Origin: a virus
DNA length: 64,000 bases
IMG/VR virus record: IMGVR_UViG_3300045988_113377
Span: 1 to 64,000 of that record
Reading direction: 5' to 3' (one strand)
Shown here: in pieces, positions 1 through 64,000 of the stretch
Numbering within the stretch: position 1 is the first letter of the stretch
How the letters are laid out: the number at the start of each line of letters is the position of its first letter
The notes under the pieces: generated by a model
The model's input: only the letters and a program-made list of their open reading frames with translations
What the model was told of the DNA's origin: nothing
Databases searched by the model: none
Made by a program: the position numbers and the translations under genes

Positions 1-221
1 AACAGCGTTATGTAGGGTTTTCCCACAAAATTAAGACTTACAGTGCTTTAAAACAGCATAATGTGAGTTTATTCTACAAAATTCAATAGGTTGAGAGTTG
101 AAAACTATATTCTATAGATTAGTAGTAATCGGAATGTATAACAATTAAAACATAAACAACATGAACGTATATGACTTTGCACCTGACTTAGATTTGAGTA
201 AGGAGGTAGAAGGTTCTATTT

Positions 222-422
222 TTGGGGGTAAGAGGAATAGGAGGTAGTGATGGTATAGTATATGCTAAGGTAGTTAGCTGTGCAGAAGTTAAGGATTACA
301 GTTGTGAGGGGTGTATTTTTTATGATTGTTATAAGGATAAATGTTTGTTATCGCGTAGTGATAGTTGTATAGATGGAGACTGGATTTGTAGGTACGAACA
401 GGCTGCCATAGAGGGGAAGTAG
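222..422 (+). CDS. small Cys-rich hypothetical protein (66 aa)
   Basis: ORF preceded by GGAGG-like SD; seven Cys, mostly paired (CxxC), could bind metal. Confidence 0.35.
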   Translation: MGVRGIGGSDGIVYAKVVSCAEVKDYSCEGCIFYDCYKDKCLLSRSDSCIDGDWICRYEQAAIEGK

Positions 423-454
423 GCGGCGCCTTGGGCTAAGGCCTGCGGTTGTAG

Positions 455-490
455 GTGGAACGTAGGTCGGAGCAGAGCCGGAACAGTTTA
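455..490 (+). other. tRNA-fragment-like sequence (GTAGGTCGG...CCGG T-stem-like, non-canonical loop)
   Basis: shares the string gtaggtcgg...ccgg with the T-arm of the element at 611-735 but loop is agcagag instead of ttcgatt. Confidence 0.3.
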
Positions 491-610
491 TTGTGGAACT
501 AAAAAAAATAAAAAGGAGGAGATGGCGATATGAAAAAGGCATTTAAGATATTTTCTATTATGTTTGTCATAGAAATAGTGCTGATAGCTATTTTAGATGC
601 TATGGCGTAA

Positions 611-735
611 GTGAGAAAAATTTCTTCATTAATTTTCTTATGCTTTAGACAGAGTGCTCCCGTCTGCGAAGATCGGAGCACTTGCTTTATGGGATTCATG
701 GTGCGGTAGGTCGGTTCGATTCCGGCGATCTCACA
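611..735 (+). tRNA. tRNA-like element 1 (canonical T-arm GTCGG-TTCGATT-CCGGC; acceptor-like pairing GTGAGA/TCTCAC); non-canonical length 125 nt, may be intron-containing or degenerate
   Basis: GGTTCGATTCC T-loop motif at 713-723; 6-bp pairing 611-616 with 729-734; internal 9-bp hairpin 654-662/675-683; full cloverleaf could not be completed by hand. Confidence 0.35.
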
Positions 736-763
736 CAACATTAAAAACAAAGGAGGAAAGAAA

Positions 764-1111
764 ATGAAAGATGGTATTACATTACATCCAGAACACGGAT
801 TGAATCCGTCTATAGAAGTCTGCATGATATGTGGCGAAGAGATGGGGATTGCTTTATTAGGGAATAACATCAAAGGGCAGGCGCCGCATCATATATGTAC
901 GGGAGAAATATGTGACAATTGCAAAAAGATAATAGATGACGGAGGCTGTTTTATTATCGAAGTCGAGGATGGATCAGATCAAAAGAATCCGTATCGTACA
1001 GGGAGATATTGTGCGATAAAAAAAGAGGCAGCAAAGAAAATACTTGGACATGAACATAGTGTTGTGTACATGGAAAAGTCTGCATACAGTCAAATAATAC
1101 CACAAAAATAA
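764..1111 (+). CDS. hypothetical protein with CxxC...CxxC zinc-ribbon-like motifs (115 aa)
   Basis: strong SD AAAGGAGG 8 nt upstream of ATG; CMICGEE...CDNCKK cysteine pairs. Confidence 0.55.
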   Translation: MKDGITLHPEHGLNPSIEVCMICGEEMGIALLGNNIKGQAPHHICTGEICDNCKKIIDDGGCFIIEVEDGSDQKNPYRTGRYCAIKKEAAKKILGHEHSVVYMEKSAYSQIIPQK

Positions 1112-1119
1112 AGAAGAAT

Positions 1120-1434
1120 ATGTTTACAAAAGAAGAGCGATTATTCATATGGAAAAAGGTATATGAGATGATTGATAGGTTAGAGGATGGGGAATACATA
1201 TGTGTTGCGTTAAGAAATGTAGTGTTTATGTATTTCAAAACACATAAAAATATCTATGAGTTTCGTTCAGACGAAATGGTGAGAATATATTTCCCGGAAT
1301 TGGAGGAGAAGATAAGTATGGCCACAGAACCAGAGGAAACAAGAACGTTTTATGGGTGGTTTGGTTGTATTAGTCCAGAAACGAAGGAGGTAAGGCTGAA
1401 TATTGTGAAAGATATTATAAAAGAGTTAGAATAG
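1120..1434 (+). CDS. hypothetical protein (104 aa)
   Basis: ORF tightly following previous gene; no recognisable domain. Confidence 0.5.
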   Translation: MFTKEERLFIWKKVYEMIDRLEDGEYICVALRNVVFMYFKTHKNIYEFRSDEMVRIYFPELEEKISMATEPEETRTFYGWFGCISPETKEVRLNIVKDIIKELE

Positions 1435-1493
1435 TATTTTTGTTAATCTATTTTATTCATCAAATTAAGTTTTGGGTTTTGGCATGTCGGTTC

Positions 1494-1588
1494 GTGAGAA
1501 TAGGCATGTCTATTTGTGTATCATAGAGGGATGGCGCGGCGTGCCGGTATGTATGTGCCGGTCCTGGTTCGATTCTGGGCATCTCACA
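1494..1588 (+). tRNA. tRNA-like element 2 (T-arm CCTGG-TTCGATT-CTGGG; same acceptor pairing GTGAGA/TCTCAC as element 1); 95 nt, type-II-like length
   Basis: GGTTCGATTC motif 1566-1575; 6-bp pairing 1494-1499 with 1582-1587; upstream 1481-1500 carries a degenerate copy gtcggttcg-tgagaa of the element-1 T-arm; cloverleaf not completed by hand. Confidence 0.35.
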
Positions 1589-1607
1589 AACAATAAAACA
1601 TAATTAT

Positions 1608-1856
1608 ATGGAAGTAATAACATTCGGTCCGAACATGGATTTGTCTTCTAAAAAAACAGGAGATGTATTTAGATTAAAATTGTATGGTATAGAGTATGAT
1701 GTCAAAGTAGTTGGTGACGACGAAGATCCTCTTATGTTCTGCAAAGATTGTATATTTTTTAACAACTCCGAACGGTGTTCACTCTCAGAATCGCAAGACT
1801 GGTGCTTAAAAAAGCAAGTTGTTTACTGTAAAATAAGACATGATGGGGGAATTTAA
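1608..1856 (+). CDS. hypothetical protein (82 aa)
   Basis: ORF only. Confidence 0.45.
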   Translation: MEVITFGPNMDLSSKKTGDVFRLKLYGIEYDVKVVGDDEDPLMFCKDCIFFNNSERCSLSESQDWCLKKQVVYCKIRHDGGI

Positions 1857-2031
1857 TGCGAAAGACGCCAATTTCTTATGGCGTCAAATTGGTAGGATTG
1901 ATGGGGTGATAGAAACTCTGAACCGTACCGAAGGAGAGATGCCGGAAATTATAGCTGGAGTGCTAAAAAGAATAAGAGACGATATAGATAAGTTTGTAGA
2001 TAATAAAACGAAAGATTATGAGAATATATAA
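1840..2031 (+). CDS. hypothetical protein (63 aa)
   Basis: ORF, overlaps neighbours by a few nt in phage-typical fashion. Confidence 0.35.
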   Translation: MMGEFNAKDANFLWRQIGRIDGVIETLNRTEGEMPEIIAGVLKRIRDDIDKFVDNKTKDYENI

Positions 2032-2248
2032 AAATGATATTATAAAGGCGTCAGCAATAAGCACCGGCGCCGACAGAGGTGCGTTGCTGTGTTCGATAAC
2101 AGATTCAGGATCCACGTCTATAGCGGGCGTAATATCGGCTGTTAAAGATAAGTTACCAGGCAAAGATCATAAGAAGATGATTTTTGAAATACGGAATGAT
2201 GGAAGAAACGAATATGGCAGATATAATAATTGTGGAGGGGAAATATGA
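2018..2248 (+). CDS. hypothetical protein (76 aa)
   Basis: ORF only. Confidence 0.35.
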   Translation: MRIYKNDIIKASAISTGADRGALLCSITDSGSTSIAGVISAVKDKLPGKDHKKMIFEIRNDGRNEYGRYNNCGGEI

Positions 2249-2457
2249 AATACAGAGGTCTGTTGCTCCCTATGATATTAGCTGCAATGTGCGGAGATGA
2301 TGCCTTTGTGCTAAATACTAAAAGGGGAAAAGGAATGCAATCTACATATAGAAGAGAAAAGATTGTCAGAACAGAAAAAGAATTTGATATTAATGGTACT
2401 AAAGTAATGGCATACTCAAGAAAGGATGCTATTAAAAGATTAAAACATAAGAAGTAG
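2230..2457 (+). CDS. small protein with N-terminal signal-like hydrophobic segment (75 aa)
   Basis: MKYRGLLLPMILAAMCG hydrophobic N-terminus. Confidence 0.4.
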   Translation: MWRGNMKYRGLLLPMILAAMCGDDAFVLNTKRGKGMQSTYRREKIVRTEKEFDINGTKVMAYSRKDAIKRLKHKK

Positions 2458-2504
2458 AAAACGTATTTTTATGTTAATGTTAGTTTTTTCATTTTTATTG
2501 AAAG

Positions 2505-2545
2505 GAGCGCCGGCCTGTGAAGGTATGCGCTCTTTGTATTTATAT
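2505..2545 (+). terminator. rho-independent terminator (GAGCGC/GCGCTC stem, T-tract)
   Basis: 6-bp GC stem 2505-2510/2527-2532 followed by tttgtattta. Confidence 0.5.
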
Positions 2546-2566
2546 AATGCATAAAACAATAATAAG

Positions 2567-2821
2567 ATGACAGATAATAACATAGATGTGAATATCGTAC
2601 CTGTAAAGAATGGTGCGAAACGTGTTGTGGTATCATATTACCATTATTCACGCAAGGACAAAAATCACATGAGTTCCCAAACGGATTACGTTTGGGAAAC
2701 AAAGAATGAAGAAATGTTTAAATACTTTGAGGCCAGGAGGACAAAAGTATTTTATAGTCAGATTCGTGCCATGTGTAGATTCTATGGCAAGAAAAATGTA
2801 CGTAAATACAAAAAGCTATGA
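2567..2821 (+). CDS. hypothetical protein (84 aa)
   Basis: ORF only. Confidence 0.45.
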   Translation: MTDNNIDVNIVPVKNGAKRVVVSYYHYSRKDKNHMSSQTDYVWETKNEEMFKYFEARRTKVFYSQIRAMCRFYGKKNVRKYKKL

Positions 2822-3627
2822 TATTAAAAACGACAACCGACGAGTTTTGTTTCATTAACGTAAGTTTCTATGAAACAATAGCAGATCCTCGCTATTTCTT
2901 TGAACAAGATTATGAAGAGATGCCGGAATATGAGGAGGAATTAGATTTTGATTTTGATTCTTATCGCAATAAGTTTATTCCTTTTGTACAGGAATGGGCG
3001 AATAAGGTGGGCGAACGCCTTTATGAATATGGTGTGAATAACATAAAGGTAATATCGGTAGGACATCCAAAAGAATACAATTATGGTACTGATTGGATGA
3101 ATGTAGGGGTAGAGTTTTGTGATAAATGGAGGCAAAAGATGTTATCTAACATTGGTAAGATTGTTAATGATGATAAATGCAAGAAGTATGCGGAGGCTAA
3201 TTATCGGTCGGTATCAGGATACATCTTTTTAGGGCCTGAAGATTTAAAGGAATTTGAAAAGAAAATAATAGAAAGAAAGTCAGATTCGGGATATGATGTA
3301 ACAATATTATTAAATATGTATCTAACTTTGGCTTTTGTAAAAGAATTTGGATTTAAAGCCGGAGAAGCATGGAGTGAAATAACAGAATATGCTTACGGAT
3401 GTTTGTCGTATTCCGATTTTGCAACAACGGAAACGCTTATACCGGAAGGTTCGGAGTATTTATTCAATGATGTGCATACAGCAGAAGCCGACGAATTATA
3501 TCATCATGTCCTGGATAAATACGGATGGGCGTGGCGTGATCCGAAATATAAGTCAGAAACAGAATTATGCGCGATGCTAAAGTGGGCAAAAGAAAAAGGC
3601 TTGACCATTGAAGAGTTAAGTATTTAA
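2818..3627 (+). CDS. hypothetical protein (269 aa)
   Basis: long ORF, ATGA start overlap with upstream gene. Confidence 0.65.
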   Translation: MILKTTTDEFCFINVSFYETIADPRYFFEQDYEEMPEYEEELDFDFDSYRNKFIPFVQEWANKVGERLYEYGVNNIKVISVGHPKEYNYGTDWMNVGVEFCDKWRQKMLSNIGKIVNDDKCKKYAEANYRSVSGYIFLGPEDLKEFEKKIIERKSDSGYDVTILLNMYLTLAFVKEFGFKAGEAWSEITEYAYGCLSYSDFATTETLIPEGSEYLFNDVHTAEADELYHHVLDKYGWAWRDPKYKSETELCAMLKWAKEKGLTIEELSI

Positions 3628-3639
3628 TTGTTAAACATA
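3619..3639 (+). promoter_or_regulatory. copy 1 of 21-nt exact repeat AGTATTTAATTGTTAAACATA (second copy at 52689-52709)
   Basis: 21/21 identity between two loci 49 kb apart; overlaps stop codon of 2818..3627 and precedes a hairpin and the next gene. Confidence 0.45.
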
Positions 3640-3654
3640 AGGCAGTAGTGGTGC

Positions 3655-3939
3655 GTGAGTATAGGTGCTGCCGTTAAAATATTTTATAAGATGAAAAAAG
3701 AAGAGATTCAAACTATTTTATACACAATCAAAGAAGGAGACAGTATTAAAATCAAAGTACAAGACAAAAGTGAAGAGATAAGATTGCGGGATCATGTAAG
3801 AAGAACGCAGAAATACGGATACAGGTTTTGTTTGTCTCATTTACATGATGGAATTTTCTATCTGGAGAAGTTGGAGGAAGGGGATAAGGATAAATACTAT
3901 AGAGTAATAAACAGAGGAAATGGAAAGACCGGAGTATAA
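3655..3939 (+). CDS. hypothetical protein (true start probably ATG at 3691, MKKEEIQ...)
   Basis: ORF; internal ATG with A-rich leader more plausible than GTG at 3655. Confidence 0.45.
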   Translation: MSIGAAVKIFYKMKKEEIQTILYTIKEGDSIKIKVQDKSEEIRLRDHVRRTQKYGYRFCLSHLHDGIFYLEKLEEGDKDKYYRVINRGNGKTGV

Positions 3940-4213
3940 TAAGCTACGCAAAATGGCTAAGACTACTCCAGGTCTGATAGTGGACGAGGCGCAAAACATG
4001 ATGCGTGTATCGCTATACGATAATGGGGAACTTAAGAAGGTGGTAGTAGTAATGAAATGTGATTCTTTTTTACAGTCAAAAAGTAACATAGAAAAGATAA
4101 TGTTATTATCATCTTCTATAGAAGATAGAAAAAACAAAGAAAAAAATAAAACAAAATCAGAAAATGAACAGAATAACAAAAATAAGAGAAGAAATAGGAG
4201 GAAAACAGGTTGA
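3920..4213 (+). CDS. lysine-rich low-complexity hypothetical protein (97 aa)
   Basis: ORF; KNKEKNKTKSENEQNNKNKRRNRRK tail. Confidence 0.3.
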   Translation: MERPEYNKLRKMAKTTPGLIVDEAQNMMRVSLYDNGELKKVVVVMKCDSFLQSKSNIEKIMLLSSSIEDRKNKEKNKTKSENEQNNKNKRRNRRKTG

Positions 4214-4547
4214 TTTGACCTTTTACGGGCGGTTTTGCAGCCTTATCGAAGGTGATAGAAAGATAATACTAAGGGCGATAAAAAACGGTCGTAAAAAAGG
4301 CGTAATCGGAGCCATTCAGCCTGGGAGACATGATAGAATTTGGACCACATGGTCTATTGCTTTTAACGATCTGAAGGTAGGGGATACGGTAGAGTTCAGT
4401 ACATCTGGAAAATACAATCCCGGATTTCATGCTACGGAAAAGTATGTAGGGTGTGTAAAATGGATAAAAGGATCGGAATGTGCGATAAAAACCGGCAATG
4501 GAATGGCGGTAGTATTAATTAAACACGTGGAAAGGGTGGTAAAATGA
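4164..4547 (+). CDS. hypothetical protein (127 aa)
   Basis: ORF, ATGA overlap with next gene. Confidence 0.5.
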   Translation: MNRITKIREEIGGKQVDLTFYGRFCSLIEGDRKIILRAIKNGRKKGVIGAIQPGRHDRIWTTWSIAFNDLKVGDTVEFSTSGKYNPGFHATEKYVGCVKWIKGSECAIKTGNGMAVVLIKHVERVVK

Positions 4548-4828
4548 TGGATTTAAGAATGTTTATAGACCTATTTCAGGAGATTGAGGTAGAGAACTTG
4601 TTTAAAGCGTTAGATTTATGTATGGAATATGCAAGATTAGATTTACATGTGTTTAATATAGGAGCTCATGTAACATGTTCATACAGTAATGATCTTGAAT
4701 CGCTTTCACAGGTAGAAGGTTGTAATGTGAATATGATAATAGAGGTGCCTCGCTTATTCGAAGCATTCATGGAATACGCTTCACCGGAAATGAAGTTGTA
4801 TTACGAAAAACTAACAGAGACAGTATAA
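4544..4828 (+). CDS. hypothetical protein (94 aa)
   Basis: ORF only. Confidence 0.5.
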   Translation: MMDLRMFIDLFQEIEVENLFKALDLCMEYARLDLHVFNIGAHVTCSYSNDLESLSQVEGCNVNMIIEVPRLFEAFMEYASPEMKLYYEKLTETV

Positions 4829-4829
4829 T

Positions 4830-5303
4830 ATGAAAGAGGAAGTAGAACGGATAAAGAAGTTGGTTGGCATAGATCATGATAGATGGGAGCAACCTTGTAC
4901 ATGTGATAAATGTAAGAATATGTGTAAGGTTCCTTGTATTGGTACGCCAAAAGACATAGAGGCTATTATAGATGCCGGATACGCTGACAGGTTAAAAGAA
5001 ACAATGTGGATGGTAGGGTATCTTGCAGTGAAAGAAAAACCAATAGCGATGATCCAGCCAACAGAGAAAGACGGGTGGTGCGCATTCCGCCGGCCGGACG
5101 GTCTCTGCGAGCTGCATGACCGAGGACTAAAGCCGACTGAAGGAGTTCTGGCTTCTTGTAAGGTGGTTGAAGAAGACAATGTCCCAACATATGAAACGTC
5201 TGTACTTAGAGCAGTAGCTCATGAGTGGGTTAAGGTGGAGAACTTCGCAACTATAATGAGGGTCGTTTTTAAATTTTTGCATGAAAATGAACGTGGAAAA
5301 TAA
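4830..5303 (+). CDS. Cys-cluster protein (CTCDKCKNMCKVPC), possible Zn/Fe-binding (157 aa)
   Basis: CxCxxCxxxCxxxC cluster near N-terminus. Confidence 0.5.
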   Translation: MKEEVERIKKLVGIDHDRWEQPCTCDKCKNMCKVPCIGTPKDIEAIIDAGYADRLKETMWMVGYLAVKEKPIAMIQPTEKDGWCAFRRPDGLCELHDRGLKPTEGVLASCKVVEEDNVPTYETSVLRAVAHEWVKVENFATIMRVVFKFLHENERGK

Positions 5304-5691
5304 ATTAGACAAAGTGGTTAATATCCTAAAAGAAAAAGGATTTGTAGTATATAGAAAGGGCGGGAAGGAGCCAGGTGTGTTTTACGCTAAAGAAGGTGAC
5401 AGCCGAATAGGATTCGTTTATCCCAACAACGGATATATATACGACAGGATAAAAATGTGGTCTTTTTCAAGGATATATAAACCGCATAAGAAAACAGGGT
5501 CTTCGTGTTTAATGTGTGTCAGCGACGAATTTACGATAGAGAATGCGATTAAGAACATAGAGGATAGACTGTGGGTGAATTGTATAAAAGATGGTAACAG
5601 AAAACGACCAGAAGAATATAAAAATATAAGAGAATTTGTTGGTAGCTTCACTAAATTCTACAGCTCTGTAGAATTAGTTGAGGTTAAGTAG
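5281..5691 (+). CDS. hypothetical protein (136 aa)
   Basis: ORF only. Confidence 0.5.
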   Translation: MKMNVENKLDKVVNILKEKGFVVYRKGGKEPGVFYAKEGDSRIGFVYPNNGYIYDRIKMWSFSRIYKPHKKTGSSCLMCVSDEFTIENAIKNIEDRLWVNCIKDGNRKRPEEYKNIREFVGSFTKFYSSVELVEVK

Positions 5692-5768
5692 TTTTCCATG
5701 CGAGTTAGTTGCCGGCAATGGTCTGCGAAGATAGGTGCCGTTTTTTTATTCAAGAAAGGAGGACAAAG

Positions 5769-6020
5769 ATGGAGAAAAGAGACAAGAAGATACCTTACGA
5801 GGTAGTCATACAGGAAAGAAAAAGAGTGGATTTGTACGGTAACGTAGTGTATTATATCCATTGGTTTGATAAATATGGGTACAATATCACAAACGAATGG
5901 AAATTCTGGAGCAAGGGTCCGAAAAAGAAATACGATAGAGTTAATCGTTATCTAACGGATAGTTGGTTGAAGGAATACTGTGGGAATAACGATTTAAAGA
6001 TAAGGAGAATAAAGGAATGA
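5769..6020 (+). CDS. hypothetical protein (start at ATG 5769 preceded by AAGGAGG; ORF track begins 5709)
   Basis: SD AAAGGAGGA 7 nt upstream of internal ATG (MEKRDKK...). Confidence 0.5.
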   Translation: MEKRDKKIPYEVVIQERKRVDLYGNVVYYIHWFDKYGYNITNEWKFWSKGPKKKYDRVNRYLTDSWLKEYCGNNDLKIRRIKE

Positions 6021-6532
6021 AAAAGATAAAAGTAGACAAAGTGATATTATATTACATGGATCGGGTAGACCCTGACGGGAACCCATACCGGTTCTATGTA
6101 TATAAAGACATGGCATCTGAAATAGAATACTTTTGCACGGAAGAGACAGGTAATATGACTATACCAATCGGAGAAGGAGAGTATGTCGAGATCGTACCAA
6201 AAAAAATAGAGAAAATACCGGTAAGGGGATATAGGAAGCTTACTGGAATATGGAATCGTGAAACATGTAACGGGAAGGGATGGTATAGGCTTTTTAATTA
6301 TTTCAAATACAAGCCGACCCTATGTTATTTTAAAAAAGCGGGACATGATGAAAATGGGAACACAAGATACGAAATATCATTATTTAATAACATTATAAAT
6401 GTGACAAGGTATTTCAATCTGTGGAGAATGAAGCCAGGAAAGTATGTTATGGTAACAAACGAGTGTGGTGCCTTGGATGTTATAAAAGAAAAATTCGATA
6501 ACATAAATATAGTGGAATATGGATCTGAATGA
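6017..6532 (+). CDS. hypothetical protein (171 aa)
   Basis: ORF, ATGA overlap. Confidence 0.55.
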   Translation: MKKIKVDKVILYYMDRVDPDGNPYRFYVYKDMASEIEYFCTEETGNMTIPIGEGEYVEIVPKKIEKIPVRGYRKLTGIWNRETCNGKGWYRLFNYFKYKPTLCYFKKAGHDENGNTRYEISLFNNIINVTRYFNLWRMKPGKYVMVTNECGALDVIKEKFDNINIVEYGSE

Positions 6533-6887
6533 ATTGTACAAAGAAATAGAAAAAGCAGAGGTTGATCTGAATGCAAAAAGATTAAAGTACATCAAAGAGG
6601 CATTAGTGGAGAACGGTGGAAGTATAAAGCTAAAATTCAAAGAATTTAAAGAGTTTAAAGAAACTAATGATGCGTTTGACTTCGATGATCAGTTTCCGGT
6701 GATAATAGAAATTGCTGGGATTCCTATGTATTTAACGGAAGTGTATGTCAAAAAAAACGATTTTCGTATAGTTCTGCTGGATTATGATGATATGACTTTA
6801 GGTGATTATGATAATACAGGGGAAAATGAACAGGTTGCTTATTTTATTAACTATTGTTTAAATCAAGACAAAGATGGGAAAGAGTAG
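6519..6887 (+). CDS. hypothetical acidic protein (122 aa)
   Basis: ORF only. Confidence 0.5.
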   Translation: MDLNELYKEIEKAEVDLNAKRLKYIKEALVENGGSIKLKFKEFKEFKETNDAFDFDDQFPVIIEIAGIPMYLTEVYVKKNDFRIVLLDYDDMTLGDYDNTGENEQVAYFINYCLNQDKDGKE

Positions 6888-7062
6888 AAAAGATTATGAG
6901 AAGTTTCTTAACTCCATATCTCCAGATAGAGACGATGAAACATGGATCATTGGAGGAAAGAACAGGTATTGCGGTAGAGAGAATTACGGCACTATGATCA
7001 AAAGGTATGATCCTATTGGTTTTAACGTAGGGTACAGGGAGTGGGCAGAACAGCCAGGGTAA
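6874..7062 (+). CDS. hypothetical protein (62 aa)
   Basis: ORF only. Confidence 0.35.
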   Translation: MGKSRKDYEKFLNSISPDRDDETWIIGGKNRYCGRENYGTMIKRYDPIGFNVGYREWAEQPG

Positions 7063-7088
7063 GGTGGAGCCTGCCCTGCCATGAGGTC

Positions 7089-7120
7089 GGCCTGGCTGTC
7101 TGTGGCCAGGGTCGTATATT
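7089..7120 (+). terminator. GC-rich hairpin (CCTGGC/GCCAGG), likely transcription-unit boundary
   Basis: 7091-7096 pairs 7105-7110; preceded by second GC-rich hairpin 7040-7075; unusual GC-rich patch in AT-rich genome. Confidence 0.4.
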
Positions 7121-7193
7121 AGTCAGATAGTGAACAATGAAAACGATACAAATATTATGAATTTAGGCAATCATATACCTAAAATAATAGTTT

Positions 7194-7508
7194 ATGACAT
7201 TCAAAGAATTTATGAAAGAAGTAGGCTATGATCTGATGACTACCTTTTGGGAAGATTTCAGCATAGCTGATAAGTATGGTATAGCAGGTGTCAAAGATAC
7301 CTACAAACGTGCGTTTGATGAATGGAAAGGTAATTATAAGTTCTTCACAGAATTGGTGATTGTGTTGAATCATAAAATATGGCAACATTATGAAAGCAAT
7401 CGCAAACTGGCTGCATTGTATGACCGGTTATGGCAAGAAGCTGATGAGTATGCCATGAACAACTTTAAGGGAGAAGAACTTGATTATTATTACAGAGTAA
7501 CAGATTAG
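7194..7508 (+). CDS. hypothetical protein (104 aa)
   Basis: ORF only. Confidence 0.5.
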   Translation: MTFKEFMKEVGYDLMTTFWEDFSIADKYGIAGVKDTYKRAFDEWKGNYKFFTELVIVLNHKIWQHYESNRKLAALYDRLWQEADEYAMNNFKGEELDYYYRVTD

Positions 7509-7511
7509 AAA

Positions 7512-7970
7512 GTGATTATGAAAAATACGATAGTAACAGGCAGCCTAATTGTATTCAGTGACGGATTTGTTTGGAAAAGATTGTCCAACGAAAAAGCCTA
7601 CAAGATATGGGTGTCGGCAGAAAATGAAGATTTTGAGTTATACAAGGTGAGAGTAGATGATGAGTCCGAGTCATTGATAGAAAGTTTGGAAGATTTACAG
7701 GATGCCTTTAAACAGGGTCATTATGTATGTATAGAAGTAGGTAAGCTACCATATAGCATAGGTTTGAATTACTTACGAAATCTACAAGAGTTATCGGTGG
7801 AAGCTGTGGATTATCTATCAGGACTAAAAGAATGTAGCAGGGAAGAGGCATTTAACATCATTCAAAAGTGGGCTAAAGAGTTTACGGAAAAATATGAAAA
7901 TTATGATTTTAATGGTTCATACTATGATGTAATAGATGCATTTATTGATGAGAAGTTAAAAACTATTTAA
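7512..7970 (+). CDS. hypothetical protein (152 aa)
   Basis: ORF only. Confidence 0.5.
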   Translation: MIMKNTIVTGSLIVFSDGFVWKRLSNEKAYKIWVSAENEDFELYKVRVDDESESLIESLEDLQDAFKQGHYVCIEVGKLPYSIGLNYLRNLQELSVEAVDYLSGLKECSREEAFNIIQKWAKEFTEKYENYDFNGSYYDVIDAFIDEKLKTI

Positions 7971-7981
7971 AATACAAAGAC

Positions 7982-8791
7982 ATGGAAGACGATCTTATTA
8001 CAACAAAAGAAGTAGGCGATTATCGCATTAAAGTGTATTATTGCCGTGATTCAGAACGCCCTATAACTAATTGGGGTTTGTTTGGGTCATTCTTTTTTGA
8101 ATACTCTGATATGCATCAATTGCATGATGAATGCAATTGGAAAACTTTCTTCTACGATAACAAGCATGATCTTAGAGATGTTATTGATGCTATTGTAATG
8201 AAGCATATAGAACAGAAAGACATTGTAAAATATTTAAAGAAAGGGGAAGCGAATGGGATCTCATTCACATACAACAGAGGTGGCAATGTATGGGAGTTGA
8301 AGCATAAGACAAGTCCATATATAGGTCAAGAGTTTTTTCCAAGTGATTTGACGGACTTTGATTGCAGAGGAGAATTAATAGAGGATCTGGATGATGAAGA
8401 CCTGTTAGATATCATATCCAAATATGGAAAAGACGTGGTGGCTATAGAGTGGTCAACAAGGGGTTATAGTCAAGGTGATTATATAAAAGGAATAGCATAC
8501 GTTACAAAAGAAAAATATGATAATGAAGTCTGCGATAAAGAAGGAGACTGGAAAGAAGATTGTGCCAAAATTATAAATAATGAAGTAAAGTCCATAGGTA
8601 TGTGGATGTGGGGAGATATAAAAGGGTACGTTCTTGAAAAGAAGGTAGCATTTACCAAGAAATACAAAGACGAATCAAGAGAGGATGAAGATTGCGAAGA
8701 ATGGGAAGAGGTTGATTCTTGCTGGGGATGTTACGAGGAGACAGATGAATTGATAAAGGAAGTCATGATAGAGAATGGCTTAGAAGAATAG
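7982..8791 (+). CDS. acidic hypothetical protein (269 aa, DE-rich C-terminus)
   Basis: ORF; many Asp/Glu runs. Confidence 0.55.
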   Translation: MEDDLITTKEVGDYRIKVYYCRDSERPITNWGLFGSFFFEYSDMHQLHDECNWKTFFYDNKHDLRDVIDAIVMKHIEQKDIVKYLKKGEANGISFTYNRGGNVWELKHKTSPYIGQEFFPSDLTDFDCRGELIEDLDDEDLLDIISKYGKDVVAIEWSTRGYSQGDYIKGIAYVTKEKYDNEVCDKEGDWKEDCAKIINNEVKSIGMWMWGDIKGYVLEKKVAFTKKYKDESREDEDCEEWEEVDSCWGCYEETDELIKEVMIENGLEE

Positions 8792-8859
8792 GTTGTGTAT
8801 GCTGATGCCATGAGTGATTTTATCCAGAAATTATATAACTACATTTAATAACATATCTT

Positions 8860-9252
8860 ATGAAAACACAAGAAGAATACGCACTTGAAATTGACGAAAT
8901 TGTTCGCCGGGATGTAGAGAGCTGCCAGAGTGACTGGTTTATAATCGACAGGGAGATATTTATGCAGCCAGAGAATAAGAACAAGACATTTATTTTGGGA
9001 ACAAGAAAGACCGGGTGCGATATGATCGTACTTGGAGGTACTAATTGCGGTGGATCCGATATGGATTGGCTTTTTGGTTGCCTTGGCAATGAAAATTTTT
9101 ATGTATGCCAGCCAGTATCTTTCTATAAATCACAACAAGAAATCCAGAAAGTAAATCCGCTTTATGCTTTCAAGGTGGCCACTGCTTATTTTAGAGAACA
9201 AGGGAAGGTTCCGGTATTTGAAGATAGTAACTGTAGATTAATAAAACTATGA
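8860..9252 (+). CDS. hypothetical protein (130 aa)
   Basis: ORF only. Confidence 0.5.
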   Translation: MKTQEEYALEIDEIVRRDVESCQSDWFIIDREIFMQPENKNKTFILGTRKTGCDMIVLGGTNCGGSDMDWLFGCLGNENFYVCQPVSFYKSQQEIQKVNPLYAFKVATAYFREQGKVPVFEDSNCRLIKL

Positions 9253-9656
9253 GCATAAAAGTAATAAGATACAGGTTGCCATCTTGTTGGGCTTGTCCGT
9301 TAATCAATGATGATTACACTGGATTAACGGATGAAGAATGTGAGGAAATCCATAAAATACAAGATATGGAAAGATTGAATTTTGAAACATTGTTTCGTAT
9401 CGTAAGATGGGATTACAACCGTTGCTTTAAGGATGAATCACTGGACAAGGATTTGTTCATAGAAAAATACGGGAAAGTTATGGGTGAACATTATTATAAC
9501 AAGTTTGTCCATGAATTTGACGGAAATATTCTGAAGATGGTTGGTTACTTCAGAGGTTCCGAAAAAGAGGGGCAAGTCTTCTGCGATATGATAACCGAAC
9601 GTATTGAAAAATACGAAAAGAGAATGTCATATGATAAAGGTAAGTTAAACAATTAA
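9249..9656 (+). CDS. hypothetical protein (135 aa)
   Basis: ORF, ATGA overlap. Confidence 0.5.
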   Translation: MSIKVIRYRLPSCWACPLINDDYTGLTDEECEEIHKIQDMERLNFETLFRIVRWDYNRCFKDESLDKDLFIEKYGKVMGEHYYNKFVHEFDGNILKMVGYFRGSEKEGQVFCDMITERIEKYEKRMSYDKGKLNN

Positions 9657-9668
9657 AAAGATATTTAT

Positions 9669-10730
9669 ATGAACAATTCAATGGTCGCTCACTTGTGGGC
9701 TCATGAACAAGAAGAATCAGCATCAGGGAGCAATTTCTTCTTTGAAGGTGCAAGTATTTATTCTTATGGGTATCACTTTGAAATCGGAAGAATAGTAAAA
9801 AACAAACAAGGGAAGAAAGCATACCTGATAAATGAAGATTATTATTCTGCTACCACGAGCAAACATCAATGCTATGCTCGTAATGCGATACCAACTTGGG
9901 CAATGGTTCTCAGTGTAGGGGATAATATATCGGATACTGGTAATATGAGGTTCGTTGCCAGCAAACTGGAATCAATTAAGAAGTCTATTGAAAAATACAA
10001 AAGAGCTAAAACAGAATTATCTTATACAGATATTTGGGGCGCTTTTGGGAATATGATGGATTACATTCAGTTCTTTAACATGGGAACTGCTAAGAGTATC
10101 CTTAAAAAGAGTGCTAATGATTGGCTTGGAACCAATCATGAATTATCCAAGAGCGGAGATAGTATCAAGCGTAAGCACGTACATGAATTAAAACGCATCT
10201 TTCAAATTTTATTGGATCATCAAGGATTAAAAGTGTTAGGGACCGTAAATGTGATTGTTGATGAAGTTTGCGGGGAAGGTACATGGATTAAGTATTCAGA
10301 AAGATCTGAAAGATGGAGAAAGGGTGAGGAAGAAAGAGAAAGAATAAAATTAGAGAGATTAAGAAAGGAAGAAGAAGCCCGTTACAAGGATTTTGATGAA
10401 AAACTGGAAGAGTGGAAGTCAGGAGAAATCAATTTCTTGAATACACCTTTCTATATTCCTGGTGAAAAACCTAACGCCTGGATTCGTATAAAAGGAAATA
10501 TTATTGAGACAAGTAAACAGATAAAGATTGGAATAGCAGAAGCCAGAAAACTGTGGCGGGCTGTGTCGGCAATGCACCGGGGCGCCGAGTTTCGGCACGG
10601 TCTGGTGGAGGACATCACCGGTCACCAGTGGAGTCTAAATCGGTACGAAAACAATTTGCTAACCGCTGGATGTCATAGGATAGCATATAACGAAATGGAG
10701 AGAATAGCAAAACAACTGGGATGGGTTTAA
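9669..10730 (+). CDS. hypothetical protein with charged coiled-coil segment (353 aa)
   Basis: RWRKGEEERERIKLERLRKEEEARYKDFDEKLEEWK. Confidence 0.55.
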   Translation: MNNSMVAHLWAHEQEESASGSNFFFEGASIYSYGYHFEIGRIVKNKQGKKAYLINEDYYSATTSKHQCYARNAIPTWAMVLSVGDNISDTGNMRFVASKLESIKKSIEKYKRAKTELSYTDIWGAFGNMMDYIQFFNMGTAKSILKKSANDWLGTNHELSKSGDSIKRKHVHELKRIFQILLDHQGLKVLGTVNVIVDEVCGEGTWIKYSERSERWRKGEEERERIKLERLRKEEEARYKDFDEKLEEWKSGEINFLNTPFYIPGEKPNAWIRIKGNIIETSKQIKIGIAEARKLWRAVSAMHRGAEFRHGLVEDITGHQWSLNRYENNLLTAGCHRIAYNEMERIAKQLGWV

Positions 10731-10776
10731 GTAACCCATCTTGTTTTATTGATTACATAATTAAAAATAAAAAGAT

Positions 10777-11519
10777 ATGGAAAATCCAATTATTGTTCCG
10801 TTTGATTTAAATACGGCGAGAAAAATTAAAAGCGGAGAAATAGAAGGTTCAGTATTAATTGGTAATATTAAAATAGAATTTGTATATGAGTCAAAAGACT
10901 GTGCAGATCGTTATAATTTACTTTTTGTAAAAAAGATGAATCTGGGATAAGTGCTATATATGCCGATACAGAAGGTCGTACTTTTTTCAACAACGTTCTG
11001 GAATTGGAAGTAGAGGCTGGAGCGTATTTTAAGAAAGGAGATGTATTAATAAGCACGCTTGGGAACCCATTTATATATAATGGTATTATTAATAGAGAAG
11101 GAGATATGGGATGCATATATGGTATATCGGCATATGGCGAGATTACATCTGAAGAAGTTCCAATATGGACAAGTGTGTGTGGTGAGGATAAATCCAAGTA
11201 TGTTAGATTAGCCACAGAGGAAGAGAAAAAATCTTTTGCTGAAAGAATTGCTAATACAGAAAACCTTAAAAAAGCAGGAATAATAAAACAATATCTAAGT
11301 GAGTACGAATACTTGCTGACTAAAGAAAAGAAATGCGATTTTAAGCCATTCGATCAAGTCTTGGTGAGAGCAAGCAATTTGGGAAATTGGAATCTACACT
11401 TATCTGCCAGAGTAAGAGAAGAAGAATACAAATATGAATGCTTGGGAGGTTTGAGATACAAAGAGTGTATTCCATACCAAGGAAATGAGCATCTTTTAGG
11501 AACTAATAAAAGCAAATAA
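10777..11519 (+). CDS. tandem paralog of N-terminal two-thirds of 11524..12705; two frames (10777-10950 and 10917-11519) joined by putative -1 frameshift at A_AAA_AAG 10929-10935
   Basis: frame-1 product MENPIIVPFDLNTARKIKSGEIEG... and frame-0 product ...SAIYADTEGRTFFNNVLELEVEAG... are colinear homologs of consecutive segments of the downstream protein; classical slippery heptamer at the junction. Confidence 0.5.
10929..10935 (+). promoter_or_regulatory. candidate -1 programmed ribosomal frameshift slippery heptamer A_AAA_AAG
   Basis: heptamer in phase with upstream frame; -1 shift enters the long downstream frame. Confidence 0.4.
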
Positions 11520-11523
11520 GATC

Positions 11524-12705
11524 ATGGAACAGAGAACAGCAACAATTCCGTTTGATTTAGAAACGGCGAAAAAAATAAACATAGGGGAAATAGCAGGTCG
11601 TATTGTGACAGAGAAAGGACAAAATAGAGCAGAAATCGTATATGAAGACAATTCGTCAAATTGTCCGTTATTGGTTGTAATTCATTCGATTTCTGTATCG
11701 GCAGACTGGTTTTCTGCTACAGGAAAAGCACTTAGCAGCGAAAATCGCCTCCTTCTTGAAGTCCCGGAATATACTACGTTTAAAGATGGAGAGGTGTTAA
11801 GTAATAAAGATGGTAGCTATATCTTTATTTTAAATACACATGGGAAATATTTAACATCTTTTTATGCCTCTTTAAATCAAAAAGGTATTCTTAAAATAGA
11901 AGATGGTTTATCTGCTTGGGAAAATCAGATAGAAAAATACAGATTTGCCACTGAGTCCGAAAGACAAAAGTTGGTTGACGCATTAAAGGCAAGCAAAGAA
12001 CCTGAAGCTAAAGAGTATCTGAAACGCTTCTTCGGGATTGAAGAAAAACCGAAATATGATTTTAAGCCGTTTGACAAAGTGCTGGTAAGAAAAGAAGGAA
12101 ATAAAAAATGGAATATCAGTTTGTTTGCAAGGGAAATTGTGGACGATTATAATGGATTGCCTTATAAGTACGAATGTTCCAATGGAACATTATGGGATTA
12201 TTGTATTCATTTTGAGGGTAATGAATGTCTTTTAGGAACTACTGAAAATCCAGAAAAAATGAAAATGGTAAAATTATCTGATTTTTATCCTTATGACAGA
12301 AACAAAGGAGGAATACAGGAATTGCATCATAAAATTGAGTCCAAAACACTTCAGTATTGGGGTGAAGATAGTGGTATTCTGATCGGCATCACTCCGATAT
12401 ATAAGAGACGTTTGTGGAGCGAAGAAGTGAAAGTTGTAAATGATAAAATGACAAATATGAAAACAAGAACATACGAAGGGGTGCAGCACGGAGACTGGGT
12501 AAGATGTGTCTTATGTGGAGCACGAATGCTTCTTCCATGTGGAGCTGACAAATGCCCAGAATGTAGCAGTGAAGGTACTTTAACGTGGGTAGATGAAGAT
12601 AAGCAAGAAATGGATGCTAAACATCTGGATTGTCTTGTTCCAATACGCAAATTGGAGTTACAAGAATATCTGTCCCCAGAAATTTTGAAAATGGAACATA
12701 TATGA
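11524..12705 (+). CDS. hypothetical protein (393 aa), paralog of preceding gene; C-terminal Cys-rich Zn-ribbon-like region
   Basis: shared IPFDL...GEI N-terminus and FKPFDxVLVR...W domain with 10777..11519; CVLCGARMLLPCGADKCPECSSEGT. Confidence 0.6.
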   Translation: MEQRTATIPFDLETAKKINIGEIAGRIVTEKGQNRAEIVYEDNSSNCPLLVVIHSISVSADWFSATGKALSSENRLLLEVPEYTTFKDGEVLSNKDGSYIFILNTHGKYLTSFYASLNQKGILKIEDGLSAWENQIEKYRFATESERQKLVDALKASKEPEAKEYLKRFFGIEEKPKYDFKPFDKVLVRKEGNKKWNISLFAREIVDDYNGLPYKYECSNGTLWDYCIHFEGNECLLGTTENPEKMKMVKLSDFYPYDRNKGGIQELHHKIESKTLQYWGEDSGILIGITPIYKRRLWSEEVKVVNDKMTNMKTRTYEGVQHGDWVRCVLCGARMLLPCGADKCPECSSEGTLTWVDEDKQEMDAKHLDCLVPIRKLELQEYLSPEILKMEHI

Positions 12706-12775
12706 AAATAGAATACATACAAAATGTAAATGCGGTGCAGTCACTATCAGATTTGATAATGGAGCTTCGAATAGC

Positions 12776-13000
12776 ATGTTTTGGGAAACATTTGAAAAAT
12801 TGGATTTGGATGCTGGTGATGCCACATGGCTTCACCAGTCCTGCTGCTGCGACCACTGCGTCAACCATTGGGGAATAGACTTATGCGATTGTGGATCAGA
12901 ACATAAGGTAGGAGAATGTGAATGTGGATCCCAAAAGGCACATGATACATTAGGGATTAAATATGATTCGTTTGGAGCAATATTAAAAAACTTTGGATAA
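12776..13000 (+). CDS. small Cys/His-rich protein (74 aa)
   Basis: CCCDHCVNHWGIDLCDCGSEHKVGECECGS. Confidence 0.4.
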   Translation: MFWETFEKLDLDAGDATWLHQSCCCDHCVNHWGIDLCDCGSEHKVGECECGSQKAHDTLGIKYDSFGAILKNFG

Positions 13001-13476
13001 TGGATATAGTGAGCAAATACACCGCCTTGTTAGGACAAAAGAAACTAAAAGAATCATTTGTGAAAGATTTGGAGCTTGTATTATCAAGAAAAGATCCTAA
13101 TATAGAAAAAGGGAAACTTAATTTCATTCGTTATTCAGAAATGAAAAATTGGAGTGTAAGAGAGTTGTTTGGTGAAGACTTGGAACAAGCTGATAGGGCT
13201 TTAATAAACAAGGTGTATCATATGCTATTTGATATAGGTTCGGATTTTGAATCGGTTATAAGAATGCTATATAGCTTTCGTAACGGACCTAAATCGGGGA
13301 TAAAAGTGGCGGATCCAGAGGATAATTACGAATGGACTAACAAGGACGGAAATGAAAAATATTCTACTAAAAATCTCCCAAAAGCGCATTTTAGATGGGA
13401 TTGGAGAAGATATACCTTATCAAAAGAATCAGTTGATAAAATAACGGAGTTTGTAGACACCATATTAAAATCATAG
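13000..13476 (+). CDS. hypothetical protein (158 aa)
   Basis: ORF only. Confidence 0.5.
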   Translation: MDIVSKYTALLGQKKLKESFVKDLELVLSRKDPNIEKGKLNFIRYSEMKNWSVRELFGEDLEQADRALINKVYHMLFDIGSDFESVIRMLYSFRNGPKSGIKVADPEDNYEWTNKDGNEKYSTKNLPKAHFRWDWRRYTLSKESVDKITEFVDTILKS

Positions 13477-13583
13477 AGAAATTATGAACGAAGTAATTTT
13501 AAGCAACATGTTAGGATGTCAGCGGATTAAAGCACAAAGACGTATCGTTTGCTATCTCACTGACGGAGCATGATAGCGTACAA

Positions 13584-13955
13584 TTGCTTGACGATGATAG
13601 CCGTGAAAAATCCGGAAGTGAGACATATTACGAACGTAAATGTGATGCGCTGTTTGACATTGACGGACGCGGCAATACGGAACGCCTTGTGGCCAGAAAT
13701 CCAAAGTTGAAAAATTTGCTGAAAGATGGCGAGTATATACCATCTCTTGGTCAATTAAATTTAATGGCCCATTATATGGACGAACTAAACAAAGCATTCG
13801 CTTATGTTTCGGCATCTCCCCTCTCCTCGACGTGGTATAGATCCAGTACCGAGAGCAGCCCGAGCGTCGCGTGGTACGTGGACTTCTCCATTGGTAGCGC
13901 GTACTACAGTGACAAGTACAACAGTAGCAGGGTTCGGGCGGTAATTGATTTTTAA
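13584..13955 (+). CDS. hypothetical protein (123 aa), 3' half unusually GC-rich
   Basis: ORF; local GC-rich patch 13790-13950. Confidence 0.3.
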   Translation: MLDDDSREKSGSETYYERKCDALFDIDGRGNTERLVARNPKLKNLLKDGEYIPSLGQLNLMAHYMDELNKAFAYVSASPLSSTWYRSSTESSPSVAWYVDFSIGSAYYSDKYNSSRVRAVIDF

Positions 13956-13966
13956 AAAGGATTACA

Positions 13967-14764
13967 ATGATAACATCGGTAAAAATAAAAGACAACACAA
14001 AAACTCCTTTTGAATATGCTTCTGACATAGAAGCATTTGAAAATGGCAGAGAATTTATTTTCAAGCCAGGAGTGAACGTAATTATAGGTAAAAACGGTAG
14101 TGGAAAATCAACCTTGCTTAACATCATATCAATGTATGCGTTATGTGAGAAATCCATGTGCTCTGAAATACCGATCGAGGCACTGGATTTTCCACCTATA
14201 TTTGATGATGATGACAAGGTTCTTGATGGGATTGACATATCATCCGATTATGCAGGGAAAGTATTCCGTTTATTGCCATCGGCGGAGATGAATCGAGATA
14301 GTGTATTAAAAAACATCAGCAACTTAGATTTGTATGTGAATAATATTCGAAGATCTTATGGAGAGAAAGTGGTGTTATCATTGGAATCACTTTTCAATTT
14401 AATGTTCGGTCAAAAGGATTATACATTTCCAATACAAGATCTTGTAGAATACAAGAAAAAATCAAATGCGTTTTGGATTAAAAGAATTGATAACCTGTTG
14501 AAGTATTATGAAAGAAACCGCATAACATTAACAGAAAGCAGTTTTGAATACACGGTTCTCATGGATGAGCCAGATAGGAATCTTGACATTGACAACATAA
14601 TGCAAATTTATAATGTATTGTCATTCCATAAACCACAAACACAAATTATAGCCATAGTACACAATCCGGCATTGATTTACAAGTTAAGCAAATTAGATTG
14701 TGTGAATTTCATAGAGATGACAGAAGGGTATCTTAATAAAACTTGTACATTTGTGTCCAATTGA
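13967..14764 (+). CDS. ABC-type/AAA_21-like ATPase (Walker A GKNGSGKST, Walker B LMDEPDRNLD, H-loop IVHNP), 265 aa, no fused effector domain
   Basis: motifs read from translation. Confidence 0.65.
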   Translation: MITSVKIKDNTKTPFEYASDIEAFENGREFIFKPGVNVIIGKNGSGKSTLLNIISMYALCEKSMCSEIPIEALDFPPIFDDDDKVLDGIDISSDYAGKVFRLLPSAEMNRDSVLKNISNLDLYVNNIRRSYGEKVVLSLESLFNLMFGQKDYTFPIQDLVEYKKKSNAFWIKRIDNLLKYYERNRITLTESSFEYTVLMDEPDRNLDIDNIMQIYNVLSFHKPQTQIIAIVHNPALIYKLSKLDCVNFIEMTEGYLNKTCTFVSN

Positions 14765-15073
14765 TCAAGGCATTTATATGTCATTTTAACACATTTTTTA
14801 TAAATCAATTAATTATTCATTTTTAAGTTACAGTCATGAAAACATTAAAAGAAAAAGACAAACAATCTTTTTTAGCAAGAAAAGAAGAAGCTTATTCCTT
14901 AATAATGGAAATGGGATCATTATTGGCAGATTATGATCATCAATGGTCTAATGAACTAAGAAGAAAATTTGAAAGAGCTACTTCTTTTCTTTCCTCTATG
15001 AATTAGAATATTTTCTATCATCGGGGAACTTATTGGTAGGATTATAGAATACAAAGTAAAACAACTTATTGCA

Positions 15074-15457
15074 ATGGCTTATTTCATATTAATGGGAAGA
15101 AGAATCCCCAAACAAGCTATAACAGGCTTCAAATTTCAAAATGAAACAGATAACATTCGTCCTTTTCTGTCAATCAGGATAAGGGGAAAGGACGAAATTA
15201 TACCTTTCAAAGATAAAAAGGAGATACAGTCCGTAAAAGCGCATCTGTGTTCTATCTTCTCCGGATTTGTAAAAATAGGCGACTGGTATCTCAAGATGTC
15301 GGAAGTTAAGGAATATAAGCCGGTGACCGCCGAAGACATGAACCCCTACATCTTGTTTAAGACATCTAAGTTCGGAAACATAAAAGTTCGTTTCCCGAAA
15401 GATGAAGATATGGATGCAGAATTATTGGTGTTAGATCAACTTTTTGATGTAGAATGA
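15074..15457 (+). CDS. hypothetical protein (127 aa)
   Basis: ORF only. Confidence 0.45.
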   Translation: MAYFILMGRRIPKQAITGFKFQNETDNIRPFLSIRIRGKDEIIPFKDKKEIQSVKAHLCSIFSGFVKIGDWYLKMSEVKEYKPVTAEDMNPYILFKTSKFGNIKVRFPKDEDMDAELLVLDQLFDVE

Positions 15458-15481
15458 ATTATTGATCATATTTTAGAAATC

Positions 15482-15733
15482 ATGACCTGGAAAGAATTAA
15501 AAGACAAAATATCCCTTATGACAGAAGAAGAGCAACGACAAGAAGTTGCAGTATGGGGAGAAAATATGAATCTAATGAAAGATTGTTCCTTGGAGAAAAC
15601 AGACGAGGATATGTACTACAACTCTGAATGGGATTATACTTGTGAAGAGAGTGAATTGGAACCGGAAGACAAGAATGACCCTGATGTACATAAGGTATAT
15701 GAAGCAGGAATGTATTATATTTATTCGAATTGA
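15482..15733 (+). CDS. hypothetical acidic protein (83 aa)
   Basis: ORF only. Confidence 0.45.
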   Translation: MTWKELKDKISLMTEEEQRQEVAVWGENMNLMKDCSLEKTDEDMYYNSEWDYTCEESELEPEDKNDPDVHKVYEAGMYYIYSN

Positions 15734-15751
15734 TTTTAAAAAGATCTGATT

Positions 15752-16498
15752 ATGGCAGCATTAACAACACTAAATATAACGGAAAAGAACGCTAATAACA
15801 GTTTGTCTGTAACTGTTAAAGTGAATGTCACCAAAGAAGGAGTGTTTACCACTAACTTGTCAAAAGAAGATGTGGACAAGATTCATTCTTATGGGATCAA
15901 ATTACCTACAAACAGATTAGGCAACGAAGGATATTTCAATAGTATAGCACTTTCTGATTTGGAAAGTCAAATCAGGGAAGTTCTGAAGAGATGTTTGAGT
16001 TATAAAATAGTAGAAGAAGTGCCTGTTATTAAGTATCAACTGGAAACGAATTGCACGTTTTCCTATGACAAAAACGGAAATATTGTCCCTAACCCCTCTA
16101 AGGAATGGACAGGAGGCGATGAAAATGGAGAATGGAGAGATGGAACTTCCCGTTTAGATGCCTTAAACACCCAACCTTTCGGTTTTAGTGTTTATGCAAA
16201 ACCATTTCTAAAAAGAGTAATTGAATATGGAAATGGAGAGACAAAAGTAGAATACGGCAGGTTAAATACAGAAAAAGGAACTTATGCGCACTGGCTGAAT
16301 TGTGTAACGAGCATATCATACAATATACATAAACAGGTAATGGAAGTGGAGTGTAACGAATGTACCTCGAAATTATTCGTTGATATGATCAAGTCCATTT
16401 GTAATATAAGCGAACAAGTTAAGAGTTTTGTCAATCCAGAACAAATAAAAGCAATTGCGGAGTCAAATGAACCGATTTTGCTTTTATCTAACAACTAA
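15752..16498 (+). CDS. hypothetical protein (248 aa)
   Basis: ORF only. Confidence 0.55.
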   Translation: MAALTTLNITEKNANNSLSVTVKVNVTKEGVFTTNLSKEDVDKIHSYGIKLPTNRLGNEGYFNSIALSDLESQIREVLKRCLSYKIVEEVPVIKYQLETNCTFSYDKNGNIVPNPSKEWTGGDENGEWRDGTSRLDALNTQPFGFSVYAKPFLKRVIEYGNGETKVEYGRLNTEKGTYAHWLNCVTSISYNIHKQVMEVECNECTSKLFVDMIKSICNISEQVKSFVNPEQIKAIAESNEPILLLSNN

Positions 16499-16651
16499 AA
16501 AATCATGAGGTATGTATGTGTTTTTATCTGCTTTCTGTTATGACTTATTTTTACGTTGCTATTATCATTCACTGTCATAGGATTGGTTATAAGCGTGAGT
16601 GATGAATGGCAGGAAATGGGTGATAAAATAATAGATAAACTTTAAAAATAA

Positions 16652-16936
16652 TTGAGCATGAGTAAATATACAGCAAAACAAATTGCCGAGTCCGATGATC
16701 TGTTTGATAAGCAAATACATAAAGTCAGAAAGTTTTATTTGAGTCGTAATCCTGATAAAATGATGATGCTCGAAGAAAGAAAAGCTGTTATCAAAGAACG
16801 AAATAAAGGTCTTTCCCCAGAATATGATAAGGAATATTATTGCGGAACCTGCGGAGCTAAAGACGGTGCGGAGCATCCTAAAACCGGATATTGCTTTCAC
16901 TGTGATACGGATAACTGGATTCCAAAAAATGACTAA
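16652..16936 (+). CDS. small Zn-ribbon protein (CGTCG...CFHCD)
   Basis: two CxxC pairs. Confidence 0.45.
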   Translation: MSMSKYTAKQIAESDDLFDKQIHKVRKFYLSRNPDKMMMLEERKAVIKERNKGLSPEYDKEYYCGTCGAKDGAEHPKTGYCFHCDTDNWIPKND

Positions 16937-16955
16937 CAGCTAAAATAATCGAATT

Positions 16956-17207
16956 ATGACAGCCGAGAAGTTTAAATCTATTTGTGAATATAAAGGAATA
17001 ACTTGGAATGATCTTGTCCGTATTAGGATTATCAGGCCAAAGAAATTTTTAGGATTCTTTAGGCAATTAACAGGTATAACAATCGAAGGTGCATTCAATA
17101 GATGTTCTGCTTGTGTTGAAATAATGGCTAATGATGACAACGGTGTTTCAATGATGCACTATATTGATTACGAAGATATTATAGGAGTTGAATTAATTAA
17201 AAATTAA
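16956..17207 (+). CDS. hypothetical protein (83 aa)
   Basis: ORF only. Confidence 0.4.
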   Translation: MTAEKFKSICEYKGITWNDLVRIRIIRPKKFLGFFRQLTGITIEGAFNRCSACVEIMANDDNGVSMMHYIDYEDIIGVELIKN

Positions 17208-17393
17208 AAATAATTGAGTGAACAGTTTGCAAAAATCAGTACGAATGCGTTGTTAGGATTATCAACATCCGCCACATAAGAACCATCTAATCCCGTAAAT
17301 ATCGTGATGCGTTGGTAGTATGTGTACAGATAGCAAGCAGGCGTTGGGATAAAGCATTTGGCAAACATTCACTCTAAATAAGAAATAGTAGAT

Positions 17394-17849
17394 ATGAATA
17401 CAGAATTTGAAAACATGGCTTTGCTGAATATAGAAGACTACAATGAGCTTAAAGCTAAAGCCGAAGCAACAGATGAGCAGATAAAGAAACAAGCCGAAGA
17501 AATGGCTAAGCCTGAAGTTGTCACATTGAAAGTGTGCTTTGATACATACGGATTATTATACAGGCCAAATACTTGTGTTGATGTTGAAATACCATTCTAT
17601 GATGATGAAAAAATCAGAGATATGCTTAACAAAGCAAGTGCTGATATAATGAAATGGTGCGACAAAAATATGGTAAAATACAACAAAGAACTCAAAGAAT
17701 CCAGATCTACAAAAAAACATTGCGAAGGACTAAGAAAGCATATCGCAAATCTCGAAAGGCGCCTCTTAAAGCATGCATTGGCAAACGTTATTTTATCTAT
17801 TATATCAGTTGCGGCTATAATTGCTCTTTTCACATTAATTCAAAACTAA
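17394..17849 (+). CDS. coiled-coil protein with C-terminal transmembrane helix (151 aa)
   Basis: ALANVILSIISVAAIIALFTLI C-terminal hydrophobic helix. Confidence 0.5.
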   Translation: MNTEFENMALLNIEDYNELKAKAEATDEQIKKQAEEMAKPEVVTLKVCFDTYGLLYRPNTCVDVEIPFYDDEKIRDMLNKASADIMKWCDKNMVKYNKELKESRSTKKHCEGLRKHIANLERRLLKHALANVILSIISVAAIIALFTLIQN

Positions 17850-17855
17850 ATAGAC

Positions 17856-18116
17856 ATGGAACAAGAATATGCTATTCCTCTTTTTAAAGCTGGTGCAGAA
17901 TGGCGCATTAACAGCGTGTGGCATTCTATAACAGTAATTCCAGATTGCCACCGTTTTATTGTGTTTCTCCCTAAGAAATCAACAATAGGATCAAAGAATC
18001 CAATTATGGGTATATTGGAAGAGAACAGAACTTTTATATCCAGCCGTCCAGGATGTATTTTATGCAGATTAGATGAAATGGAATCATGGGCTTATTTGGA
18101 TGATCTATTACCTTAG
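17856..18116 (+). CDS. hypothetical protein (86 aa)
   Basis: ORF only. Confidence 0.4.
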   Translation: MEQEYAIPLFKAGAEWRINSVWHSITVIPDCHRFIVFLPKKSTIGSKNPIMGILEENRTFISSRPGCILCRLDEMESWAYLDDLLP

Positions 18117-18149
18117 GTAATTATATACTCAATTTTAAAAGTTAGAATT

Positions 18150-18398
18150 ATGAAAAAAGATTTAACAGACAAAGAAAAAGAGGAAAGAATGAATTACCTT
18201 ACCATTCATAAATGTAAAAACGAGGATGAACGTAAAGAGTTAAAAGAATTATGTGATTGGTATTTTAAGGATACTCCTACATTAACTATGTCTTTTTCTT
18301 TAACAGAAGAAGATTTTCGGGTAACAATGGAAAGGGACGTGGAGTTGTCGGAGGTAGCCGGAGCGGTAAAGAATCAACACCATAAGAAGAAAATTTGA
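18150..18398 (+). CDS. hypothetical protein (82 aa)
   Basis: ORF; AATTTTAAAAGTTA motif just upstream. Confidence 0.45.
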   Translation: MKKDLTDKEKEERMNYLTIHKCKNEDERKELKELCDWYFKDTPTLTMSFSLTEEDFRVTMERDVELSEVAGAVKNQHHKKKI

Positions 18399-18404
18399 AA
18401 GGTT

Positions 18405-18608
18405 ATGACCGACAGAGAGCTTCTTGAAGAAAACAATAAGATGTTAAAGGAAATTCTAAGTTTTGTGAGAAAAGTTGATTCTGCTGAATACAGGGATCAT
18501 CAAGACTTTATGGAATTTCTTAGAAATGTGGCAGCCGATATATGGGTGGAATATACGGAGCCTGAACAAAGAAGTAAGTTGTTTAATCTAATAAATAAAG
18601 AAAAATGA
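18405..18608 (+). CDS. hypothetical protein (67 aa)
   Basis: ORF only. Confidence 0.4.
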   Translation: MTDRELLEENNKMLKEILSFVRKVDSAEYRDHQDFMEFLRNVAADIWVEYTEPEQRSKLFNLINKEK

Positions 18609-19279
18609 AAACAATTTTTGATTTAAGCAGAGATGAGATTGTGGAATTGACAGACGAAGACATAAGTCTGTATATAGACAAAGAGCTTGCTAATAAAGGT
18701 ATTCCAATTGAAGCTAAAAACTGGAATATAAAGAACAAAAAAGAAATCTCGTACCCCAAAACAGGAGTTCCATTATTTGTATTAAAAGATATCGGCATCG
18801 GTTTTAGAACCATAGAAGGTGCAACTGAGGTGGCTAATTTGCTTGTCAAGTATAATGCATTTAAAACAGAATCGAGATATCTGGCAGGATCGTATGAACA
18901 GTTTTGGATCATGAAGGAGAGTGTTTGCCCGGCTGTTAAAGGAGAAACAGGATATAGCGAGGAAGAGTTTGATAAGATAGATGAGAAAAATAAAAACCCT
19001 GAATTGACAGGTATAAATACCTTCAATGACACCGTGAAAAAAGTCAATGAAATCAAAGATAGGGTATTGAAATACGTGTACAATATAAAACAAGAGCGTT
19101 CATATAACAATGACATGGTTGGCATCTTTGAGAGGTATAAGGATATAGCAGATGGCGACATGGAGGTGGCTATGAATTTTATCAAGGAGGCCTATCCATT
19201 CAATGAAGAAACAGAGGTGTTTATCAGAAAAAAGTTCGACATGTTTATACCAGTTCCTATACCTGACGAATTAAAATAG
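18605..19279 (+). CDS. hypothetical protein (224 aa)
   Basis: ORF, ATGA overlap. Confidence 0.55.
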   Translation: MKTIFDLSRDEIVELTDEDISLYIDKELANKGIPIEAKNWNIKNKKEISYPKTGVPLFVLKDIGIGFRTIEGATEVANLLVKYNAFKTESRYLAGSYEQFWIMKESVCPAVKGETGYSEEEFDKIDEKNKNPELTGINTFNDTVKKVNEIKDRVLKYVYNIKQERSYNNDMVGIFERYKDIADGDMEVAMNFIKEAYPFNEETEVFIRKKFDMFIPVPIPDELK

Positions 19280-19305
19280 CAGCAATTAAGCTAAATTAAA
19301 TCATT

Positions 19306-19614
19306 TTGAATCTTTTTTATTATCGAAAGACATATCTTTGTCCAAAAAAAACAAACATAATGGAAGAAAAAGAGATAAAAGAAGCTATGATTGAAGCCCT
19401 GACGCACTTAGAGGGGTGTAAGTATTTCGTGGCTACGATAGTAAATAAAGAGGAAAGAAGATTTGATATGAGCCTAAGAATGTCACAGTATCAATTGGCG
19501 TTAGTTATAAAAGGCATCTTATCTAATAATGAAATGATGATGATGGACGTTTTGCAGTGGTGTTCTGAAAGACTTAAAAATAGTATAGAGAAAGGAAAGA
19601 AATCAACTAATTAA
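19306..19614 (+). CDS. hypothetical protein (start likely ATG 19360, MEEKEIKEAM)
   Basis: ORF only. Confidence 0.45.
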   Translation: MNLFYYRKTYLCPKKTNIMEEKEIKEAMIEALTHLEGCKYFVATIVNKEERRFDMSLRMSQYQLALVIKGILSNNEMMMMDVLQWCSERLKNSIEKGKKSTN

Positions 19615-19625
19615 ATATTAATACA

Positions 19626-20096
19626 ATGAATCGCTGGTTTGAAATTACGGTAAAAGCCGAGATTGATAATATCGAGAACGGCAAAAAAAAGAAAGTAACT
19701 GAAAAGTATTTGGTAGATGCCTTATCTTATACAGAGGCAGAATCAAGATCTTTAGAGATTTTCAAGGATTTATTTCAAGTGTTCGACATTGTTAAAATAA
19801 ATCCTATTAAAGTGTCGGAAATCTTCTTCAACGGAGAAGCTGAGTACTGGTATAAGTGTAAGGTAAATTACATTACACTGGATGAAAAGAAAGGTAAAGA
19901 AAAGAAAATTCCATGCTATATGTATGTCCAGGCCGGCAATCCTAAGGATGCCGAAGCTGTGTTGACTAAAGGTATGCAGGGCACGTTAGGCGACTGGAAT
20001 TGCGAAGCTATTGCTGAAACGAAGATCATTGACGTATTCAAATATGATCTTCAGAAGGGAGCTGAAAAATTAGGCGAGAAGAAGAGTGAAGAGTAA
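19626..20096 (+). CDS. hypothetical protein (156 aa)
   Basis: ORF only. Confidence 0.5.
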   Translation: MNRWFEITVKAEIDNIENGKKKKVTEKYLVDALSYTEAESRSLEIFKDLFQVFDIVKINPIKVSEIFFNGEAEYWYKCKVNYITLDEKKGKEKKIPCYMYVQAGNPKDAEAVLTKGMQGTLGDWNCEAIAETKIIDVFKYDLQKGAEKLGEKKSEE

Positions 20097-20325
20097 GGCT
20101 GATGTAGTTTCCAACATAGCGCTTGTTGTGGCGATAATATCATTGCTTTCAGCAGGCGCTTTCCTTCTGATAGTGATTAAGACAGACGAGGTATCTAAAT
20201 TATTAATGAACGTACCTTATCTACTGGCTTCGGCGGGATTGTTCTTTTCAATAATATCATTATTATTCGAATGGAAAGCAAGGAAAAGAAGCTATACGTC
20301 TGCGAACGATGCGGACGAAAAGTGA
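20086..20325 (+). CDS. small membrane protein (two TM helices)
   Basis: hydrophobic segments VSNIALVVAIISLLSAGAFLLIVI and LLASAGLFFSIISLLF. Confidence 0.4.
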   Translation: MKSKADVVSNIALVVAIISLLSAGAFLLIVIKTDEVSKLLMNVPYLLASAGLFFSIISLLFEWKARKRSYTSANDADEK

Positions 20326-20792
20326 TGATAAGAAGTCATGGCTTATGCCAGGCTTGCAGGAGCAAAGAGTTGACTCCGAAGAAGAAAAACAGAATTACAT
20401 CCATTAAAAACAGCAGCAAGAAGAAAAAGTTAGAGAGCCCGGATTTATCCGGGTTTTTTCGTCTTATGCTGGAAGAGCTAAATAGTATTCGGATGTCTAT
20501 GACTGGTAGGGCTATTCATTTTCCTACAGTATGTAACGTATGTCACATACTTCCGAAAAGGATATATAAGTCGGTTGCCACTTGCAGAGATAATATAGTT
20601 TTTCTACATGAATCGGAGCATACGGTATTCGACATGTATCTTGACCGGATAGAATTTGATAAACTTGAAACAGAATTTCCTTTTGTGTGGAAATATGCGG
20701 TAAAGAAGGTACTGGATATGGAAAGCAGGGGAATGATTAAAGAAAGAGGTAGGTTGATTATTGAAATAATTGACAGATATAACCCCAAATAG
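20271..20792 (+). CDS. Zn-ribbon protein, possible HNH-like nuclease (173 aa)
   Basis: CERCGRK...CQAC then CNVCH...N...H..EH. Confidence 0.35.
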   Translation: MESKEKKLYVCERCGRKVMIRSHGLCQACRSKELTPKKKNRITSIKNSSKKKKLESPDLSGFFRLMLEELNSIRMSMTGRAIHFPTVCNVCHILPKRIYKSVATCRDNIVFLHESEHTVFDMYLDRIEFDKLETEFPFVWKYAVKKVLDMESRGMIKERGRLIIEIIDRYNPK

Positions 20793-20874
20793 TATTTGAG
20801 AAAGCAGCCACAGATATTGATGAGACTGTAACTGTGTTGTATTATGTTAAAGAGGAATTAATTGAGAAATTGCG

Positions 20875-22194
20875 ATGATAGAACAGAAAATAAAAATATT
20901 GACAGATTTAGGGTTTGTACCTATGGTGGAGGGAAAAGGAAATACGTTGTTTAGAATGAACGATGTTGTGATGTCGGTGTCAGATCCTAATCAAACACCG
21001 GAGCAATTGAGAAAGGAAGTTATGTCTTTAATAAAAAACAAAGACATAGCAGAAAGAGGCGGACAGGTTCCAGTAGTTAAAGAGCCGGCGCCTGAGCCAG
21101 AGCAGGCCCAGAAGGAGGAACCGGAAGCTCCGGCGGAGGAAGCCGCTCCTAACCCTGGAGAAGAGGATTCGAATCCGTTTACAGAAAATCAGGAAACGTT
21201 AGAACCGTTTTATATCTGTGATGAGTTAAAGAAGATCGAGACTCCCAAATTCGTAAGATTAACATTAGACGGTAATCGTTTTTATGTAAGAAAGATGGAC
21301 GATGGAACAGCCAAGATATATGCTTCGGTAACAACCATGATCAGAGACGGATTCGTAGATGACAAGACGGCTCTTCAAGAATGGAGACAGGAGATGAGGA
21401 TGATTGGTCGCAATCCGGAAGAAGTATCAGAATATGATGCAGATAAAGGAACGATCATGCACTACCTATACGGATTGTACTTGACAGGTAGAGATATGGT
21501 CTTAAATCGAAGTTTTATAGTTAAGACAGTGCAAGAAGGCAAGCTTAAAATATCAAAAAAGAATCTTGACAAATTCTTTGGTAGCATAGATGATCTTGAC
21601 GATATGATTGTCAGAGTTATGAAGTTTGCTAAGTTTTGTTCGGAGTATAAGGTTAAGCCGATGATGATTGAAAGAATATTATCATTAGAAGATTATTTGG
21701 TAGCTACGCCGATAGATGCGATGGTTAAAATGACATTCAAGTACAAAGAAGAAGGTTATTTTGGAGCCGTGTATCAAAGGGCTACGGGGCAGTTTAAAAA
21801 AGGTGATCCGAAGAAGGAGGTAAGAGACGTGGAGAAGGAAGAAGTGGTTATTCTCGACTTTAAATCAGGGGGAATATGGGAATCATACGCATTTCAATTA
21901 GAAGCTGAAAGAAGAATGGTTAAAGCATGGTATGGGATTGATGCACGTATTATGAACTTTTCTCCAAAAAGCACGAGCAGCAAAGGATATACGTTGAAAG
22001 AATGGACAGAAGACAGTATAGCACTTGAAAAGGCGGACTGCGTGTTCCAACAAGGTATGTTGAATCACCTTAGAAAAGATAAGAAGTTCAAAGTGAGAAA
22101 AGGAGTGCTGAATATCAATAAGCCGTACAATGAAGAGGATCATACGGTCGTGTATGATATTGCAGAGGAAATGTCTAAAAGATTCATAATATGA
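20875..22194 (+). CDS. hypothetical protein with Pro/Glu-rich linker and possible PD-(D/E)XK-like motif (PID...ILDFK), 439 aa
   Basis: motif resemblance only. Confidence 0.4.
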   Translation: MIEQKIKILTDLGFVPMVEGKGNTLFRMNDVVMSVSDPNQTPEQLRKEVMSLIKNKDIAERGGQVPVVKEPAPEPEQAQKEEPEAPAEEAAPNPGEEDSNPFTENQETLEPFYICDELKKIETPKFVRLTLDGNRFYVRKMDDGTAKIYASVTTMIRDGFVDDKTALQEWRQEMRMIGRNPEEVSEYDADKGTIMHYLYGLYLTGRDMVLNRSFIVKTVQEGKLKISKKNLDKFFGSIDDLDDMIVRVMKFAKFCSEYKVKPMMIERILSLEDYLVATPIDAMVKMTFKYKEEGYFGAVYQRATGQFKKGDPKKEVRDVEKEEVVILDFKSGGIWESYAFQLEAERRMVKAWYGIDARIMNFSPKSTSSKGYTLKEWTEDSIALEKADCVFQQGMLNHLRKDKKFKVRKGVLNINKPYNEEDHTVVYDIAEEMSKRFII

Positions 22195-22424
22195 ACGATA
22201 TTGTTATTCCTGAAGGAGATTATATAGAAATCGTAAAACCGATATGCATCAATCCTTTTGGTTATTATTTTATTAACATCAAAAGGGGTTCGAGATTAAG
22301 ATTATCGAAAGATTTGAAAATAGGAGATAAATATGCAATATGTGTACTTGCATCTCATAAGAAATATGGCAAGACCATCGAAATAATAATGCCTATATTG
22401 GTCAGAAATACAAGAAGAGTATGA
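22191..22424 (+). CDS. hypothetical protein (77 aa)
   Basis: ORF, overlap. Confidence 0.4.
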   Translation: MNDIVIPEGDYIEIVKPICINPFGYYFINIKRGSRLRLSKDLKIGDKYAICVLASHKKYGKTIEIIMPILVRNTRRV

Positions 22425-22771
22425 AAAGAAAAATTAGAAGAACAGGAGAGATAATAGACGTAATCACTTTCAGTAGCTCAACTACAAGAAGCGACCATGA
22501 CAGAATACAGTTCTATGGTGATAATGGGAATGTGATAAGTGAGAGTTTAAATTTTTATCTCGATACCCTTCCTGTAAATGACGAAAACAAAGATGTAGAC
22601 TGGGAGCAACGTAGATTCGATCTTATCAAGGCTTATTCTATTGAGTTTGTTAAAGCACAAAATAGAAAAGGTGAAATAGATTGCGGAGTATATGTACCAG
22701 ATGTGGTGTCATGGTCTATAACTATAGCAGATAGAATCATAGAGGCGATGAGAGGAGTTAAAAATGCTTGA
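22421..22771 (+). CDS. hypothetical protein (116 aa)
   Basis: ORF only. Confidence 0.45.
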   Translation: MKRKIRRTGEIIDVITFSSSTTRSDHDRIQFYGDNGNVISESLNFYLDTLPVNDENKDVDWEQRRFDLIKAYSIEFVKAQNRKGEIDCGVYVPDVVSWSITIADRIIEAMRGVKNA

Positions 22772-23777
22772 TTTTAGAAAATACGAAAACGTACCTCGGT
22801 TTCAACTTGACCGCAGGCCGGGCAGGAGCCGACTGAAGCTAACCTGCCCAGCTTGCGGGAAAAGTCGGTGCCTCACTCCTTATATTGATGTGGCAACAGG
22901 TCAGGTTGTTGGCAACGAGTTCGGAAGATGCGATCATGAACGGACTTGCGGTTACGATAAACGACCTACCGGTAAGGATGTAGGTGACAAAGATCTTTGG
23001 ATTTCAGGAAACAAGTGTATAAGAGCTTATCGTCCTCCTGTAAATCCTGACGTTGTAAATTACATACCTTTTAGCGAGTTTGAGAGGACTGTGGTTCCAG
23101 ATGATAGAAATACTGTATTTAGATTTTTATCGTCTCTATGGGGAAAAGAAAGGGTATCTGACGTATTTAGAAGATATCATGTCGGAACAATGGACTTATG
23201 GGGATGGAAAGGGTGTTGTATATTCTGGCAGATAGACAAAGATTTTGTATGTAGAACCGGCAAGATCATGGACTTTTATATAAAGACCGACAGCCAGGGG
23301 AATGAGATTGATGTAAAAAGAGTGAAAGAAAAAGACGGTGACAATGAGCGGCCTCATGTTATGTTTTATCACTCGTTGCATGCAAGGGACTTCTTGTTTA
23401 GACAATGCCTGTTCGGGGAGCATCTTCTAAGCCAGTATCCGGATAAGGTGGTTAATCTGGTGGAATCAGAAAAGACGGCTATTATATGCGCTGTGAATAA
23501 ACCGGATGAGTTATTTGTGGCCACCGGAGGGTTGCAGAATCTAAGGCCGGAAGTGATAGATGTTTTAAAAGATAGAAAGACTGTAGCTTTTCCGGACAAA
23601 GGACAAGCATTTGAGACATGGAGTAAAAAGATAGATGGGATGATGATGAAGTCAAGGATAAAAGTATCGGACTATCTTCAAAATGTTGAAAATGTAGGAG
23701 ATGGAGATGATGTGGCAGATTTGATAATTAGTAACAAGGTAAAGGAAAAATATCATGAGCCTGGATGTTTATATTAA
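22764..23777 (+). CDS. putative DNA primase (N-terminal Zn-ribbon CPAC...CDHERTC; TOPRIM-like E...FPDKG segment)
   Basis: motif resemblance and position next to helicase genes. Confidence 0.45.
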   Translation: MLDFRKYENVPRFQLDRRPGRSRLKLTCPACGKSRCLTPYIDVATGQVVGNEFGRCDHERTCGYDKRPTGKDVGDKDLWISGNKCIRAYRPPVNPDVVNYIPFSEFERTVVPDDRNTVFRFLSSLWGKERVSDVFRRYHVGTMDLWGWKGCCIFWQIDKDFVCRTGKIMDFYIKTDSQGNEIDVKRVKEKDGDNERPHVMFYHSLHARDFLFRQCLFGEHLLSQYPDKVVNLVESEKTAIICAVNKPDELFVATGGLQNLRPEVIDVLKDRKTVAFPDKGQAFETWSKKIDGMMMKSRIKVSDYLQNVENVGDGDDVADLIISNKVKEKYHEPGCLY

Positions 23778-24108
23778 GAGTAAGAAGAAGGAAGAGGATC
23801 GTGAATGGGTTGCAAACATCACCCATAACATGAACAAGATGGCACAAAAAATATTCGTATCAGAAAATAAAGAAACGCTGTACGATTATGTTTGGAGACC
23901 AGAAGAATTGTATAGAGAAATATATACCAATGAGATGAAGAATGTACTTACAAAGGGTATATGTGTTATGATCTCCAAGAGAAAAAGTCTTTTGAGATAC
24001 GAGCCGGAAAACGGATGGGGGTCTTATGATTCATTTCTTAAGTTTCTTATCGAATATAAAGAGGCGTGTGAAGATAATCCAGGTTATATAATTGAAGCAA
24101 GCAGATAA
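23755..24108 (+). CDS. hypothetical protein (117 aa)
   Basis: ORF only. Confidence 0.45.
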   Translation: MSLDVYIKSKKKEEDREWVANITHNMNKMAQKIFVSENKETLYDYVWRPEELYREIYTNEMKNVLTKGICVMISKRKSLLRYEPENGWGSYDSFLKFLIEYKEACEDNPGYIIEASR

Positions 24109-24367
24109 TATGGAAAATTACAAAAACACTTTAAACGAGGTAGTGGTGATCGAATCGTCACCAGAAACGTATTTTGTTTACGCTATTCGTAATGCTATTC
24201 GTATCTCTAAATGTGCGTATCCGACAGCCAAGAAAGTAATTTTCAAAAGAGAGGATGTAGAGGTAGAGATTTCGGAAATGGAAACTGAAAACAGTTTGTA
24301 TGAAAAGTTTAAAGAAAAACAAAAGAATAGGGTATGGAACTTAATGAGCGCCAACAACGGGTTTTAA
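24092..24367 (+). CDS. hypothetical protein (91 aa)
   Basis: ORF only. Confidence 0.4.
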   Translation: MKQADNMENYKNTLNEVVVIESSPETYFVYAIRNAIRISKCAYPTAKKVIFKREDVEVEISEMETENSLYEKFKEKQKNRVWNLMSANNGF

Positions 24368-24900
24368 GAGGCGAAATTTGTCCTTATTGCGGAAGAGAAA
24401 CCGAGTTGATCAATGCCGATAAAGTATATAACAGAAAAGGCTTAGGGATGGTTATGATGTGCAAACCATGCAACGCTTATGTCGGTGTTCATGAATCAGG
24501 GCCGAATAAGGGAAAAGCTAAAGGCCGGCTTGCAGGGCCATCACTGAGGTCTCTTAAGATAAGAGTCCATGCCGAACTTGACAGACTATGGTCTACGCCG
24601 GAGGAACGGGAAAGGATGTATAAAGATTTATCTGAATTTCTCGCTATACCGGAAGAGTACACACATATAGGTATGTTTGGCGAGAAGACGATGGGAAAAG
24701 TCTTTCAGTTCTGTCATGTAAACAAAGAGCGATCAGGTTCGAGAATAGAATGGCATAAACCTGGAGATAAGTGCCCTAATAAAAACAATCAAATAGTGTC
24801 AGGCAGTAGCGCATGTAGAGGATGTCCTGAGTATCTTCATGATGAGAAAGACGGGTATGTCTGGTGTGATCCTGATATGAGCTACGGCAGGTTGAAATAG
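24334..24900 (+). CDS. Zn-finger protein (CPYCG...CKPCN; C-terminal Cys/His cluster), 188 aa
   Basis: paired CxxC motifs. Confidence 0.45.
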   Translation: MELNERQQRVLRGEICPYCGRETELINADKVYNRKGLGMVMMCKPCNAYVGVHESGPNKGKAKGRLAGPSLRSLKIRVHAELDRLWSTPEERERMYKDLSEFLAIPEEYTHIGMFGEKTMGKVFQFCHVNKERSGSRIEWHKPGDKCPNKNNQIVSGSSACRGCPEYLHDEKDGYVWCDPDMSYGRLK

Positions 24901-24954
24901 GGCGTGAATTGCCTATCTTTGTGCTATTATTAATCAAAAAAAAAATATAAGCAC

Positions 24955-25233
24955 ATGGGTAGATCGACAGAGTACTACAGGACTCATCCCGAAGCCAGGA
25001 AGAAAAAGGCTAAAAAGGACAAGGAGATAAATGCCAGACCGGAACAGAAAGCCAAACGCCGAGAGCTTGGTCGTAAAAACTACGAAACGGACAAGAAGAA
25101 GGGTAAGGGCTGGAGAAAAGGAAAGGATTGTTCTCATACCAAGAACGGTCTTAGGTATAAATCAGTAAAAGCTAATAGGGGATCCAAATCGGATACGAAA
25201 GGTGACAAAAATGCAAGAGGATCTGAAAAATAA
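24955..25233 (+). CDS. highly basic Lys/Arg-rich small protein (92 aa), possible nucleic-acid binding
   Basis: about 40% K/R, low complexity. Confidence 0.4.
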   Translation: MGRSTEYYRTHPEARKKKAKKDKEINARPEQKAKRRELGRKNYETDKKKGKGWRKGKDCSHTKNGLRYKSVKANRGSKSDTKGDKNARGSEK

Positions 25234-26329
25234 AATAGATATAAGAAGGATATTCAAGACCTCTAAACAGGTTATGGAAGAGGCGTATGAGAATATCTTG
25301 AAATACAGGCGGGGAGAGCTTATCCCCGCTAAAACCGGATACGATTATATTGATGAGGCTTTGCTTGGAGGTATTTTTCCCCAACATGCTATTGCCATAG
25401 GAGCCCGGCCATCTGTAGGTAAATCGTATGTGGCCCAAAAGATATTGGAAAATGTGATGAATCCGATGATCAACCCGCAAGCAGAAGATTATTTTCTTGT
25501 CAATTGCGAGTTCGAAATGAATCCTCAAGATCTTCTTCTTCGCAGAATGAGCCAGGATATGAAAAAACGGGCTCCTGAAATATTAAGAAGGCAAGATTCT
25601 AATACAGTAGAAGAGATGAGGATGTTTGAAATCCTTCAAGGTGAAATTAGAAATAATATAATATACATCGATGCTCCGTGTACGGTAAAAGAGTTTGAGG
25701 CGGCTGTGTATCATATAGCTACCAAACACAAAGACAAACGTCTTATAATATTTAAAGTCGATCATATTGCTTTGATAAAAAGAATGGGATTGGATCCTAA
25801 GTCGGCTATAGATGATTTGGTGGCGGTTATGAACGAGGCTAAATTAGTATATAAAAACATATTTTTCCTCATCATATCCCAATTCAACAGAGAGATAGAA
25901 GGAAGGATAAAAAGCCCTCAAGAGCAGCCTCCGCGTCTTTCTGATTTTTATCAGTCTGATACGCTGGGGCAACTATGTACGTTAATGATAGGTTTGCACA
26001 ATCCTCGTAGGTACGGGCTGGATAAGTATATGATATTTGGGAAAGACTGGTATCAGACTCTTGATAGGTTTAAAACTGAAAACAAAACATCATTCAGGAC
26101 AGCCGGGCTGGTGTTTCATCATATACTGAAGGTAAGGCAAGTTAGTATGGAAGAGCTTACTAATACAATCCACCCAGAGATACTGCCGGGACATGGATGG
26201 ATGTACGGGGAGGGCGGGACGAAGTTCGTGAACCCCAACCAGCCGCCGACGCCGCCTAAGCTCTATACTGTGGAAGACGTTACGGACAATCAGGAACAAG
26301 AGACAAAAGAAGAACAGTCATTGTATTAA
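25202..26329 (+). CDS. DnaB-like replicative helicase (RecA-fold C-terminal domain; Walker A GARPSVGKS)
   Basis: Walker A, KVDHIALI Walker-B-like strand, overall resemblance to DnaB/gp4 helicase C-domain. Confidence 0.65.
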   Translation: MTKMQEDLKNKIDIRRIFKTSKQVMEEAYENILKYRRGELIPAKTGYDYIDEALLGGIFPQHAIAIGARPSVGKSYVAQKILENVMNPMINPQAEDYFLVNCEFEMNPQDLLLRRMSQDMKKRAPEILRRQDSNTVEEMRMFEILQGEIRNNIIYIDAPCTVKEFEAAVYHIATKHKDKRLIIFKVDHIALIKRMGLDPKSAIDDLVAVMNEAKLVYKNIFFLIISQFNREIEGRIKSPQEQPPRLSDFYQSDTLGQLCTLMIGLHNPRRYGLDKYMIFGKDWYQTLDRFKTENKTSFRTAGLVFHHILKVRQVSMEELTNTIHPEILPGHGWMYGEGGTKFVNPNQPPTPPKLYTVEDVTDNQEQETKEEQSLY

Positions 26330-26343
26330 AAAAAATAAGAACC

Positions 26344-26946
26344 ATGAGACTAACAGTAGAAGAAAACGAATACCTGATAAGTAAGTTCCTTTTGGTTCTT
26401 ACTGAGTTTGCAGGGGATGAAAGAGAGATGTTTTTAATCAACTCCATACATGATAAGGCGGTGGCGGATATGAATTATCGTCTTCCGTCTTTAATAAGCA
26501 GAGAACGTAAAAGACGAGTTATTGAGCTCCTTAAAGAAGGAACCAGAATAATCAAGGACTTTTCTGGCTATGCTGGTGATATGGGTATGATTAACGAATA
26601 CGATCGTCTAAAGAAAGAAATAGGAACCGTCCAAGACCAGCTTGGTGACGTAGAAGGTCAACTTCGGGCAGCAGGAGAAGTTATTAAAAAAGAACTTGAT
26701 ATGATTGCTGACCGAATCAAAGAAGATCTTCTTGATCGAGAACTGGCTAAAAGTAATGCCGAGGCTGAAAGAAAAGCCAAAGTAGATCCGAGATACGAAG
26801 TAGCTTTAGGTGATTACAAGGAGATGCTGGAAGTGATTTTTACAACCAGAAACAAGTATTCTACGGTAGATTCTGTACATGACGATCTTCGACAGTCGGT
26901 ATCTACCGGTAGAAATTCGATTATTAAAGAAGGGTACAACAGTTAA
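26344..26946 (+). CDS. hypothetical coiled-coil protein (200 aa)
   Basis: ORF only. Confidence 0.5.
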   Translation: MRLTVEENEYLISKFLLVLTEFAGDEREMFLINSIHDKAVADMNYRLPSLISRERKRRVIELLKEGTRIIKDFSGYAGDMGMINEYDRLKKEIGTVQDQLGDVEGQLRAAGEVIKKELDMIADRIKEDLLDRELAKSNAEAERKAKVDPRYEVALGDYKEMLEVIFTTRNKYSTVDSVHDDLRQSVSTGRNSIIKEGYNS

Positions 26947-26961
26947 AAACAAGGAGGGAAT

Positions 26962-27159
26962 ATGGAAAAGAAGGAATTTAAAGTAGGAGAAGTGTTTACT
27001 GCCGGACTTGTAAGATTAAAATGTGTGGAAGGTGATACATGCGATAGGTGTATATTTGAAAAATACAATTATTGTTCATGTACAGACATGATTATTGGTC
27101 CATGTGGACATATTGATAGACAAGATAACAAGGATGTTATTTTCATTAAAGCTGATTAG
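26962..27159 (+). CDS. small Cys-rich protein (65 aa)
   Basis: strong SD AAGGAGGG; Cys pairs. Confidence 0.45.
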   Translation: MEKKEFKVGEVFTAGLVRLKCVEGDTCDRCIFEKYNYCSCTDMIIGPCGHIDRQDNKDVIFIKAD

Positions 27160-27161
27160 GT

Positions 27162-27875
27162 ATGTACATCAATTTCAGACAACTTGCAGCATCAGACATG
27201 ACTCCTAATGATCTTGCTAATCTTCTTGCCATAAGACAGAAGGATACGGTTATGATCGAAGCCATGCCGGAAGAAGATGCTGGGAGGTATATAGAGCTTG
27301 GCCTGGTTGAGAAATTAAAATCAGGCGTGATGAGATTGACCAACAAAGGAACGTCTTTTGTGAATTATATAGAGACACCGGAGATGACAGACGAGGTTCT
27401 GGAAACGTTGAAGATTATGATAGGAATGTACGAATCATATTCAAAAGACATAGGTGTCAGCAGAAAAGAAGCGGAATCCAGATTGTGTTGGTTTATGGGT
27501 AACACCTCATTCAAGAAAGAGGTCATACTTCAGGTAACGGAATCTTATATAGCAGAGTCAGGAGATTATACAATGAGCTTATGCAACTTCATATGGAAAC
27601 CGCCTTCTCAGGCTTTTTCAGTTCATATGAACCTTAAAAATTCAAAGCTCTTTGACTTAATAGCTGAAAAATTTAAGATCGCTACCGAGCCTTATTTGGA
27701 GTCTAAGAAGAATAAGGAAATGGATTGGTTGTTTGCCGTATCTAAATTGCCTACGCCGCCGGCTAAAGGCAATCCGGATTATTTGTTTACCGGAAGTTCT
27801 GAAACAGACAAAGAGCGATTGAAAAACATAAAAACGTATTTATTTAACAAAATTAGAAAGCAATGGAAAAAGTAA
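27162..27875 (+). CDS. hypothetical protein (237 aa)
   Basis: ORF only. Confidence 0.55.
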   Translation: MYINFRQLAASDMTPNDLANLLAIRQKDTVMIEAMPEEDAGRYIELGLVEKLKSGVMRLTNKGTSFVNYIETPEMTDEVLETLKIMIGMYESYSKDIGVSRKEAESRLCWFMGNTSFKKEVILQVTESYIAESGDYTMSLCNFIWKPPSQAFSVHMNLKNSKLFDLIAEKFKIATEPYLESKKNKEMDWLFAVSKLPTPPAKGNPDYLFTGSSETDKERLKNIKTYLFNKIRKQWKK

Positions 27876-28114
27876 GAATCAGAAAGATAATAGAGGATAT
27901 AATTATTACTCAGTTTCTTAATTCGGAAATAGATATAGTTCATGAAGAAGATGTGACGTTTAAAGAACTTGGATTAGATTCTGTTGATCAAATTGAACTG
28001 GAAGTGATGGTGGAACAAAAATTCAATATTGTTATTATTGATTATGATATGGAGACCATCAAAGATATGACTGATCTTGTTTACAAAATAATAACAGAAG
28101 GGTATGGGAAGTGA
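27863..28114 (+). CDS. acyl carrier protein (phosphopantetheine site LGLDS)
   Basis: FKELGLDSVDQIELEVMVEQKF matches ACP helix II / DSL motif. Confidence 0.65.
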   Translation: MEKVRIRKIIEDIIITQFLNSEIDIVHEEDVTFKELGLDSVDQIELEVMVEQKFNIVIIDYDMETIKDMTDLVYKIITEGYGK

Positions 28115-28598
28115 CATAATTTTATGCATGGCTTTAATAGCGTCATTTGCTTTTGTTATACAGTTTTTGTTGTCGATATTAGGATCTGATCTGGATACGG
28201 ATATTGACATTGACAGTGCTTCTGATTTAAGTATGTCTTTGTCGGACATTATATCATTCAAGGGCATAACACATTTTATTCTTGGATATAGCTGGACTAC
28301 CTACTTTTCGGGTTCCCATTTAGTAGGGGTTGTGATAGGGTCGTTTTTCTTTATCGTTTTGTTTTACGTATATAAGTTACTTCTTAAGTTAAAGCAAGAA
28401 ATGGTGTACGAATGTCCGGAAGATTTAAACGGAAGAGAAGTGGAGATAGTATTTAGATCAGGGAAGAATCATTATATGGTAAATATTTCGAAAAATGGAA
28501 GACAGGAGCAAATGAGAGTAAGATGCTTGTCTGGAAAAACTTACAAAAACGGTGACAAGGTGAATATAAAATACGAAGAAGGAGAACTAAGTATCTAA
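28104..28598 (+). CDS. NfeD/YqiJ-like membrane protein (3 TM helices + C-terminal OB-fold beta-barrel)
   Basis: hydrophobic N-half; C-terminal GREVEIVFRSG...YKNGDKVNIKYEEGELSI; immediately upstream of SPFH gene as in yqiJK. Confidence 0.6.
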   Translation: MGSDIILCMALIASFAFVIQFLLSILGSDLDTDIDIDSASDLSMSLSDIISFKGITHFILGYSWTTYFSGSHLVGVVIGSFFFIVLFYVYKLLLKLKQEMVYECPEDLNGREVEIVFRSGKNHYMVNISKNGRQEQMRVRCLSGKTYKNGDKVNIKYEEGELSI

Positions 28599-28630
28599 TT
28601 TTTTTTATCAACAATTAAATTTTAAAAGTT

Positions 28631-30331
28631 ATGACAACAATCATGTACGTGTCAGCTATCTTAGCTGTAGTGATTATTTTGACAATCATCGGAGTCTTAT
28701 CAAGGTATCGTAGATGTAAGCCTAATCAGGTCTTGGTCGTTTATGGTAAGACAGGTGGGGAAAAGAAATCGGCGAAATTATATCATGGTGGAGCGGCATT
28801 TGTCTTGCCTATTATTCAAAGCTATGATATTTTGTCTATGGAGCCTATGCAAATAGATTGTAGGCTCACCGGTGCTTTGTCGTCTCAAAATATCAGAGTG
28901 GATGTGCCTACTACTATTACAGTAGCAATCAGCACAAATCCTGAAATTATGCAGAATGCAGCAGAAAGGCTTTTGGGGATGGATACTGAATCTACTGAAA
29001 ATCTTATTACGGATATTGTTTATGGCCAAATGCGTTTGATCATTGCTGAAATGACGATTGAAAAACTTAATTCTGACAGGGATGAGTTTTTGGATAAGGC
29101 AAGAAAAAACATTGATAACGAACTTAATAAGTTAGGTCTTTACCTCCTAAATATCAACATCAGTGACATCAGAGACGAAGCCGGCTATATCATGAATCTT
29201 GGCAAAGAAGCTGAAAGTAAGGCCCTGAACGAAGCACAGGCTAATATCGAAGAACAGGAAAAGCTGGGTGCTATTAAGATTGCTGTACAGCAAAAGGAAA
29301 AAGAAACGGCTGTAGCTAATACCCAAAAAGAGCAAGAGATTCAAATTGCCTATACTGAAAAAGAAAAGGAGACAATAGTAGCTGAAACGAAGAAAGAAAA
29401 AGAAATAGCCTTGGCTTTAACCGATAAAGAAAAACAGATCGGTGTAGCTCAAGCAGATAGAGACAGGGCTGCGGTTATCGCAAAAACTTTAACCGACAAG
29501 GAATCGGCGATCGTAAGATCTAAGGCAGAACTTGAAGTAAATAAAGCCGAGGCTGAAAGGATGGAAGAAGTCGGAAAGAATAAGGCTGAAGCTGACAAGG
29601 AAGCAGCTATAGCAATACAAGACTCTGAAGCTCAGATTAAGAAGGCTGAGGCTGAGAAAAATGCGTCTATAGGATACAACAATGCCCAGAAGGAGGTTGC
29701 TGTGTCAGTATCAGAACTACAAATTATCAAAGCTCAATCAGAAAAGAAGGCCGGAGAAGAAAAAGTTAAATCGGAAGCGGCTGTAAAAACGGCAAAAGAG
29801 CTTGCTGATAAAGAAGTGGAAGAAGCTAAGGCTAAGAAAGTTCAGGCTGCGCTTAAGGCTGAAAAGATTGTGCCGGCTGAAACCCAGAAGGAAGAGGCTA
29901 TCTTGCAAGCTGATGCCGAGGCCGAGAAGATCAAACGCCGGGCTGAGGCTGAGGCATCAGCACATTTGGCAAAAGCTGAGGCAGAGGCAAAAGCTATTCA
30001 GATGAAGCTGGAGGCAGAAGCCGAAGGTAAGAAAAAGTCGTTGATGGCAGAAGCCGACGGATTTAAGGCTATGGTGGAAGCAGCAGAATCCAATCCTCAG
30101 ATAGCCATCCAGTACAAGATGGTTAATCAGTGGAAAGAAATTGCTGGAGAACAGGTTAAGGCGTTCGAGCACATTAACCTCGGAAATACCACGGTATTTG
30201 ACGGCGGTCAGAACAGTACCGGTAATTTCCTTAACAATGTTGTTAAGACCGTCGCTCCGGCATTGGGAGTCATTGATCAGCTTCCGATTGCAGATACTTT
30301 AAAGAAATTAAAAGGAGATGACAAAAAATAA
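28631..30331 (+). CDS. flotillin-like SPFH/band-7 protein (N-terminal TM, SPFH domain, long EA-rich coiled coil)
   Basis: TM helix, SPFH-like region, about 250 aa of AEAEA/KAEAE repeats typical of flotillin/YqiK. Confidence 0.75.
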   Translation: MTTIMYVSAILAVVIILTIIGVLSRYRRCKPNQVLVVYGKTGGEKKSAKLYHGGAAFVLPIIQSYDILSMEPMQIDCRLTGALSSQNIRVDVPTTITVAISTNPEIMQNAAERLLGMDTESTENLITDIVYGQMRLIIAEMTIEKLNSDRDEFLDKARKNIDNELNKLGLYLLNINISDIRDEAGYIMNLGKEAESKALNEAQANIEEQEKLGAIKIAVQQKEKETAVANTQKEQEIQIAYTEKEKETIVAETKKEKEIALALTDKEKQIGVAQADRDRAAVIAKTLTDKESAIVRSKAELEVNKAEAERMEEVGKNKAEADKEAAIAIQDSEAQIKKAEAEKNASIGYNNAQKEVAVSVSELQIIKAQSEKKAGEEKVKSEAAVKTAKELADKEVEEAKAKKVQAALKAEKIVPAETQKEEAILQADAEAEKIKRRAEAEASAHLAKAEAEAKAIQMKLEAEAEGKKKSLMAEADGFKAMVEAAESNPQIAIQYKMVNQWKEIAGEQVKAFEHINLGNTTVFDGGQNSTGNFLNNVVKTVAPALGVIDQLPIADTLKKLKGDDKK

Positions 30332-30494
30332 ATACAATGGCCCAAGGTTACACTTGGGCCTAATTGAAGAAATAAAAGCAGCATTCATAGATTTCCTGCC
30401 TGCGGGAACAGTGATTCTAAGTGCTTTACTAATTACGATATTTTTAACATGGATTTTGGACAAGATTTAGAACCAGAAGAACTGACCGGGCATT

Positions 30495-30854
30495 ATGATC
30501 AGTGTTATGGAATTGATTTTGAAACAGAAGAAGAGGAGGATGAAGAATATGACGGATGAGGAATTTGCATTAGATAATAAGAAAAAAGTTGTTGTAAGAA
30601 AAAGAATATCCTATTTAAGCAAAGGGGATAAAGTGTGGATCGTGTCTTCCGACGGCTACCTGCTACACACGGACGTCGTTCGGCGGGACCGGGGCCGATC
30701 TTATGTGGATATAGACGGGATACTGTATTGGAAGCGAGGATTAGATGGCAAGCATCGTAATCGTAATAACTACATGCAGTTTGCCATGACGCCGGAGGAC
30801 GGTAAGAAGTATGTCGTATATTACCCGGAAGGATTTAAAGACAATGACTTATGA
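30495..30854 (+). CDS. hypothetical protein (119 aa)
   Basis: ORF only. Confidence 0.45.
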   Translation: MISVMELILKQKKRRMKNMTDEEFALDNKKKVVVRKRISYLSKGDKVWIVSSDGYLLHTDVVRRDRGRSYVDIDGILYWKRGLDGKHRNRNNYMQFAMTPEDGKKYVVYYPEGFKDNDL

Positions 30855-31870
30855 TGGTCCCGGAAACGCATTTGCTATATAAGGAGTTTAATGGCGTGAA
30901 ACGTCTTGCCATTTCCTATTCCCAGATAGATACGTTTCTTACCTGTCCAATGAAATGGTATAAGACTTACGTAGAGGGCAAAAGGTCTACGGAAAAACAA
31001 GAAGCTACCTCTTATGGTACGGTTATCCATAAGACACTGGAATACTTTTTTAAGAACGGAAGACAGCCTTCTGGTAAAGACCTTGGAGAAGCAATAAGTT
31101 ACTATGCTTACCAGGAAGACATACCTTGGCAATCACCGGAAAATATGATGATAGCCATGAAGCAATCTGGAGAGCTTCTTGCTTGGATTGTGGATCTGTT
31201 CAAAAAAGACGGCAATAGGTTTATGATAGCTGATAGTGATCTTAATCCCTGCGAGAAACTTATCAGACACGGCGCTATAGTTGGAGTCGAAGAAGATTTT
31301 GTGCTGCCGTACCGTCTTCCTAAGCCTGTTAACATAAATGGAGTAATTCATACTCATGTGTACATAGTAGGATCGGTAGACCTTCATCTGGCTATAAAAA
31401 GCAAGAACGTAGTTCACCATTATGTCATAGATTGGAAATCAGGTAATAAGGTTTTTGATTCTAAGAAGTTGGAAACGAATTTACAGCATCCTATATATTC
31501 ATTTTACATCTATAGAAAATATGGTGGAGTTCTACCAGATATGAACATCTATTTCTTTACCAGAACCAGACAATACCAAAAGGTTAAGGTGGATGAGGAA
31601 CGTAAAACAAAATCTATAGAGATGCTAAATGACACTTTGTCTAAAATGTATGATTTTGAAGATAATAGTGTAAAATCATTTCAAGCGTACATCCAGGGAG
31701 CAGAAGGAGCCAGGTATAGCAAGCGGCGTGCCACCCTAAGCCAGCCTGTTTCGCAAAACAAGCTACCCTGCCCGTCAGCACTGTGTTATTATTGTGACTT
31801 TGGATTACATAACAAAAACGAATGCCCTTTCTCTTCGGATTGGGATCCGTCTAAAAAGATAAAACGATGA
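30851..31870 (+). CDS. Cas4/RecB-family PD-(D/E)XK exonuclease with Fe-S cysteine cluster
   Basis: N-terminal Cys (TFLTCPMKW), VDLH...IDWKSG nuclease core, C-terminal CPSALCYYC...ECPF. Confidence 0.65.
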   Translation: MMVPETHLLYKEFNGVKRLAISYSQIDTFLTCPMKWYKTYVEGKRSTEKQEATSYGTVIHKTLEYFFKNGRQPSGKDLGEAISYYAYQEDIPWQSPENMMIAMKQSGELLAWIVDLFKKDGNRFMIADSDLNPCEKLIRHGAIVGVEEDFVLPYRLPKPVNINGVIHTHVYIVGSVDLHLAIKSKNVVHHYVIDWKSGNKVFDSKKLETNLQHPIYSFYIYRKYGGVLPDMNIYFFTRTRQYQKVKVDEERKTKSIEMLNDTLSKMYDFEDNSVKSFQAYIQGAEGARYSKRRATLSQPVSQNKLPCPSALCYYCDFGLHNKNECPFSSDWDPSKKIKR

Positions 31871-32038
31871 AATACGAGGACGTTCAAAAGTTAAGAACAA
31901 AATACCGGCAAGACCCGGAAGTTATAAACGTAGAATACATGAGAGACGTTGCTGTAAGATGCGGGAATTTCAAGAAAGCGTTTGAGCTTCAGGAGAAGCT
32001 GGAGGATATATGGTTCAACTATTTAAAAGGAGTGTAAT
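31868..32038 (+). CDS. small hypothetical protein (56 aa; below ORF-track cutoff)
   Basis: ATGA overlap with upstream gene stop; fills gap. Confidence 0.3.
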
Positions 32039-32360
32039 GAAAGAAGATCTAATATGTGGAGTAGCGATCCTTTTGTATTTAGTTTTATTATACTTACTCA
32101 CGACAGCTTTCATAAAAACAGGTAGAGCAGTAGAGCGTTATAAGATGAAGAAGAAAACTGACAAAATCAAAGTAGGTCAAAGATACGAACATAAGAGCTA
32201 CTTTGAGGATCCATTTGAAAGAGGCAAGCATGTGATTAAGATATTAGACATAAAAGAAGGGTACGCTCTATATGAGTACGAAGAAAAACTATATATACGT
32301 TCTTCTGTGAGTCTTGAAGATATTGCTAAAATATATGTTTTAATTACTGATATAAAATAA
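32010..32360 (+). CDS. hypothetical protein with N-terminal TM helix (116 aa)
   Basis: ICGVAILLYLVLLYLLTTAFI. Confidence 0.45.
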   Translation: MVQLFKRSVMKEDLICGVAILLYLVLLYLLTTAFIKTGRAVERYKMKKKTDKIKVGQRYEHKSYFEDPFERGKHVIKILDIKEGYALYEYEEKLYIRSSVSLEDIAKIYVLITDIK

Positions 32361-32366
32361 GGGATT

Positions 32367-32753
32367 ATGGAAAAGAAAGTCACAATCAAAGAAGGAATGG
32401 ATATTTTTTACAAAAATGCAGGGAAAGATATATGGGTCTATATTGGACTTTTTGGAAATAAAGTGCTATCCATTTTAAAAAACAAAGGTGTTATTGCATG
32501 CGAAAACGATGCTGAATATTGCGTGTTGATGGATGGAGAAGATCATTTTATAAGTATAGCAAAAGACATGAGTCACGACTATTGTTGTGAGTACGTTGTA
32601 GAAAGAGCAGAAGCCTACAGAGACTACCCCTCCAAAGGTGCTACATGCAGTGTATGCCTGTTTGAAGATAATGAGAATAAAGCAAGGGAGATGTTGAAAG
32701 AGGCGATAATAGAACTTTCAAAAAATAATATAATAGATTGCGATGGGCTTTGA
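32367..32753 (+). CDS. hypothetical protein (128 aa)
   Basis: ORF only. Confidence 0.5.
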   Translation: MEKKVTIKEGMDIFYKNAGKDIWVYIGLFGNKVLSILKNKGVIACENDAEYCVLMDGEDHFISIAKDMSHDYCCEYVVERAEAYRDYPSKGATCSVCLFEDNENKAREMLKEAIIELSKNNIIDCDGL

Positions 32754-34164
32754 ACTTAGACCTTACCAAAAAGAAGCAGTAGATGCCGGGCTTAAGTTTC
32801 TTACAGGAAGATCTAAGAAGCCTGGCATAATCGTAGCCCCATGCGGATGTGGAAAGAGCCTTCTGATATCCAAGATAGCACATGAAATAAATAGACCGAC
32901 ATTAGTATTACAGCCCTCAAAAGAGATTCTGGAGCAGAATTATGCAAAGGCCGTATCATTCGGTTCTAAACCTACTATATATTCTGCTTCATGTGGTATA
33001 AAGGAGCTGTCGGCTATGACTTATGCAACATTAAAGAGCATAAAGAAAGATGTAGCGAGGTTGAAGGATATAGGGATAGATACCTTATTGATAGACGAAT
33101 GTCATTCAGGATATTCTCCTGAAGAAGGTTCTGAATTTATGGAGTTTATGAACAGGTTCCCAGAGGCGAAGGTGCTGGGCTTCACCGCCACTCCCTGCCG
33201 CCTCCGAACCTACAGTTCCATGCTGGAAGGGAACTATAGCAAGCTCAATATGCTGACGAAAGACGAGCATAACTTCTTCAAGAAAATAGTTCATGTGATT
33301 CAAATACAAGAACTAACTTCTCAAGGGTTTTGGTGTCCACTTAAGTACGAACGATGGTCGTTTGATGAATCGGCTCTGATGTTAAACAGTACCGGAGCCG
33401 AATACACCAACGAATCTATTAAAGAAAGTATTGTACGAAACGGCTTAAACAACTCTATCTACAAGCGCCTTCTTCAACTTATGAACGAACGTAAAGCCAT
33501 TTTGGTTTGCATGGATTCTATCGAATCATGTAATAGAATATCCGAGTTCATGAATGCCAGGATGGGAGCCATAACAGGTGTCGTAACATCGCTAACAACC
33601 AAAAAGAAAAGAGAGCAAATCATATCCGATTTCAAAGAAGGTAAGTTAAAGGTCGTGTTTAATTATTCAACGCTTGCTACCGGATTTGATTTTCCTGAAC
33701 TTGATTGTGTGATGTTTGGACGACCAACGTTCTCATATTCAGTATTTTACCAAATTGTAGGTCGAGCCGTCCGCATCCATCCTGACAAGAAAGAGGCGCT
33801 GATAGTTGATTGCTGCGACAACATGAGGCGTTTCGGCCGGATAGAAGATTTAACGATCGAACAATTTCCTTCTAAGGGATGGTGTATGTTTGCCGGCGAT
33901 CAACTTCTGTCCAATATAAGGATGGGTGATATTATTACCAAAGACGAAATCCTTCGCCGGGCAGCCTCGCTTAAATCCGTAAATGGAGATGGTAGGAGAG
34001 AGGACGATCTTGACAGCATAATAATGTGGTTTGGAAAATATGAAGGAATTAGATTCAAAGACATACCGGTGTCGTATTTTAGGTTCTTGGCTGAGAATAT
34101 GACAGTAAAACCGGGAGATAGGAAAGAAAAGATTATCGAATATTATAATAGGATAAAGGCATGA
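32743..34164 (+). CDS. SF2 DEAH-box DNA helicase (motif I APCGCGKS, motif II DECH, motif III TATP)
   Basis: canonical helicase motifs in order. Confidence 0.75.
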   Translation: MGFELRPYQKEAVDAGLKFLTGRSKKPGIIVAPCGCGKSLLISKIAHEINRPTLVLQPSKEILEQNYAKAVSFGSKPTIYSASCGIKELSAMTYATLKSIKKDVARLKDIGIDTLLIDECHSGYSPEEGSEFMEFMNRFPEAKVLGFTATPCRLRTYSSMLEGNYSKLNMLTKDEHNFFKKIVHVIQIQELTSQGFWCPLKYERWSFDESALMLNSTGAEYTNESIKESIVRNGLNNSIYKRLLQLMNERKAILVCMDSIESCNRISEFMNARMGAITGVVTSLTTKKKREQIISDFKEGKLKVVFNYSTLATGFDFPELDCVMFGRPTFSYSVFYQIVGRAVRIHPDKKEALIVDCCDNMRRFGRIEDLTIEQFPSKGWCMFAGDQLLSNIRMGDIITKDEILRRAASLKSVNGDGRREDDLDSIIMWFGKYEGIRFKDIPVSYFRFLAENMTVKPGDRKEKIIEYYNRIKA

Positions 34165-34517
34165 ACAACAAGAGAAGAAAAAAAATATCAGATGTTATCA
34201 AAAACGCAAATAAGTATAAAACAGATTTTGAATACATCAAATCAAAGTTATCGGAGTTAAAGCACAACATAAATTCAGCCAAAGATGATATTGATATGAT
34301 TTTAGATGAAGAGACGGAGGCGAGAGATAATATACCGGAATCGTTACAAGACTCAGAAAGATATTGGGAATCAGATCGGGCTGTAACTGATATGGAGGAG
34401 GTGGTTGATGACATGGAAGGCATTATAAATGATATAGATGATGTGATTTCAACCATAGATGGGAGCATTAAAACCATAAATGGTTCTATAAAAGTAAATT
34501 TAGAAGGAATAATGTGA
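34161..34517 (+). CDS. acidic coiled-coil protein (118 aa)
   Basis: ORF, ATGA overlap. Confidence 0.45.
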   Translation: MNNKRRKKISDVIKNANKYKTDFEYIKSKLSELKHNINSAKDDIDMILDEETEARDNIPESLQDSERYWESDRAVTDMEEVVDDMEGIINDIDDVISTIDGSIKTINGSIKVNLEGIM

Positions 34518-34550
34518 GTCTATAAAAACACTATAAGTAAAATTTAACAC

Positions 34551-34616
34551 AATACGCTTGTATTAAAGTTACACAATCTATATTTTTACGTCGTGTAATT
34601 TTAATACAAGCGTATT
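34551..34616 (+). promoter_or_regulatory. long nested inverted repeat (17-bp perfect arms AATACGCTTGTATTAAA / TTTAATACAAGCGTATT, inner TTACAC/GTGTAA), followed by T-tract; terminator and/or operator
   Basis: arms 34551-34567 and 34600-34616. Confidence 0.5.
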
Positions 34617-34637
34617 TTATTAAATAATTTAAAAGTT

Positions 34638-35354
34638 ATGATTTCTAAAGACAGGTTATTGTATGGAGTGGTAATCAGACAGGACATTAAAACTTCCTTT
34701 ATGTCATTAACTGGATTACAAGAGGCATATACAAGAAAAAGAGTGGAGATGGGGTGGAATGATAAGAGAATAGAAAATATTCTTTCGAACAAGGAGAGTG
34801 CAGAAAGGATATTTTATATTCTTAAAAAACAGAAATACATAAAAAGTGAAACCTTGAAAGAGTTTATGGATATAGTGGAAAACAACTCTTTGATAAAAGT
34901 AATGAAGTGGTATAATGCCTATAAGACTACAGGAAGAGGAACAAACAGGAATGTCATGTGTGATCCCTACATATGGGTATTAGTCGCTATAGAATTAAAT
35001 CCTATGCTGTATGCAGAAGTCACTGGATGGTTAAATGATAAACTTATTTTGGATAGAATAGAGATAGGAGATAAATACAATACTCTTTCAAGGTCTGTAT
35101 CAAAATTTGAAGATGTTGATTACATAGAAATGGCTGATAAATTAAACTGGATTGTATTCAATAAACATAAATATGTTTTAGATAACAGAGCAACCCAAGA
35201 GCAGTTAAAAGAACTTGAAACGCTTCAATCTAATCTTGCATTTTGTATAGAAATGGGAACCATATCCTCTTTTTCCGATTTAATGAACATGATGAGATCT
35301 ATATATGTAAAGAAATGGGGAGAAGAGACTGTAACCTCTAAAAAAGTAAAATAA
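34638..35354 (+). CDS. hypothetical protein, possible KilA-N/APSES-like DNA-binding N-terminus (238 aa)
   Basis: weak resemblance only; AATTTAAAAGTTA motif just upstream. Confidence 0.35.
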   Translation: MISKDRLLYGVVIRQDIKTSFMSLTGLQEAYTRKRVEMGWNDKRIENILSNKESAERIFYILKKQKYIKSETLKEFMDIVENNSLIKVMKWYNAYKTTGRGTNRNVMCDPYIWVLVAIELNPMLYAEVTGWLNDKLILDRIEIGDKYNTLSRSVSKFEDVDYIEMADKLNWIVFNKHKYVLDNRATQEQLKELETLQSNLAFCIEMGTISSFSDLMNMMRSIYVKKWGEETVTSKKVK

Positions 35355-35355
35355 T

Positions 35356-35643
35356 ATGGGAGTAAAAGAAATAAGAGAACTACTTAGACTCTACAATCTC
35401 GAACATAGTGTCGTCCAGAACAAAAGCTCTGGGCGCTATTCTATTATTCTTCACAATAACATCATAGGAACGAACGTAGATGGAGAGAAGGTAGTTGTAT
35501 TCAGGACCATTCCGGAAGGAAGCAACACGTTCTCTATGGAACGAAATAGATTCTATGAGGAATTTGTAGAGGTTTTTGATGACGATAAGGCGATTGAAGC
35601 CGTAAGACAATATTTTGAGAATAACAGGAATGATAGAGTGTAA
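35356..35643 (+). CDS. hypothetical protein (95 aa)
   Basis: ORF only. Confidence 0.45.
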   Translation: MGVKEIRELLRLYNLEHSVVQNKSSGRYSIILHNNIIGTNVDGEKVVVFRTIPEGSNTFSMERNRFYEEFVEVFDDDKAIEAVRQYFENNRNDRV

Positions 35644-35695
35644 GACGAAGATGGATTATATTACTATAGAAATGAGGTAAAACAACGATAAAACA

Positions 35696-36229
35696 ATGGA
35701 AAAGATGGATGATAACACTAAAAATATCCTTTATCCAAAAGGATCTATTTTTCGCATATTGAAAGATGATATAATCAGTGCAGAATTTAAAATAGCCAAA
35801 GGAGCTATAGCGGAGGCAGTATCAGACATAGAAGTAAATGATAAATATGCTGAGGTTTGTTGTAATGGGGAGACGTTCGTCATAGAAACGGATATTATGG
35901 ATATTATTCTTTCCAAAGACCCCGTAGAAAATAAATCGGTGAAAAATGACATCATTGACGATAAACTACGATGGGATTTACTTCCAATGGAAGAGATTGA
36001 GGACATTGTAAAAGTCTATCATGCCGGCGCCAAGAAATATGGGCCTAATAATTGGCAGAATCTTGACAACGGCTTTGAACGGTACCGTGCGGCAATGTTT
36101 CGACACCTAATGGAATACATGAAAGGAGAAAGAGTGGATAAAGAGACGAATGTACACCATTTAGCTGCGGCTGCATGGAATGTGATAACTATGTTGTGGT
36201 ATGATAAACACGGGAAAGGATTAATATAA
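35696..36229 (+). CDS. dATP/dGTP pyrophosphohydrolase-like (DUF550) domain protein
   Basis: C-terminal RWDLLP...YHAGAKKYGPNNW...RAAMFRHL...GE..DKETNVHHLAAAAWN matches DUF550 signature. Confidence 0.55.
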   Translation: MEKMDDNTKNILYPKGSIFRILKDDIISAEFKIAKGAIAEAVSDIEVNDKYAEVCCNGETFVIETDIMDIILSKDPVENKSVKNDIIDDKLRWDLLPMEEIEDIVKVYHAGAKKYGPNNWQNLDNGFERYRAAMFRHLMEYMKGERVDKETNVHHLAAAAWNVITMLWYDKHGKGLI

Positions 36230-36243
36230 AAAGCGAAATAACA

Positions 36244-36874
36244 ATGGAAGAAAAATGGGCTGATATTGACGGATATGACGGATACCAAGTAAGCAATATG
36301 GGTAATATTAGAAGTCTGAAAAGCATGAAAATATTAAAACAGCAAGAAAAAGAAAATGGATATAATACTGTGTCTTTAAGAAGAGAGGGGGTGTTAAAAC
36401 AACTCTATGTACATAGGCTTGTAGCATTGGCATTTTGTGAAAAAGAAGAATGGAAAAATCATGTTGATCATATAAATTGCATAAGAAATGACAATCGAAG
36501 CGACAATTTAAGATGGTGCACTCCAAAAGAGAATTGTAATTTTCCACAAACAAGAATAAACGCCTCTAAATCTTTAAAATTAGCAATGAATAGAGAGGAT
36601 GTTAAAGAGAAACTTGCAAATTCGATGAAAGACGTTTTTAGCAGAAGAAATGTAAAAGAAAAGATGTCGAAAGCATCAATATTGAATCATGAAAATGGAT
36701 TATACGATCACTTAAAAAAAAGAAGTTTTAAAATTAGATAAAGAGGGGAATGTTTTAAAGAACTACGAATCGGTGTCATCTGTTGCAAATGACGGATATG
36801 ATCCAAGTTTTGTATCAAAGGTATGTAGAGGCGATAAGTCCATAGCTTATGGATATATATGGAGATTTAAATAA
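36244..36874 (+). CDS. HNH homing endonuclease (NUMOD4 + HNH_3 + C-terminal DNA-binding tail), reading frame broken at A8 run 36713-36720
   Basis: WADIDGYDGYQVSNMGNIRS (NUMOD4), VHRLVALAF...VDHINCIRNDNRSDNLRWCT (HNH); downstream frame encodes ...NYESVSSVANDGYDPSFVSKVCRGDKSIAYGYIWRFK, typical homing-endonuclease C-terminus. Confidence 0.65.
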
Positions 36875-36958
36875 TAACATAATTAGGTGCTTGTCGTCAA
36901 TAAGCACTTTGATGAATAACAAAACCATTCACATCATAAATTATAAGGAGGAAAAGAA

Positions 36959-37270
36959 ATGACAACAGAACAACTAAATTATTTATTAAGAGAAGAGCTT
37001 TATGCTATAAAAAACCATAAAGACAATATTGATAGAATCAAAAAAGAATATTTTGATTCCAATTATGGGTTAAAAGAAGGAGATAAGATCCGTATTTTAC
37101 ACGAAGCAGGAGATGAAATGATAGGCTTCTTGAAAAAAGTTGAAGTATGTGGAGACGGAGATCTGTACTTGACAATCCAAAAACAAAACGAAAAAGGTGA
37201 CAGAGGCAAAGGGAAATGGAATATGTATCTATCATCAAAATTAATTAAAATAGAAAAATTATCAGATTAA
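36959..37270 (+). CDS. hypothetical protein (103 aa)
   Basis: strong SD AAGGAGG. Confidence 0.55.
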   Translation: MTTEQLNYLLREELYAIKNHKDNIDRIKKEYFDSNYGLKEGDKIRILHEAGDEMIGFLKKVEVCGDGDLYLTIQKQNEKGDRGKGKWNMYLSSKLIKIEKLSD

Positions 37271-37277
37271 TAACGAT

Positions 37278-37820
37278 ATGATTAGAGCAAGATTTTACAT
37301 TAAAAAATCCGACTGCGGTAACGACTACCGTCCAGTCAAATGGCCTATAAAATATCCATATTGGTGTAGTGGTGAATCCGATGATTCATTCATACTTGTA
37401 GCGTATGCCGAAGACGAAGACAGCATAAAAGAGCTGTGGCCGGAAGCATACGATATTAATGTCTTAGAAAAAGATACTGAGGTTAAATTCACATTAAGAT
37501 TTCCTAAGCCTAAATGGTATGAATTGCAAGAAGAGAGATCAGAAGAGTATGATAAATTATATGGTAAATTCGTATGGGTTACAGACATGTGTCTAAAAGA
37601 TGGGAAAATAAGAAAGGTAAAAGCCAGAATAGAAGATTGTGGTGGTCTTTTATTAGCCGACACTCCTGGTCGTTACACCCCTTATCAGATAGGGGATTGT
37701 GCTTTTGAAAGCAAGGAAGAGGCTTTAAAACATGCAGAGGAACAGAGAACGAATTTAATTAAGTCTCTTAGGTTACAAATACATGAACTTGAAAATCTAA
37801 AATTCGAATGCGATGATTAA
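37278..37820 (+). CDS. hypothetical protein (180 aa)
   Basis: ORF only. Confidence 0.55.
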   Translation: MIRARFYIKKSDCGNDYRPVKWPIKYPYWCSGESDDSFILVAYAEDEDSIKELWPEAYDINVLEKDTEVKFTLRFPKPKWYELQEERSEEYDKLYGKFVWVTDMCLKDGKIRKVKARIEDCGGLLLADTPGRYTPYQIGDCAFESKEEALKHAEEQRTNLIKSLRLQIHELENLKFECDD

Positions 37821-38526
37821 CTATGCAGCAAAAGCCAGAAAAGCTTATTTGATAAACAATTTCGATAAGATTCTTAACAGCCTCAACACGCTTCATTCAA
37901 CGGTTGAAACCATGACGTTGTTCGTAAATGACCAGGCTTATAATTACATTCTTAAGCTAAAGGAAGTAATTAAAACCAGTCCTATGTATAAGCACAATAT
38001 CAAGCGTCTTTTAAATGACATGGACAAAGAGATAAAGAGGTACAATGCTTCTATCTACTACATAAATAAAGAGCGTAGTGAGGTTATAGCTGATATAACA
38101 CAAGCGATGGAAGATTGCCTCATGCCATACATAGACGACCTGGCCGGCGCTATAAGGGCAGCCGTGTGGTCGAAGGGTGTGTCCGAGGAGCGGACGGAAG
38201 CGGCGGTATTGTCCCTAATCGTATCCTCCTTGGCCACGACATCAGGCAGACTTATCTCAGGTGGATATCAGATCATGAAAGAAATGGGTGGGGGTCAAGG
38301 TGGTAATCCATTTACGTTTATGAGCATTGATAAGATAAGACACTTATCTACATCATTATCTGATGCTATTACCGGTGGGGAAATAGCTCTTGAGGAAAAA
38401 GAAGCCAATGACATAACTAAGGCAATGGATATTTTTATTGAGAAAATGTCTGATTCGGATATTGTTGATAAGGTGATCAGCATACTTGAAGAGGCTGAAT
38501 CTAAAAATAAGGAGGAGCGATCGTGA
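37813..38526 (+). CDS. hypothetical protein (237 aa)
   Basis: ORF only. Confidence 0.55.
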   Translation: MINYAAKARKAYLINNFDKILNSLNTLHSTVETMTLFVNDQAYNYILKLKEVIKTSPMYKHNIKRLLNDMDKEIKRYNASIYYINKERSEVIADITQAMEDCLMPYIDDLAGAIRAAVWSKGVSEERTEAAVLSLIVSSLATTSGRLISGGYQIMKEMGGGQGGNPFTFMSIDKIRHLSTSLSDAITGGEIALEEKEANDITKAMDIFIEKMSDSDIVDKVISILEEAESKNKEERS

Positions 38527-38714
38527 ATTATTTGGATGGGTATGTAGAAGAAGTTCTTTCTGAGCCGTACTATGATGATTATGGCTCTGGGGTTTTTAGG
38601 TGGTGGGTGAAAGTGTCTTACGTTTGTGAAGGCATAGGAGCTGTCACTACCTTAATGTTTGATACGAGAGAAGAAGCAGAGGCAGTAAAAATAGGTTATA
38701 AATTTTTATGTTGA
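38523..38714 (+). CDS. hypothetical protein (63 aa)
   Basis: ORF, overlap. Confidence 0.35.
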   Translation: MNYLDGYVEEVLSEPYYDDYGSGVFRWWVKVSYVCEGIGAVTTLMFDTREEAEAVKIGYKFLC

Positions 38715-38721
38715 AAATAAT

Positions 38722-38958
38722 ATGAGGTATTTTGTTTTATTGATGGCACTTGTGTTATCATCATGTTCGCATGATGATAGTCAGGTTAATAACGGATGGG
38801 TTATATATGATTTACGTCCTTTACAGGGTGGACGTGTGATGTATTATGCTGAAGACGAAAGAATTTCAATATTTAAACATAATAGAATCATAAAATTCGT
38901 TAGATACCAAGGGGAATACAATATCGGAGATTCTATTAAGATCGTGAAAGTAAAATAA
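38722..38958 (+). CDS. small lipoprotein (lipobox LSSC)
   Basis: MRYFVLLMALVLSSCSHDD signal peptide with lipobox. Confidence 0.5.
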   Translation: MRYFVLLMALVLSSCSHDDSQVNNGWVIYDLRPLQGGRVMYYAEDERISIFKHNRIIKFVRYQGEYNIGDSIKIVKVK

Positions 38959-38959
38959 T

Positions 38960-39448
38960 ATGGAAAATAATTTAAAACTCGTATGCCCAAAATGTGGCAC
39001 CCCTCACCAGCCTCATTCTCCGCACATGATGGATGCAGATGGATTTGAAAGGTGTGAGATAAGAACTGTCATGGAAGACAGGGGGTGGTGCTACGAATGC
39101 TCTTTTTGGCAAAATATGTACGACAAGCACAAAGACGATCCAGGATGGGTTAGGATAGACGGTGAAAGCTGGGTGCTTAAGCCTATGGTGGAAAACGTAC
39201 CGAGCGGATGGAACAGCCTTGGATGTGGTGGAAGAAAGATGTATATCAATATCGAAGGGAAAGGCATTGTTGTATCAAATAACTGCTGGTGCCAAGGTGA
39301 TGTTTCGGACGCATTCAAGGATCTTATGCCTGATAATGCTACTTGGGCTACGAAGGAGGAATTTGACAAAGCTCCTGTAGTAGGATATATTGTAGAAGGT
39401 ATTGGTTTAGTTTTCACAGATAGGGAAGGTCATGAAGTTAATGCTTAG
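38960..39448 (+). CDS. Cys/Trp-rich hypothetical protein (162 aa)
   Basis: ORF; multiple Cys. Confidence 0.5.
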   Translation: MENNLKLVCPKCGTPHQPHSPHMMDADGFERCEIRTVMEDRGWCYECSFWQNMYDKHKDDPGWVRIDGESWVLKPMVENVPSGWNSLGCGGRKMYINIEGKGIVVSNNCWCQGDVSDAFKDLMPDNATWATKEEFDKAPVVGYIVEGIGLVFTDREGHEVNA

Positions 39449-39572
39449 AAACTTGTTTCATATTCCTCTTAGAATAGTTGAAAGGAAATTAACTAATGGG
39501 GAAGTAGAATATTGATGCCAATATCAAAACATTTTTGGGAAATGGAAAAACAGGATAAAATACGATATGTTT

Positions 39573-39598
39573 GGCATGTCGTGTTATGCTGTTTTTTA
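39573..39598 (+). terminator. weak hairpin + T6 tract, possible end of plus-strand block
   Basis: ggcat/atgct stem then gttttttatt. Confidence 0.3.
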
Positions 39599-39679
39599 TT
39601 CATTCGAAGATGCGTATGAATTTAATTATGGTAAGAACAAAGAAGAAAAGGTAAAGGTAGTGGATTCTTGTTACAAGAA

Positions 39680-39730
39680 AAGATGGTAACTACAATAATC
39701 CCCGGCCATACAATAGGTGTACGGTTGGGG
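39680..39730 (-). terminator. GC-rich hairpin (CCCCGGCC/GGTTGGGG) possibly terminating minus-strand late transcripts
   Basis: 8-bp stem with two G-U pairs, 15-nt loop, U-rich after stem on minus strand. Confidence 0.3.
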
Positions 39731-39803
39731 ATTATTGTAATATATGATTAATAACCGTCTTATTTTATACTAATACATTTTAGTACTATTTTTATATCTT
39801 TTA

Positions 39804-40253
39804 TTATAATTCTACATAGGTGTCAATAGGAACAAAGCTGCCAATTGTACTTATCTTATATATTGAATGAATAAGGTGAGTACTTGGACTTAATTTCAGT
39901 TGAGGTACTTGATTGGATCCTTCTGTAATAAAGAAATAATAAAAAACGTCTCCAATCGTAAACTGTAACATAATATCACCTGTTACCGATCCTTCATTAA
40001 AGTAAGCCTGGATATATTGTCCAGAATTTGATATCGTACAATTTATAGGATTACCGCCCATCGTACATACCTTGCTATTATTAATCTCATCTAAAACATA
40101 GGAAGCCGCCATAGTTGCTCCATTAGATCGGTATCTACAACCAAGAATAGGTACAGGATTTCGCCATGTGGTTGTAGGGGCCGAAATCGAACAAGCAAAA
40201 ACAGGGATCTTGCCGCCAGTAACTGTATTAATATTTTCAAATCTTCTTCTCAT
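39804..40253 (-). CDS. MRRRF-family small protein (149 aa), possible virion accessory/fiber-like protein
   Basis: N-terminus MRRRFENIN shared with two other genes in window. Confidence 0.5.
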   Translation of the reverse strand: MRRRFENINTVTGGKIPVFACSISAPTTTWRNPVPILGCRYRSNGATMAASYVLDEINNSKVCTMGGNPINCTISNSGQYIQAYFNEGSVTGDIMLQFTIGDVFYYFFITEGSNQVPQLKLSPSTHLIHSIYKISTIGSFVPIDTYVEL

Positions 40254-40257
40254 AATT

Positions 40258-40878
40258 TTATAAAATTAATTCAGTAAAAGGACGGACATAATGTGAACTA
40301 CCCCTTGAACCTGTATCCAAATGATCTCCTTGGATGTTTATATCATAATACCACGAATAGGAAAATTTTTCATTTCGAGTGGATGTCCACATTTTATTAC
40401 TCATTATCGTACCTCCTACCATTAAAAGGCATTCGTTTATTTCATTAGCATACAATGATATCAAAAAAAACTCTCCGGCGCCACCTACATATCCATTTTG
40501 ACCATTTTTAAATAAATAGCTATTAGCTTTATTAAAAGCGTAATCTGTATTACTGGTATCATATTCAAGATACGCATTCTGATTTTCACGCCCCCCCCAA
40601 TAATCCTTTTTAATAGTTCCCATATGAGAACTATCTTGTGCAAATATATTGTCTATTTCTCCATCCTTACCCCAACGAAATGTGCCAATATATTCGGTGG
40701 CTATAACAAAACACACTTTATCTACAAGAGCTATTCCATTGCATAGATCATTGGAATATCCTTTATTAGACCAATTTTCTTTTGTATATAATCCTCCATC
40801 TACATGTTGGATGTATATGCCTTTATTGATTATAAGCGAGGGATTTACCCCCATCCCTATTTGAAATCTTCGTCTCAT
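40258..40878 (-). CDS. MRRRF-family protein (start at internal ATG 40878, MRRRFQIGM; ORF track extends to 40965)
   Basis: conserved MRRRF N-terminus begins at aa 30 of the tracked ORF. Confidence 0.5.
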   Translation of the reverse strand: MRRRFQIGMGVNPSLIINKGIYIQHVDGGLYTKENWSNKGYSNDLCNGIALVDKVCFVIATEYIGTFRWGKDGEIDNIFAQDSSHMGTIKKDYWGGRENQNAYLEYDTSNTDYAFNKANSYLFKNGQNGYVGGAGEFFLISLYANEINECLLMVGGTIMSNKMWTSTRNEKFSYSWYYDINIQGDHLDTGSRGSSHYVRPFTELIL

Positions 40879-41091
40879 GATTTTTGTTTGCAAGATAGCA
40901 ATAATTGACAACATAAAAGAAACCGGTTCCCTATCATCTCTGACTGAGAACCGGTAAGAAAACAATTTCAGAAAAAATTAAACCTACATAATCTTTCAAG
41001 TAAGAACAAAAAACGTACAATCTACTCTTTGACGATGCTAATATAACATATTGGAATCATACAAAAACAATGCAAGTCCGATATTCTTCGT

Positions 41092-44000
41092 CTACTTGTA
41101 GCTAACATCATCGTCCCCTTCCGAATCAGGAGTAGCGCCGATGAAGAACATCATTGACTTGTTGTTCGTCTGCTGCCACCAATTATAGGCGCGCGCTACG
41201 TCTTCCGGCGTCTTGATATTATACCATTGTTTGATAAACGTCTGTTTGGCGAGTTGCCTAAATGACTTAGACTCTCCCTTGTATGTACCGGATGTTACTT
41301 TATCAAGTGAATAATTCCTAAGATCGGTAAGATCCTTCAGTTTTCGCCCCATAACAAACGGATCGTTAATGATATCTACCACGTTAAGCTCCATAATAAA
41401 CGGCATCTGTGAAGCTATTTCGTTTATGGTTCTGAATCCGACATAGGATCCAAATTGAGTAAGCCAACTTTCTTCGTTTTCATCATCATCACGCCATCCG
41501 GCAAGAAGCATAGATACGGCCTGCATGATAAGGAACGTGCCGGCATAGACACTGAGACGTTTGAGATTGGTTTTTTCTACCTCATTCATATTGTCTTTAT
41601 TTTCATTCCAGGCATCTATGATGTTTTTCATACCAGACTCGGAAGCCAGGCTAAATGTTTTGGCTATCATATTCTTTAACGTAATTGACAACCCTTCCTC
41701 TTCTTGCATTGTCTGGAAATTGAAGCCACGTCTTTTCCACAGACGTTGAGCCGACAGCACCAACCATCCTCGGTGGGCGGTCATGAACCTGGCTATCCAG
41801 TTGCGCGATGCGGCAGTTCGGTTTTCTTCATTCAAAGATCCGTTGCATATCTGCGACAAGCTACGAACTTGATTTCTGGTTATAGCCATCTGGGTTTCTA
41901 CTTCCTCAACAGTAACACCCGATCCTGGCTTTACAACCACCTTCCCATCCACGACGTCTACCATACTCCATAAAGTACGATCTTTTAATGCGTTCCATTC
42001 TCTTTTTATGGTACTCTGTTCTTTACCACGTTCTTTTTCCATCTTGAAATCTTGGAACGTGTAGAACCGGCCTTTGTAATAACGAACATTGTCCATAGTA
42101 GCAATCATAACCTGCGGATCAAGAGGGTAGTTCAGGATTTCCATAAAAGCATACATAGGCGAACGCATTAAGGTCCTGGCCGCTCTATTGTATCCGGCAC
42201 CATACATACGATTTCGGATATTGAATATCCCCATTCTCTCACCTATGACATATAATTTGCTTTTCCTATCTATGTCTCCGGTTTCTGCTATACAAGATGG
42301 AGCAAGGCGTGAAAATTCAGCCGATGCGTATTTAAGGGAGTCTTTGCTTATATACTGTCCTACGGCAGATTCCATGATGAGGTTGATATGACCTGTTAAG
42401 GCGCCGGTAGCTGCCACAAATGGAGACAGTGCCAGGTTCATGACCGACATAAACCTTTCAACAGCCATCATAATTCTTGTAAGGTCTACCGTATATCCTC
42501 CGATGTTCACCGTAAGTTTTTTGGTGTTCATCCTAATGCCATAATAATGATCGTTGAAGAAGTCCCTGAACATCTGATATGCTTGGGTTGCTTCAGCCTT
42601 TTTACCACCTTCAAATTGTTTATTTAGTAACATCTGCTCCAGTCCTTGAGCGAGCTCTATAGACTTCTGCTTTTCGTTGTATAACGATGACTGCATCATA
42701 AGCATCGAATAAGAGTAACCAAAATCATGAGATACGTCATCTTGGTTCTCTAATTCATATATGTAGTATTTAGGTATAGACCTAAGCCTGTCTTCTGGAT
42801 CATACACTTCTCCTTGCCTGGTCTTACCATATAGAGAATCGTCTACTCTGTCCAGGCACAGATCTGATACAAAATTACGAACCGTATTTTTGAAGTTAAT
42901 ACCCAATCCTTCTACACGTTCTATATCTTGTTTGGATATCTGTGGAATAGCATACAGGTTCGGGCTCTGCTCTTTGTATAGATCAAGGGATTGTCTTTTT
43001 ATTTCCTTGAGTTTTTGAATCATATTCCACTGCTCTACGTTTTTAGTAGCAACCTCATTACCGTCAGCATCATACTTGATACCAAAGTCATTGAAATACG
43101 ATTCGTCACGATACAGGCTTTTCTTAGGCATTCGATGACCATACCCATGATCTTTTACATAATCAGGATTACGACCGCTATTTTCGGCTTCAGATTCAGC
43201 CACCCATGCCCTTGCAGGGTCGAAAGACAAGTACGATATGTCCATGCCATAATCTTGGGTGGATGTACCGTTTTGTACGTCCTTAACCATTTGCGCCACA
43301 TCTATCTCACCTCGACCGATTTTGTCGATCATAGCTGCATATCCGGTAGGCGCCATGCGTTTATAGTACGAAAAAACCTGGCTTCTGGCAAATTCATTAA
43401 CAATAGCATTAGCTTCTTCTACGCCCTCTTCTCTTGTATTATTTAAAAATAAGCTGACCATCTTAGCATTAACAGCATTCCTGAAATCTCTACCGTCTAA
43501 TTCTTTGCTTATACCAAGCTTTTCTGACAGGTAGTTGGTTTCAGATACGGTAAACAGATATCGGTTATCAGCAGCCTTAAACAGCTTATCCCTTAAAGCC
43601 TGAATCCTTTTTGCTTTCTTCGCCGTAGTATGACGTTGTACGAACTTCCATTCCACTTCCTTGGAGTCAGCAAGAGCATTTAAATAAGACTGATTTACTT
43701 CGTTTTCAGCCTTACTGCTTTTAGTAAGGTACTTATCAATATCTTCAAGACCCACCATCTTAGCATAATCTATCAAAATAGCGTAATCGGCTTCAATAGC
43801 TTCAGATGCGGCCCTAAAAGCATCTCTTTCAGATGAGGTAAATGTCGCTTCGTTAATCTCTCCGATATCAGCCACATCGCGATTGTTTCCGATTATTTCC
43901 TTGATAATAGCCTTATTTTTTTCTATATCTTTCACAATAGAATCCACGTCAGTCGCATCTCTATCACTTGTCGTAGAACTAATGATATCATGCGCCATTT

Positions 44001-47000
44001 TAAGATACGAAGCCTTGTTATTTGATTCGGTACGTGCCGACTGTTCTGATTCTACATCATTCCAAAACCGATCGTTGAATGACAGGTGACCTCCCAACAT
44101 AAGTGTCTTCAGCGCAGCTTCTCCTCCCAACTCGTTCTGAATCGTTCTCAATTTTTGCAAAAACGATTCTGATACGGCATTAGTGGCATTATTTGATTCC
44201 TTTCTCCAAACTTCATTTATAGCTTGTATTTCTTTGGCCATCTTAAGTTGGTCGCCGGTTTTTTCCACTCTCCTGGTTCCTACATATATGTATTCTGAAG
44301 CTGCTTCCTTACGTTGTTTACGAAGCAGTCCTTCTTCTTCGTAATTGCTGCTTTTAAAATAGGCAACCTCATCAAAATTACCACCGCTATCAATAAAAGG
44401 CTGCCTCAATATCCGTTTTTGCCGGGATAGGGCATTAAGGTATTCTTTGGTTGTTTGAGAAACCGGATGCCCTAATTCTTCTTCAGCCTTTTTGTATATG
44501 GATTCCATTCTTGTGGCATAACTTTCGCTAAATTCCAGTTCCGAATTTTCAGCATCCCACTTTTCCATCTGCTCTGTATAGATCTTTTCCTGCTCGATGG
44601 TAAAAATATCGGTATTAACTCTATCAGACGATGGTTTGAATTTAGCGTTTTCAGTAACCGTATTTCCATCCTTGTCAACTACTTCTCTTTTAAATACGTA
44701 ATTACGGTTATTGTCAACCACATCACCAATTTCTTCTTCTGATATCTCTATGTTCATGGCAGTCGCAAACGCTCGCATCTGCGCCAGCTTCTTATTACGA
44801 TCGTATTTAGCCATATCAAGAGCACTACGAAGGTAATTAGAAGTTTTGCCGTCTACTTTCTGAAGCAGTTTTTCAAATTCAGATTTGTTAAAACCATGCT
44901 TTTTCGCATATGCCAGGAAGTCGGATATGGCGGGCTGGGCATTCACCATCGCATTGTAATTGTCTTTGGCAATCATAGCTCCAAGAGCGTTATTGAACGG
45001 ACTGGAAGAATGCTCTAATATACCAAACCACCTACTTATCCAAGAAACATCGTGTTGAACCTTGTCAAAAAATTCTTTTACTCTCTTTACCTTATCTGCC
45101 GGCACATGAAGTTCGTTCATTAACTTATCAAGCAACGTACTTTCATCAAGGTCTTGTACTGATTTAATATCAGACTGAATACCATTGATGTCGGCAATGA
45201 CGGTATTGATCCTATTTGTATAATCCTGCTTTTCACGTTCATCAAATTCGGTACTTCTGTTACGGATATATCCTCGAAGATCGTTCATGATCGGAAGAAC
45301 CTGATTGTTGATAATATCTACGTTCTTTCGATCATTGGTATTGAAGTGAAGCTTACCGTCTTTGGTATCACCATGAAGGATGGTGTTCACCACATTACTT
45401 AAGTATCTGACCTGAGCTTCGGCTGTAGAGATCATGCTATTCATGGCAGCCGCCATCTCATTCTTGTCTATTTCGGTCTCTACTTTATTTATCTTATCTT
45501 CTATGGTCTTAAGCTGCTCAAGGGTCATAGACGTAGTTACAGCCCTATCAGAGCTTATCTGACGTAAGTCTCTTAAGGTTTTTCTTAGTGATCTGATCTT
45601 AGACTCAAGAAACTTGTTCTTGTTCATAGAAGAAAGGGAGTATAATGTAAAATCATTATCCTTTAACAGAGAGGTATCAAATCCTTTATCTATGTCGGTA
45701 ATAGCAAGATCACGAATGTTTTTAATAACGTTATTCAAATCTTGTCTTTGGGTAGATAAAGCTGATTTAAGCCAGCTTACGATTCCAGAGAGAAGCTGCC
45801 GGACGCGCCCCAGGAAGGAGGTGGGCTCTACCGGCGCCTGTGCTGTGCCGGTCTGCATCTCCCTGGCAAGGATCTTTCCAAGAATTTCTCTCCTAACAGC
45901 ATTATCAAGCTCGGATCCTTCATATACCTTACCGTATGTATTATAATACTGACCTGCATACTGGTTCCACTCTTCCGTACCTTCTACATCTTGCAGAACA
46001 GCCTCAACAGCATTCTGATCTCTGTATGCCTCTACAAGGAAGTGGGATGTTTCTTCTACTAAATCAGATAAAGTAGCATCTTCACCAACTGCTATTACGT
46101 TATTGGCAATATCCGCCAATGCCTTAGCAGAAGGTTCATGCCCGTATTTGGTTTGGTACTTCTCTATATAATCGGTCATACCTATGACACTAACGCCAAG
46201 CGTTTTCAGTATCTCGACAATAGAATTTCGTTGATCACGTTCCTGCCTGCTATAATCTGATACGATCTTAGCTTTAGTATCAGCATAAAGATCGTTGTCT
46301 TCTAATATGAATGAAACTACAAGCGCATCAAAATGATCGTACTTAGCATCCAATTCATTGTATCTTCCTGACTTAAGATCGTTCTTTATCTGCTCTTTGC
46401 TAACCCTTTCCGTTCCTCCGGTGGCGAGCCTCATAGTTACCTTACTATTATCCAACGAGCTTATGGTTATCATACCTTGGTCGTTCATGGAAACATCTGA
46501 ACCAAAATGATTACGGAGCTCGGTGTAGGATAAGGCTGAATTGAAAAGTCTAATTTGTCCTGTATGACCTTCTCCTGTAAGATAATAGCTTCTTGTTTCA
46601 GGATCGAATATCTTAGATCCGGACAAAAGACCTTTCTTTATAAGGTAGTTAATTATACCACCTTTTGTTGATAAAGAAGTAGAAGCAGAAGCGGTCATGA
46701 CCGGTATAAAAGATTTGGGATTATTAAGAACATACCTTCCAGCTTTGTAAGTAATGTCTGCCACGCCATCCCAGGCAGATTCTTGAACGGTGCCTGATAA
46801 GAATCCTATTCTAATATCATTTCCGCCAGAGCGAAGAGCTTCTCCGTAATCTTCAAATAATTGATTACGATCGTTCATGAAAAACAAACGAGGCTCTCCG
46901 GTCTGATACGTTACACCCACAGGATTAGAATCTGTCTGTGGTAGCTCTTCTGGGCTAAATATCTTAAGACCGTCTTTTATAACCATATAATTAACACCCT

Positions 47001-47514
47001 TATCCTGTACCATAGATACGGGAGTGAAGTCCGAAGATATAGCATCTTGTAGATACCGCCCTGCGTCTATTCCCGGTCCTTCCGGTACGGAAATACTTGA
47101 CGGGACCATAGCATCTACCAACATAATATTATCACCCAGATCTTGGCTGTAAAATCCAAAGCCCGATTCTCGGATTTCATAAGGTGCATCTGATTTTGAC
47201 ACAAGAACAGGGTTACTCATCTTAGAAGCCTTATCCAGCACCCTTTCCCTGTAGGCTTCCGGAATAAGATCGATGTTGGATTTCACCTTATTGTAGGCCT
47301 GTTTGTTGATAGGCACTCTCTTTCTCCAGTCGCCAAAAGCCTTTAAGAACTTATTAGAAAATACGGTTTTAAAAACAGTAGTAGCCCGTTCCCTATTCTC
47401 CATAAGAGGAATAGATGCTATTTTATCAAACAACATAGACCTGTCCCCTGATCTGGTAGAGACAGAAACAACTTTCTTTTTATTATCTCTTTTAATAATA
47501 CACGTTGATGTCAT
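41092..47514 (-). CDS. giant protein (2140 aa), probable virion/ejection-associated protein; function unassigned
   Basis: uninterrupted 6.4-kb ORF; no SD; late-strand location. Confidence 0.7.
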   Translation of the reverse strand: MTSTCIIKRDNKKKVVSVSTRSGDRSMLFDKIASIPLMENRERATTVFKTVFSNKFLKAFGDWRKRVPINKQAYNKVKSNIDLIPEAYRERVLDKASKMSNPVLVSKSDAPYEIRESGFGFYSQDLGDNIMLVDAMVPSSISVPEGPGIDAGRYLQDAISSDFTPVSMVQDKGVNYMVIKDGLKIFSPEELPQTDSNPVGVTYQTGEPRLFFMNDRNQLFEDYGEALRSGGNDIRIGFLSGTVQESAWDGVADITYKAGRYVLNNPKSFIPVMTASASTSLSTKGGIINYLIKKGLLSGSKIFDPETRSYYLTGEGHTGQIRLFNSALSYTELRNHFGSDVSMNDQGMITISSLDNSKVTMRLATGGTERVSKEQIKNDLKSGRYNELDAKYDHFDALVVSFILEDNDLYADTKAKIVSDYSRQERDQRNSIVEILKTLGVSVIGMTDYIEKYQTKYGHEPSAKALADIANNVIAVGEDATLSDLVEETSHFLVEAYRDQNAVEAVLQDVEGTEEWNQYAGQYYNTYGKVYEGSELDNAVRREILGKILAREMQTGTAQAPVEPTSFLGRVRQLLSGIVSWLKSALSTQRQDLNNVIKNIRDLAITDIDKGFDTSLLKDNDFTLYSLSSMNKNKFLESKIRSLRKTLRDLRQISSDRAVTTSMTLEQLKTIEDKINKVETEIDKNEMAAAMNSMISTAEAQVRYLSNVVNTILHGDTKDGKLHFNTNDRKNVDIINNQVLPIMNDLRGYIRNRSTEFDEREKQDYTNRINTVIADINGIQSDIKSVQDLDESTLLDKLMNELHVPADKVKRVKEFFDKVQHDVSWISRWFGILEHSSSPFNNALGAMIAKDNYNAMVNAQPAISDFLAYAKKHGFNKSEFEKLLQKVDGKTSNYLRSALDMAKYDRNKKLAQMRAFATAMNIEISEEEIGDVVDNNRNYVFKREVVDKDGNTVTENAKFKPSSDRVNTDIFTIEQEKIYTEQMEKWDAENSELEFSESYATRMESIYKKAEEELGHPVSQTTKEYLNALSRQKRILRQPFIDSGGNFDEVAYFKSSNYEEEGLLRKQRKEAASEYIYVGTRRVEKTGDQLKMAKEIQAINEVWRKESNNATNAVSESFLQKLRTIQNELGGEAALKTLMLGGHLSFNDRFWNDVESEQSARTESNNKASYLKMAHDIISSTTSDRDATDVDSIVKDIEKNKAIIKEIIGNNRDVADIGEINEATFTSSERDAFRAASEAIEADYAILIDYAKMVGLEDIDKYLTKSSKAENEVNQSYLNALADSKEVEWKFVQRHTTAKKAKRIQALRDKLFKAADNRYLFTVSETNYLSEKLGISKELDGRDFRNAVNAKMVSLFLNNTREEGVEEANAIVNEFARSQVFSYYKRMAPTGYAAMIDKIGRGEIDVAQMVKDVQNGTSTQDYGMDISYLSFDPARAWVAESEAENSGRNPDYVKDHGYGHRMPKKSLYRDESYFNDFGIKYDADGNEVATKNVEQWNMIQKLKEIKRQSLDLYKEQSPNLYAIPQISKQDIERVEGLGINFKNTVRNFVSDLCLDRVDDSLYGKTRQGEVYDPEDRLRSIPKYYIYELENQDDVSHDFGYSYSMLMMQSSLYNEKQKSIELAQGLEQMLLNKQFEGGKKAEATQAYQMFRDFFNDHYYGIRMNTKKLTVNIGGYTVDLTRIMMAVERFMSVMNLALSPFVAATGALTGHINLIMESAVGQYISKDSLKYASAEFSRLAPSCIAETGDIDRKSKLYVIGERMGIFNIRNRMYGAGYNRAARTLMRSPMYAFMEILNYPLDPQVMIATMDNVRYYKGRFYTFQDFKMEKERGKEQSTIKREWNALKDRTLWSMVDVVDGKVVVKPGSGVTVEEVETQMAITRNQVRSLSQICNGSLNEENRTAASRNWIARFMTAHRGWLVLSAQRLWKRRGFNFQTMQEEEGLSITLKNMIAKTFSLASESGMKNIIDAWNENKDNMNEVEKTNLKRLSVYAGTFLIMQAVSMLLAGWRDDDENEESWLTQFGSYVGFRTINEIASQMPFIMELNVVDIINDPFVMGRKLKDLTDLRNYSLDKVTSGTYKGESKSFRQLAKQTFIKQWYNIKTPEDVARAYNWWQQTNNKSMMFFIGATPDSEGDDDVSYK

Positions 47515-47561
47515 AGTAAAACATTTTTGTTATAAGACAAAGGTAGTTAAAAATCAAGCAT

Positions 47562-47604
47562 ATCATAAAAAATAAAGCCATCTAACTTCTCAGTCTGATG
47601 GCTT
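47562..47604 (-). terminator. rho-independent terminator (AAGCCATC/GATGGCTT) for minus strand
   Basis: 8-bp perfect stem 47575-47582/47597-47604, U-tract on minus strand. Confidence 0.55.
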
Positions 47605-47659
47605 AAAAATAATATGGAAAAAAAATAATTATAACTTGACGCCAATTGTCAAGTTCAGC

Positions 47660-47983
47660 TTATATGTAATGCATGTACCCATCTCGGTGTATAAACCTTC
47701 CCGATTCAAAGCGCTCAATATCTTCAGGGCAAATAGGGCCCGAATCCTCTCTCCTGGCTTCAAACCAAAGCCCCGGCTTACGAAGTCGGCAAGTTATGAT
47801 ATAGTTAAAGCAATTGTGCGTAAAATGGAAAACAGATCCTACAGGGAAATACCTATCAGCTTGAAATACGATTCTTTTTCGTTTAGTATCAAACGTGATA
47901 TCTCCTACTATCTTAGCCACGTAATAGCTTCTGCCATTTAACGTTTCATCTGTCTGCGGTATCCAATAATAACCTCTTGCCAT
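47660..47983 (-). CDS. hypothetical protein (107 aa) in terminator-bracketed mini-unit
   Basis: ORF between two hairpin terminators. Confidence 0.45.
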   Translation of the reverse strand: MARGYYWIPQTDETLNGRSYYVAKIVGDITFDTKRKRIVFQADRYFPVGSVFHFTHNCFNYIITCRLRKPGLWFEARREDSGPICPEDIERFESGRFIHRDGYMHYI

Positions 47984-47992
47984 GCCACAAAT

Positions 47993-48036
47993 ATAAAAAA
48001 AAGTCGGATAACTTACGTACCCGACTTTATTATTTG
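47993..48036. terminator. bidirectional terminator (AAGTCGG/CCGACTT with A-tract and T-tract)
   Basis: 7-bp stem 48001-48007/48021-48027 flanked by A10 and T-rich runs. Confidence 0.5.
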
Positions 48037-48086
48037 TTTAAATAGTTCAATTCCGCCATTTTTTTATGATATGTCCTGCTTGGTAA

Positions 48087-48437
48087 TCATATGATAAACA
48101 TTTCTTTCAAGATACTATTTTTTATACTATATATCAATTTCATCTCATCTCTATCATATACGTCAAAAAAGGATTCACTTAAGTTCTTTGGATTTACATT
48201 CAGTTGAATTATGCAATTACCGGTATAAACCTTAATTCCGTAATTATCAGAGTATATATCCTGCATAGTATCAAATGTCTCAATTAAATTTTCAACAAGG
48301 GCTCTGTTAAATGAAAAAGATTCTTTACCATCACCTTTAAATGTGATATGATCTAAATCCCTGTTGTCAAATTCATACTCTAACTGATTGCCGTCCATCA
48401 TATCATAAAATATTGACTTTCTGATTATAAATCCCAT
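48087..48437 (-). CDS. hypothetical protein (116 aa)
   Basis: ORF only. Confidence 0.5.
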   Translation of the reverse strand: MGFIIRKSIFYDMMDGNQLEYEFDNRDLDHITFKGDGKESFSFNRALVENLIETFDTMQDIYSDNYGIKVYTGNCIIQLNVNPKNLSESFFDVYDRDEMKLIYSIKNSILKEMFII

Positions 48438-48453
48438 ATTATTTTGTTTTTAG

Positions 48454-48759
48454 TTAATATAAATCTTCTGAATACAATTGTTCTCTAACGGCATTCCTAT
48501 CTACTACCATTTCCTGATTATTGTTTCTAACAAGTTCAGATGCCTCCTCTCTTGTTAAAAACCGATTCTTGCTTGTCAAAAATCCTTGAACACTGCGGTT
48601 TTTATGGGCTATACCGTATGCCGCAAGTTGAGATAGTATAGAGGGGTGTCTCAATCCACAGAACACGGCGCCGGATGGTATATTGGTGGGCTGATGGGGA
48701 CGCTTCTTGCCGTCCTGCACCCAGATGGCGGCGCATATTACTATTTCTTTATTATACAT
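48454..48759 (-). CDS. hypothetical protein (101 aa)
   Basis: ORF immediately downstream of iscB. Confidence 0.5.
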   Translation of the reverse strand: MYNKEIVICAAIWVQDGKKRPHQPTNIPSGAVFCGLRHPSILSQLAAYGIAHKNRSVQGFLTSKNRFLTREEASELVRNNNQEMVVDRNAVREQLYSEDLY

Positions 48760-48796
48760 GATACGTTTTTCTATTAAATTTATTAAATCTATTCAT

Positions 48797-50017
48797 TTAC
48801 TTTAATATAATCGGATGCCTCTTCCCTCTAATGAGTTTAAACTTTTTGCGTGAAACATCTTTTGAATTTTCTCCGTTGAAATCCCTGATATTGAAACTCC
48901 CTGATTTTCTCCTTCCATAAACAAAACATATTTTATTATTATACAACACTTTATCAAACAACCTAAAACCAAAAACCTCAAAAGGAGCTTGATTGTTTTT
49001 CTTCTTTCCTCCTTTTAAAATTTTCATTTTATGTATTTGCCTATTATGCCTACGAATTAAACGTTTTAAATATTGACATCCGATTCGTTTCGCATTAATG
49101 TTCTTAGAAATGACAAACGCGTCGGATGTATGGGATTTTTCAATCCCGTATTTAATCCGATTATGTTTCGTAATGTAACCAAACGTCATAGAAACTCTGT
49201 CGTATCTGGATCTCAGTTCTTCATACAACTTCCATTTCATGATCCCCATTACGGCTGCGTCGCGTAGCGACTTGCCTCTTCTGATCTTTAAATCTATATT
49301 ACCTTTATGGTATTCTTTGTGACAAGTTTCACATAAGGTAATAAGATTGGATGGGGAATCTCCACCTGTCTTTCGTGATTCAATATGATGAACGTTAAGA
49401 ATCGCATCTTTCGATTTCCCTTTACAATACTGACATTTATGTCCATCTCTTGCTAAAACATATTCCCTAACGTTCCAAAATCCAAGTTGATCACCCTCCT
49501 GATATTCTTTACCAGATATCTCAGGATTGTTAATCTTTTGAGTATCGAATTGAGCTACCTCAACAACAATACGAGATATTGGTAATATAGAACATACATT
49601 GTCAATAACACGAATATGAGCGTCTACTTTGTACCGCACCGAAGGTGCTATCCATCCTTGACGTTTGTTTTTCACCCTGTTGTCAAAACGAGGTTTTCTA
49701 TATCTCAATCTATTTCGTCTCGTTCTTCTCGACTCTCTTCTGGTAGACAAAAGATCTACAATATCATTTCTAAGAATTACCTCACTACTGTAAAGTTCTT
49801 TGCTTTTCGTCGTAGCTGATAGACCAACATGCTTAGTTCCAGCATCAACGCCTAACACAATTTCTTGTTTGTAATCGGATGTGACGTACATTAATTTGAT
49901 GGTAAACGGACATAGGTTCACAACGACTGCCTTGTTTTCTTTAAGCAGTCGTCTTACCTTACCATGCCTTGTTGTAGGCATCATAGGTTTACCATTTATG
50001 TCTTGTACGTACACCAT
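48797..50017 (-). CDS. iscB: IscB, OMEGA RNA-guided nuclease (PLMP domain, RuvC-I, Arg-rich bridge helix, RuvC-II, HNH, RuvC-III, C-terminal TAM-interacting domain)
   Basis: N-terminus VYVQDINGKPMMPTTRHGKVRRLLKENKAVVVNLCPFTIKL matches the IscB PLMP domain; GVDAGTKHVG (RuvC-I Asp); RRESRRTRRNRLRYRKPRF (bridge helix); VVEVAQFD (RuvC-II Glu); CQYCKGKS...NVHHIE...CETCHKEYH (HNH); KSHTSDAFVI (RuvC-III His/Asp). Confidence 0.85.
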   Translation of the reverse strand: MVYVQDINGKPMMPTTRHGKVRRLLKENKAVVVNLCPFTIKLMYVTSDYKQEIVLGVDAGTKHVGLSATTKSKELYSSEVILRNDIVDLLSTRRESRRTRRNRLRYRKPRFDNRVKNKRQGWIAPSVRYKVDAHIRVIDNVCSILPISRIVVEVAQFDTQKINNPEISGKEYQEGDQLGFWNVREYVLARDGHKCQYCKGKSKDAILNVHHIESRKTGGDSPSNLITLCETCHKEYHKGNIDLKIRRGKSLRDAAVMGIMKWKLYEELRSRYDRVSMTFGYITKHNRIKYGIEKSHTSDAFVISKNINAKRIGCQYLKRLIRRHNRQIHKMKILKGGKKKNNQAPFEVFGFRLFDKVLYNNKICFVYGRRKSGSFNIRDFNGENSKDVSRKKFKLIRGKRHPIILK

Positions 50018-50379
50018 ATCTACAAACGTTTTTAATGTTTATTCAACATAAGTCAGGAATATTTCATCCTGTTAGTACCCATCGCCAATGTTATAAGAGG
50101 TTTTGATGCAAGCAACACTGTTTCGCAAATACACTACTCCTGTTTAATCGCTTGCCTTAGGGCTACGGACTTGGGCAAACATCCGTAGGTAACTATCTAT
50201 TCTCAAATAACGTAGCCTTAGTTTCAAGGCTTAGGCTAATATCCGGACCATTTCTGGTACATTAAAACCTTATAATGAAATTATATTGTTTTAATGTTAT
50301 TTCGGATATACAGATATACTTTTTACCCCCAATCGATTCTTTTTATCTTACGACCTAATTTAAGCCGTTCTAAAGCCTG
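50018..50379 (-). ncRNA. candidate omega-RNA of IscB (structured non-coding leader directly upstream, same strand)
   Basis: 362-nt ORF-free interval with multiple mutually exclusive helices (GGCTACGG/CCGTAG/CGTAGCC, TAGCC/GGCTA) consistent with a pseudoknotted scaffold; position matches known IscB-omegaRNA architecture. Confidence 0.55.
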
Positions 50380-51033
50380 TTAGAATGTCATGCCATGACG
50401 AGGCAGTTTGAGATACTTTTCAAGTCTGTCGGAGGCTTCATTTGGTGTATGGCCATCGTATTCGAAAGCGGTTTCTCTTTCAGGAACATCAAACAAATCC
50501 CAGTATTTGCTTTCATAGTGATTAGATACCTGACCGGTAGGTAGGATCGCCATCACAATAAACCAATCATCAGAACCGAAGCATTTTTCTCCGTCGCTGT
50601 GTCTCCTTGATTTGCAAACTTCAACCTGTCCGCTTCTGGCTAATAGATTAAAGAAGGCAGCGTTATACAACATGCGATACCGATACAATTCATTGAAAGT
50701 GTGGTATCCGTCAGAGACTTCTCCCACGTCTACAGGCTTCTTGTTTTGAATACTACCCAAAATATTCTCTATATAGAGCTGTATTTTATACATACCCATT
50801 TCGGTGTGGCCGTATTTGTTCAAGATATTATTGACATCGTATTGTATATTAAAATCTTTTTCAAATTCTACTTCAGGATGATTAGGATAGTAGTAATCTA
50901 CTGATGCTTCTAACACAGACTTGATATGCTCTACTATCCTCGTGGCATCATCATGTTTTAAGAAATTCTTGAATCCCTCAACGAATTTAATATCTTCTTC
51001 GATTGTTGATTCGAACTCTTCTTTTGTCATCAC
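50380..51033 (-). CDS. hypothetical protein (217 aa)
   Basis: ORF only. Confidence 0.55.
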   Translation of the reverse strand: MMTKEEFESTIEEDIKFVEGFKNFLKHDDATRIVEHIKSVLEASVDYYYPNHPEVEFEKDFNIQYDVNNILNKYGHTEMGMYKIQLYIENILGSIQNKKPVDVGEVSDGYHTFNELYRYRMLYNAAFFNLLARSGQVEVCKSRRHSDGEKCFGSDDWFIVMAILPTGQVSNHYESKYWDLFDVPERETAFEYDGHTPNEASDRLEKYLKLPRHGMTF

Positions 51034-51083
51034 TCTAATTACATCTTTTTTTTAAATCGTCTAATCCCATGATTTATTTTAAA

Positions 51084-51725
51084 TTAGTTGTTATTATACT
51101 TTTTTATCCTACAATACAAATCCAATAAGAACTCAGCAGAAAAACCATCCCATGCATTATTCTGCCAAATATCTACTTTGTTAATAAACCAAGACCATGT
51201 AGGACCATCATATGAAGAATCAGATGATGATCCCAATCCGATTTTCTCCATTTCATTCGCCACATCAGAATAAGGATCTAAATCGACTCCCCTAATCATG
51301 TTAATAATATCACCCTTGTCTAATGTAAATTGAAACCGCTCCTTGTTAGTAAGCGAATCTTGATTCAATTTACCAGTCGCAAGCCATTCTCCATCATGAT
51401 ACAATTCGGCAAGTTTCTTTACCTTATTTTTAAGAAAAGAATACTCTTGTGTGACTTCTATAAAATCAGCTTCGTTAGCTTCACCCTCTATGAAGATAAC
51501 GGTTTTGCTTCCAGGTCTATGATCGTCTAAGCTTGCCGGGATTCCCAATATCGTCCATCCTTTAAACTCAGCTATCTTAAAACGCATGACATCAAACACC
51601 TTATAGAAATCATCACAATCTACAGATTCTATTACCTTAATATCCTCTTCTGTGAATTTACCTCGTATTGGAATAACGTGATGACCGGGGCAGCCATCGG
51701 TTCCGAAATATGCGATTCTAACCAC
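51084..51725 (-). CDS. hypothetical protein (213 aa)
   Basis: ORF only. Confidence 0.55.
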   Translation of the reverse strand: MVRIAYFGTDGCPGHHVIPIRGKFTEEDIKVIESVDCDDFYKVFDVMRFKIAEFKGWTILGIPASLDDHRPGSKTVIFIEGEANEADFIEVTQEYSFLKNKVKKLAELYHDGEWLATGKLNQDSLTNKERFQFTLDKGDIINMIRGVDLDPYSDVANEMEKIGLGSSSDSSYDGPTWSWFINKVDIWQNNAWDGFSAEFLLDLYCRIKKYNNN

Positions 51726-51745
51726 GATATTTACAATATTTTAAT

Positions 51746-51961
51746 TTATTTTGCTAAAACATTCATATAACATGGCACATCTACCACATCTCTTCTACGA
51801 AGTCCCTTATCAAAATAGGAAACCATATAAGTATTTTTACCTTCGTGATCAGGTCTGGGATCAAAACATTCAAAAACGAATCTTGTTATACCTTCCAAAT
51901 GACCAAGCATGAAAACAAATTCGCCACTGTATCTTTTATTAGCCAATTCTTCTACAGTCAT
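51746..51961 (-). CDS. hypothetical protein (71 aa)
   Basis: ORF; ATGA overlap with upstream gene. Confidence 0.4.
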   Translation of the reverse strand: MTVEELANKRYSGEFVFMLGHLEGITRFVFECFDPRPDHEGKNTYMVSYFDKGLRRRDVVDVPCYMNVLAK

Positions 51962-52185
51962 AATCTGTCCCCTCCTAATCCTGAATTGATGCTAACGTAC
52001 TTAACACGGACATCATTTCCACGTCCAAGCTGACCCCAGCCGGGCGATGGCGTTCCCTTGGCCGGAGCAGGGACAGCCCTAAGCCGAGACCAGTCCTGCT
52101 TTTGTCTCATGGCTTCAGCCTCTTTGTAATATCGGTTACACAGTTCTTGATCTTCGTAACCAACGTAATCTTCCTTATTTTCCAT
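51958..52185 (-). CDS. hypothetical protein (75 aa)
   Basis: ORF only. Confidence 0.4.
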   Translation of the reverse strand: MENKEDYVGYEDQELCNRYYKEAEAMRQKQDWSRLRAVPAPAKGTPSPGWGQLGRGNDVRVKYVSINSGLGGDRL

Positions 52186-52239
52186 AAAAAATACTTTTTC
52201 AACAAATGTACGACATTCATGAATTAATTAGATTTAAAA

Positions 52240-52290
52240 TAAAACAATATGAATTAAAATAAAAACCCGATACGTTAAAATCGCATCGGG
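52240..52290 (-). terminator. rho-independent terminator (CCCGAT/ATCGGG) for minus strand
   Basis: stem 52266-52271/52285-52290 then U-rich run on minus strand. Confidence 0.5.
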
Positions 52291-52581
52291 CCTGGTATTG
52301 AAAAAACAGGTTCAGATCTTGGGTAAAGACTCGAGCCAATTTTTAACATCTTTATATTTAGGGTCTTTGTCTATTCTATCTCTCAGTTCATGCAATGCTG
52401 AGTCCATAACCGTATTCGGTACGCCAATCAACTCTCCTATTAAATACAAGGGTGTTTTATTTGATTTAGATTCGTGTGCTATATTCATGTCAAAAAAAAA
52501 GTTATGTGAAACAAACCGGCCACGGGTATTCTATTGCCCGCCGACCGGTATAACATTTTTTTTATTCCTTTTTTTTCCAAA

Positions 52582-52604
52582 CGGGAAAAACGGGAATGCG
52601 GGAA
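52582..52604. repeat. three direct CGGGAA repeats at 8-9 nt spacing
   Basis: cgggaa at 52582, 52591, 52599 preceded by long T-tracts. Confidence 0.4.
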
Positions 52605-52688
52605 TCATATTTTTCACTATGGCTCCCGCACCACCGTTAGCCCCGGCTCCATCTAAAAGGACGATTTTATCACCACCCATAATTTTAT

Positions 52689-52709
52689 AGTATTTAATTG
52701 TTAAACATA
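52689..52709 (+). promoter_or_regulatory. copy 2 of 21-nt exact repeat AGTATTTAATTGTTAAACATA
   Basis: identical to 3619-3639. Confidence 0.45.
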
Positions 52710-52726
52710 CGTGCATGATGCACGTA
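52708..52726. promoter_or_regulatory. 19-bp perfect palindrome TACGTGCAT-G-ATGCACGTA (candidate operator)
   Basis: 9-bp perfect arms around a single central base; abuts the 21-nt repeat. Confidence 0.45.
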
Positions 52727-52803
52727 ACAAAGATCATGATTGCAGGGTGGAATATGGGTGTGTTTATTTCCTATAGAAGAGAAGTATTTTCACAAAAACA
52801 AGA

Positions 52804-52853
52804 AGAGATGAGTAAATATTACTATAAACTCATCTCTTAATTGCTTTTTGTTG
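52804..52853. terminator. bidirectional terminator (10-bp perfect stem AGAGATGAGT/ACTCATCTCT, T-tracts both sides)
   Basis: 52804-52813 pairs 52828-52837; ctttttgttg follows. Confidence 0.6.
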
Positions 52854-52862
52854 TAATGAAAT

Positions 52863-53516
52863 TCAAGCCATGTTACACAACTTGAATTTATATTCATCAA
52901 TTATATCATTCAAGTCACAATCTGATAAGTTGAACCATTCTCTGTATATTCCTTTGATATCGAATCTTGCATGAAGCTCGCTTTCTATGTCTTTATCCAC
53001 ATAAGCTATTAATGTTAAGTTATCTTCTACAACAGACAATCCAGATAGCCTTCTTTTTACATCAGAACTTTTACCTATTTTATAGAAACCATTATTATTA
53101 TTTCTTATTATATATGTAAAATATTTTATATATTTTTTATTATATCTACCAATAAATCTATGTGTTATATCTAATACACAATCTTCATTTTTAATATTAC
53201 ATAAATCAAATACATCGTGAATAAAATCTTTAAATAAAGACCTATCACACTTCATACAGATAATACATAGAATCGATTTGGGGAATAAATAATAGTCATG
53301 CCTAAATACATGACTATCATTATCTATTATTTGATTTCCATTATTATCATATCTGTATGATATATAATCTATCCCATCCTTAAAATCAAAAGATGATATT
53401 ACATCCTTTATCCAATGTTTAAAATCATACTTACATTCTAACAGTTTATGAACGTATTTTGCGTCAATCATCTTTCTGTCATTTATTAACACAAAAGGAA
53501 TAAAAGTATTATCCAT
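52863..53516 (-). CDS. Bro-N-like + T5orf172 (GIY-YIG-like) domain protein, AT-rich moron
   Basis: C-terminal GFYKIGKSSDVKRRLSGL...NLTLIAYV...ELHARF...REWFNL matches T5orf172 signature; gene about 27% GC. Confidence 0.55.
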   Translation of the reverse strand: MDNTFIPFVLINDRKMIDAKYVHKLLECKYDFKHWIKDVISSFDFKDGIDYISYRYDNNGNQIIDNDSHVFRHDYYLFPKSILCIICMKCDRSLFKDFIHDVFDLCNIKNEDCVLDITHRFIGRYNKKYIKYFTYIIRNNNNGFYKIGKSSDVKRRLSGLSVVEDNLTLIAYVDKDIESELHARFDIKGIYREWFNLSDCDLNDIIDEYKFKLCNMA

Positions 53517-53694
53517 AATAAAAAAAATAGGCCCAAAAGAGAATGTCAGATCCCACTATGACAAACTCTAATGAGCCAAAAATATCTTTCAACATCAAAC
53601 AACCAGAGGTAAGATCTCGTTGTTCATTGTTTCTGGAACAAAGATAAGAACGGGATTTTAAATAACAAATATTTTAATACTTTTTAAATCAAAC

Positions 53695-53720
53695 CAGGGC
53701 CCGCATTACTGCGAGCCCTG
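53695..53720 (-). terminator. GC-rich interrupted hairpin (CAGGGC-CGCA/TGCG-GCCCTG)
   Basis: 10 paired positions with tetraloop TTAC. Confidence 0.45.
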
Positions 53721-53803
53721 ATCTACACTAATCTAAACTAATACCATGAAAAACTTAAATCTAAAAACTAAAGAACACACAAATGTAGGAAAATGTATGC
53801 CTT

Positions 53804-54001
53804 TCACAAAGAATCTGTATCCTGTTCTTTTGTGTGATTCAAGACATGGGATATAGTTCTGATACTTAATCCGGTTTGATTTTGTATCAGATTATAAATA
53901 TAGGATTTTGAAACTACAGTTCTTAATTGACCTAAATCATTCATAATGTTTTTATACATAAGATGAATGCTGTTGTTACGTTTGATGGTACTGATTCTCA
54001 T
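53804..54001 (-). CDS. hypothetical protein (65 aa)
   Basis: ORF only. Confidence 0.35.
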   Translation of the reverse strand: MRISTIKRNNSIHLMYKNIMNDLGQLRTVVSKSYIYNLIQNQTGLSIRTISHVLNHTKEQDTDSL

Positions 54002-54134
54002 TTCCTACTGTTATTAGTTACGTCCGGTTCTTACTTTTTCCTATTTCTATAATCCCTTCCTGAAACTAATATTGCAAACTTAATAAAAATAATTCATAAA
54101 CAATGAAAATCTAACTTTTCTTGTATGTTATTGA

Positions 54135-54160
54135 TATACGTGCATATATGAGAAAAGTGA
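54135..54160 (-). terminator. hairpin AAGTGAG/CTCACTT downstream of 752-aa gene
   Basis: 7-bp stem, 12-nt loop; no clean U-tract. Confidence 0.35.
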
Positions 54161-54224
54161 GACTTTCACAAGCCTCACTTCCCAAATTATAACCATGAAA
54201 AAACTATATATATGTACACAAAAA

Positions 54225-56483
54225 TTACCTACATTCCAATTTATTAAGATCATCCAATTCAGGCTTGCTTACGGTCATGTCTTGCGTCAAGCCAGATCTG
54301 TTTTGGTATGGAGCGTAATCGGTTTCTACCGTCTTAGCCTTCTGAGTAGAATCGTATTTCACCTCTGATTCGGTTCCTGTCAGATTTTGGTAGATAGAGC
54401 CGGAACTACTCTCGCTTACTTTAGACCATATCTTATTACCTACTCTTATAAAATTATCATAAATACCTTCTGCTGTTATAACACCATCTCGCTCTACGAT
54501 ATTAGGGCCCGATTTTTCTTTTAACAGATACGGGTGCCTGGTGTAAAAATAGTGTTCAAAATCATTCCCGGCATACGAAGAGTCATACTTCTCCAAATAA
54601 AACAATTCTGATAAAGAAGGGTCGGTACTGGTCATGCTATAATCAAACAACATCAACCTGTCTTTTCCAGATAAAGATAATTCTATTGATTTCAAAATAT
54701 CAGGATCATCAGAAATAAGGCCCAAAGATGGACCAGGTTTGAAGTCAAGATACTTATAGGCATTATCATATAATTTTGTTTTATGGAGTTTGTTGTCAAG
54801 GTAAGATTGGTATAAATCGAATAAGGATAATGGGTTTTCGCTATCTTGTTTTTTGTTCATGTATCGACTATACTCCCGATCCACATCCACGTAAGGAACG
54901 TCAAGTACCGCCGGGTGTCCAAACGCCATCCTGGTCATTATCATGTCCTCCGTGTTCTGAGAATCCATGAACGATCTGACGTATTTTTTAATGGAAGCCA
55001 TGAGCGTATTATTATCTACGTTCCGTACTTTCTCTTTATCCAAAACGCCGTTCTTAAAACAAGATTCAGGATATATTTTAGTAGAAAAATGAGTTAGGTT
55101 GTGCTTGGCTAACACTGTTGATATTTGATACATCTCGTTAATATCATCTTTGCTGATCCTTTGATATAGATTATCTCCTACCTTAAGCAATGAATGTTTC
55201 TCAAACGCTTCTACTGGGTCTATATTGGATTCAGAATAAACGATATTCAAATTATCCATATACTCCGGCAATAATTCAGAATAATAATCTGTGCTATCAC
55301 CAAGAACATCATCTATAGAAGATGCCAGCGTTGGAGCATAATTTACATCATTATGCCTGGCCACATAAATATCAAGATCCAGCATCAAATTATCTATCTT
55401 ATTCAAAGATTCTTCTGTGCCATCATAAGTTTCCGATGTCCCTATTATATCTATGCCAAACCACGTACAAGCCTCTTCTATATCCCATATCATGCTTCTT
55501 AAATCGGATTCGGTGTCGGCATTAGCCCTATGTAAATAAGCCGATATACGAGCTCTTAGGAACTCTATTTTGCCAGGATTGTAATAAGACAGATCTTGTA
55601 ACTTAGACAAGGATCTTCTCTTGCCTTCTACCACATCATCCCCTTCTATGTTTATTACCGGAATCTTATTCGTAGATGAGAACTCATCAAACATAGATTC
55701 GGCAAATTCTTTATCAGAAACGAATTTCTCAACCAGTTCAGGATATGAATTTCTCAACGATTCAAAAGCAGATGAAAATTCAGAAAAGTTTTTTATGCCG
55801 GCTACTGTTTTACGCATAGCATAATAAAGCTCAGAAGGATTATATGGTACCTTTTTACCAAATTGGTTAAACACTCCCTCCTTGTAAACAATAGGACCAT
55901 ACTGATAGTCAACAGACATAAAATAATTATCCTTTTCCCTATCATGTTCGTTAATAGAAGAATCTATTAACTTTCTCATGGAAGTCGAAACCTCGTTTAA
56001 AACAGAAGGATCGGATAAAATACGACTTATTTCTGTTTCATCATACAAACCGGATCTCCTTAATTTCTGCTCATTCAGTATCAAACTGCCATCTACATAA
56101 AAATCGAAGAGAATAGCATTAGACAATGAAGACGCATTGAAAAAATAATGAGTAGACAAAAGGAAATCCCTTACATCCTTAACATCCTGAGCCGTTAAAG
56201 GATCAGCAAAATAAGTCTGACGCTTCATATACGACAGCACGTCTTCTAAAAGAGGTTCACCATTGGGATCGGTATTAAACATCTCTCCTGGAGCCGGGTT
56301 ATTCCAATGACCGTAATACGACAAAAAACCAGGAGTGTAAGCCTTAGCCCATACCTGAAGAGCTCGTTCGCTATTCCCTAATAATTTCAAGGCACTTTCG
56401 TAAAGAACGGAAGGCTCCCCGTTAGGAGCCTTAACCCGTTTTATTTCATTTTCCTTTTTTTCTATCTGACATTTGACACCCAT
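54225..56483 (-). CDS. large hypothetical protein (752 aa), probable virion component
   Basis: long ORF in late block. Confidence 0.65.
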   Translation of the reverse strand: MGVKCQIEKKENEIKRVKAPNGEPSVLYESALKLLGNSERALQVWAKAYTPGFLSYYGHWNNPAPGEMFNTDPNGEPLLEDVLSYMKRQTYFADPLTAQDVKDVRDFLLSTHYFFNASSLSNAILFDFYVDGSLILNEQKLRRSGLYDETEISRILSDPSVLNEVSTSMRKLIDSSINEHDREKDNYFMSVDYQYGPIVYKEGVFNQFGKKVPYNPSELYYAMRKTVAGIKNFSEFSSAFESLRNSYPELVEKFVSDKEFAESMFDEFSSTNKIPVINIEGDDVVEGKRRSLSKLQDLSYYNPGKIEFLRARISAYLHRANADTESDLRSMIWDIEEACTWFGIDIIGTSETYDGTEESLNKIDNLMLDLDIYVARHNDVNYAPTLASSIDDVLGDSTDYYSELLPEYMDNLNIVYSESNIDPVEAFEKHSLLKVGDNLYQRISKDDINEMYQISTVLAKHNLTHFSTKIYPESCFKNGVLDKEKVRNVDNNTLMASIKKYVRSFMDSQNTEDMIMTRMAFGHPAVLDVPYVDVDREYSRYMNKKQDSENPLSLFDLYQSYLDNKLHKTKLYDNAYKYLDFKPGPSLGLISDDPDILKSIELSLSGKDRLMLFDYSMTSTDPSLSELFYLEKYDSSYAGNDFEHYFYTRHPYLLKEKSGPNIVERDGVITAEGIYDNFIRVGNKIWSKVSESSSGSIYQNLTGTESEVKYDSTQKAKTVETDYAPYQNRSGLTQDMTVSKPELDDLNKLECR

Positions 56484-56509
56484 TGTAATTAACTTTTTTG
56501 CAAAGTTAA

Positions 56510-57040
56510 TTATAAAACCGACTTATACAATGACGGATCCCAAATTCCTTCTATATAAATCTCCGGAAAACTCAAACTGCCATCACGAAGAGTGGTGACT
56601 TCCAAGCTGGGAATGTTGAAAACAGTACTGGTATCACCAAAATTACCATTCAACTTGATAGCATTTCCGCTGTTATTAGCCTCATAATAAAAATAACAAT
56701 AATTTTCATTAATGCTTGGATCATATTCGTACCAATATGTTAGATCTTGTATATGATCTTCTATGTTACCAATTTTGTTTTCACCTAATATAAAAATACC
56801 ATTATTGCTATGATTATAAACCATAGATTCATAACCACCATAATTCCAATTACTATTAAACATTATGTAACTAACATCAGAACCATGATCTTTTAATACA
56901 GGTCCTATATGTATATGAATTTTATTAAACTGACATACATAAGGTCTTTTTCCTCCAAGCCTTTTTATATCTTCATTGGATAACTTATTATAACATCCTC
57001 CCACGAAATTATCCGCAGCATTAAAAAATCTCCTTCTCAT
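56510..57040 (-). CDS. MRRRF-family protein (likely start at internal Met 57040, MRRRFF...; ORF track extends to 57049 and overlaps the 2213-aa gene)
   Basis: third member with MRRRF N-terminus; Asn/Tyr/Gly-rich like fiber/lectin domains. Confidence 0.5.
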   Translation of the reverse strand: MRRRFFNAADNFVGGCYNKLSNEDIKRLGGKRPYVCQFNKIHIHIGPVLKDHGSDVSYIMFNSNWNYGGYESMVYNHSNNGIFILGENKIGNIEDHIQDLTYWYEYDPSINENYCYFYYEANNSGNAIKLNGNFGDTSTVFNIPSLEVTTLRDGSLSFPEIYIEGIWDPSLYKSVL

Positions 57041-57042
57041 AC

Positions 57043-60000
57043 TCAACACTCCTTATTTAACTCATTTATCGAATCCGAATTATCAGAACCTTCTACGAGA
57101 TTCTTATTCCTATCTATCTCTTCCTGGCTCATATTACTCATCATATTTTGTATTTTTCTACCAGATTGAGATAAAGAGCGGATGAATGCACTGGAACTTA
57201 TCTTAACTCCAAGATCCGGTTTTGCCCTAAACGCTTCACCGGTACTGATATTATACAAATCATACACACCTGAGTTCATATAGAATTTATATATCCAGTT
57301 TCCACCAGCTTTTTTGTACCCTAATTTGGTTAACTCGACTACACTCATACCAAATTTAATGCCATTACGACCCATTATCTTCTCCGGTATAGGTTCTACC
57401 TTAGCCGGAACAGATGTATATGCTTCATCACCGCCGTACAGGAAATAAGGGGTTGTCACCCTTGATATGTGAGTAAGCGGTTCTTCGGATATACGAGGCT
57501 CGTCTTTCGCAGCCTTATATTCTTCCCTTGGATTGGATATCCTAATAAAAGGATCGTATGTCAAAAAGGTTAAGCCGTATTCTACTTTATAACCTGATAC
57601 GCCGTTAAGATCCCTTATAGCCTTAGTCGTATGCGAGTGATTGATGGTGTCTATACCATACCTTGATTCCATATCGGTCATAATACTATTAACCTCATCT
57701 CCCTCTACATAAACCTCTTCTCCTTCCGGGATAGAGGTTATGCCGGCAGCCCTTCTAAGTAGCCATAAAGTGACTTCAGCAATGTCAGAGAACTTATCTC
57801 CGTTCTTCCTATAGTTATCTACTCTTCCTTCTTCATATCCAGGTAATTCGATATTTCCTTTAACTTCGACATTTGTTCTGGATTGTCCTTTGCCTTCTCC
57901 ATCTCCCTTTTTATCGCCATCTTCCTCAGTGCGTACTGCACCGCCTTCTGCACTTCCTTCTTTTCCATCATTTAAAATATTATCTGATTCTGACTCTATA
58001 GACTCCACGACAGCATCATACTCTGGTATGCCGCTAAGGAAATCTGCTACGTTATTCAAAAACTCTATTTTTTCCTCGTTTGTCATATCAAGGCTTTCCA
58101 CGGGCTCCCATATGGCAGGCAAGTTGTTTGATTTTATTGCAGTAGAAACATCTTCTACAGTTTTATTATCCACCGTAGGCAAAACTTTAGAAACCAAACT
58201 ATTGATATCAGATTCCATTTTTTCTACTTCCTCTTTTGTGCCATATTCTTTTAGGGTATCCATGCCATTGACTCTAAGAGAATAATTCAAAGCCTTGCTT
58301 GGAACAAAATTAATATATTTCAAAAAGTTTTTCAACTCTGATATAATTTGTTCGTCAGATCTTGGCCCAACATAATCAACCACCACCTGATCTGTTTGAG
58401 AACGAAGCCAAGAAACGTATTCTTCTAAGGTCTTACCACCTTTACTGGAAGGAGTGGATATTTTATCACCTACTGTTCCTTTAGGTTCTAATCCCATTTC
58501 TTCCTTAAGGCTTTTAGGATTACCTCTCTCACGAAGAAACCTCAAATCACCTCCTACAATCTTCCTTGCTATAAAATCAAAAATATTAGCATAAGACGGC
58601 AATCCTTCTTTTTCTATATGAGATTCTATTTCGTTTAACATAAGAGAGAAGTTTTTCCTGGAGGTACGCTTCTTGCCAGGTAAAGACCACGCAGCTTGTG
58701 CCGCAGGAGTCGGCTGAGCTAATGGCGCCGGCTGAGTCTCCCGGACAGCCCCTTCCTCTGGCATTTCCTCTTCATAAACATCCACGTCTTCTTTAGAAGT
58801 AACGGTCTTACCCTCATCAGAGAAAGGAAGATCATCCTCTATAAGTGATTTAGGTCTGGAAGATGATTTACCAAACTGAATCCTGATCTTAGGAGCGACA
58901 AACATCTCACCTTCGAAATCTATTCCAGATTCTACTTCAGACGTCACAATGTCTTTCACACTCCTACTTCCATCTTCTACCCACTTAACAACATCAGGAA
59001 CCGTAGATAATTTTTCTATAGCCTCACGAGCTTTTCTAAGCCCTGAAATAGGATTCAAATACGATACTTGATACGAAGCCGGATCAAGGCCTAACTTGGT
59101 TAGATACGCATTAAGATCTTGTATATCATCTTGACCCATCTGTAGCAATTCAGAATCACCAGATTCAAGCAGCATATCTATAAAAGACATCCATTTCTGC
59201 CCTTCCTCTGATTCCACAGAACGTAGGCTAACTGGGAAAAGATAATTAAGACCGTTTTTACCTTTGATGACAACTACCGGAACTCTTACATTTTTGTAAT
59301 TATTCCCCTTGTCATTTAATATAGAATAAGCAAATGGGAAGCCTGTGTATTTAGATCCGTTCTTAAGCACGACTTTGCCATTTAATACATATCCGACATC
59401 AGATACTTTTTCAGCACCTTTTTCGGTAATAGGGAGATTTTCTACCTGGCCATATCCTTGACCGTTCACCTTCATGTTAAACACCGGTCTTCCGGGAAGA
59501 GTCTGGGCAACAACATGCGTGCCGACGCCGATGGTAGCCGACCGGCCGGCGTCCTTCTTCCACTTGTTGAAAGCCGTTCTTCTTATCTTACTTATACCAT
59601 CTATGCCTCCTGTATCAGCTTTTACAACAGAAACGAATCTGTTCCCACTCATGACCTTGATAACCATATTGGATACCAGTTTATTCTCAGCAGATTCTAT
59701 TCTTTTTTTATCGCCGGACTGAACAGCGTCATTGTATTCGGCAAAAAGAGACTGATTATAGGTATCATTTACATCTATTTCGAGATTGACCTTATCTCCT
59801 TTTTTCAAAGAAGATAATGCTTCCTGATCTATTTTATCTACCTCATTCTCTCCGAATCCGACACCTGTTCTGTACGGAACCAATTCATCTGAATCAAGAC
59901 GCTTATAAACCAAAGAATAGGAATTACCCACGTCCTGAATAGACACATCTGTGTAGCGATTAAGAACACGAGCCGATTCTTTGTCTATAGACCATCTCGC

Positions 60001-63000
60001 ATGATAAGGCAATTCAATTATAGTAGCCGTTTCTCCACCTATATTAAGAGAATACCTTTTAGTGCCATTAGCGTTCGTTTCAGAGCTTATTTGAATAGGA
60101 ACCAATGATTTTATAGAAGATATAAATTTATCGGCTCTAAGACCTGCAATTTCATACCTTTCGTTGCCATCGTTGGAGATTCTTCTTACCATCAACGTCT
60201 CTGGATTCTGGGCGCTATCTATGTTAGCTCCAGGCGTATTATCGGATTCATCTAACTCATTTACAAGAGAATCTATATTGGTATCATCCTCCCCAAAATT
60301 ACTTAACGTAGATTCGGAAATACGACCTTTATCAATAATCCTGTTTTGTTCGATATAAGGAAGGAGATCTGTGATGTTTCCAACTTGGCCAAGATCTTCT
60401 ATGGTAAATACCGAATCAGCAAGCTTATCTTCGTCAACCTTCTCCCCTTTATCCCGTCTGTTCATTATATCAACATACGAAGAAATAGCATCATCAAGTT
60501 CCTTCCTTTGATCTGGTTCTAAATTGGATTTAGCCATATCAATAATAGCTTTATTATCCTCATACACAGATCTCGGACTTGTAAGCCTATCAGCCTTCTC
60601 AGATAATGATTTTATGAGATTAACAGGACTGTCACCCAAAGATGATACATAATCATCAAAATCTTGTTTGTATTTATCATACACATCTTTTTCTCTCGCA
60701 GTAAGAAGATCGGCATTGCCTGTATATAGTTTATCAATTATAGACTGCCTTACGGCCGGAACCATAATAGGATTATCCATAGCAGCCTCATAATCTTCAT
60801 CCGATACAGACTCCGTAAGCGGTGACTCTTTTATATCATCTTCTGCTTCCTTCATCCTATCTTCCCTTACTTTATCAAGAGCATGCATAAAAGCCTTGAT
60901 AGTCCAAGCTTCGTCTTCCGAAATCTTACCTTCTGACACAGCTTGATCTACTACCTCATCAGTATCATATTCACCAACTTTATTAGGCTCTGCAAAATCA
61001 GGAACCTTATCATCCCCCTTATAAGGAGTAGACCATAGAGAAGACAGCGCTTTTGAAAATCCCCTGTTTTCCTCAGCTAAGAATCTTTTATCAAGCATCT
61101 TGGACAAGAAGTTATTCATATTCCTATAGCCCATCAAACTCCTTCGGTATTCATTTACCAAGGATCTCATGGCTTTGTCTTTGGCTGTAAACTTCTTTTC
61201 CTGTCTTGATTTTACATTAAAATAATCATCAAAAGCCACAAGCGTATCATAGGCTTCTATCACATCTTGTGAACTTATGGGAGAAAGAGGAGATGATAAA
61301 ACAGATTCGGTTTTACTTACCAGCTCTTCTATCGAAAACTCTTTTCCTATTAACGTTGATAACTCAGACAACGAATTGTTGTAATTGGTTCTAAGATCTT
61401 CCAATTCTTTGGTTTTTCGTTGTATGGATTCAGCTTGTGGGTCTTTTCCATCTACGTTACGGGGACGGGTAGCAAGATCTTCTATTTCGGATTCAAGTTC
61501 TTCTATTCTTGACCGTATGCCACGGATAGCCATCGCCCGCTCCCTTGCCCTGTCCGACAGCCGGGAGAACGTACTTAGAGCATCCGCCACGCGAGGCTGC
61601 CCCGAAAGCGTTTCTATGACAGAAGCTATGTCTTTCATTCTTGATTCTGATTGAAGACCAAGGAAGGCATTACGAGCCACGTATTTCCTAAACTCAATCT
61701 TAGAATCATCACCTATAAGATCTTCGGCAAAACTCTGGGCAGATCTGAAATCCGAAAGACGATTGTTATAATTATCAATAATAGAATCCTTGTATTTCTT
61801 TGCCTCTTCCAAAGACATTCCATTAGCTTCGGCTATTTCCGAAATAGGCATCATATCAATCATCTGCCTAAAATTTTCAGCCGAATCCTCTAAGGTTCCC
61901 ATTTGGTTGTCAATAGACATCTTTTCAAACATAGCATCATCAAGCTCCTTGCCAGTCATAGACTGGGCATCGGAACGAACTTGAGGCCCTAAACTCATTG
62001 ATTTTTTCAACGTATTCAAAGCCGCCGTGTTAAGATTAGAAGATGCTTTGTTGTATTCATTCACTTGCCTTTCCAGCAAGATCTGACTATTGCTATACTC
62101 TTTAACCCCAAAGAAGCCTTCCCTCATACCAAACAAAGAACCGATAATAGCACCGATTCCTATTTCAGTCCATCCTTCTTTAGACGTATATTGCTTTTTA
62201 AATCCTTCAGAAATAGCATCAAGAACATCAACGGCTCCGTTCATGGCTACATTATCATATCTTGACTTAACATATTCCTCAGCCGTATTCTGAACAGCAC
62301 CTTGAGATCCTTCTTCCCATAAGCCTTCGGACACCGGCCTTTTCATGATATTGAAAACATTGCCTGCTATCTTTTGTCCTATATTGGGATTGGTTATTTT
62401 AATAGCCATCTCTCCCGGCTTCGCAACTTCCGTCCCTAATCCAAATAAATGCTTGTTGAGCTTCTTTTCCAACCCTGGTATAGCCTTGCCTCCTAACCCT
62501 ATATACTTACCAAAAAGAAGCCAGTTAGATAATCCTACTATACCCATATTGGCGGCAAATATAGCACTACCTACATCAGCATTAGAATTACGAAAAACAG
62601 CCATTTCCTCTGCATTGGGATCACGACCATAAATCTTACGATAATAATCCTTGAAATCAGACTCAGATTGCTTCATAAAAGAATTTGCTTCAACCGATGA
62701 CTCGAATCCGGCACTGGTAGCCAACAACGTCATGGTTTTAGCCGCCTCCCCTACATTTCCTCCGGTAGCAACTCCTTTTCTTACATAGTCATTAAACACG
62801 CTTTTAAGGCTTCCTATACCCCTATTTGCAGCTTGCCTTGCTGCTAACTTAGCTCCGATTCTTCCACCTAATTTAGCACCTATATTGCCCAATGATCCAA
62901 CTCCAAGTCCTCCGGTCATGTACGCTGATATCATGGCTCCTACGGTAAAAGACATTCCGTTACCAAGGACATCATTCCATAAGAAATTACCGGTATCCTT

Positions 63001-63684
63001 AAAAAGCTTCTGACCGAAATTATAATCTTCTACCTCTTTCTTGTAATAATGGGGAAGAAGCATGTCTATTTGCTGGTCAAGATCACCTACAAACTTATCC
63101 ATGTTAGTGTTTAACGCAGCTTTGTAACTTCCCTCAGATGCCATATTGATAAGTTTGTCAGGCAATGACACAACTCCTTGTGCACCGTACAATGCGGATT
63201 TTAAAGCGAATTTGCCTACACCATTCCAAAACTTACTCCATCCGCTCTGTCTCCTGGCATAATAATCTTCATTGTTTATACCCGGAATATAGTTAGAATA
63301 TTTTGTACGCCATACCCCATCATTACCCATCTGATGACTTTCACGGATACTTACCTTCGGTCCATAGGGATTAAGAGGCGGCGGGACAGGTGTAGCCCCC
63401 CTGTAGCTGTTACGAGCCAGTGCCTCCGAGTAGCTGTTGCTTATCTCCTTGGCTATATACGGTTCTTCGTATTCGGCAGCAGCTATCCTTGATGCGTAAT
63501 CCGGAAATTTAGGTTGGGCATACACACCTTCACCAGGCATATAATTAGGAACCAGAGGTATTGTCGTCTCTGGTAATGTAGCCGGAGTGTAATTCTCTTC
63601 TTCGGCTAATTTCCTTTGCCTTGCCACATCTTCGTAAGTGGTTTTAGCAGCAGGATTATATCTATCTATATTATTGTCAGCCAT
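57043..63684 (-). CDS. giant protein (2213 aa), Gly-rich N-terminal region; probable virion/ejection-associated protein
   Basis: uninterrupted 6.6-kb ORF; GLGVGSLGNIGAKLGGRIGAKLAARQAANRGIGSL glycine-zipper-like segment. Confidence 0.7.
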   Translation of the reverse strand: MADNNIDRYNPAAKTTYEDVARQRKLAEEENYTPATLPETTIPLVPNYMPGEGVYAQPKFPDYASRIAAAEYEEPYIAKEISNSYSEALARNSYRGATPVPPPLNPYGPKVSIRESHQMGNDGVWRTKYSNYIPGINNEDYYARRQSGWSKFWNGVGKFALKSALYGAQGVVSLPDKLINMASEGSYKAALNTNMDKFVGDLDQQIDMLLPHYYKKEVEDYNFGQKLFKDTGNFLWNDVLGNGMSFTVGAMISAYMTGGLGVGSLGNIGAKLGGRIGAKLAARQAANRGIGSLKSVFNDYVRKGVATGGNVGEAAKTMTLLATSAGFESSVEANSFMKQSESDFKDYYRKIYGRDPNAEEMAVFRNSNADVGSAIFAANMGIVGLSNWLLFGKYIGLGGKAIPGLEKKLNKHLFGLGTEVAKPGEMAIKITNPNIGQKIAGNVFNIMKRPVSEGLWEEGSQGAVQNTAEEYVKSRYDNVAMNGAVDVLDAISEGFKKQYTSKEGWTEIGIGAIIGSLFGMREGFFGVKEYSNSQILLERQVNEYNKASSNLNTAALNTLKKSMSLGPQVRSDAQSMTGKELDDAMFEKMSIDNQMGTLEDSAENFRQMIDMMPISEIAEANGMSLEEAKKYKDSIIDNYNNRLSDFRSAQSFAEDLIGDDSKIEFRKYVARNAFLGLQSESRMKDIASVIETLSGQPRVADALSTFSRLSDRARERAMAIRGIRSRIEELESEIEDLATRPRNVDGKDPQAESIQRKTKELEDLRTNYNNSLSELSTLIGKEFSIEELVSKTESVLSSPLSPISSQDVIEAYDTLVAFDDYFNVKSRQEKKFTAKDKAMRSLVNEYRRSLMGYRNMNNFLSKMLDKRFLAEENRGFSKALSSLWSTPYKGDDKVPDFAEPNKVGEYDTDEVVDQAVSEGKISEDEAWTIKAFMHALDKVREDRMKEAEDDIKESPLTESVSDEDYEAAMDNPIMVPAVRQSIIDKLYTGNADLLTAREKDVYDKYKQDFDDYVSSLGDSPVNLIKSLSEKADRLTSPRSVYEDNKAIIDMAKSNLEPDQRKELDDAISSYVDIMNRRDKGEKVDEDKLADSVFTIEDLGQVGNITDLLPYIEQNRIIDKGRISESTLSNFGEDDTNIDSLVNELDESDNTPGANIDSAQNPETLMVRRISNDGNERYEIAGLRADKFISSIKSLVPIQISSETNANGTKRYSLNIGGETATIIELPYHARWSIDKESARVLNRYTDVSIQDVGNSYSLVYKRLDSDELVPYRTGVGFGENEVDKIDQEALSSLKKGDKVNLEIDVNDTYNQSLFAEYNDAVQSGDKKRIESAENKLVSNMVIKVMSGNRFVSVVKADTGGIDGISKIRRTAFNKWKKDAGRSATIGVGTHVVAQTLPGRPVFNMKVNGQGYGQVENLPITEKGAEKVSDVGYVLNGKVVLKNGSKYTGFPFAYSILNDKGNNYKNVRVPVVVIKGKNGLNYLFPVSLRSVESEEGQKWMSFIDMLLESGDSELLQMGQDDIQDLNAYLTKLGLDPASYQVSYLNPISGLRKAREAIEKLSTVPDVVKWVEDGSRSVKDIVTSEVESGIDFEGEMFVAPKIRIQFGKSSSRPKSLIEDDLPFSDEGKTVTSKEDVDVYEEEMPEEGAVRETQPAPLAQPTPAAQAAWSLPGKKRTSRKNFSLMLNEIESHIEKEGLPSYANIFDFIARKIVGGDLRFLRERGNPKSLKEEMGLEPKGTVGDKISTPSSKGGKTLEEYVSWLRSQTDQVVVDYVGPRSDEQIISELKNFLKYINFVPSKALNYSLRVNGMDTLKEYGTKEEVEKMESDINSLVSKVLPTVDNKTVEDVSTAIKSNNLPAIWEPVESLDMTNEEKIEFLNNVADFLSGIPEYDAVVESIESESDNILNDGKEGSAEGGAVRTEEDGDKKGDGEGKGQSRTNVEVKGNIELPGYEEGRVDNYRKNGDKFSDIAEVTLWLLRRAAGITSIPEGEEVYVEGDEVNSIMTDMESRYGIDTINHSHTTKAIRDLNGVSGYKVEYGLTFLTYDPFIRISNPREEYKAAKDEPRISEEPLTHISRVTTPYFLYGGDEAYTSVPAKVEPIPEKIMGRNGIKFGMSVVELTKLGYKKAGGNWIYKFYMNSGVYDLYNISTGEAFRAKPDLGVKISSSAFIRSLSQSGRKIQNMMSNMSQEEIDRNKNLVEGSDNSDSINELNKEC

Positions 63685-63994
63685 AAATTTTCTGCAAAAA
63701 ATCGTTCAACTTACTAAACTTGTCATTCATATTGGGCGTGATATTTATTCCTCTCATATACGGATCCCTCATCTGATCAAGACGTTCTTGAACAGCCTCC
63801 TTCACGTATTTTACAAAGAAGTACTGAGGACACTTCTGGTGAATGCTATTCCAGTAATCCGCATACTCATCATTACCTGGATCCAAAGGAACAAAATCCG
63901 AGAACAACAATGCAGGATTTTTAGAATTTTTAGTCCTTTTGTCATAGAAATTGACCGCTACCTCTCTTGAACCCCTGTCATCCATTCCCCCCAA
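63677..63994 (-). CDS. hypothetical protein (C-terminal 105 aa; probably continues beyond window edge)
   Basis: ORF reaching window end. Confidence 0.4.
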   Translation of the reverse strand: MGGMDDRGSREVAVNFYDKRTKNSKNPALLFSDFVPLDPGNDEYADYWNSIHQKCPQYFFVKYVKEAVQERLDQMRDPYMRGINITPNMNDKFSKLNDFLQKIYG

Positions 63995-64000
63995 CTGAAC

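What the first reader, a model, noticed from the sequence alone, without database searches (positions are those of the whole stretch)
440..1600. Cluster of non-canonical tRNA-like elements sharing an identical acceptor stem
Two elements (611-735 and 1494-1588) each have a textbook T-arm (GGTTCGATTC) and the same 6-bp terminal pairing GTGAGA/TCTCAC. Each has one extra nucleotide between T-stem and acceptor strand and an A-A mismatch at the seventh position. They differ greatly in length (125 vs 95 nt). Element 1 contains a 9-bp internal hairpin. Fragments of the same T-arm recur at 455-490 and 1481-1500. I could not complete a canonical cloverleaf by hand, so these may be intron-containing or unusual tRNAs, tRNA pseudogenes, or a tRNA-derived structured RNA family.
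Basis: seen in the sequence. Interest (0 to 1): 0.6.

Follow-up and report, generated by a model that had tools for sequence, protein, structure and literature searches.

The report
Phage tRNA-like "top-half" RNA elements
Two conserved structured RNAs in the early-gene region of a crAss-like gut phage carry a textbook tRNA T-arm and an acceptor-like stem but no anticodon arm, so they are tRNA mimics rather than tRNA genes, and similar mini elements sit in the ribosomal-RNA operon spacers of the Bacteroidota lineage the phage is thought to infect.

Summary
GGTTCGATTC occurs exactly twice in 64 kb (0.12 expected), and GTGAGA/TCTCAC flank both copies at the stated coordinates. No detector calls a tRNA or tmRNA.

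The window is a ~150-kb crAss-like gut phage, 94.5% identical to csAssE-Sib over 400-1700. Both elements recur in about 85-125 related contigs. Variation preserves the T-stems, the internal hairpin of element 1 (three compensatory pairs) and a 7-bp hairpin in element 2.

The 3' strand (G/C)AUCUCA pairs with a nearby 5' strand (690-696; 1527-1533) and abuts the T-stem directly. That gives a 45-62-nt tRNA "top half" and removes the "extra nucleotide". Paralogue covariation at 7:66, two informative variants (L022, L075) and uncompensated loss of GTGAGA in rare variants support this. The distal pairing is thermodynamically more stable, so it is not excluded.

A third, decayed copy lies at 404-490.

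Bacteroidota 16S-23S spacers hold covariation-supported mini tRNA-like elements of the same architecture. A model built from them ranks element 1 first in the window (E about 0.03).

Function is inferred only. Most likely the elements are RNase P/RNase Z-recognised punctuation or a released tRNA-mimic small RNA.

The parts
404..490 (+). Element 0: decayed third copy. It overlaps the end of ORF 222-422 and has a T-arm-like hairpin GTCGG-AGCAGAG-CCGGA at 465-481.
   Evidence: It shares CATAGAGGG with element 2 (407 vs 1522) and GTAGGTCGG with element 1 (462 vs 706), each found only twice in the window. The region is a GC-rich island (0.63-0.67). The T-loop is lost, there is no complementary acceptor strand, and the hairpin region is indel-ridden and variable among contigs.
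611..616 (+).
   Evidence: It is perfectly complementary to 729-734. It is mutated without compensation in L040 (GTAATA) and L109 (GTAAAA), and one pair is broken in L075. Overall 95.5% of cells are paired.
652..683 (+). Internal 13-bp bulged hairpin of element 1 with a GCGA (GNRA) tetraloop, followed by U-rich GCUUUAU.
   Evidence: Three pairs show compensatory double changes (A-U/G-C, U-A/C-G, C-G/A-U) and 98.8% of cells are paired across 26 distinct variants.
690..735 (+). Element 1 core, a tRNA 'top half'. 5' acceptor strand UGGGAUU 690-696; linker CAUGGUGCGGUAG 697-709; T-stem 710-714/722-726; T-loop UUCGAUU 715-721; 3' acceptor strand GAUCUCA 727-733; tail C734 A735.
   Evidence: The T-stem is 100% paired with a UC<->CU swap. 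The proximal acceptor is 99.5% paired, and L075 changes three 3'-strand bases yet keeps pairs 2-7 (only the terminal 1:72 pair becomes C.A). This region is the top hit of the rRNA-spacer mini-element model over the whole window (24.5 bits, E about 0.03, full length).
1481..1513 (+). 5' flank of element 2. It holds a T-arm half-echo GTCGGTTCG (1486-1494), the distal GTGAGA (1494-1499) and the hairpin AUAGG-CAUG-UCUAU (1500-1513). GGCATGTC is a direct repeat at 1481 and 1503.
   Evidence: The distal strand is 100% pairable with 1582-1587 in 33 variants. The hairpin is 95.8% paired. The whole flank is absent in deletion variant L014, which keeps the core.
1527..1588 (+). Element 2 core. 5' acceptor strand AGGGAUG 1527-1533; linker 1534-1543; 7-bp hairpin CCGGUAU-GUAU-GUGCCGG 1544-1561; T-stem 1563-1567/1575-1579; T-loop 1568-1574; 3' strand CAUCUCA 1580-1586; tail C1587 A1588.
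   Evidence: The T-stem is 99.4% paired with 4 varying pairs (CCUGG/CUGGG, UCUGG/CCAGG, CCCGG/CCGGG). The hairpin is 98.3% paired with 5 varying pairs. In L022 the 3' strand is CAUUCAA and the proximal strand GGAAUG, so G4-C69 becomes A-U by a double change while the distal pairing loses 2 of 6 pairs. The hairpin is deleted independently in L050 and L087. ARAGORN -ps80 and the Rfam tRNA-Sec alignment both pick 1526-1587.
530..610 (+). Context: 26-aa hydrophobic small ORF with a Shine-Dalgarno-like AAGGAGG. Its stop codon abuts element 1.
   Evidence: synonymous and conservative differences against csAssE-Sib.
764..1434 (+). Context: two small ORFs (764-1111, a Cys-rich 115-aa protein matching phrog_11852; and 1120-1434) lying between the two elements. 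The next ORF starts at 1608.
   Evidence: Element 1 ends 28 nt before the ATG at 764, and element 2 ends 19 nt before the ATG at 1608.

Best explanation
Positions 690-735 and 1527-1588 are two paralogous, selectively maintained structured RNAs derived from tRNA. Each keeps only the 'top half' of a tRNA: a 7-position acceptor-like stem joined directly to a canonical 5-bp T-stem with a UUCGAUU loop, connected by a short G-rich linker (plus a dispensable hairpin in element 2). There is no D-arm and no anticodon arm. They lie between small early genes, on the coding strand, in a crAss-like gut phage. A third copy (404-490) has decayed.

Shown: they are conserved, the T-arm and hairpins are real helices, and they are not tRNA, tmRNA or YrlA genes.

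Favoured but not proven: the proximal acceptor pairing.

Inferred: an acceptor/T-arm stack is the minimal determinant for RNase P, RNase Z, the CCA-adding enzyme and T-loop modification enzymes. The host's tRNA-processing machinery would therefore cut the polycistronic early transcript at these elements, RNase P at the 5' side and RNase Z at the 3' side. The upstream mRNA would end in its stable hairpin, the downstream mRNA would start about 20-30 nt before its start codon, and a 45-62-nt tRNA-like RNA would be released. This is the logic of plant-mitochondrial t-elements, of MALAT1/mascRNA, and probably of the mini tRNA-like elements found here in Bacteroidota 16S-23S spacers.
For: Non-random occurrence: exact GGTTCGATTC appears 2 times against 0.12 expected.

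Conservation: element 1 is found in 89 loci, element 2 in 84 and element 0 in 85. Sampling anchored on the 5' side gives 125 and 113 copies.

Helices: the element 1 hairpin has 3 pairs with double changes; the T-stems are 99-100% paired with 3-4 varying pairs each; the element 2 hairpin has 5 varying pairs.

Proximal acceptor: it leaves no spacer before the T-stem. Pair 7:66 is U.G or U-A in element 1 and G-C or G.U in element 2. L022 and L075 change the 3' strand and keep the proximal pairing but lose distal pairs. Distal GTGAGA is lost uncompensated in L040 and L109. G-run length changes fall just outside the proximal helix. L014 deletes everything 5' of the core. ARAGORN -ps80 and the Rfam tRNA-Sec alignment choose the proximal strand.

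Host-lineage analogue: mini tRNA-like elements lie between tRNA-Ala and 23S in Bacteroidota rRNA operons. Six of their pairs show double-sided changes, and 0 of 500 shuffles reach the observed covariation score. The model built from them ranks element 1 first in the window.

Context: a stable hairpin sits immediately upstream of the mini element in element 1 and in the unrelated viral families L041, L042 and L092. Phage tRNAs lack an encoded CCA, and csAssE-Sib encodes a CCA-adding/poly(A)-polymerase-like enzyme, PNK/phosphatase, Rsr and a YrlA-like RNA.
Against: There are no expression or end-mapping data, so processing is pure inference.

Within the phage family no acceptor pair shows a double-sided change except in single contigs (L022).

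The distal pairing is 100% maintained in element 2. In constrained folding it is more stable than the proximal fold: -38.8 vs -35.4 kcal/mol for element 1 and -31.0 vs -25.1 for element 2.

A partner pairing at 6 or more of 7 positions within 75 nt is expected about once by chance (my estimate). One such 'mini' reading, next to rsr, turned out to be a YrlA-like RNA.

Five of the 8 sequences used to train the spacer model were ascertained with a phage-derived 3' pattern. A sequence-only profile from the 3 independently ascertained ones hits only the T-arm (E 0.15 and 2.5).

Minimum-free-energy z-scores for the cores are unremarkable.
Confidence: 0.4

Rival explanations
1. The elements are 125-nt and 95-nt RNAs closed by the distal GUGAGA/UCUCAC helix. 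Element 2 would be a cloverleaf-like fold with a D-like hairpin, a 4-bp 'anticodon-like' hairpin, a long variable arm and a T-arm. Alternatively the RNA may switch between this closed fold and the tRNA-like fold.
For: The 6-bp Watson-Crick complement is identical in both elements. It is 100% pairable in 33 element 2 variants, including A-U/G.U alternation. It is the thermodynamically preferred fold.
Against: Two unpaired nucleotides separate it from the T-stem, so it cannot stack as in tRNA. It is lost without compensation in L040 and L109 and weakened in L075 and L022. It shows no double-sided change. The anticodon-like loop varies from 7 to 10 nt. L014 lacks the distal half. The analogous spacer elements and the other viral mini elements have no distal strand.
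Confidence: 0.25
2. The elements act as free small RNAs rather than as cis processing signals. They would be tRNA mimics that titrate or decoy a tRNA-binding factor (a host tRNA-targeting defence nuclease, a modification enzyme, EF-Tu or an aaRS). Alternatively they would be minihelices charged by AlaRS, since they keep G2-C71, G3.U70 and G4-C69 as in Bacteroidota tRNA-Ala.
For: The acceptor positions 2-4/69-71 match tRNA-Ala sequences seen in the same lineage. From established knowledge, G3.U70 minihelices are AlaRS substrates (Francklyn & Schimmel 1989) and phage tRNAs can counter tRNA-cleaving defences (PMC11555353, listed; abstract only read). The phage relative encodes RNA-repair and CCA-adding-like enzymes.
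Against: G3.U70 becomes A-U in L010 and L029, and G-C in L075 and L022. Position 73 is C, not A. The 1:72 pair is U-A, A.A or G.A. No CCA is encoded. No anticodon loop is available for anticodon nucleases to recognise.
Confidence: 0.2
3. The elements are non-functional relics of a former phage tRNA gene cluster (tRNA pseudogenes) that persist only because the family is young.
For: The family is shallow (84% identity or more). Element 0 shows that decay does happen. Recombinants and deletions occur: L119, L014, L050 and L087. Overall divergence of the elements is similar to that of the flanking ORFs.
Against: Substitutions in four helices are overwhelmingly pair-preserving: 95-99% of cells are paired against 26-54% when the partner is slid. 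The T-loop is essentially invariant in about 240 copies (two single-base variants and L022's UUCGAAU), whereas element 0 in the same genomes has lost it. L022 keeps a compensated T-arm with an alternative canonical loop, UUCGAAU.
Confidence: 0.1
4. The elements are Y-RNA-like partners of the phage Ro60 (Rsr) protein.
For: The close relative csAssE-Sib encodes Rsr. Bacterial and phage Y RNAs contain tRNA-like domains with a T-arm (PMC4201824).
Against: A YrlA-like RNA already sits next to rsr (L122 22601-22705, 28.5 bits, E 6e-4), about 75 kb from these elements. The elements have no YrlA match. They lack the T-arm, acceptor-like hairpin, D-arm order and the closing Ro-binding stem, and an ORF start follows within 20-30 nt.
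Confidence: 0.04

Closest known systems
tRNA-like processing signals: plant-mitochondrial t-elements, MALAT1/MEN-beta mascRNA, and the tRNA-like structure upstream of Haloferax 5S rRNA that is cleaved by tRNase Z (from my own knowledge, not read here)
   Same: All are partial tRNA mimics embedded in a longer transcript, with an acceptor/T-arm stack as the recognisable module. Here a stable structure lies just upstream (the element 1 hairpin 652-683), as in MALAT1, and no decoding function is possible.
   Different: Nothing comparable is described for bacteriophage mRNAs as far as the searched literature shows. Cleavage was not tested here. The elements are smaller than mascRNA and have no D- or anticodon-arm analogue.
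Mini tRNA-like element of Bacteroidota 16S-23S rRNA spacers
   Same: Same order of parts: 5-7-bp acceptor-like stem, then AUGGU immediately after the 5' strand (CAUGGUG in element 1), an 11-13-nt linker or an inserted hairpin (as in element 2), a UUCGAUU T-arm, and a 3' tail A-C. It comes from the lineage that crAss-like phages are known to infect (general knowledge; the host of this phage was not determined). The spacer model ranks element 1 first in the window.
   Different: Sequence similarity outside the T-arm is weak. The spacer elements have an A.A or A.G mismatch at 7:66 and AU-rich stems. No gut Bacteroides spacer could be examined. Homology versus convergence is unresolved, and the function of the spacer element is itself unknown.
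tmRNA tRNA-like domain and minihelix-Ala
   Same: Acceptor stem plus T-arm without an anticodon arm. G2-C71, G3.U70 and G4-C69 are present in both elements.
   Different: There is no mRNA-like domain or pseudoknots, and ARAGORN's tmRNA search is negative. Position 73 is C, the 1:72 pair is weak or mismatched, and G3.U70 is not invariant.
YrlA / bacterial Y RNA (Rfam RF02553)
   Same: A tRNA-mimicking non-coding RNA with a T-arm, known from phages. The phage relative encodes Rsr.
   Different: The topology is different, there is no Rfam match at these elements, and a separate YrlA-like RNA lies beside rsr.
Phage T4 stable RNAs C and D (species 1 and 2) in the T4 tRNA cluster (from my own knowledge)
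   Same: Small non-tRNA stable RNAs encoded among phage tRNA-region small ORFs, with tRNA-like termini and unknown function.
   Different: Not compared at the sequence level here. The T4 RNAs are 120-140 nt and co-transcribed with genuine tRNAs, whereas this window has no tRNA.

Membership tests
tRNA (Rfam RF00005; ARAGORN) | Detected by a tRNA covariance model or ARAGORN at normal thresholds | tested here: not met
   ARAGORN finds 0 genes in the window and none with introns, mitochondrial modes or -ps. Rfam has no tRNA hit at gathering score or at E<=10.
tRNA (Rfam RF00005; ARAGORN) | T-arm: 5-bp stem and 7-nt loop UUCRANY | tested here: met
   GUCGG-UUCGAUU-CCGGC and CCUGG-UUCGAUU-CUGGG. The stems are 99-100% paired across variants.
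tRNA (Rfam RF00005; ARAGORN) | Anticodon arm with an invariant 7-nt loop, and a D-arm with G18 G19 | tested here: not met
   Neither is present in the cores. The only candidate loop (element 2, AUAGAGG) varies from 7 to 10 nt, and the D-like hairpin has a CAUG tetraloop.
tRNA (Rfam RF00005; ARAGORN) | 7-bp acceptor stem contiguous with the T-stem | tested here: inconclusive
Met with the proximal strand (7/7 in element 1, 6/7 in element 2). The comparative evidence favours the proximal strand and thermodynamics favours the distal one.
tmRNA | tRNA-like domain plus an internal tag-peptide reading frame and pseudoknots; detected by ARAGORN or Rfam | tested here: not met
   ARAGORN -m finds none. 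Rfam beta_tmRNA gives 6.4 bits, T-arm only. At 45-125 nt the elements are too short.
YrlA Y RNA (RF02553) | Closing Ro-binding stem, then T-arm, acceptor-like hairpin and D-arm; encoded next to rsr | tested here: not met
   No YrlA match at the elements. The order of modules is different. In csAssE-Sib, rsr is about 75 kb away and has its own YrlA-like RNA.
tRNA-like processing element (t-element / mascRNA type) | Cleaved by RNase P at its 5' side and RNase Z at its 3' side in vivo | not testable with these tools
   This needs RNA end mapping or in vitro cleavage. Only the structural prerequisite (acceptor/T-arm stack) is present.
tRNA-like processing element (t-element / mascRNA type) | Embedded in a longer transcript between functional RNAs | tested here: inconclusive
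   The elements lie on the coding strand between closely spaced + strand ORFs. No sigma-70-type terminator was found, and the TAnnTTTG promoter motif is not enriched, although one copy lies at 1435. The transcription units are unknown.
Bacteroidota rRNA-spacer mini tRNA-like element (defined here) | Acceptor-like stem, AUGGU after the 5' strand, optional hairpin, UUCGAUU T-arm, 3' tail A-C | tested here: met
   Element 1 aligns full-length to model R2 (24.5 bits, E about 0.03, best hit in the window). Element 2 is not found by R2: it has an inserted hairpin and AUGGC instead of AUGGU.
Bacteroidota rRNA-spacer mini tRNA-like element (defined here) | Located between tRNA-Ala and 23S rRNA, flanked by GTTCTTTGACAT-type (boxA-like) motifs | tested here: not met
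   The phage elements lie between protein-coding genes, and no such motif is seen nearby.
Alanine-accepting minihelix | G3.U70 with A73 and a 3' CCA | tested here: inconclusive
   G3.U70 is present in the window copies and in most variants, but it is A-U or G-C in L010, L029, L075 and L022. N73 is C, and no CCA is encoded.

The most novel reading that the evidence does not exclude
A crAss-like phage has copied, or convergently evolved, the mini tRNA-like module that Bacteroidota use in their 16S-23S rRNA spacers. It deploys several copies in its early operon to plug into the host's tRNA/rRNA-processing machinery. In that reading the phage elements and the host spacer elements together form an undescribed, widespread class of anticodon-less 'tRNA top-half' RNAs. 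They may toggle between a closed fold (distal helix) and a tRNA-like fold, and they may be CCA-tailed or alanylated.
Probability: 0.2. Interest if true: 0.75.

Novelty: new variant of a known kind. Interest (0 to 1): 0.55.

Why it matters
If these elements are cut out by RNase P and RNase Z, they would be the first described case of tRNA-like punctuation of a phage polycistronic mRNA. That would explain how a highly abundant group of gut phages shapes early-gene expression without terminators.

The side finding may matter independently. A covariation-supported mini tRNA-like element sits between tRNA-Ala and 23S rRNA in many Bacteroidota. It is absent from Rfam and from the searched literature, and it points to an unstudied step of rRNA maturation in that phylum.

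Practically, the elements are invisible to tRNA finders and are currently overlapped by spurious 'hypothetical protein' calls. In csAssE-Sib, the 159-nt CDS WOZ57404.1 lies over element 2 (L001 2541-2699).

Tried and rejected
1. Canonical, intron-containing, mitochondrial-type or selenocysteine tRNA, and tmRNA: rejected.

2. A third pairing in element 1, GUGCGGU/AUCUCAC, which extends the T hairpin and is the minimum-free-energy fold of the core: rejected because the commonest variant, GUGCAGC, breaks it.

3. The long-range stem 1503-1510/1538-1545 in element 2: 98.5% pairable but with one-sided changes only, and incompatible with the 7-bp hairpin register. Left open.

4. My 'mini' reading of the T-arm RNA beside rsr: wrong. 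It is YrlA-like. This showed that an acceptor partner pairing at 6 or more of 7 positions is expected by chance.

5. The apparent conservation of the 3' end AU.UCAC among the other viral and genomic hits: an artefact of my search pattern, so not used as evidence. Most genome hits were chance matches inside coding sequence.

6. More divergent syntenic loci via homologues of ORF 764-1111: L245 and L246 carry identical elements. The 60%-identity relative L244 has none. P0073 returned no DNA.

7. Re-sampling the family with 5'-anchored patterns: no new discriminating 3'-strand variants.

8. A covariance model from element 1 alone (R1) finds element 2 only at 12.9 bits.

9. A third model from independently ascertained spacer elements could not be built because MAFFT misaligned the 5' strands. 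The sequence-only HMM substitute hit only the T-arm.

10. attP or integration-site remnant: unlikely. No integrase was noticed among the annotated products of the close relative csAssE-Sib (not searched for specifically), and a complementary 5' strand is present.

11. Literature searches for phage or crAss tRNA-like elements and for spacer tRNA-like elements returned nothing relevant.
Full report
**What the window is.** Region 400-1700 is 94.5% identical to the right end of phage csAssE-Sib (OR575929.1; 151 kb, human gut). That record is annotated with crAss-type structural proteins, six tRNAs, a DGR, two TnpB genes, Ro60/Rsr, PNK/phosphatase and a CCA-adding/poly(A)-polymerase-like gene. The window holds the early and replication genes, including a DnaB-like helicase, a primase-like protein, a PD-(D/E)XK nuclease and an SNF2-type helicase. 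All genes in the first ~40 kb are on the + strand. The finding lies among very small + strand ORFs at the left end.

**Checking the observation.**
- Exact GGTTCGATTC occurs twice in 128 kb of both strands, against 0.12 expected; no shuffle reaches 2.
- The two sites share a 38-nt 3' block at 76% identity (family D10).
- Three intergenic GC-rich islands mark 391-480, 661-720 and 1501-1590 in an AT-rich background.
- ARAGORN finds no tRNA or tmRNA in the whole window. It also finds none in 380-1700 with introns, mitochondrial models or the -ps option. Only at -ps80 does it emit a 62-nt 'tRNA-???' at 1526-1587.
- Rfam at gathering score finds only a HEARO RNA elsewhere in the window.
- Rfam in E-value mode on 300-1800, 600-745 and 1475-1600 gives only a 6.4-bit T-arm match to a tmRNA model and a 13.8-bit tRNA-Sec alignment at 1526-1587.
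- So the elements are real and non-random, and they are not tRNA or tmRNA genes.

**Conservation.** A pattern scan of IMG/VR returned 119 loci, most from one family of 80-155-kb gut phage contigs carrying both elements. BLAST of the three regions finds element 1 in 89 loci, element 2 in 84 and the 404-490 region in 85, all at 84% identity or more. Scans anchored on the 5' side give 125 and 113 copies.

The family is shallow, so statistical power is limited. Even so, the substitutions are strongly structure-preserving.
- In element 1 (26 distinct variants), the internal hairpin 652-683 has three pairs with compensatory double changes, and the T-stem is 100% paired, including a UC-to-CU swap.
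- In element 2 (33 variants), the T-stem has four varying pairs (CCUGG/CUGGG, UCUGG/CCAGG, CCCGG/CCGGG) and is 99.4% paired. The hairpin 1544-1561 has five varying pairs and is 98.3% paired.
- When the partner column is slid, pairing falls to 26-54%.
- The T-loop is essentially invariant in about 240 copies (two single-base variants and L022's UUCGAAU).
- The region 404-490 shares two 9-mers with the other elements. It has lost the T-loop and the acceptor complement, and it is indel-ridden among contigs. I read it as a decayed paralogue.
- A further tRNA-like element lies about 1.9 kb upstream, outside the window (L121 minus strand 500-583; L246 about 600-680). Its hairpin shows a compensatory change.

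**Which strand pairs with the 3' end.** That leaves two unpaired nucleotides before the T-stem. A closer partner exists in both elements: UGGGAUU (690-696) with GAUCUCA (727-733), and AGGGAUG (1527-1533) with CAUCUCA (1580-1586). With these partners the stem runs straight into the T-stem, as in tRNA.

Evidence for the proximal stem:
- Pair 7:66 is U.G (U-A in L075) in element 1 and G-C or G.U in element 2.
- L075 changes three bases of the element 1 3' strand (AAUUCCA). Proximal pairs 2-7 survive, although the terminal 1:72 pair becomes C.A, while one distal pair breaks.
- L022 changes three bases of the element 2 3' strand (CAUUCAA) together with G4-to-A in the proximal strand, a G-C to A-U double change. 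It keeps five contiguous pairs next to a compensated T-arm, while the distal helix loses two central pairs.
- Distal GTGAGA is mutated without compensation in L040 and L109.
- G-run length variation in element 2 falls just 5' of the proximal helix. In the distal model it would fall inside an 'anticodon-like' loop, making that loop 7-10 nt.
- L014 has lost everything 5' of the core. L050 and L087 have independently lost the 1544-1561 hairpin.
- The only tRNA-model alignments obtained use the proximal strand.

Evidence for the distal stem:
- It is a perfect 6-bp Watson-Crick match, identical in both elements.
- It is 100% pairable in all element 2 variants.
- Constrained folding makes it 3.4 kcal/mol (element 1) and 5.9 kcal/mol (element 2) more stable than the proximal fold.
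- I estimate that a partner pairing at 6 or more of 7 positions within 75 nt arises about once by chance. One such reading, beside rsr, proved to be a YrlA-like RNA.

My weighting is about 0.6 proximal, 0.25 distal, with the remainder for a two-state RNA.

**An analogue in the host lineage.** A genome scan with the same pattern gave mostly chance matches in coding sequence. Six Bacteroidia hits (Carboxylicivirga, Bacteroidales MAGs) were different: they lie in rRNA operons, after tRNA-Ile and tRNA-Ala and 150-200 nt before the 23S 5' end.

To remove the ascertainment bias on the 3' strand, I scanned metagenomes for a T-loop followed at 55-85 nt by the conserved spacer motif TTCTTTGACAT.
- Of the 120 matches, 67 were the T-arm of tRNA-Ala itself.
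- Several others were the same kind of mini element (L303, L366, L341, L346, L253 and others).
- They share a 5-7-bp AU-rich stem, AUGGUU directly after the 5' strand, an 11-13-nt linker or an inserted hairpin, a UUCGAUU T-arm and a 3' tail A-C.
- An 8-sequence alignment has six pairs with double-sided changes, and no shuffle reaches the observed covariation score.
- Rfam has nothing for these elements, and I found no paper on them.

A covariance model of these spacer elements, run unfiltered over the whole window, ranks element 1 first. The hit is 688-737, 24.5 bits, E about 0.03 with rough calibration, and full length. The proximal strand, AUGGU, the T-arm and the tail all align.

Two caveats apply. 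Five of the eight training sequences came from the phage-derived pattern. A sequence-only profile from the three independent ones sees only the T-arm (E 0.15 and 2.5). I therefore claim shared architecture, not proven homology. Some spacers carry a fuller tRNA-Ala-like pseudo-tRNA at the same position (L249, L271, L353), which suggests descent from a duplicated tRNA-Ala. The phage elements also keep G2-C71, G3.U70 and G4-C69, as in the tRNA-Ala genes of these operons.

**How it most likely works.** From established biochemistry, an acceptor stem stacked on a T-arm is sufficient for recognition by RNase P, RNase Z, the CCA-adding enzyme, TruB/TrmA and several aaRSs.

The elements sit on the coding strand. 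Element 1 begins after a 26-aa ORF and a covariation-supported hairpin, and it ends 28 nt before the next ATG. Element 2 ends 19 nt before the next ATG. The arrangement 'ORF, stable hairpin, mini tRNA-like element' recurs in the unrelated viral contig families L041, L042 and L092.

The best-supported mechanism is therefore host RNase P and RNase Z cleavage that punctuates the early polycistronic RNA and releases a small tRNA-like RNA. Only the structural prerequisites are shown. Cleavage, CCA addition and any trans-acting role are inferences.

Alternatives are a free decoy or sponge, an alanine-accepting minihelix, a closed non-tRNA fold, inert relics, or a Y-RNA-like partner of Rsr. They are weighed in the rival explanations.

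**Novelty and score.** tRNA-like processing modules and tRNA mimics are known kinds. An anticodon-less top-half mimic repeated in a crAss-like phage early operon, with a counterpart in Bacteroidota rRNA spacers, appears to be undescribed. I class it as a new variant of a known kind. Interest is 0.55: the RNA motif is solid and conserved, and its host parallel is suggestive, but there is no functional evidence and the fold ambiguity is unresolved.

Noticed in passing
window 48797-50309 (- strand): An IscB-type gene (RRXRR + HNH domains, 406 aa, 48797-50017) has a HEARO/omega RNA immediately upstream of it (50071-50309; Rfam RF02033, 100.6 bits, E 1.7e-19). This looks like an intact RNA-guided nuclease module inside the phage.
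   Followed up: partly
L187 3225-3266(-), L207 52-91(-), L241 89-130(-), L209, L221, L303, L366, L341, L346, L253: Bacteroidota rRNA operons carry a covariation-supported mini tRNA-like element between tRNA-Ala and the 23S 5' end. It has an acceptor-like stem, AUGGUU, a UUCGAUU T-arm and a 3' tail A-C, and it is flanked by GTTCTTTGACAT-type (boxA-like) motifs. It is not in Rfam, and no paper was found.
   Followed up: partly
L122 22601-22705 (csAssE-Sib 72601-72705): A YrlA-like Y RNA (Rfam 28.5 bits, E 6e-4, below the gathering score) lies just upstream of tRNA-Tyr, tRNA-Lys and the phage Ro60/Rsr gene. A Bacteroides-type TAtaTTTG promoter motif is at 22551. The three units share a leader motif, AGUGGUGAUGG.
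   Followed up: partly
L121 500-583 (- strand); L246 about 600-680: A fourth tRNA-like element of the same phage family lies about 1.9 kb upstream of element 1, outside the window: UGGUUGU...GCAACCU-C with a UUCGAUU T-arm. Its inner hairpin changes AUUC-GUACA-GGAU to AUCU-AUAUA-AGAU, a compensatory change.
   Followed up: partly
between window 745 and 746; L001 1464-1868: Many family members, including csAssE-Sib, carry a 405-nt ORF (134 aa, no annotation) inserted 11 nt after element 1. The window lacks it. The tRNA-like elements thus border a variable gene cassette.
   Followed up: no
L119, L014, L050, L087, L080: Rearrangements centred on the elements. L119 fuses the 5' part of element 1 to the 3' part of element 2 through the T-loop, deleting both intervening ORFs. 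L014 deletes from ORF 1120 into element 2. L050 and L087 lose the 1544-1561 hairpin between GCCGGT repeats. L080 duplicates TTGGCATGTCGGTTCGTGAGGA.
   Followed up: partly
L041 about 11100-11195; L042 about 7085-7170; L092 about 7880-7950; L004 about 7730-7800(-): Unrelated viral contigs carry 'ORF, stable hairpin, mini tRNA-like element' modules. In the L041, L042 and L092 families the module follows a 150-175-aa protein ending in ...LAQLGAxK. Their 3' ends resemble the phage elements only because of the search pattern, but the complementary 5' strands were not forced by it.
   Followed up: partly
window 222-422 and 1608-1856: The small Cys-rich ORFs flanking the cluster look like weak paralogues (CxxCIF[YF]...C.LS.S; 41% identity over 37 aa; E 0.002 for the single comparison). 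This is consistent with tandem duplication of 'ORF + element' modules.
   Followed up: partly
window 9669-12705: Two adjacent ORFs (353 and 393 aa, no Pfam match) share several 46-53-nt direct repeats about 720-750 nt apart (repeat families D4, D7, D8), so they appear to be tandem paralogues.
   Followed up: no
window 28631-30331: The phage encodes a 566-aa SPFH/Band-7 plus flotillin-domain protein, an unusual gene for a phage replication region.
   Followed up: no
window 12700-13970 vs csAssE-Sib 135757-137725: The csAssE-Sib CCA-adding/poly(A)-polymerase-like gene and a DUF3988 gene are absent from the syntenic position in this window. Other small ORFs occupy that place.
   Followed up: partly

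Follow-up and report, generated by a model that had tools for sequence, protein, structure and literature searches.

Why would a gut phage carry the same 21 nucleotides at two places 49 kb apart? We address this for a window of 64,000 nt (the whole stretch of DNA analyzed here), in which the 21-mer AGTATTTAATTGTTAAACATA occurs exactly at 3619–3639 (copy 1) and 52689–52709 (copy 2), on the + strand both times, as the first-pass annotation had reported. Its argument that chance is an unlikely source also holds. Shuffled sequences lead us to expect 0.02 extra copies with up to three mismatches, no third copy of that kind occurs within the window, and the 21-mer is the longest exact dispersed repeat there, followed by a 19-mer and then two 17-mers. 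The phage belongs to the crAss-like phages, the most abundant human gut viruses; apart from the virion RNA polymerase and the host-type promoters for middle and late genes, next to nothing is, to our knowledge, charted of their gene regulation.

The phage and the distribution of the repeat

The window comes from a crAss-like gut phage, one of the crAss-like phages of Bacteroidales. This placement follows from the annotation of csAssE-Sib (OR575929.1; 151 kb; human gut; ~93% identical to the window), whose record lists portal, muzzle, and ring proteins together with giant virion proteins, and from homologues of the spike-like protein (44% identity) in crAss-like phages and a Bacteroides uniformis phage. 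Our literature search for csAssE-Sib found no paper. Genes between 1 and 39.5 kb lie on the + strand and comprise small genes and replication functions; those between 39.8 and 64 kb lie on the − strand and comprise virion and late functions. The GC and AT skews agree with this two-module strand layout. Because the modules occupy opposite strands, the two copies share their orientation as DNA, yet are transcribed oppositely.

Searching related genomes for further copies, as the first-pass annotation had proposed, was productive: more than 200 related contigs carry the 21-mer, exclusively in the two contexts seen here, and no hybrid junction occurs among them. A scan of viral contigs returned at least 123 occurrences, each in one of these contexts and with that context intact, and no more than two per contig among the matches listed. 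When up to six mismatches were allowed across the window and the whole of csAssE-Sib, one extra near-copy appeared, with four mismatches and outside the window. This sequence, ATTGTTTAACAAATAAATACA (17/21 matching), is a leader: in csAssE-Sib it stands in leader orientation, with 7 nt between it and the start codon (ATG) of a gene encoding 179 aa.

Both loci were also sampled independently of the 21-mer, site 2 via a coding anchor. At site 2, the exact 21-mer was present in 120/120 loci (0/21 positions vary), next to a flank with nine segregating sites in the following 33 nt and an indel in the 8-nt spacer. At site 1, 166 of 168 loci were exact, and the other two carry a C to T change at 3636 that would retain a G-U pair with the copy 2 RNA. 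Copy 1 thus has one polymorphic site in 21 nt versus 0.11 to 0.18 per nt nearby, a difference that is not significant alone.

These data bear on two suggestions made when the repeat was first noticed, namely that it marks where a small mobile element ends or that it is a recombination site. An exact repeat in direct orientation would suit either, as would the position of copy 2, which adjoins a slot of variable gene content and has a deletion 50 bp away. However, we found no hybrid junction among the at least 123 listed occurrences. Each site has its two flanks conserved throughout the genomes of lineage A, with no empty sites (the comparison lineages B and C have spikes 81 to 87% and 75% identical to that of lineage A). 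The 21-mer coincides with neither deletion nor cassette boundaries, and no presence/absence polymorphism is bounded by it. There are no terminal inverted repeats, no target duplications, and no adjacent recombinase, and the neighboring genes lack recombinase domains. We regard both suggestions as largely refuted and exceedingly improbable.

Other candidates were weighed from the sequence and rejected. For an IHF site, a frameshift or readthrough signal, and an N4-like hairpin promoter, either the consensus or the geometry failed to suit the two sites alike. An IscB element lies 2.4 kb away, with a HEARO RNA and guide-position sequence upstream; that guide-position sequence is unrelated to the 21-mer, and we dropped the idea of an IscB guide. 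Rfam gave no match for tRNA-like segments at 700 and 1560, and its covariance models gave no credible match at either copy.

Copy 2 and the leader motif of a spike-like gene

Copy 2 had been described as lying in a gene-poor segment. The segment looks gene-poor because of a deletion of ~2.7 kb, of which it is the remnant, and copy 2 actually sits 8 nt before a start codon. The deletion reduces a spike-like gene on the − strand to 49 codons (52531–52680, ATG at 52680); its product is 335 aa in csAssE-Sib, where it is annotated 'spike protein/glycoprotein' (PHROG 16490, no Pfam family). On the − strand, copy 2 has the sequence TATGTTTAACAATTAAATACT and makes up positions −29 to −9 of this gene's leader. 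The deposited annotation starts the spike-like gene at an upstream ATG (52737 here), in a frame that reads through the 21-mer. Note that 15/120 relatives have a 1-nt deletion between the 21-mer and ATG 52680, which indicates that the region upstream of this ATG is non-coding and that the 21-mer is leader. By sequence, the true spike-like start is ATG 52680 and not the upstream 52737.

The − strand elements follow one another in a compact order. A hairpin with a 10-bp stem (52838–52803) is followed by CTTGTTTTTGTG, and we read it as the likely terminator of the upstream gene. After a spacer of ~65 nt comes GATCTTTG (52728–52735), an nAnnTTTG box that resembles the Bacteroides −7 promoter element, then the palindrome or leader hairpin (52708–52726), TATGTTTAACAATTAAATACT, ATAAAATT, and ATG 52680. 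The slot adjoining copy 2 is variable; here it holds a gene with AntA and T5orf172/GIY-YIG-like parts (52863–53516, − strand), and in csAssE-Sib a different antirepressor gene.

The first-pass annotation was correct that copy 2 abuts a 19-bp palindrome (TACGTGCAT-G-ATGCACGTA), with which it shares 2 nt, but the perfect symmetry does not extend beyond this genome. In 120 related loci the center reads CGTGCATGAAGCACG (or TGTGC...), giving a 7-bp stem and a 5-nt loop; the perfect symmetry here comes down to a single base. In lineages B and C, the leader hairpin keeps its position while its sequence is replaced (GCCCAC/GTGGGG in B, GTAGAA/TTCTAC in C), and the box before it reads GAACTTTG and CAATTTTG, respectively. 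The 21-mer is absent upstream of the spike-like gene in both.

Within copy 2, the 10-mer AACAATTAAA (52693–52702, − strand) lies 12 nt upstream of the ATG as an A-rich non–Shine-Dalgarno (non-SD) ribosome-loading motif, and it belongs to a family. Counting both strands, the window has five exact occurrences of AACAATTAAA, and each has an ATG 11 to 14 nt after it. Three are on the + strand with a spacing of 11 nt: 140–149 (ATG 161; an 86-aa ORF in csAssE-Sib, shorter here), 9648–9657 (ATG 9669; a 353-aa gene), and 28610–28619 (ATG 28631; an SPFH/flotillin gene). In csAssE-Sib, six of the seven exact copies are in the sense orientation, 11 to 12 nt before annotated gene starts, and the genes they lead include the 86-aa, 353-aa, and 246-aa genes, the SPFH/flotillin gene, and the spike-like gene. 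With one mismatch, the motif also precedes the major capsid protein gene, a GH5 gene, and others in that phage. Genes led by AACAATTAAA occur in both modules, and several are operon-internal with gaps of 12 to 32 nt (sites 9648 and 28610 sit in gaps of 12 and 32 nt), which argues against a class-specific promoter.

The genes of this family have no Shine-Dalgarno (SD) sequences. Among 83 putative starts in the window, 17 are SD-like, and at least 31 have a TTAAA/TAAAA-type sequence at about −16 to −10. An A-rich non-SD ribosome-binding motif ~9 nt from the start has been described in Bacteroides and Flavobacterium (PMC6028130); this Bacteroidetes non-SD motif is the 'group B' of GeneMarkS-2 (Wegmann et al. 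2013, as cited there). Copy 2 and five other AACAATTAAA sites resemble such ribosome-binding sites in being A-rich, in the sense orientation, and at a fixed short distance from the start (about 9 to 12 nt), and the family likewise serves first and internal genes of operons. The family differs in that an unusually long 10-mer is repeated exactly and extended to 17 to 21 nt at two to three sites. Copy 2 thus serves a spike-like gene of the late module as its A-rich non-SD ribosome-loading leader. Copy 1, which runs opposite to every local gene and has antisense ATG spacings of 14, 17, and 21 nt, cannot act as a ribosome-binding site.

Alternatively, the repeat could be a promoter. Its reverse complement supplies TAtgTTTA as a −7 box of the Bacteroides type, preceded at copy 2 by TTTG at a distance of 18 nt, or it could be a phage-specific promoter beside a hairpin. 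Copy 1 would then send an antisense transcript into the 269-aa gene that it overlaps. The string TTTG-N18-TATGTTTA does lie upstream of the spike-like gene, and the terminator before it implies that this gene needs a promoter of its own; moreover, middle and late transcription in crAss-like phages relies on the RNA polymerase of the host and on extended conserved promoters. The σABfr consensus of Bacteroides is TTTG at −33 and TAnnTTTG at −7 (PMC7366714). The arrangement at copy 2 is similar, with a spacing of 18 nt where 19 to 21 nt is known, but its −7 box is imperfect, lacking the conserved G. At copy 1 there is no −33 element and no − strand gene to serve. All three lineages have a better-conserved nAnnTTTG box before the leader hairpin, which places the 21-mer inside the 5′ untranslated region (5′UTR), and the family members in operon gaps of 12 to 32 nt have no promoter boxes. 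Scans for sigma-70 promoters and terminators returned nothing at copy 1 or copy 2. We consider a promoter quite unlikely. Of the earlier idea of a shared promoter or operator, a regulatory role remains plausible, but with opposite transcriptional senses the two sites cannot be one and the same simple promoter.

Copy 1 and the 3′ end of the 269-aa gene

Copy 1 straddles a stop codon and precedes a hairpin and a gene, as had been noticed. On the + strand it covers the last two codons, the TAA (3625–3627), and 12 nt of the 3′UTR of an ORF at 2818–3627. The ORF encodes 269 aa without an assigned function: it has no Pfam or PHROG match and 83 homologues with identities down to 50%. Within copy 1 stands the leader 10-mer in reverse complement, TTTAATTGTT, which makes copy 1 the sole inverted instance of the leader motif. 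The hairpin (3641–3672, + strand) has two tiers: an outer stem of 7 bp leads through an internal loop to an inner helix of 4 bp, which closes with a GUGA tetraloop of the GNRA type. A/U-rich GUUAAAAUAUUUUAU, in which the U-tract is interrupted, comes after the hairpin. The next gene (3691–3939, + strand, 82 aa) has its ATG ~19 nt past the hairpin in all three lineages compared at this site. The predicted fold is far more stable as + strand RNA (−18.4 kcal/mol) than as − strand RNA (−6.7 kcal/mol) because G-U pairs are used.

We found the copy 1 element in two further lineages (L262/L468/L469 and L470/L471), whose 269-aa homologues are 55 to 60% identical; it is absent in remoter homologues (50 to 51% identity). 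The L262/L468/L469 version is AGTATTTAATTGTTGAACAAA followed by GGTGC...GCACC, and the L470/L471 version is TTTTTTTTAATTGTTAGACACA followed by GACGCC...GGAGTC. The copy 1 sequences themselves, TTTGTTCAACAATTAAATACT in the L262 lineage and TGTGTCTAACAATTAAAAAAAA in the L470 lineage, have two to five changes, and each of the three lineages has an identical core, TTTAATTGTT. The hairpin keeps its inner helix and tetraloop, and five outer-stem pairs have compensatory double changes. Copy 1 is old, because it is shared with the L262 and L470 lineages, and the present form of copy 2 appears to be specific to lineage A. Note that copy 1 is partly constrained by coding for Ser-Ile-stop, and that, in sliding windows of identity, the 21-mer scores only slightly above the C-terminal coding sequence beside it.

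Hairpins of this type are not confined to copy 1. GNRA-capped hairpins form a family in + strand intergenic gaps (652–683, 1481–1510, 2502–2535, and 5713–5740, the last followed by TTTTTTT), and similar hairpins also occur behind − strand genes. Given this family, the simplest reading of the hairpin after copy 1 is as a terminator or 3′-end hairpin, and that of copy 1 is as 3′UTR. Thus, each copy does have a hairpin beside it, as first described, but they are unrelated elements: a + strand terminator-type hairpin at copy 1 and a − strand leader hairpin at copy 2. Separately, a TAACTTTG box at 3323 offers a lead, and only a lead, for a + strand transcript with its own start.

Both copies would be ordinary leaders if copy 1 led a short antisense ORF, 34 codons read from ATG 3608 on the − strand. 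This ATG does lie 10 nt past the reverse-complemented 21-mer, and the frame is open in three lineages. However, the spacing between motif and ATG drifts (14, 17, and 21 nt) instead of staying at 11 to 12 nt, there is no − strand promoter box near copy 1, and the hairpin at 3641–3672 is + strand-specific. The openness of the frame is uninformative, as the ORF mirrors a conserved coding region. We judge such an ORF to be very unlikely.

A further alternative is a shared double-stranded DNA operator, a 21-bp site bound in either orientation by a phage or host protein, which would govern both the spike-like promoter and transcription through the junction at 3619. The 21-mer contains a partial dyad (TTTAA-N3-TTAAA), both sites are in or at intergenic control regions, their exact identity holds across lineage A genomes except for the C to T change (2/168), and the neighborhood of copy 2 contains genes for DNA-binding and antirepressor proteins. 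Yet the L262 and L470 lineages have a disrupted dyad but an intact asymmetric core TTTAATTGTT, which weakens the case for an operator. In addition, the strict sense spacing of the 10-mer family to its ATGs (11 to 12 nt) fits an RNA or translation signal and not a DNA site, and we identified no cognate regulator. We therefore rate an operator as unlikely.

A candidate antisense RNA pair and its known counterparts

We tentatively propose that the repeat is a sense/antisense RNA pair rather than two equivalent DNA sites, and that an RNA from the 3′UTR at copy 1 controls the spike-like leader; we place this ahead of the alternatives, as possible although doubtful. Because the sites are transcribed from opposite strands, their RNAs are perfectly complementary over 21 nt: the copy 1 RNA matches −29 to −9 of the spike-like leader at 21/21 nt. 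An RNA ending at the hairpin at 3641–3672 would carry a single-stranded 21-nt 'anti-leader'. The anti-leader would pair with the spike-like mRNA leader and block ribosome loading and, more weakly, may pair with other AACAAUUAAA leaders. Expression of the spike-like gene would thereby be coupled to transcription of the opposite module. The predicted heterodimer has a free energy of −54.9 kcal/mol versus −34.0 for two monomers, a gain of ~21 kcal/mol with both hairpins retained. Stated more generally, a crAss-like phage may use an anti-leader in a replication-side 3′UTR, with a conserved single-stranded UUUAAUUGUU-containing seed just before a GNRA-capped terminator hairpin, against the A-rich SD-less AACAAUUAAA motif of genes in the opposite module, a generalization that we offer with equal reserve.

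The two copies could instead have no joint function, their identity having arisen by short templated or ectopic copying seeded on the AT-rich 10-mer. Copy 2 would then be a leader only, copy 1 would be a coding end plus a 3′UTR spacer before a terminator hairpin, and the identity would persist through the youth of lineage A and local constraint at each site. Several observations suit this explanation. In this genome, long exact strings recur in the leaders of genes that are not related (one such 17-mer is found at both 35343 and 38947), the spike leader has evidently been swapped wholesale between lineages, and the conservation of copy 1 is not much above that of its coding flank. By our own estimate, one inverted occurrence of the 10-mer is expected by chance, which also counts against an antisense pair in that only the extension to 21 nt needs explaining. 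That extension is the difficulty for copying: the chance of a 10-mer match reaching 21 exact bases is about 1e−6, and one has to assume, ad hoc, a copying event that covered just 21 nt and went on to fixation in hundreds of genomes. The absence of any variation at copy 2 beside its variable flank (120 loci) argues against functionless copying and in favor of antisense pairing, and the leader of the 179-aa gene in csAssE-Sib likewise speaks against copying. We consider the copying explanation somewhat unlikely.

The antisense pair, in turn, has evidence against it. The one genome in which a copy 1 C to T variant could be compared with copy 2 retains the canonical copy 2, and there is no informative co-variation; the seed-target pair is invariant within lineage A. 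The spike leaders of lineages B and C are unrelated to that of lineage A. A second copy of the lineage B spike-leader 21-mer was not found, in a phage collection that has no complete genome of lineage B, lineage C, or the L262 lineage, and this too is consistent with functionless copying. A leader complementary to the variant seed of the L262 lineage was not found in a 12-kb neighborhood of that lineage, and the L262 variant 21-mer gave only unrelated chance matches in viral_contigs and metagenome_contigs. The coding constraint on copy 1, its small margin of conservation over the coding flank, and the lack of significance of its low polymorphism also count against pairing. A search for related loci through the FliB-like neighbor returned only relatives of at least 94% identity. 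The target gene is truncated in this genome, and perfect complementarity over 21 nt exceeds what trans-acting small RNAs (sRNAs) usually need.

What is demonstrated at these loci is unremarkable, namely a leader motif, a terminator hairpin, and the remnant of a deletion. Even without pairing there are practical gains for annotating these genomes: the extended start-site motif AACAATTAAA-N11-12-ATG, a corrected start codon for the spike-like gene, and a family of terminator-type hairpins with GNRA caps. If the pairing is true, it would be the first phage-encoded riboregulator described for crAss-like phages and would amount to RNA-level cross-talk between two divergently organized transcription modules. 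It would also be a clean example of translation control in hosts whose ribosomes ignore Shine-Dalgarno sequences.

Among known systems, the PeSL of T4-type phages are mobile regulatory cassettes composed of a stem-loop and an early promoter. Our loci resemble them in having a short conserved sequence by a hairpin at gene boundaries, with copy 2 beside a variable slot; they differ in having two copies in opposite functional orientation, unrelated hairpins, and no bounded cassette exchange. Parallels to the proposed pairing exist in Bacteroides, where the sRNA GibS represses by pairing with SD-less initiation regions and 3′UTR-derived sRNAs exist (PMC7366714). The proposed anti-leader shares with these sRNAs an AT-rich single-stranded seed beside a terminator-type hairpin, and with GibS-type sRNAs a target just upstream of a start codon. 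Unlike them, the putative regulator is phage-encoded, lies in an mRNA 3′UTR, and has a perfect 21-nt match; it is a prediction from sequence. The trans-encoded antisense pairs IstR-1/tisB and OhsC/ShoB are chromosomal toxin-antitoxin loci of adjacent genes. They, too, have ~20 nt of perfect complementarity between separately encoded RNAs, and their targets are leaders of genes for membrane-active proteins, which the spike-like protein possibly is as well. The difference is one of arrangement, as here the partners are 49 kb apart and belong to different phage modules.

Gene content around copy 2 and the IscB element

The region around copy 2 of the 21-mer and the spike-like gene appears to be a hotspot where selfish or accessory genes accumulate. 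In the window, the slot adjoining copy 2 holds a gene combining AntA with a T5orf172/GIY-YIG-like domain (52863-53516, - strand), while the relative csAssE-Sib carries a different antirepressor gene there. Among the more distant lineages B and C, HNH/NUMOD4 endonuclease genes lie directly downstream of the spike-like gene (L256 and L258 3508-4185). The spike-like gene has itself been lost for the most part from the window: compared with csAssE-Sib, a deletion of ~2.7 kb (window 52186-52680 versus about 5898-8640 of the csAssE-Sib stretch L002) removed most of it along with several small genes; only a stub of 49 codons remains.

We also identified an IscB-type RNA-guided nuclease gene (48797-50017, - strand; RRXRR + HNH, 406 aa) accompanied by its HEARO/omega RNA (50071-50309, - strand; 100.6 bits). 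Together they form an insertion at 48797-50309 on the - strand, directly past the upstream gene's stop codon. The sequence at the guide position of this element (50311-50329) bears no relation to the 21-mer. The csAssE-Sib annotation lists no IscB-like element in the corresponding region; its annotated TnpB genes are located elsewhere.

Variation in the spike-like gene and its leader

Among about 100 related loci, the spike-like ORF spans 335-343 aa in about 81 and is represented by assorted shorter ORFs in about 20. Being Gly-rich and repetitive, the gene is either frequently disrupted or frequently mis-assembled. A cis interaction is predicted in the lineage B leader (L256/L260 2425-2503): the A-rich UUCAAAAAUAAAUAG would pair with a U-rich stretch upstream of it, in a fold that encloses the central hairpin and scores -20.7 kcal/mol (z = -4.2). 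The predicted pairing suggests that translation of the spike-like gene is structurally gated in other lineages as well.

Gene ends, hairpins and further repeats

The end of the 269-aa gene is affected by homopolymer length. This ORF is intact in the window (2818-3627); its csAssE-Sib counterpart (L001 3319-4123) is annotated as two CDSs of 157 and 103 aa, and in lineage L470 a T8 run makes the ORF extend through the hairpin.

A tRNA T-arm-like motif, GGTTCGATTC(C/T)GG and then ATCTCACA(C)AAC, occurs twice on the + strand (about 700-745 and about 1563-1598), each time immediately upstream of a gene (starts at 764 and 1608, respectively); no tRNA was detected at either site by ARAGORN or Rfam. 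The exact repeat AAAGTAAAATAATATGG (35343-35359 and 38947-38963) is common to two gene starts, which points to the recycling of leaders among unrelated genes of this phage. Of the two copies of an exact 19-mer, TAAGAAGAAAATTTGAAAG, one (18383-18401) stands right ahead of gene 18405 and the other (14957-14975) falls within ORF 14836-15006.

Intergenic gaps also harbor a family of two-tier hairpins on the coding strand, each having an inner helix of 4 bp closed by a GNRA tetraloop. Members occur at 652-683, 1481-1510, 2502-2535, 3641-3672 and 5713-5740 (+ strand), and at 47575-47604, 40922-40955, 54152-54183 and 53690-53725 (- strand). They are probably intrinsic terminators or 3'-end stabilisers of the phage.

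Follow-up and report, generated by a model that had tools for sequence, protein, structure and literature searches.

A hyperplastic accessory island of a gut phage in which IS200/IS605-type elements probably re-arm their guides by ATG-to-ATG adjacent deletions

The region at positions 47515-54224 of the window (the whole stretch of 64,000 nucleotides analyzed here) is, as the probable best explanation of the whole, a dispensable and hyperplastic accessory region whose small genes lie in units delimited by hairpins. Elements of the IS200/IS605 type probably re-arm their guides in this island by ATG-to-ATG adjacent deletions, and its IscB element may home between co-infecting phages in a way that resembles a gene drive. 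The island is reshuffled in the phage population by four processes, each of which has left marks in the window (Table 1). The first is deletion between microhomologies. The second is cassette replacement at a single slot, which carries an AntA/T5orf172 gene, a Bro-N/KilAC gene, or nothing. The third is insertion of tnpA-less IS200/IS605-type elements (IscB with its omega-RNA and, in relatives, TnpB). The fourth, seen as a pattern, consists of adjacent deletions bounded exactly by the omega-RNA scaffold, at its first base, and by a flanking ATG.

Table 1. Features of the accessory island and its flanks (window positions; z scores compare the folding energy with that of shuffled sequences; fractions give presence among the 61 relatives with complete islands)
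Feature	Position	Strand	Remarks
2140-aa flanking ORF	41092-47514	-	PHROG 37651 'virion structural protein'
Accessory island, whole	47515-54224	-	6,710 bp, GC 0.343; from 2140-aa gene start to 752-aa gene stop
Terminator-like hairpin with U-run	47575-47604	-	between 107-aa and 2140-aa genes; -19 kcal/mol, z -5.1
107-aa gene	47660-47983	-	61/61
Terminator-like hairpin	48000-48028	-	11-bp stem and U8 run; z -4.2
Deletion scar	48031-48069	-	about 420 bp lost
116-aa gene	48087-48437	-	GC 0.282; 45/61
101-aa gene	48454-48759	-	PHROG 839 (unknown function); 41/61
IscB/omega-RNA element, IS200/IS605 type	48760-50309	-	1,550 bp; without tnpA
IscB ORF	48797-50017	-	406 aa, intact; RuvC and HNH motifs
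Omega-RNA scaffold	50018-50309	-	starts at 50309, which forms the base of helix P1
Predicted 16-nt guide	50310-50325	-	5'-TAAAAAGTATATCTGT-3'; remnant of DUF2829-domain coding sequence
WDGH-domain gene (PF25311)	50380-51033	-	217 aa; WDGH in 33/61
213-aa gene	51084-51725	-	24/61
71-aa and 75-aa genes	51746-52185	-	4-nt overlap; 45/61 and 55/61
Terminator-like hairpin	52263-52293	-	after 58-aa gene; z -3.6
58-aa gene	52312-52488	-	inside the 'gene-poor' segment; 50/61
Chimeric 68-aa ORF	52531-52737	-	spans the 2.7-kb deletion junction
Terminator-like hairpin of the AntA/T5orf172 cassette	52803-52838	-	z -5.4
AntA and T5orf172/MUG113 (GIY-YIG superfamily) gene	52863-53516	-	217 aa; Pfam; AntA N-terminal
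Terminator-like hairpin, GC-rich	53692-53723	-	after 65-aa gene; -29 kcal/mol, z -6.3
65-aa gene	53804-54001	-	57/61
Sixth hairpin	54152-54183	-	after 752-aa gene; z -3.9
752-aa flanking ORF	54225-56483	-	

The island resides in a gut phage of about 150 kb, apparently crAss-like, for which the nearest deposited genome is the complete genome of csAssE-Sib. It is located toward the end of the block of late or virion genes, and all genes between 39.8 and 63.7 kb of the window are on the minus strand. The label 'structural' of the flanking genes has as its sole basis the PHROG name and the annotation by the csAssE-Sib depositors, and a PDB search with these genes returned zero matches.

We compared 80 close relatives, which are metagenome-assembled contigs in which the 752-aa protein is 93-99% identical; 61 of them have complete islands. 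The flanking segments align in every locus that extends that far. The island between them ranges from 1,500 to 9,864 bp, with 60 distinct gene orders among the 61 complete islands, in line with the original prediction that the region is not core. The alternative, that this is ordinary core made of conserved late or structural genes, is very improbable. The small genes do lie on the same strand as the virion genes, one gene present only in relatives was named 'spike protein' by its depositors, and the 107-aa gene is universal among the relatives. However, this is the only such island gene: all others are missing from some otherwise near-identical genome, and the smallest island (1.5 kb) has three small ORFs. 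The original prediction had proposed to check whether the two large genes are adjacent elsewhere; there is not a single such case among the relatives, a point on which the prediction is not supported, and the 107-aa gene is always kept.

The relatives share a block that spans about 9 kb and is semi-conserved, and most window genes are often found in it. The differences between genomes are mostly deletions from this block, with fewer gains, which argues against the predicted hotspot of insertion by acquisition. We mapped the exact differences between csAssE-Sib and the window, and they are of the same kinds as those among the contigs.

Two deletions are recorded in the window itself. One removed the 105-aa and 56-aa genes (present in 51 and 30 of the 61 relatives), leaving the first 24 nt or so of the former at 48031-48069. 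The other explains the segment of 675 bp predicted to be gene-poor, which is real but not empty: it contains the 58-aa gene and is the scar of a microhomology deletion of about 2.7 kb that took away five genes. Its junction is an 8-bp microhomology, CGGTGGTG, at 52629-52636, and the chimeric ORF across it begins as a Gly/Cys-rich gene of 354 aa, found in 42/61 relatives, whose 5' end is now fused to downstream intergenic DNA. The unusual repeats noted there are two tandem duplets of 9-10 nt and have no evident significance.

Among the small genes, we found three (107, 116, and 101 aa) where four had been predicted at 47660-48759, and recovered all four predicted at 50380-52185 (217 aa with WDGH, 213, 71, and 75 aa). 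The 107-aa gene has zero matches in Pfam, PHROG, and NCBIfam, and the AlphaFold2 models of its product (from the single sequence, pLDDT 46.6) and of the 213-aa protein (pLDDT 39.6) are unusable. The 213-aa gene has a weak homologue in Bacteroides phage BS162P1 and is replaced by 12 bp in csAssE-Sib. The WDGH gene has a premature TAA at 50380-50382, where relatives have GAA, and the IscB junction has cost it the C-terminal DUF2829 part. The 58-aa gene is a 'DNA binding protein' in the annotation of the csAssE-Sib depositors and has zero matches in Pfam, and the smallest islands retain only part of the 65-aa gene. The five predicted hairpin terminators all fold far better than shuffled sequences (z from -3.6 to -6.3), and we add a sixth that was absent from the earlier list.

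The cassette slot holds the gene described earlier as an AT-rich Bro-N/T5orf172 moron. It is AT-rich (GC 0.252, against a mean of 0.372 for the window) and does encode T5orf172, but its N-terminal domain is AntA according to Pfam, Bro-N belonging to the alternative allele of relatives. The allele-specific DNA spans 52801-53508. The AntA/T5orf172 gene is present in 8 of the 61 relatives, about 23 have the Bro-N/KilAC gene with its own, different hairpin, and the rest have some 95 bp in the slot. The AntA/T5orf172 gene is a presence/absence cassette with its own terminator and a foreign base composition.

Its composition, its distant homologues (the only ones, all in unrelated phages), the extreme diversity of island content, and the presence of IscB and TnpB elements could suggest that horizontally acquired cargo, mainly of defence or anti-defence, uses the island as a landing pad, and that the diversity is made of gains from outside the phage lineage. 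We regard this as unlikely. The predicted defence or anti-defence cargo was not found: PADLOC returned zero defence families, only generic HNH matches to IscB, and Pfam, PHROG, and NCBIfam gave no such assignment. Moreover, most window genes occupy the same position in 33-57 of the 61 relatives and have a native-like GC, and the traceable differences are deletions with microhomology or with motif-bounded ends. Mobile elements, also foreseen in the original prediction, are indeed there: 13 of the 80 relative loci contain IscB, and at several island positions relatives carry TnpB elements, which belong to at least three families.

The identification of an IscB gene with its omega-RNA, lying among small genes between the two large ones, stands. 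The ORF matches the NCBIfam family NF040563 'RNA-guided endonuclease IscB' (362 bits, cut-off 175), Pfam RRXRR (205 bits) and HNH, and the OgeuIscB structures (E 1e-43). Its dN/dS of 0.06-0.11 relative to six other copies indicates that it is under purifying selection. Rfam HEARO (RF02033) matches positions 50071-50309 of the minus strand with 100.6 bits, above the gathering score of 83; 20 of the 68 pairs of the omega-RNA show compensatory changes, and P1 covaries between two scaffold types. The element stands where IscB-less relatives have about 380 bp, namely the 3' end of the WDGH/DUF2829 gene and a 91-aa zinc-ribbon gene. IscB is multi-copy in these phage genomes, and we found no close bacterial relative (at most 60% identity) among 185,579 species genomes. 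The end of the element distal to IscB has no significant subterminal hairpin. In a weak search by tblastn with an approximate IS608 TnpA query, we found no Y1 transposase in the window, in 2.6 Mb of relatives' loci, or anywhere in the csAssE-Sib genome; iscB genes that lie near tnpA make up only about 1.5% of the total (Meers et al., bioRxiv 10.1101/2023.03.14.532601).

In the sense of IscB, the element is ordered as guide flank, scaffold, IscB, tail, and ATG. In the window the 3' end abuts the ATG start codon of the 101-aa gene (48757-48759), and the element 3' ends at all of the sites identified (at least 15 in the genomes) are likewise next to an ATG. At the other side, the upstream sequence to which the first scaffold base is joined varies among relatives, with at least 14 different ones. 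The island left junctions include at least 11 primary ones of type 1 and 3 of type 2, several of which recur across different metagenomes. We recovered the undeleted sequence for each junction, and the 14 independent type-1 junctions all sit exactly where it has ATG (P about 2e-23 at an ATG frequency of 0.024, and about 3e-9 allowing for the AT common to the scaffold start). One type-1 junction, L060, is one base off the known undeleted sequence, and L036 and L093 are secondary slippage derivatives of 4 nt. For the second scaffold type, ATG is absent at one of the three island junctions and, at a second site (around 19.4 kb of the window), at four of five nested junctions. Clean insertions were also seen: a solo omega-RNA lies just 5' of an ATG at window position 30506, without target duplication, and at two island sites the same TnpB element is found 3' of AGAT, which shows transposition on these phages. 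We saw no two-copy intermediate or simple insertion in the island among the relatives.

Two other accounts of these junctions must be considered. The first does without a transposase: replication stalled at the base of the stable P1 and the first hairpin would produce the deletions by slippage or template switching, selection would keep those with intact scaffolds, and IscB would not spread the variants. The scaffold indeed begins where a very stable structure has its base (z about -5), the small nested deletions of the second site end at the scaffold with no ATG on the far side, relative L015 lost its omega-RNA through a plain CAGGAT microhomology deletion, and the search for TnpA was negative with its approximate query. 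Still, we consider this account improbable, if the least so of the alternatives. It does not explain the ATG at the far end of 14 of 14 type-1 deletions, whose G is absent from the scaffold (P about 3e-9), nor the ATG beside every 3' end, nor how a solo omega-RNA came to be inserted beside ATG cleanly and without target duplication. The second account, that the diversity is an artefact of chimeric assemblies across a repeated element, is scarcely credible. The relatives are assembled contigs and a multi-copy IscB can mislead assemblers, but the same junctions recur in different IMG/VR datasets (the type of L013 in 3300029006, 3300030248, and 3300045988; that of L028 in 3300029703 and 3300045988; that of L049 in 3300014808 and 3300045988), and the deposited complete csAssE-Sib genome shows the same kinds of difference. 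Furthermore, chimeras are expected to join inside the repeat rather than at its first base beside ATG.

The motif fits adjacent deletion by such elements. ATG(A) is the reverse complement of TTCAT, the TAM, which in Geobacillus elements is recognised by TnpA and IscB alike and adjoins the left end of the element (Meers et al., bioRxiv 10.1101/2023.03.14.532601). We infer that a Y1 transposase acting in trans would join the omega-RNA end to a new ATG site, either directly or by a local hop followed by recombination between both copies. Every such event would delete the intervening genes and install a new 16-nt guide, which would match the undeleted allele of sibling phages. The 16-mer of the window guide is followed by ATATCC of the scaffold in the window itself and by ATG in 40 IscB-less relatives. 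Upon co-infection, IscB would cut the siblings, whose repair by recombination would then bring in both the element and its deletion. Where a deletion goes deeper, the targets of shallower variants would be gone, yet the target of the deeper variant would stay in them, making the process directional and eroding the island. The guides of siblings with deeper deletions (five variants) have perfect matches in the window. For four shallower variants the targets are gone from the window's element, and their guides cannot match the window.

The element resembles the IS200/IS605 IscB elements of Geobacillus stearothermophilus (ISGst, Meers et al., bioRxiv 10.1101/2023.03.14.532601) in its RuvC and HNH IscB, in the HEARO-type omega-RNA upstream on the same strand, in the guide that lies immediately beyond the transposon end bounding the omega-RNA, in the other end beside ATG(A), in insertion without target duplication, and in the lack of tnpA in cis. 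Its protein-less relatives, the solo omega-RNAs, recall PATEs. Unlike ISGst, the copies here are many and in a lytic-type phage genome, nested, motif-bounded deletions on the guide side repeatedly swap the guide, and the likely repair partner is a co-infecting phage rather than a sister chromosome. We found no description of such a nested, guide-replacing series of adjacent deletions in the literature searched.

The position of a nuclease gene between conserved phage genes is also that of the free-standing homing endonucleases SegF, SegB, and Mob of T4-like phages, and the predicted cutting of a nuclease-less allele, with repair that copies neighbouring DNA too, resembles their 'intronless homing' (PMC13565253, which also reviews nuclease genes at the boundaries of exchange between phages). 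Here, in contrast, a 16-nt RNA guide derived from the flank would confer specificity, in place of protein-DNA contacts. Because the guide is taken from the flank, a change of junction would re-target the nuclease in one step. Like hyperplastic regions and morons known from other large phages, the island places small accessory genes that have terminators of their own among essential genes, with presence/absence polymorphism and, for the AntA/T5orf172 gene, atypical composition. The change is nevertheless unusually fast (60 gene orders in 61 genomes with flanks 93-99% identical), and part of it is tied to RNA-guided nuclease elements.

Finally, a preprint on gene drive in multicopy plasmids, where RNA-guided nucleases spread insertion sequences (bioRxiv 10.1101/2025.02.20.638934), presents the idea of TnpB or IscB converting element-free copies of a multicopy replicon, as may happen here. 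In the present case the replicon would be a phage population in co-infected cells, and the drive would carry deletions. If the homing is true, the IscB element would spread its deletions through co-infecting phages like a gene drive.

Among deposited phages, the only close relative of the window is csAssE-Sib (OR575929, 151 kb, human gut), which aligns to 82% of a 20-kb query at 95% identity and served as our reference. Its deposit is annotated with crAss001-type names (ring, muzzle), a diversity-generating retroelement and two TnpB genes, and with neither an IscB nor a Y1 transposase; our literature search on csAssE-Sib and on IscB in crAss-like phages returned nothing specific. The window probably comes from a Bacteroidales phage. 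The accessory interval analyzed here (the island) separates the genes of 2140 and 752 aa, and its position in csAssE-Sib is close to the end of the virion gene block, ahead of replication genes on the opposite strand. From 39.8 kb to the window end, every gene is on the minus strand. The giant genes around the island are putatively structural, as judged from PHROG 37651 and the csAssE-Sib annotation. PDB sequence searches with the 2140-aa, 2213-aa and 752-aa proteins gave no match, and a scan of the same proteins for the DxDxD motif, as a sign of a virion RNA polymerase role, was negative.

Features of the island, in order of transcription, followed by guide targets in the window and by the type-1 junctions of the island
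Feature	Position	Details
Whole island	47515-54224 (-)	2140-aa ORF start (47514) to 752-aa ORF stop (54225); 6,710 bp; GC 0.343 (window 0.372)
Hairpin	54152-54183	first in order
65-aa gene		next after this hairpin
GC-rich hairpin	53692-53723	after the 65-aa gene
AntA + T5orf172/MUG113 gene	52863-53516	GC 0.252
Hairpin of this cassette	52803-52838
Chimeric 68-aa ORF		between the cassette and the 58-aa gene
58-aa gene		with hairpin 52263-52293; then genes of 75, 71 and 213 aa
WDGH-domain gene		217 aa; after the 213-aa gene, before omega-RNA and IscB
IscB element	48760-50309 (-)	omega-RNA scaffold, IscB, tail
101-aa and 116-aa genes		after IscB
Hairpin	48000-48028	followed by the 107-aa gene
Hairpin	47575-47604	last in order
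Targets of five sibling guides	50694-50709, 51398-51413, 51614-51629, 51911-51926, 51962-51975	perfect, followed by ATG
Targets for two elements at other loci	31851-31866, 30492-30506	perfect
Five junctions		last 130 bp of WDGH/DUF2829 gene and first codons of 91-aa gene (window, L188, L206, L060, L082)
Two junctions		inside WDGH gene (L075, L049)
Two junctions		inside 213-aa gene (L189, L013)
Two junctions		in 71-aa gene (L028, L102)

The original prediction described an accessory island partitioned by terminators, and its five hairpins do stand out from shuffled sequences (z -3.6 to -6.3). Two details changed on closer analysis: the stretch 47660-48759 holds three small genes rather than four, and the AT-rich gene has AntA, not Bro-N, as its N-terminal domain. 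The "gene-poor segment" is real, and is made up of two hairpins and a deletion scar along with the 58-aa gene, which is intact. The region was also proposed to be a hotspot for cargo such as defence. It is variable and holds mobile elements, which supports the proposal in part, but a role as defence or cargo hotspot gained no support: the PADLOC matches in the island were generic HNH-domain matches to IscB, and no defence family matched. For the small island proteins, PADLOC and NCBIfam yielded nothing and Pfam, PHROG and NCBIfam gave no function; single-sequence AlphaFold2 models of the 213-aa (pLDDT 39.6) and 107-aa (pLDDT 46.6) proteins were too poor for fold searches. A scan for sigma-70 promoters found 58 for 37 expected, a modest excess obtained with a consensus unsuited to a probable Bacteroidales phage. 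Upstream of the guide there is an inverted repeat of 32 nt (50315-50346 and 53263-53294), which we judged to be due to chance.

The island is a semi-conserved block that has been trimmed in different ways. The 752-aa protein has 263 relatives in IMG/VR, of which we used the best 80 (93-99% identical). Where both flanks exist among these 80, island length ranges from 1,500 to 9,864 bp, and ORF clustering gives 60 gene orders in 61 islands. One order of about 19 genes is nevertheless common to the longest islands. The 107-aa gene occurs in all 61, followed by the genes of 65 aa (57), 75 aa (55), 58 aa (50), 71 and 116 aa (45 each), 101 aa (41), WDGH (33) and 213 aa (24), whereas IscB is present in about 10-13 and AntA/T5orf172 in 8 of the 61. 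These counts and the shared long order indicate that the island is accessory without being a random collection, and that its hypervariability arises mostly by loss. Phages are well known to have hyperplastic regions that contain morons and nucleases, and the island resembles such regions.

The comparison with csAssE-Sib exemplifies these rearrangements. The island of the window differs from that of csAssE-Sib in five ways. Missing from it are 2.7 kb with five genes, at a junction made of an 8-bp microhomology (CGGTGGTG, 52629-52636), and some 420 bp at 48031-48069. The 213-aa gene stands in place of 12 bp of csAssE-Sib, and IscB in place of 388 bp. The window's AntA/T5orf172 gene faces Bro-N/KilAC in csAssE-Sib, the exchange running from a shared start codon to past the allele-specific terminators. 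Across relatives this slot has three states, namely AntA/T5orf172, Bro-N/KilAC or, in many genomes, about 95 bp alone. With its own hairpin, its low GC content and its presence or absence among close relatives, the cassette has the traits of a moron. Its protein matches the Pfam families T5orf172 (32.6 bits, cut-off 20) and MUG113 (34.9 bits), and scores 21.2 bits with the GIY-YIG model, under the cut-off of 22.6. The island is not the sole plastic region, since window positions 1-38000 (the early/replication half) show many indels relative to csAssE-Sib (e.g., 6197-8844, 15741-16497, 17217-17834, 22195-22748, 34513-35650). Also, the gene of 179 aa that separates those of 752 and 2213 aa (56510-57049, minus strand) has no DNA alignment with csAssE-Sib (gap 56518-57027), while its neighbours are 93-95% identical; this spot appears to be a second, single-gene replacement site.

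IscB proteins are recognized by an N-terminal PLMP/RRXRR region and a split RuvC domain with an inserted HNH. The window protein matches Pfam RRXRR (205 bits) and HNH (42 bits) and the NCBIfam equivalog NF040563 (362 bits, cut-off 175). It aligns to the OgeuIscB chains (E-values of 1e-43 to 1e-45), including the GVDAG, HNH and HTSDAF motifs. Immediately upstream, on the same strand, lies a full-length omega-RNA (Rfam HEARO RF02033, 100.6 bits, gathering threshold 83). From these matches we consider the IscB identification secure. When 15 diverse copies of the omega-RNA are aligned, 68 base pairs can be defined, and compensatory changes occur in 20 of these. P1, the helix that closes the structure, shows covariation from one scaffold type (ATATCCG/CGGATAT) to the other (ATAATCG/CGATTAT), and therefore the constant boundary of the element is the base of P1, i.e., the limit between guide and scaffold.

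The IscB copies are under strong purifying selection (dN/dS 0.06-0.11). We compared window 48797-50017 with the copies of L036, L099, L104 and others. Against a copy at the same island position dS is 0.35, much more than the divergence of the flanking phage genes (1-7% at the protein level). Together with the mosaic look of the omega-RNA modules between copies, this suggests that the IscB lineages are old and recombining. IscB homologues are rare among deposited phages, where 30 of 50,697 records have one, the best with 50% identity. We also scanned 185,579 species genomes for a bacterial source element, and the best matches were at most 60% identical, with the exception of one contig. This 20-kb contig of a 'Vibrio olivae' assembly (NZ_JBHMEP010000019.1) encodes an IscB 88% identical to that of the window, shares with window 34635-35122 a stretch of about 70% identity, and resembles the more distant group of phages L116-L119. 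The assembly probably includes phage DNA here, and the gene is then not one of Vibrio.

The two ends of the element behave differently. IscB-less relatives have at this site about 380 bp, with the end of the WDGH/DUF2829 gene and a 91-aa zinc-ribbon gene. The 3' end is constant in all island copies but one and reads GAAAAACGTATC followed by ATG, the start codon of the 101-aa gene; in the exception (L059), it lies at the ATG of the 116-aa gene. The scaffold start is likewise invariant (ATATCC, window 50309), but the flank upstream of it differs in at least 14 ways, and these flanks are interrupted pieces of the upstream genes. Two further variants, L036 and L093, are 4-nt slippage derivatives. 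The second scaffold type (starting with ATAATYG) adds three further junctions, one of which shares the site of L028. Co-conversion of the 101-aa gene with IscB is not evident, and in this gene some IscB-less loci are closer to the window (96%) than IscB-bearing ones. The tail directly past the IscB stop (48762-48799, minus strand) opens with ATGAAT, 37 nt inside the outer ATG boundary, and contains the full reverse complement of TTCAT; most of this tail is missing from L085. Either the inner or the outer motif may be the functional one.

To characterize the junctions, we looked up the undeleted sequence of each one in other genomes. In all 14 independent type-1 junctions, where an upstream flank joins the ATATCC start (11 from the island, 2 from other loci, 1 from a solo omega-RNA), the undeleted sequence after the retained flank starts with ATG, usually ATGA. 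ATG starts 2.4% of the positions of the full-length island, which gives P ~2e-23; if AT is granted as microhomology with the scaffold start, the G alone gives P ~3e-9. Most of these ATGs do not act as start codons, since they are internal or not in frame. A motif NATG with N inside the element was ruled out by the covariation-defined scaffold start and the undeleted sequences, which place N in the flank and leave ATG as the motif. Using the best 80 of 328 IscB stretches in IMG/VR, we found that element 3' ends at no fewer than 15 genomic sites all adjoin ATG. The main rival explanation of the junction series, slippage at the stable P1 hairpin together with selection, leaves the ATG rule unexplained. 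It does fit the second scaffold type, which often breaks the rule.

One site of the second scaffold type is 19361-19590 (plus strand), where at least 20 relatives have a small gene partly or wholly replaced by an element whose IscB is 83-85% identical to that of the window, itself 'empty' there. At least five nested left junctions occur at this site, all exactly at the scaffold start, and the undeleted sequence has ATG for one of the five. In L099, a full IscB element (3650-5320) replaces the 55-aa gene of window 31867-32036 (plus strand), from its own ATG to that of the next gene. Protein-less omega-RNA elements of about 356 bp (L099 1995-2351, also L158 7456-7714) resemble PATEs and, should IscB act in trans, could be hitch-hiking drives.

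The element belongs to the IS200/IS605 family of IscB/omega-RNA elements, with the testable defining features present except a transposase in the genome. The solo omega-RNA of L099 is a clean insertion: 356 bp separate CAGTGTT from ATGG, which are contiguous at the empty window site 30506 (plus strand). Insertion thus occurred without target-site duplication, beside a one-sided short motif, as in this family. The boundary between guide and scaffold coincides with the transposon end, as expected from the literature, and the geometry (guide outside one end, ATG beside the other) is that reported for IS200/IS605 IscB elements. In Geobacillus, TnpA and IscB share the motif TTCAT, which reads ATGAA on the opposite strand (bioRxiv 10.1101/2023.03.14.532601). 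An 18-bp hairpin lies 8-12 nt from the omega-RNA end of the window element. In relatives, at least three families of TnpB elements lie at differing island positions (L072 6818-8068, L058 465-1759, L045, L015, L067, L062). Elements of one family were cleanly inserted at two of the island's sites, 3' of AGAT and with no duplication, and therefore such transposition acts on the genomes of these phages.

Joining by a transposase acting in trans faces three objections: a tblastn search, weak because of its approximate query, found no Y1 (HUH) TnpA in the window, the fetched loci or the complete csAssE-Sib genome; the last 126 nt of the IscB-distal end have no significant structure and hence no clear hairpin; and the second scaffold is often off-ATG. 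Yet iscB is found near tnpA in only ~1.5% of cases (Meers et al., bioRxiv 10.1101/2023.03.14.532601). The absence of tnpA in cis is the rule for iscB; it renders the element non-autonomous, but still compatible with the family.

The junctions also define the predicted guides. The predicted guide of the window (TAAAAAGTATATCTGT, 50310-50325) directly precedes the scaffold. The same 16-mer is followed by ATG in 40 IscB-less relatives, and by ATA in csAssE-Sib and one other genome, a possible case of escape. Conversely, five siblings whose deletions reach deeper have guides that match the window at 16/16 positions, each match being followed by ATG. The window also has the perfect guide target plus ATG of the full IscB element of L099 (31851-31869). 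The guides of four shallower variants have no match in the window because that DNA is gone. The guide is also the final 16 nt of a stretch of DUF2829-domain codons left untranslated between the stop of the WDGH gene and the omega-RNA. This stop is a TAA (50380-50382, minus strand) where IscB-less relatives read GAA, and is shared by L055, which has the junction of the window. The intact, selected IscB ORF and the guide-plus-ATG matches in siblings point indirectly to a putative RNA-guided, TAM-dependent cleavage.

The hypervariability, the types of rearrangement, the identity and exact ends of the element, the ATG rule and the relations between guides and targets are direct observations; how they arise is our inference, which we regard as the likely explanation. 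A trans-acting Y1 transposase would link the omega-RNA end to a nearby ATG, either by one-step adjacent deletion or by a local hop followed by recombination between the two copies. IscB would then cleave sibling genomes during co-infection, recombinational repair would spread the element along with its deletion, and the asymmetry of targets would give the process a direction. A more far-reaching reading, possible but somewhat doubtful, is that IscB/omega-RNA elements and their protein-less solo relatives are RNA-guided gene drives operating between co-infecting phages of this lineage. The ATG-to-ATG adjacent deletions would then re-programme the guide in one step, and each new variant would target all genomes that retain the deleted DNA, including those with older IscB variants, while being itself immune to them, as in a directional 'deletion ratchet'.

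To our knowledge, the natural role of OMEGA nucleases has been shown only as transposon retention in bacterial chromosomes. The papers that we searched do not describe a motif-bounded deletion series replacing the omega-RNA guide, nor a one-way target relation between variants. In this lineage, one IscB element occurs in dozens of natural variants, and the sequence directly reveals their guides, targets and motif; the lineage also provides a compact family of 406-aa IscB with an apparently short, ATG-type TAM. It makes two ideas testable: that viruses use RNA-guided nucleases for homing or for competition with one another, and that guides can be swapped by transposase-type adjacent deletion. 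The finding accounts for the fast change of an accessory region in an abundant group of human-gut phages. If the gene-drive reading is true, the deletion ratchet would explain much of the erosion and diversity of the island, and would be a natural case of guide turnover in an ancestor of Cas9.
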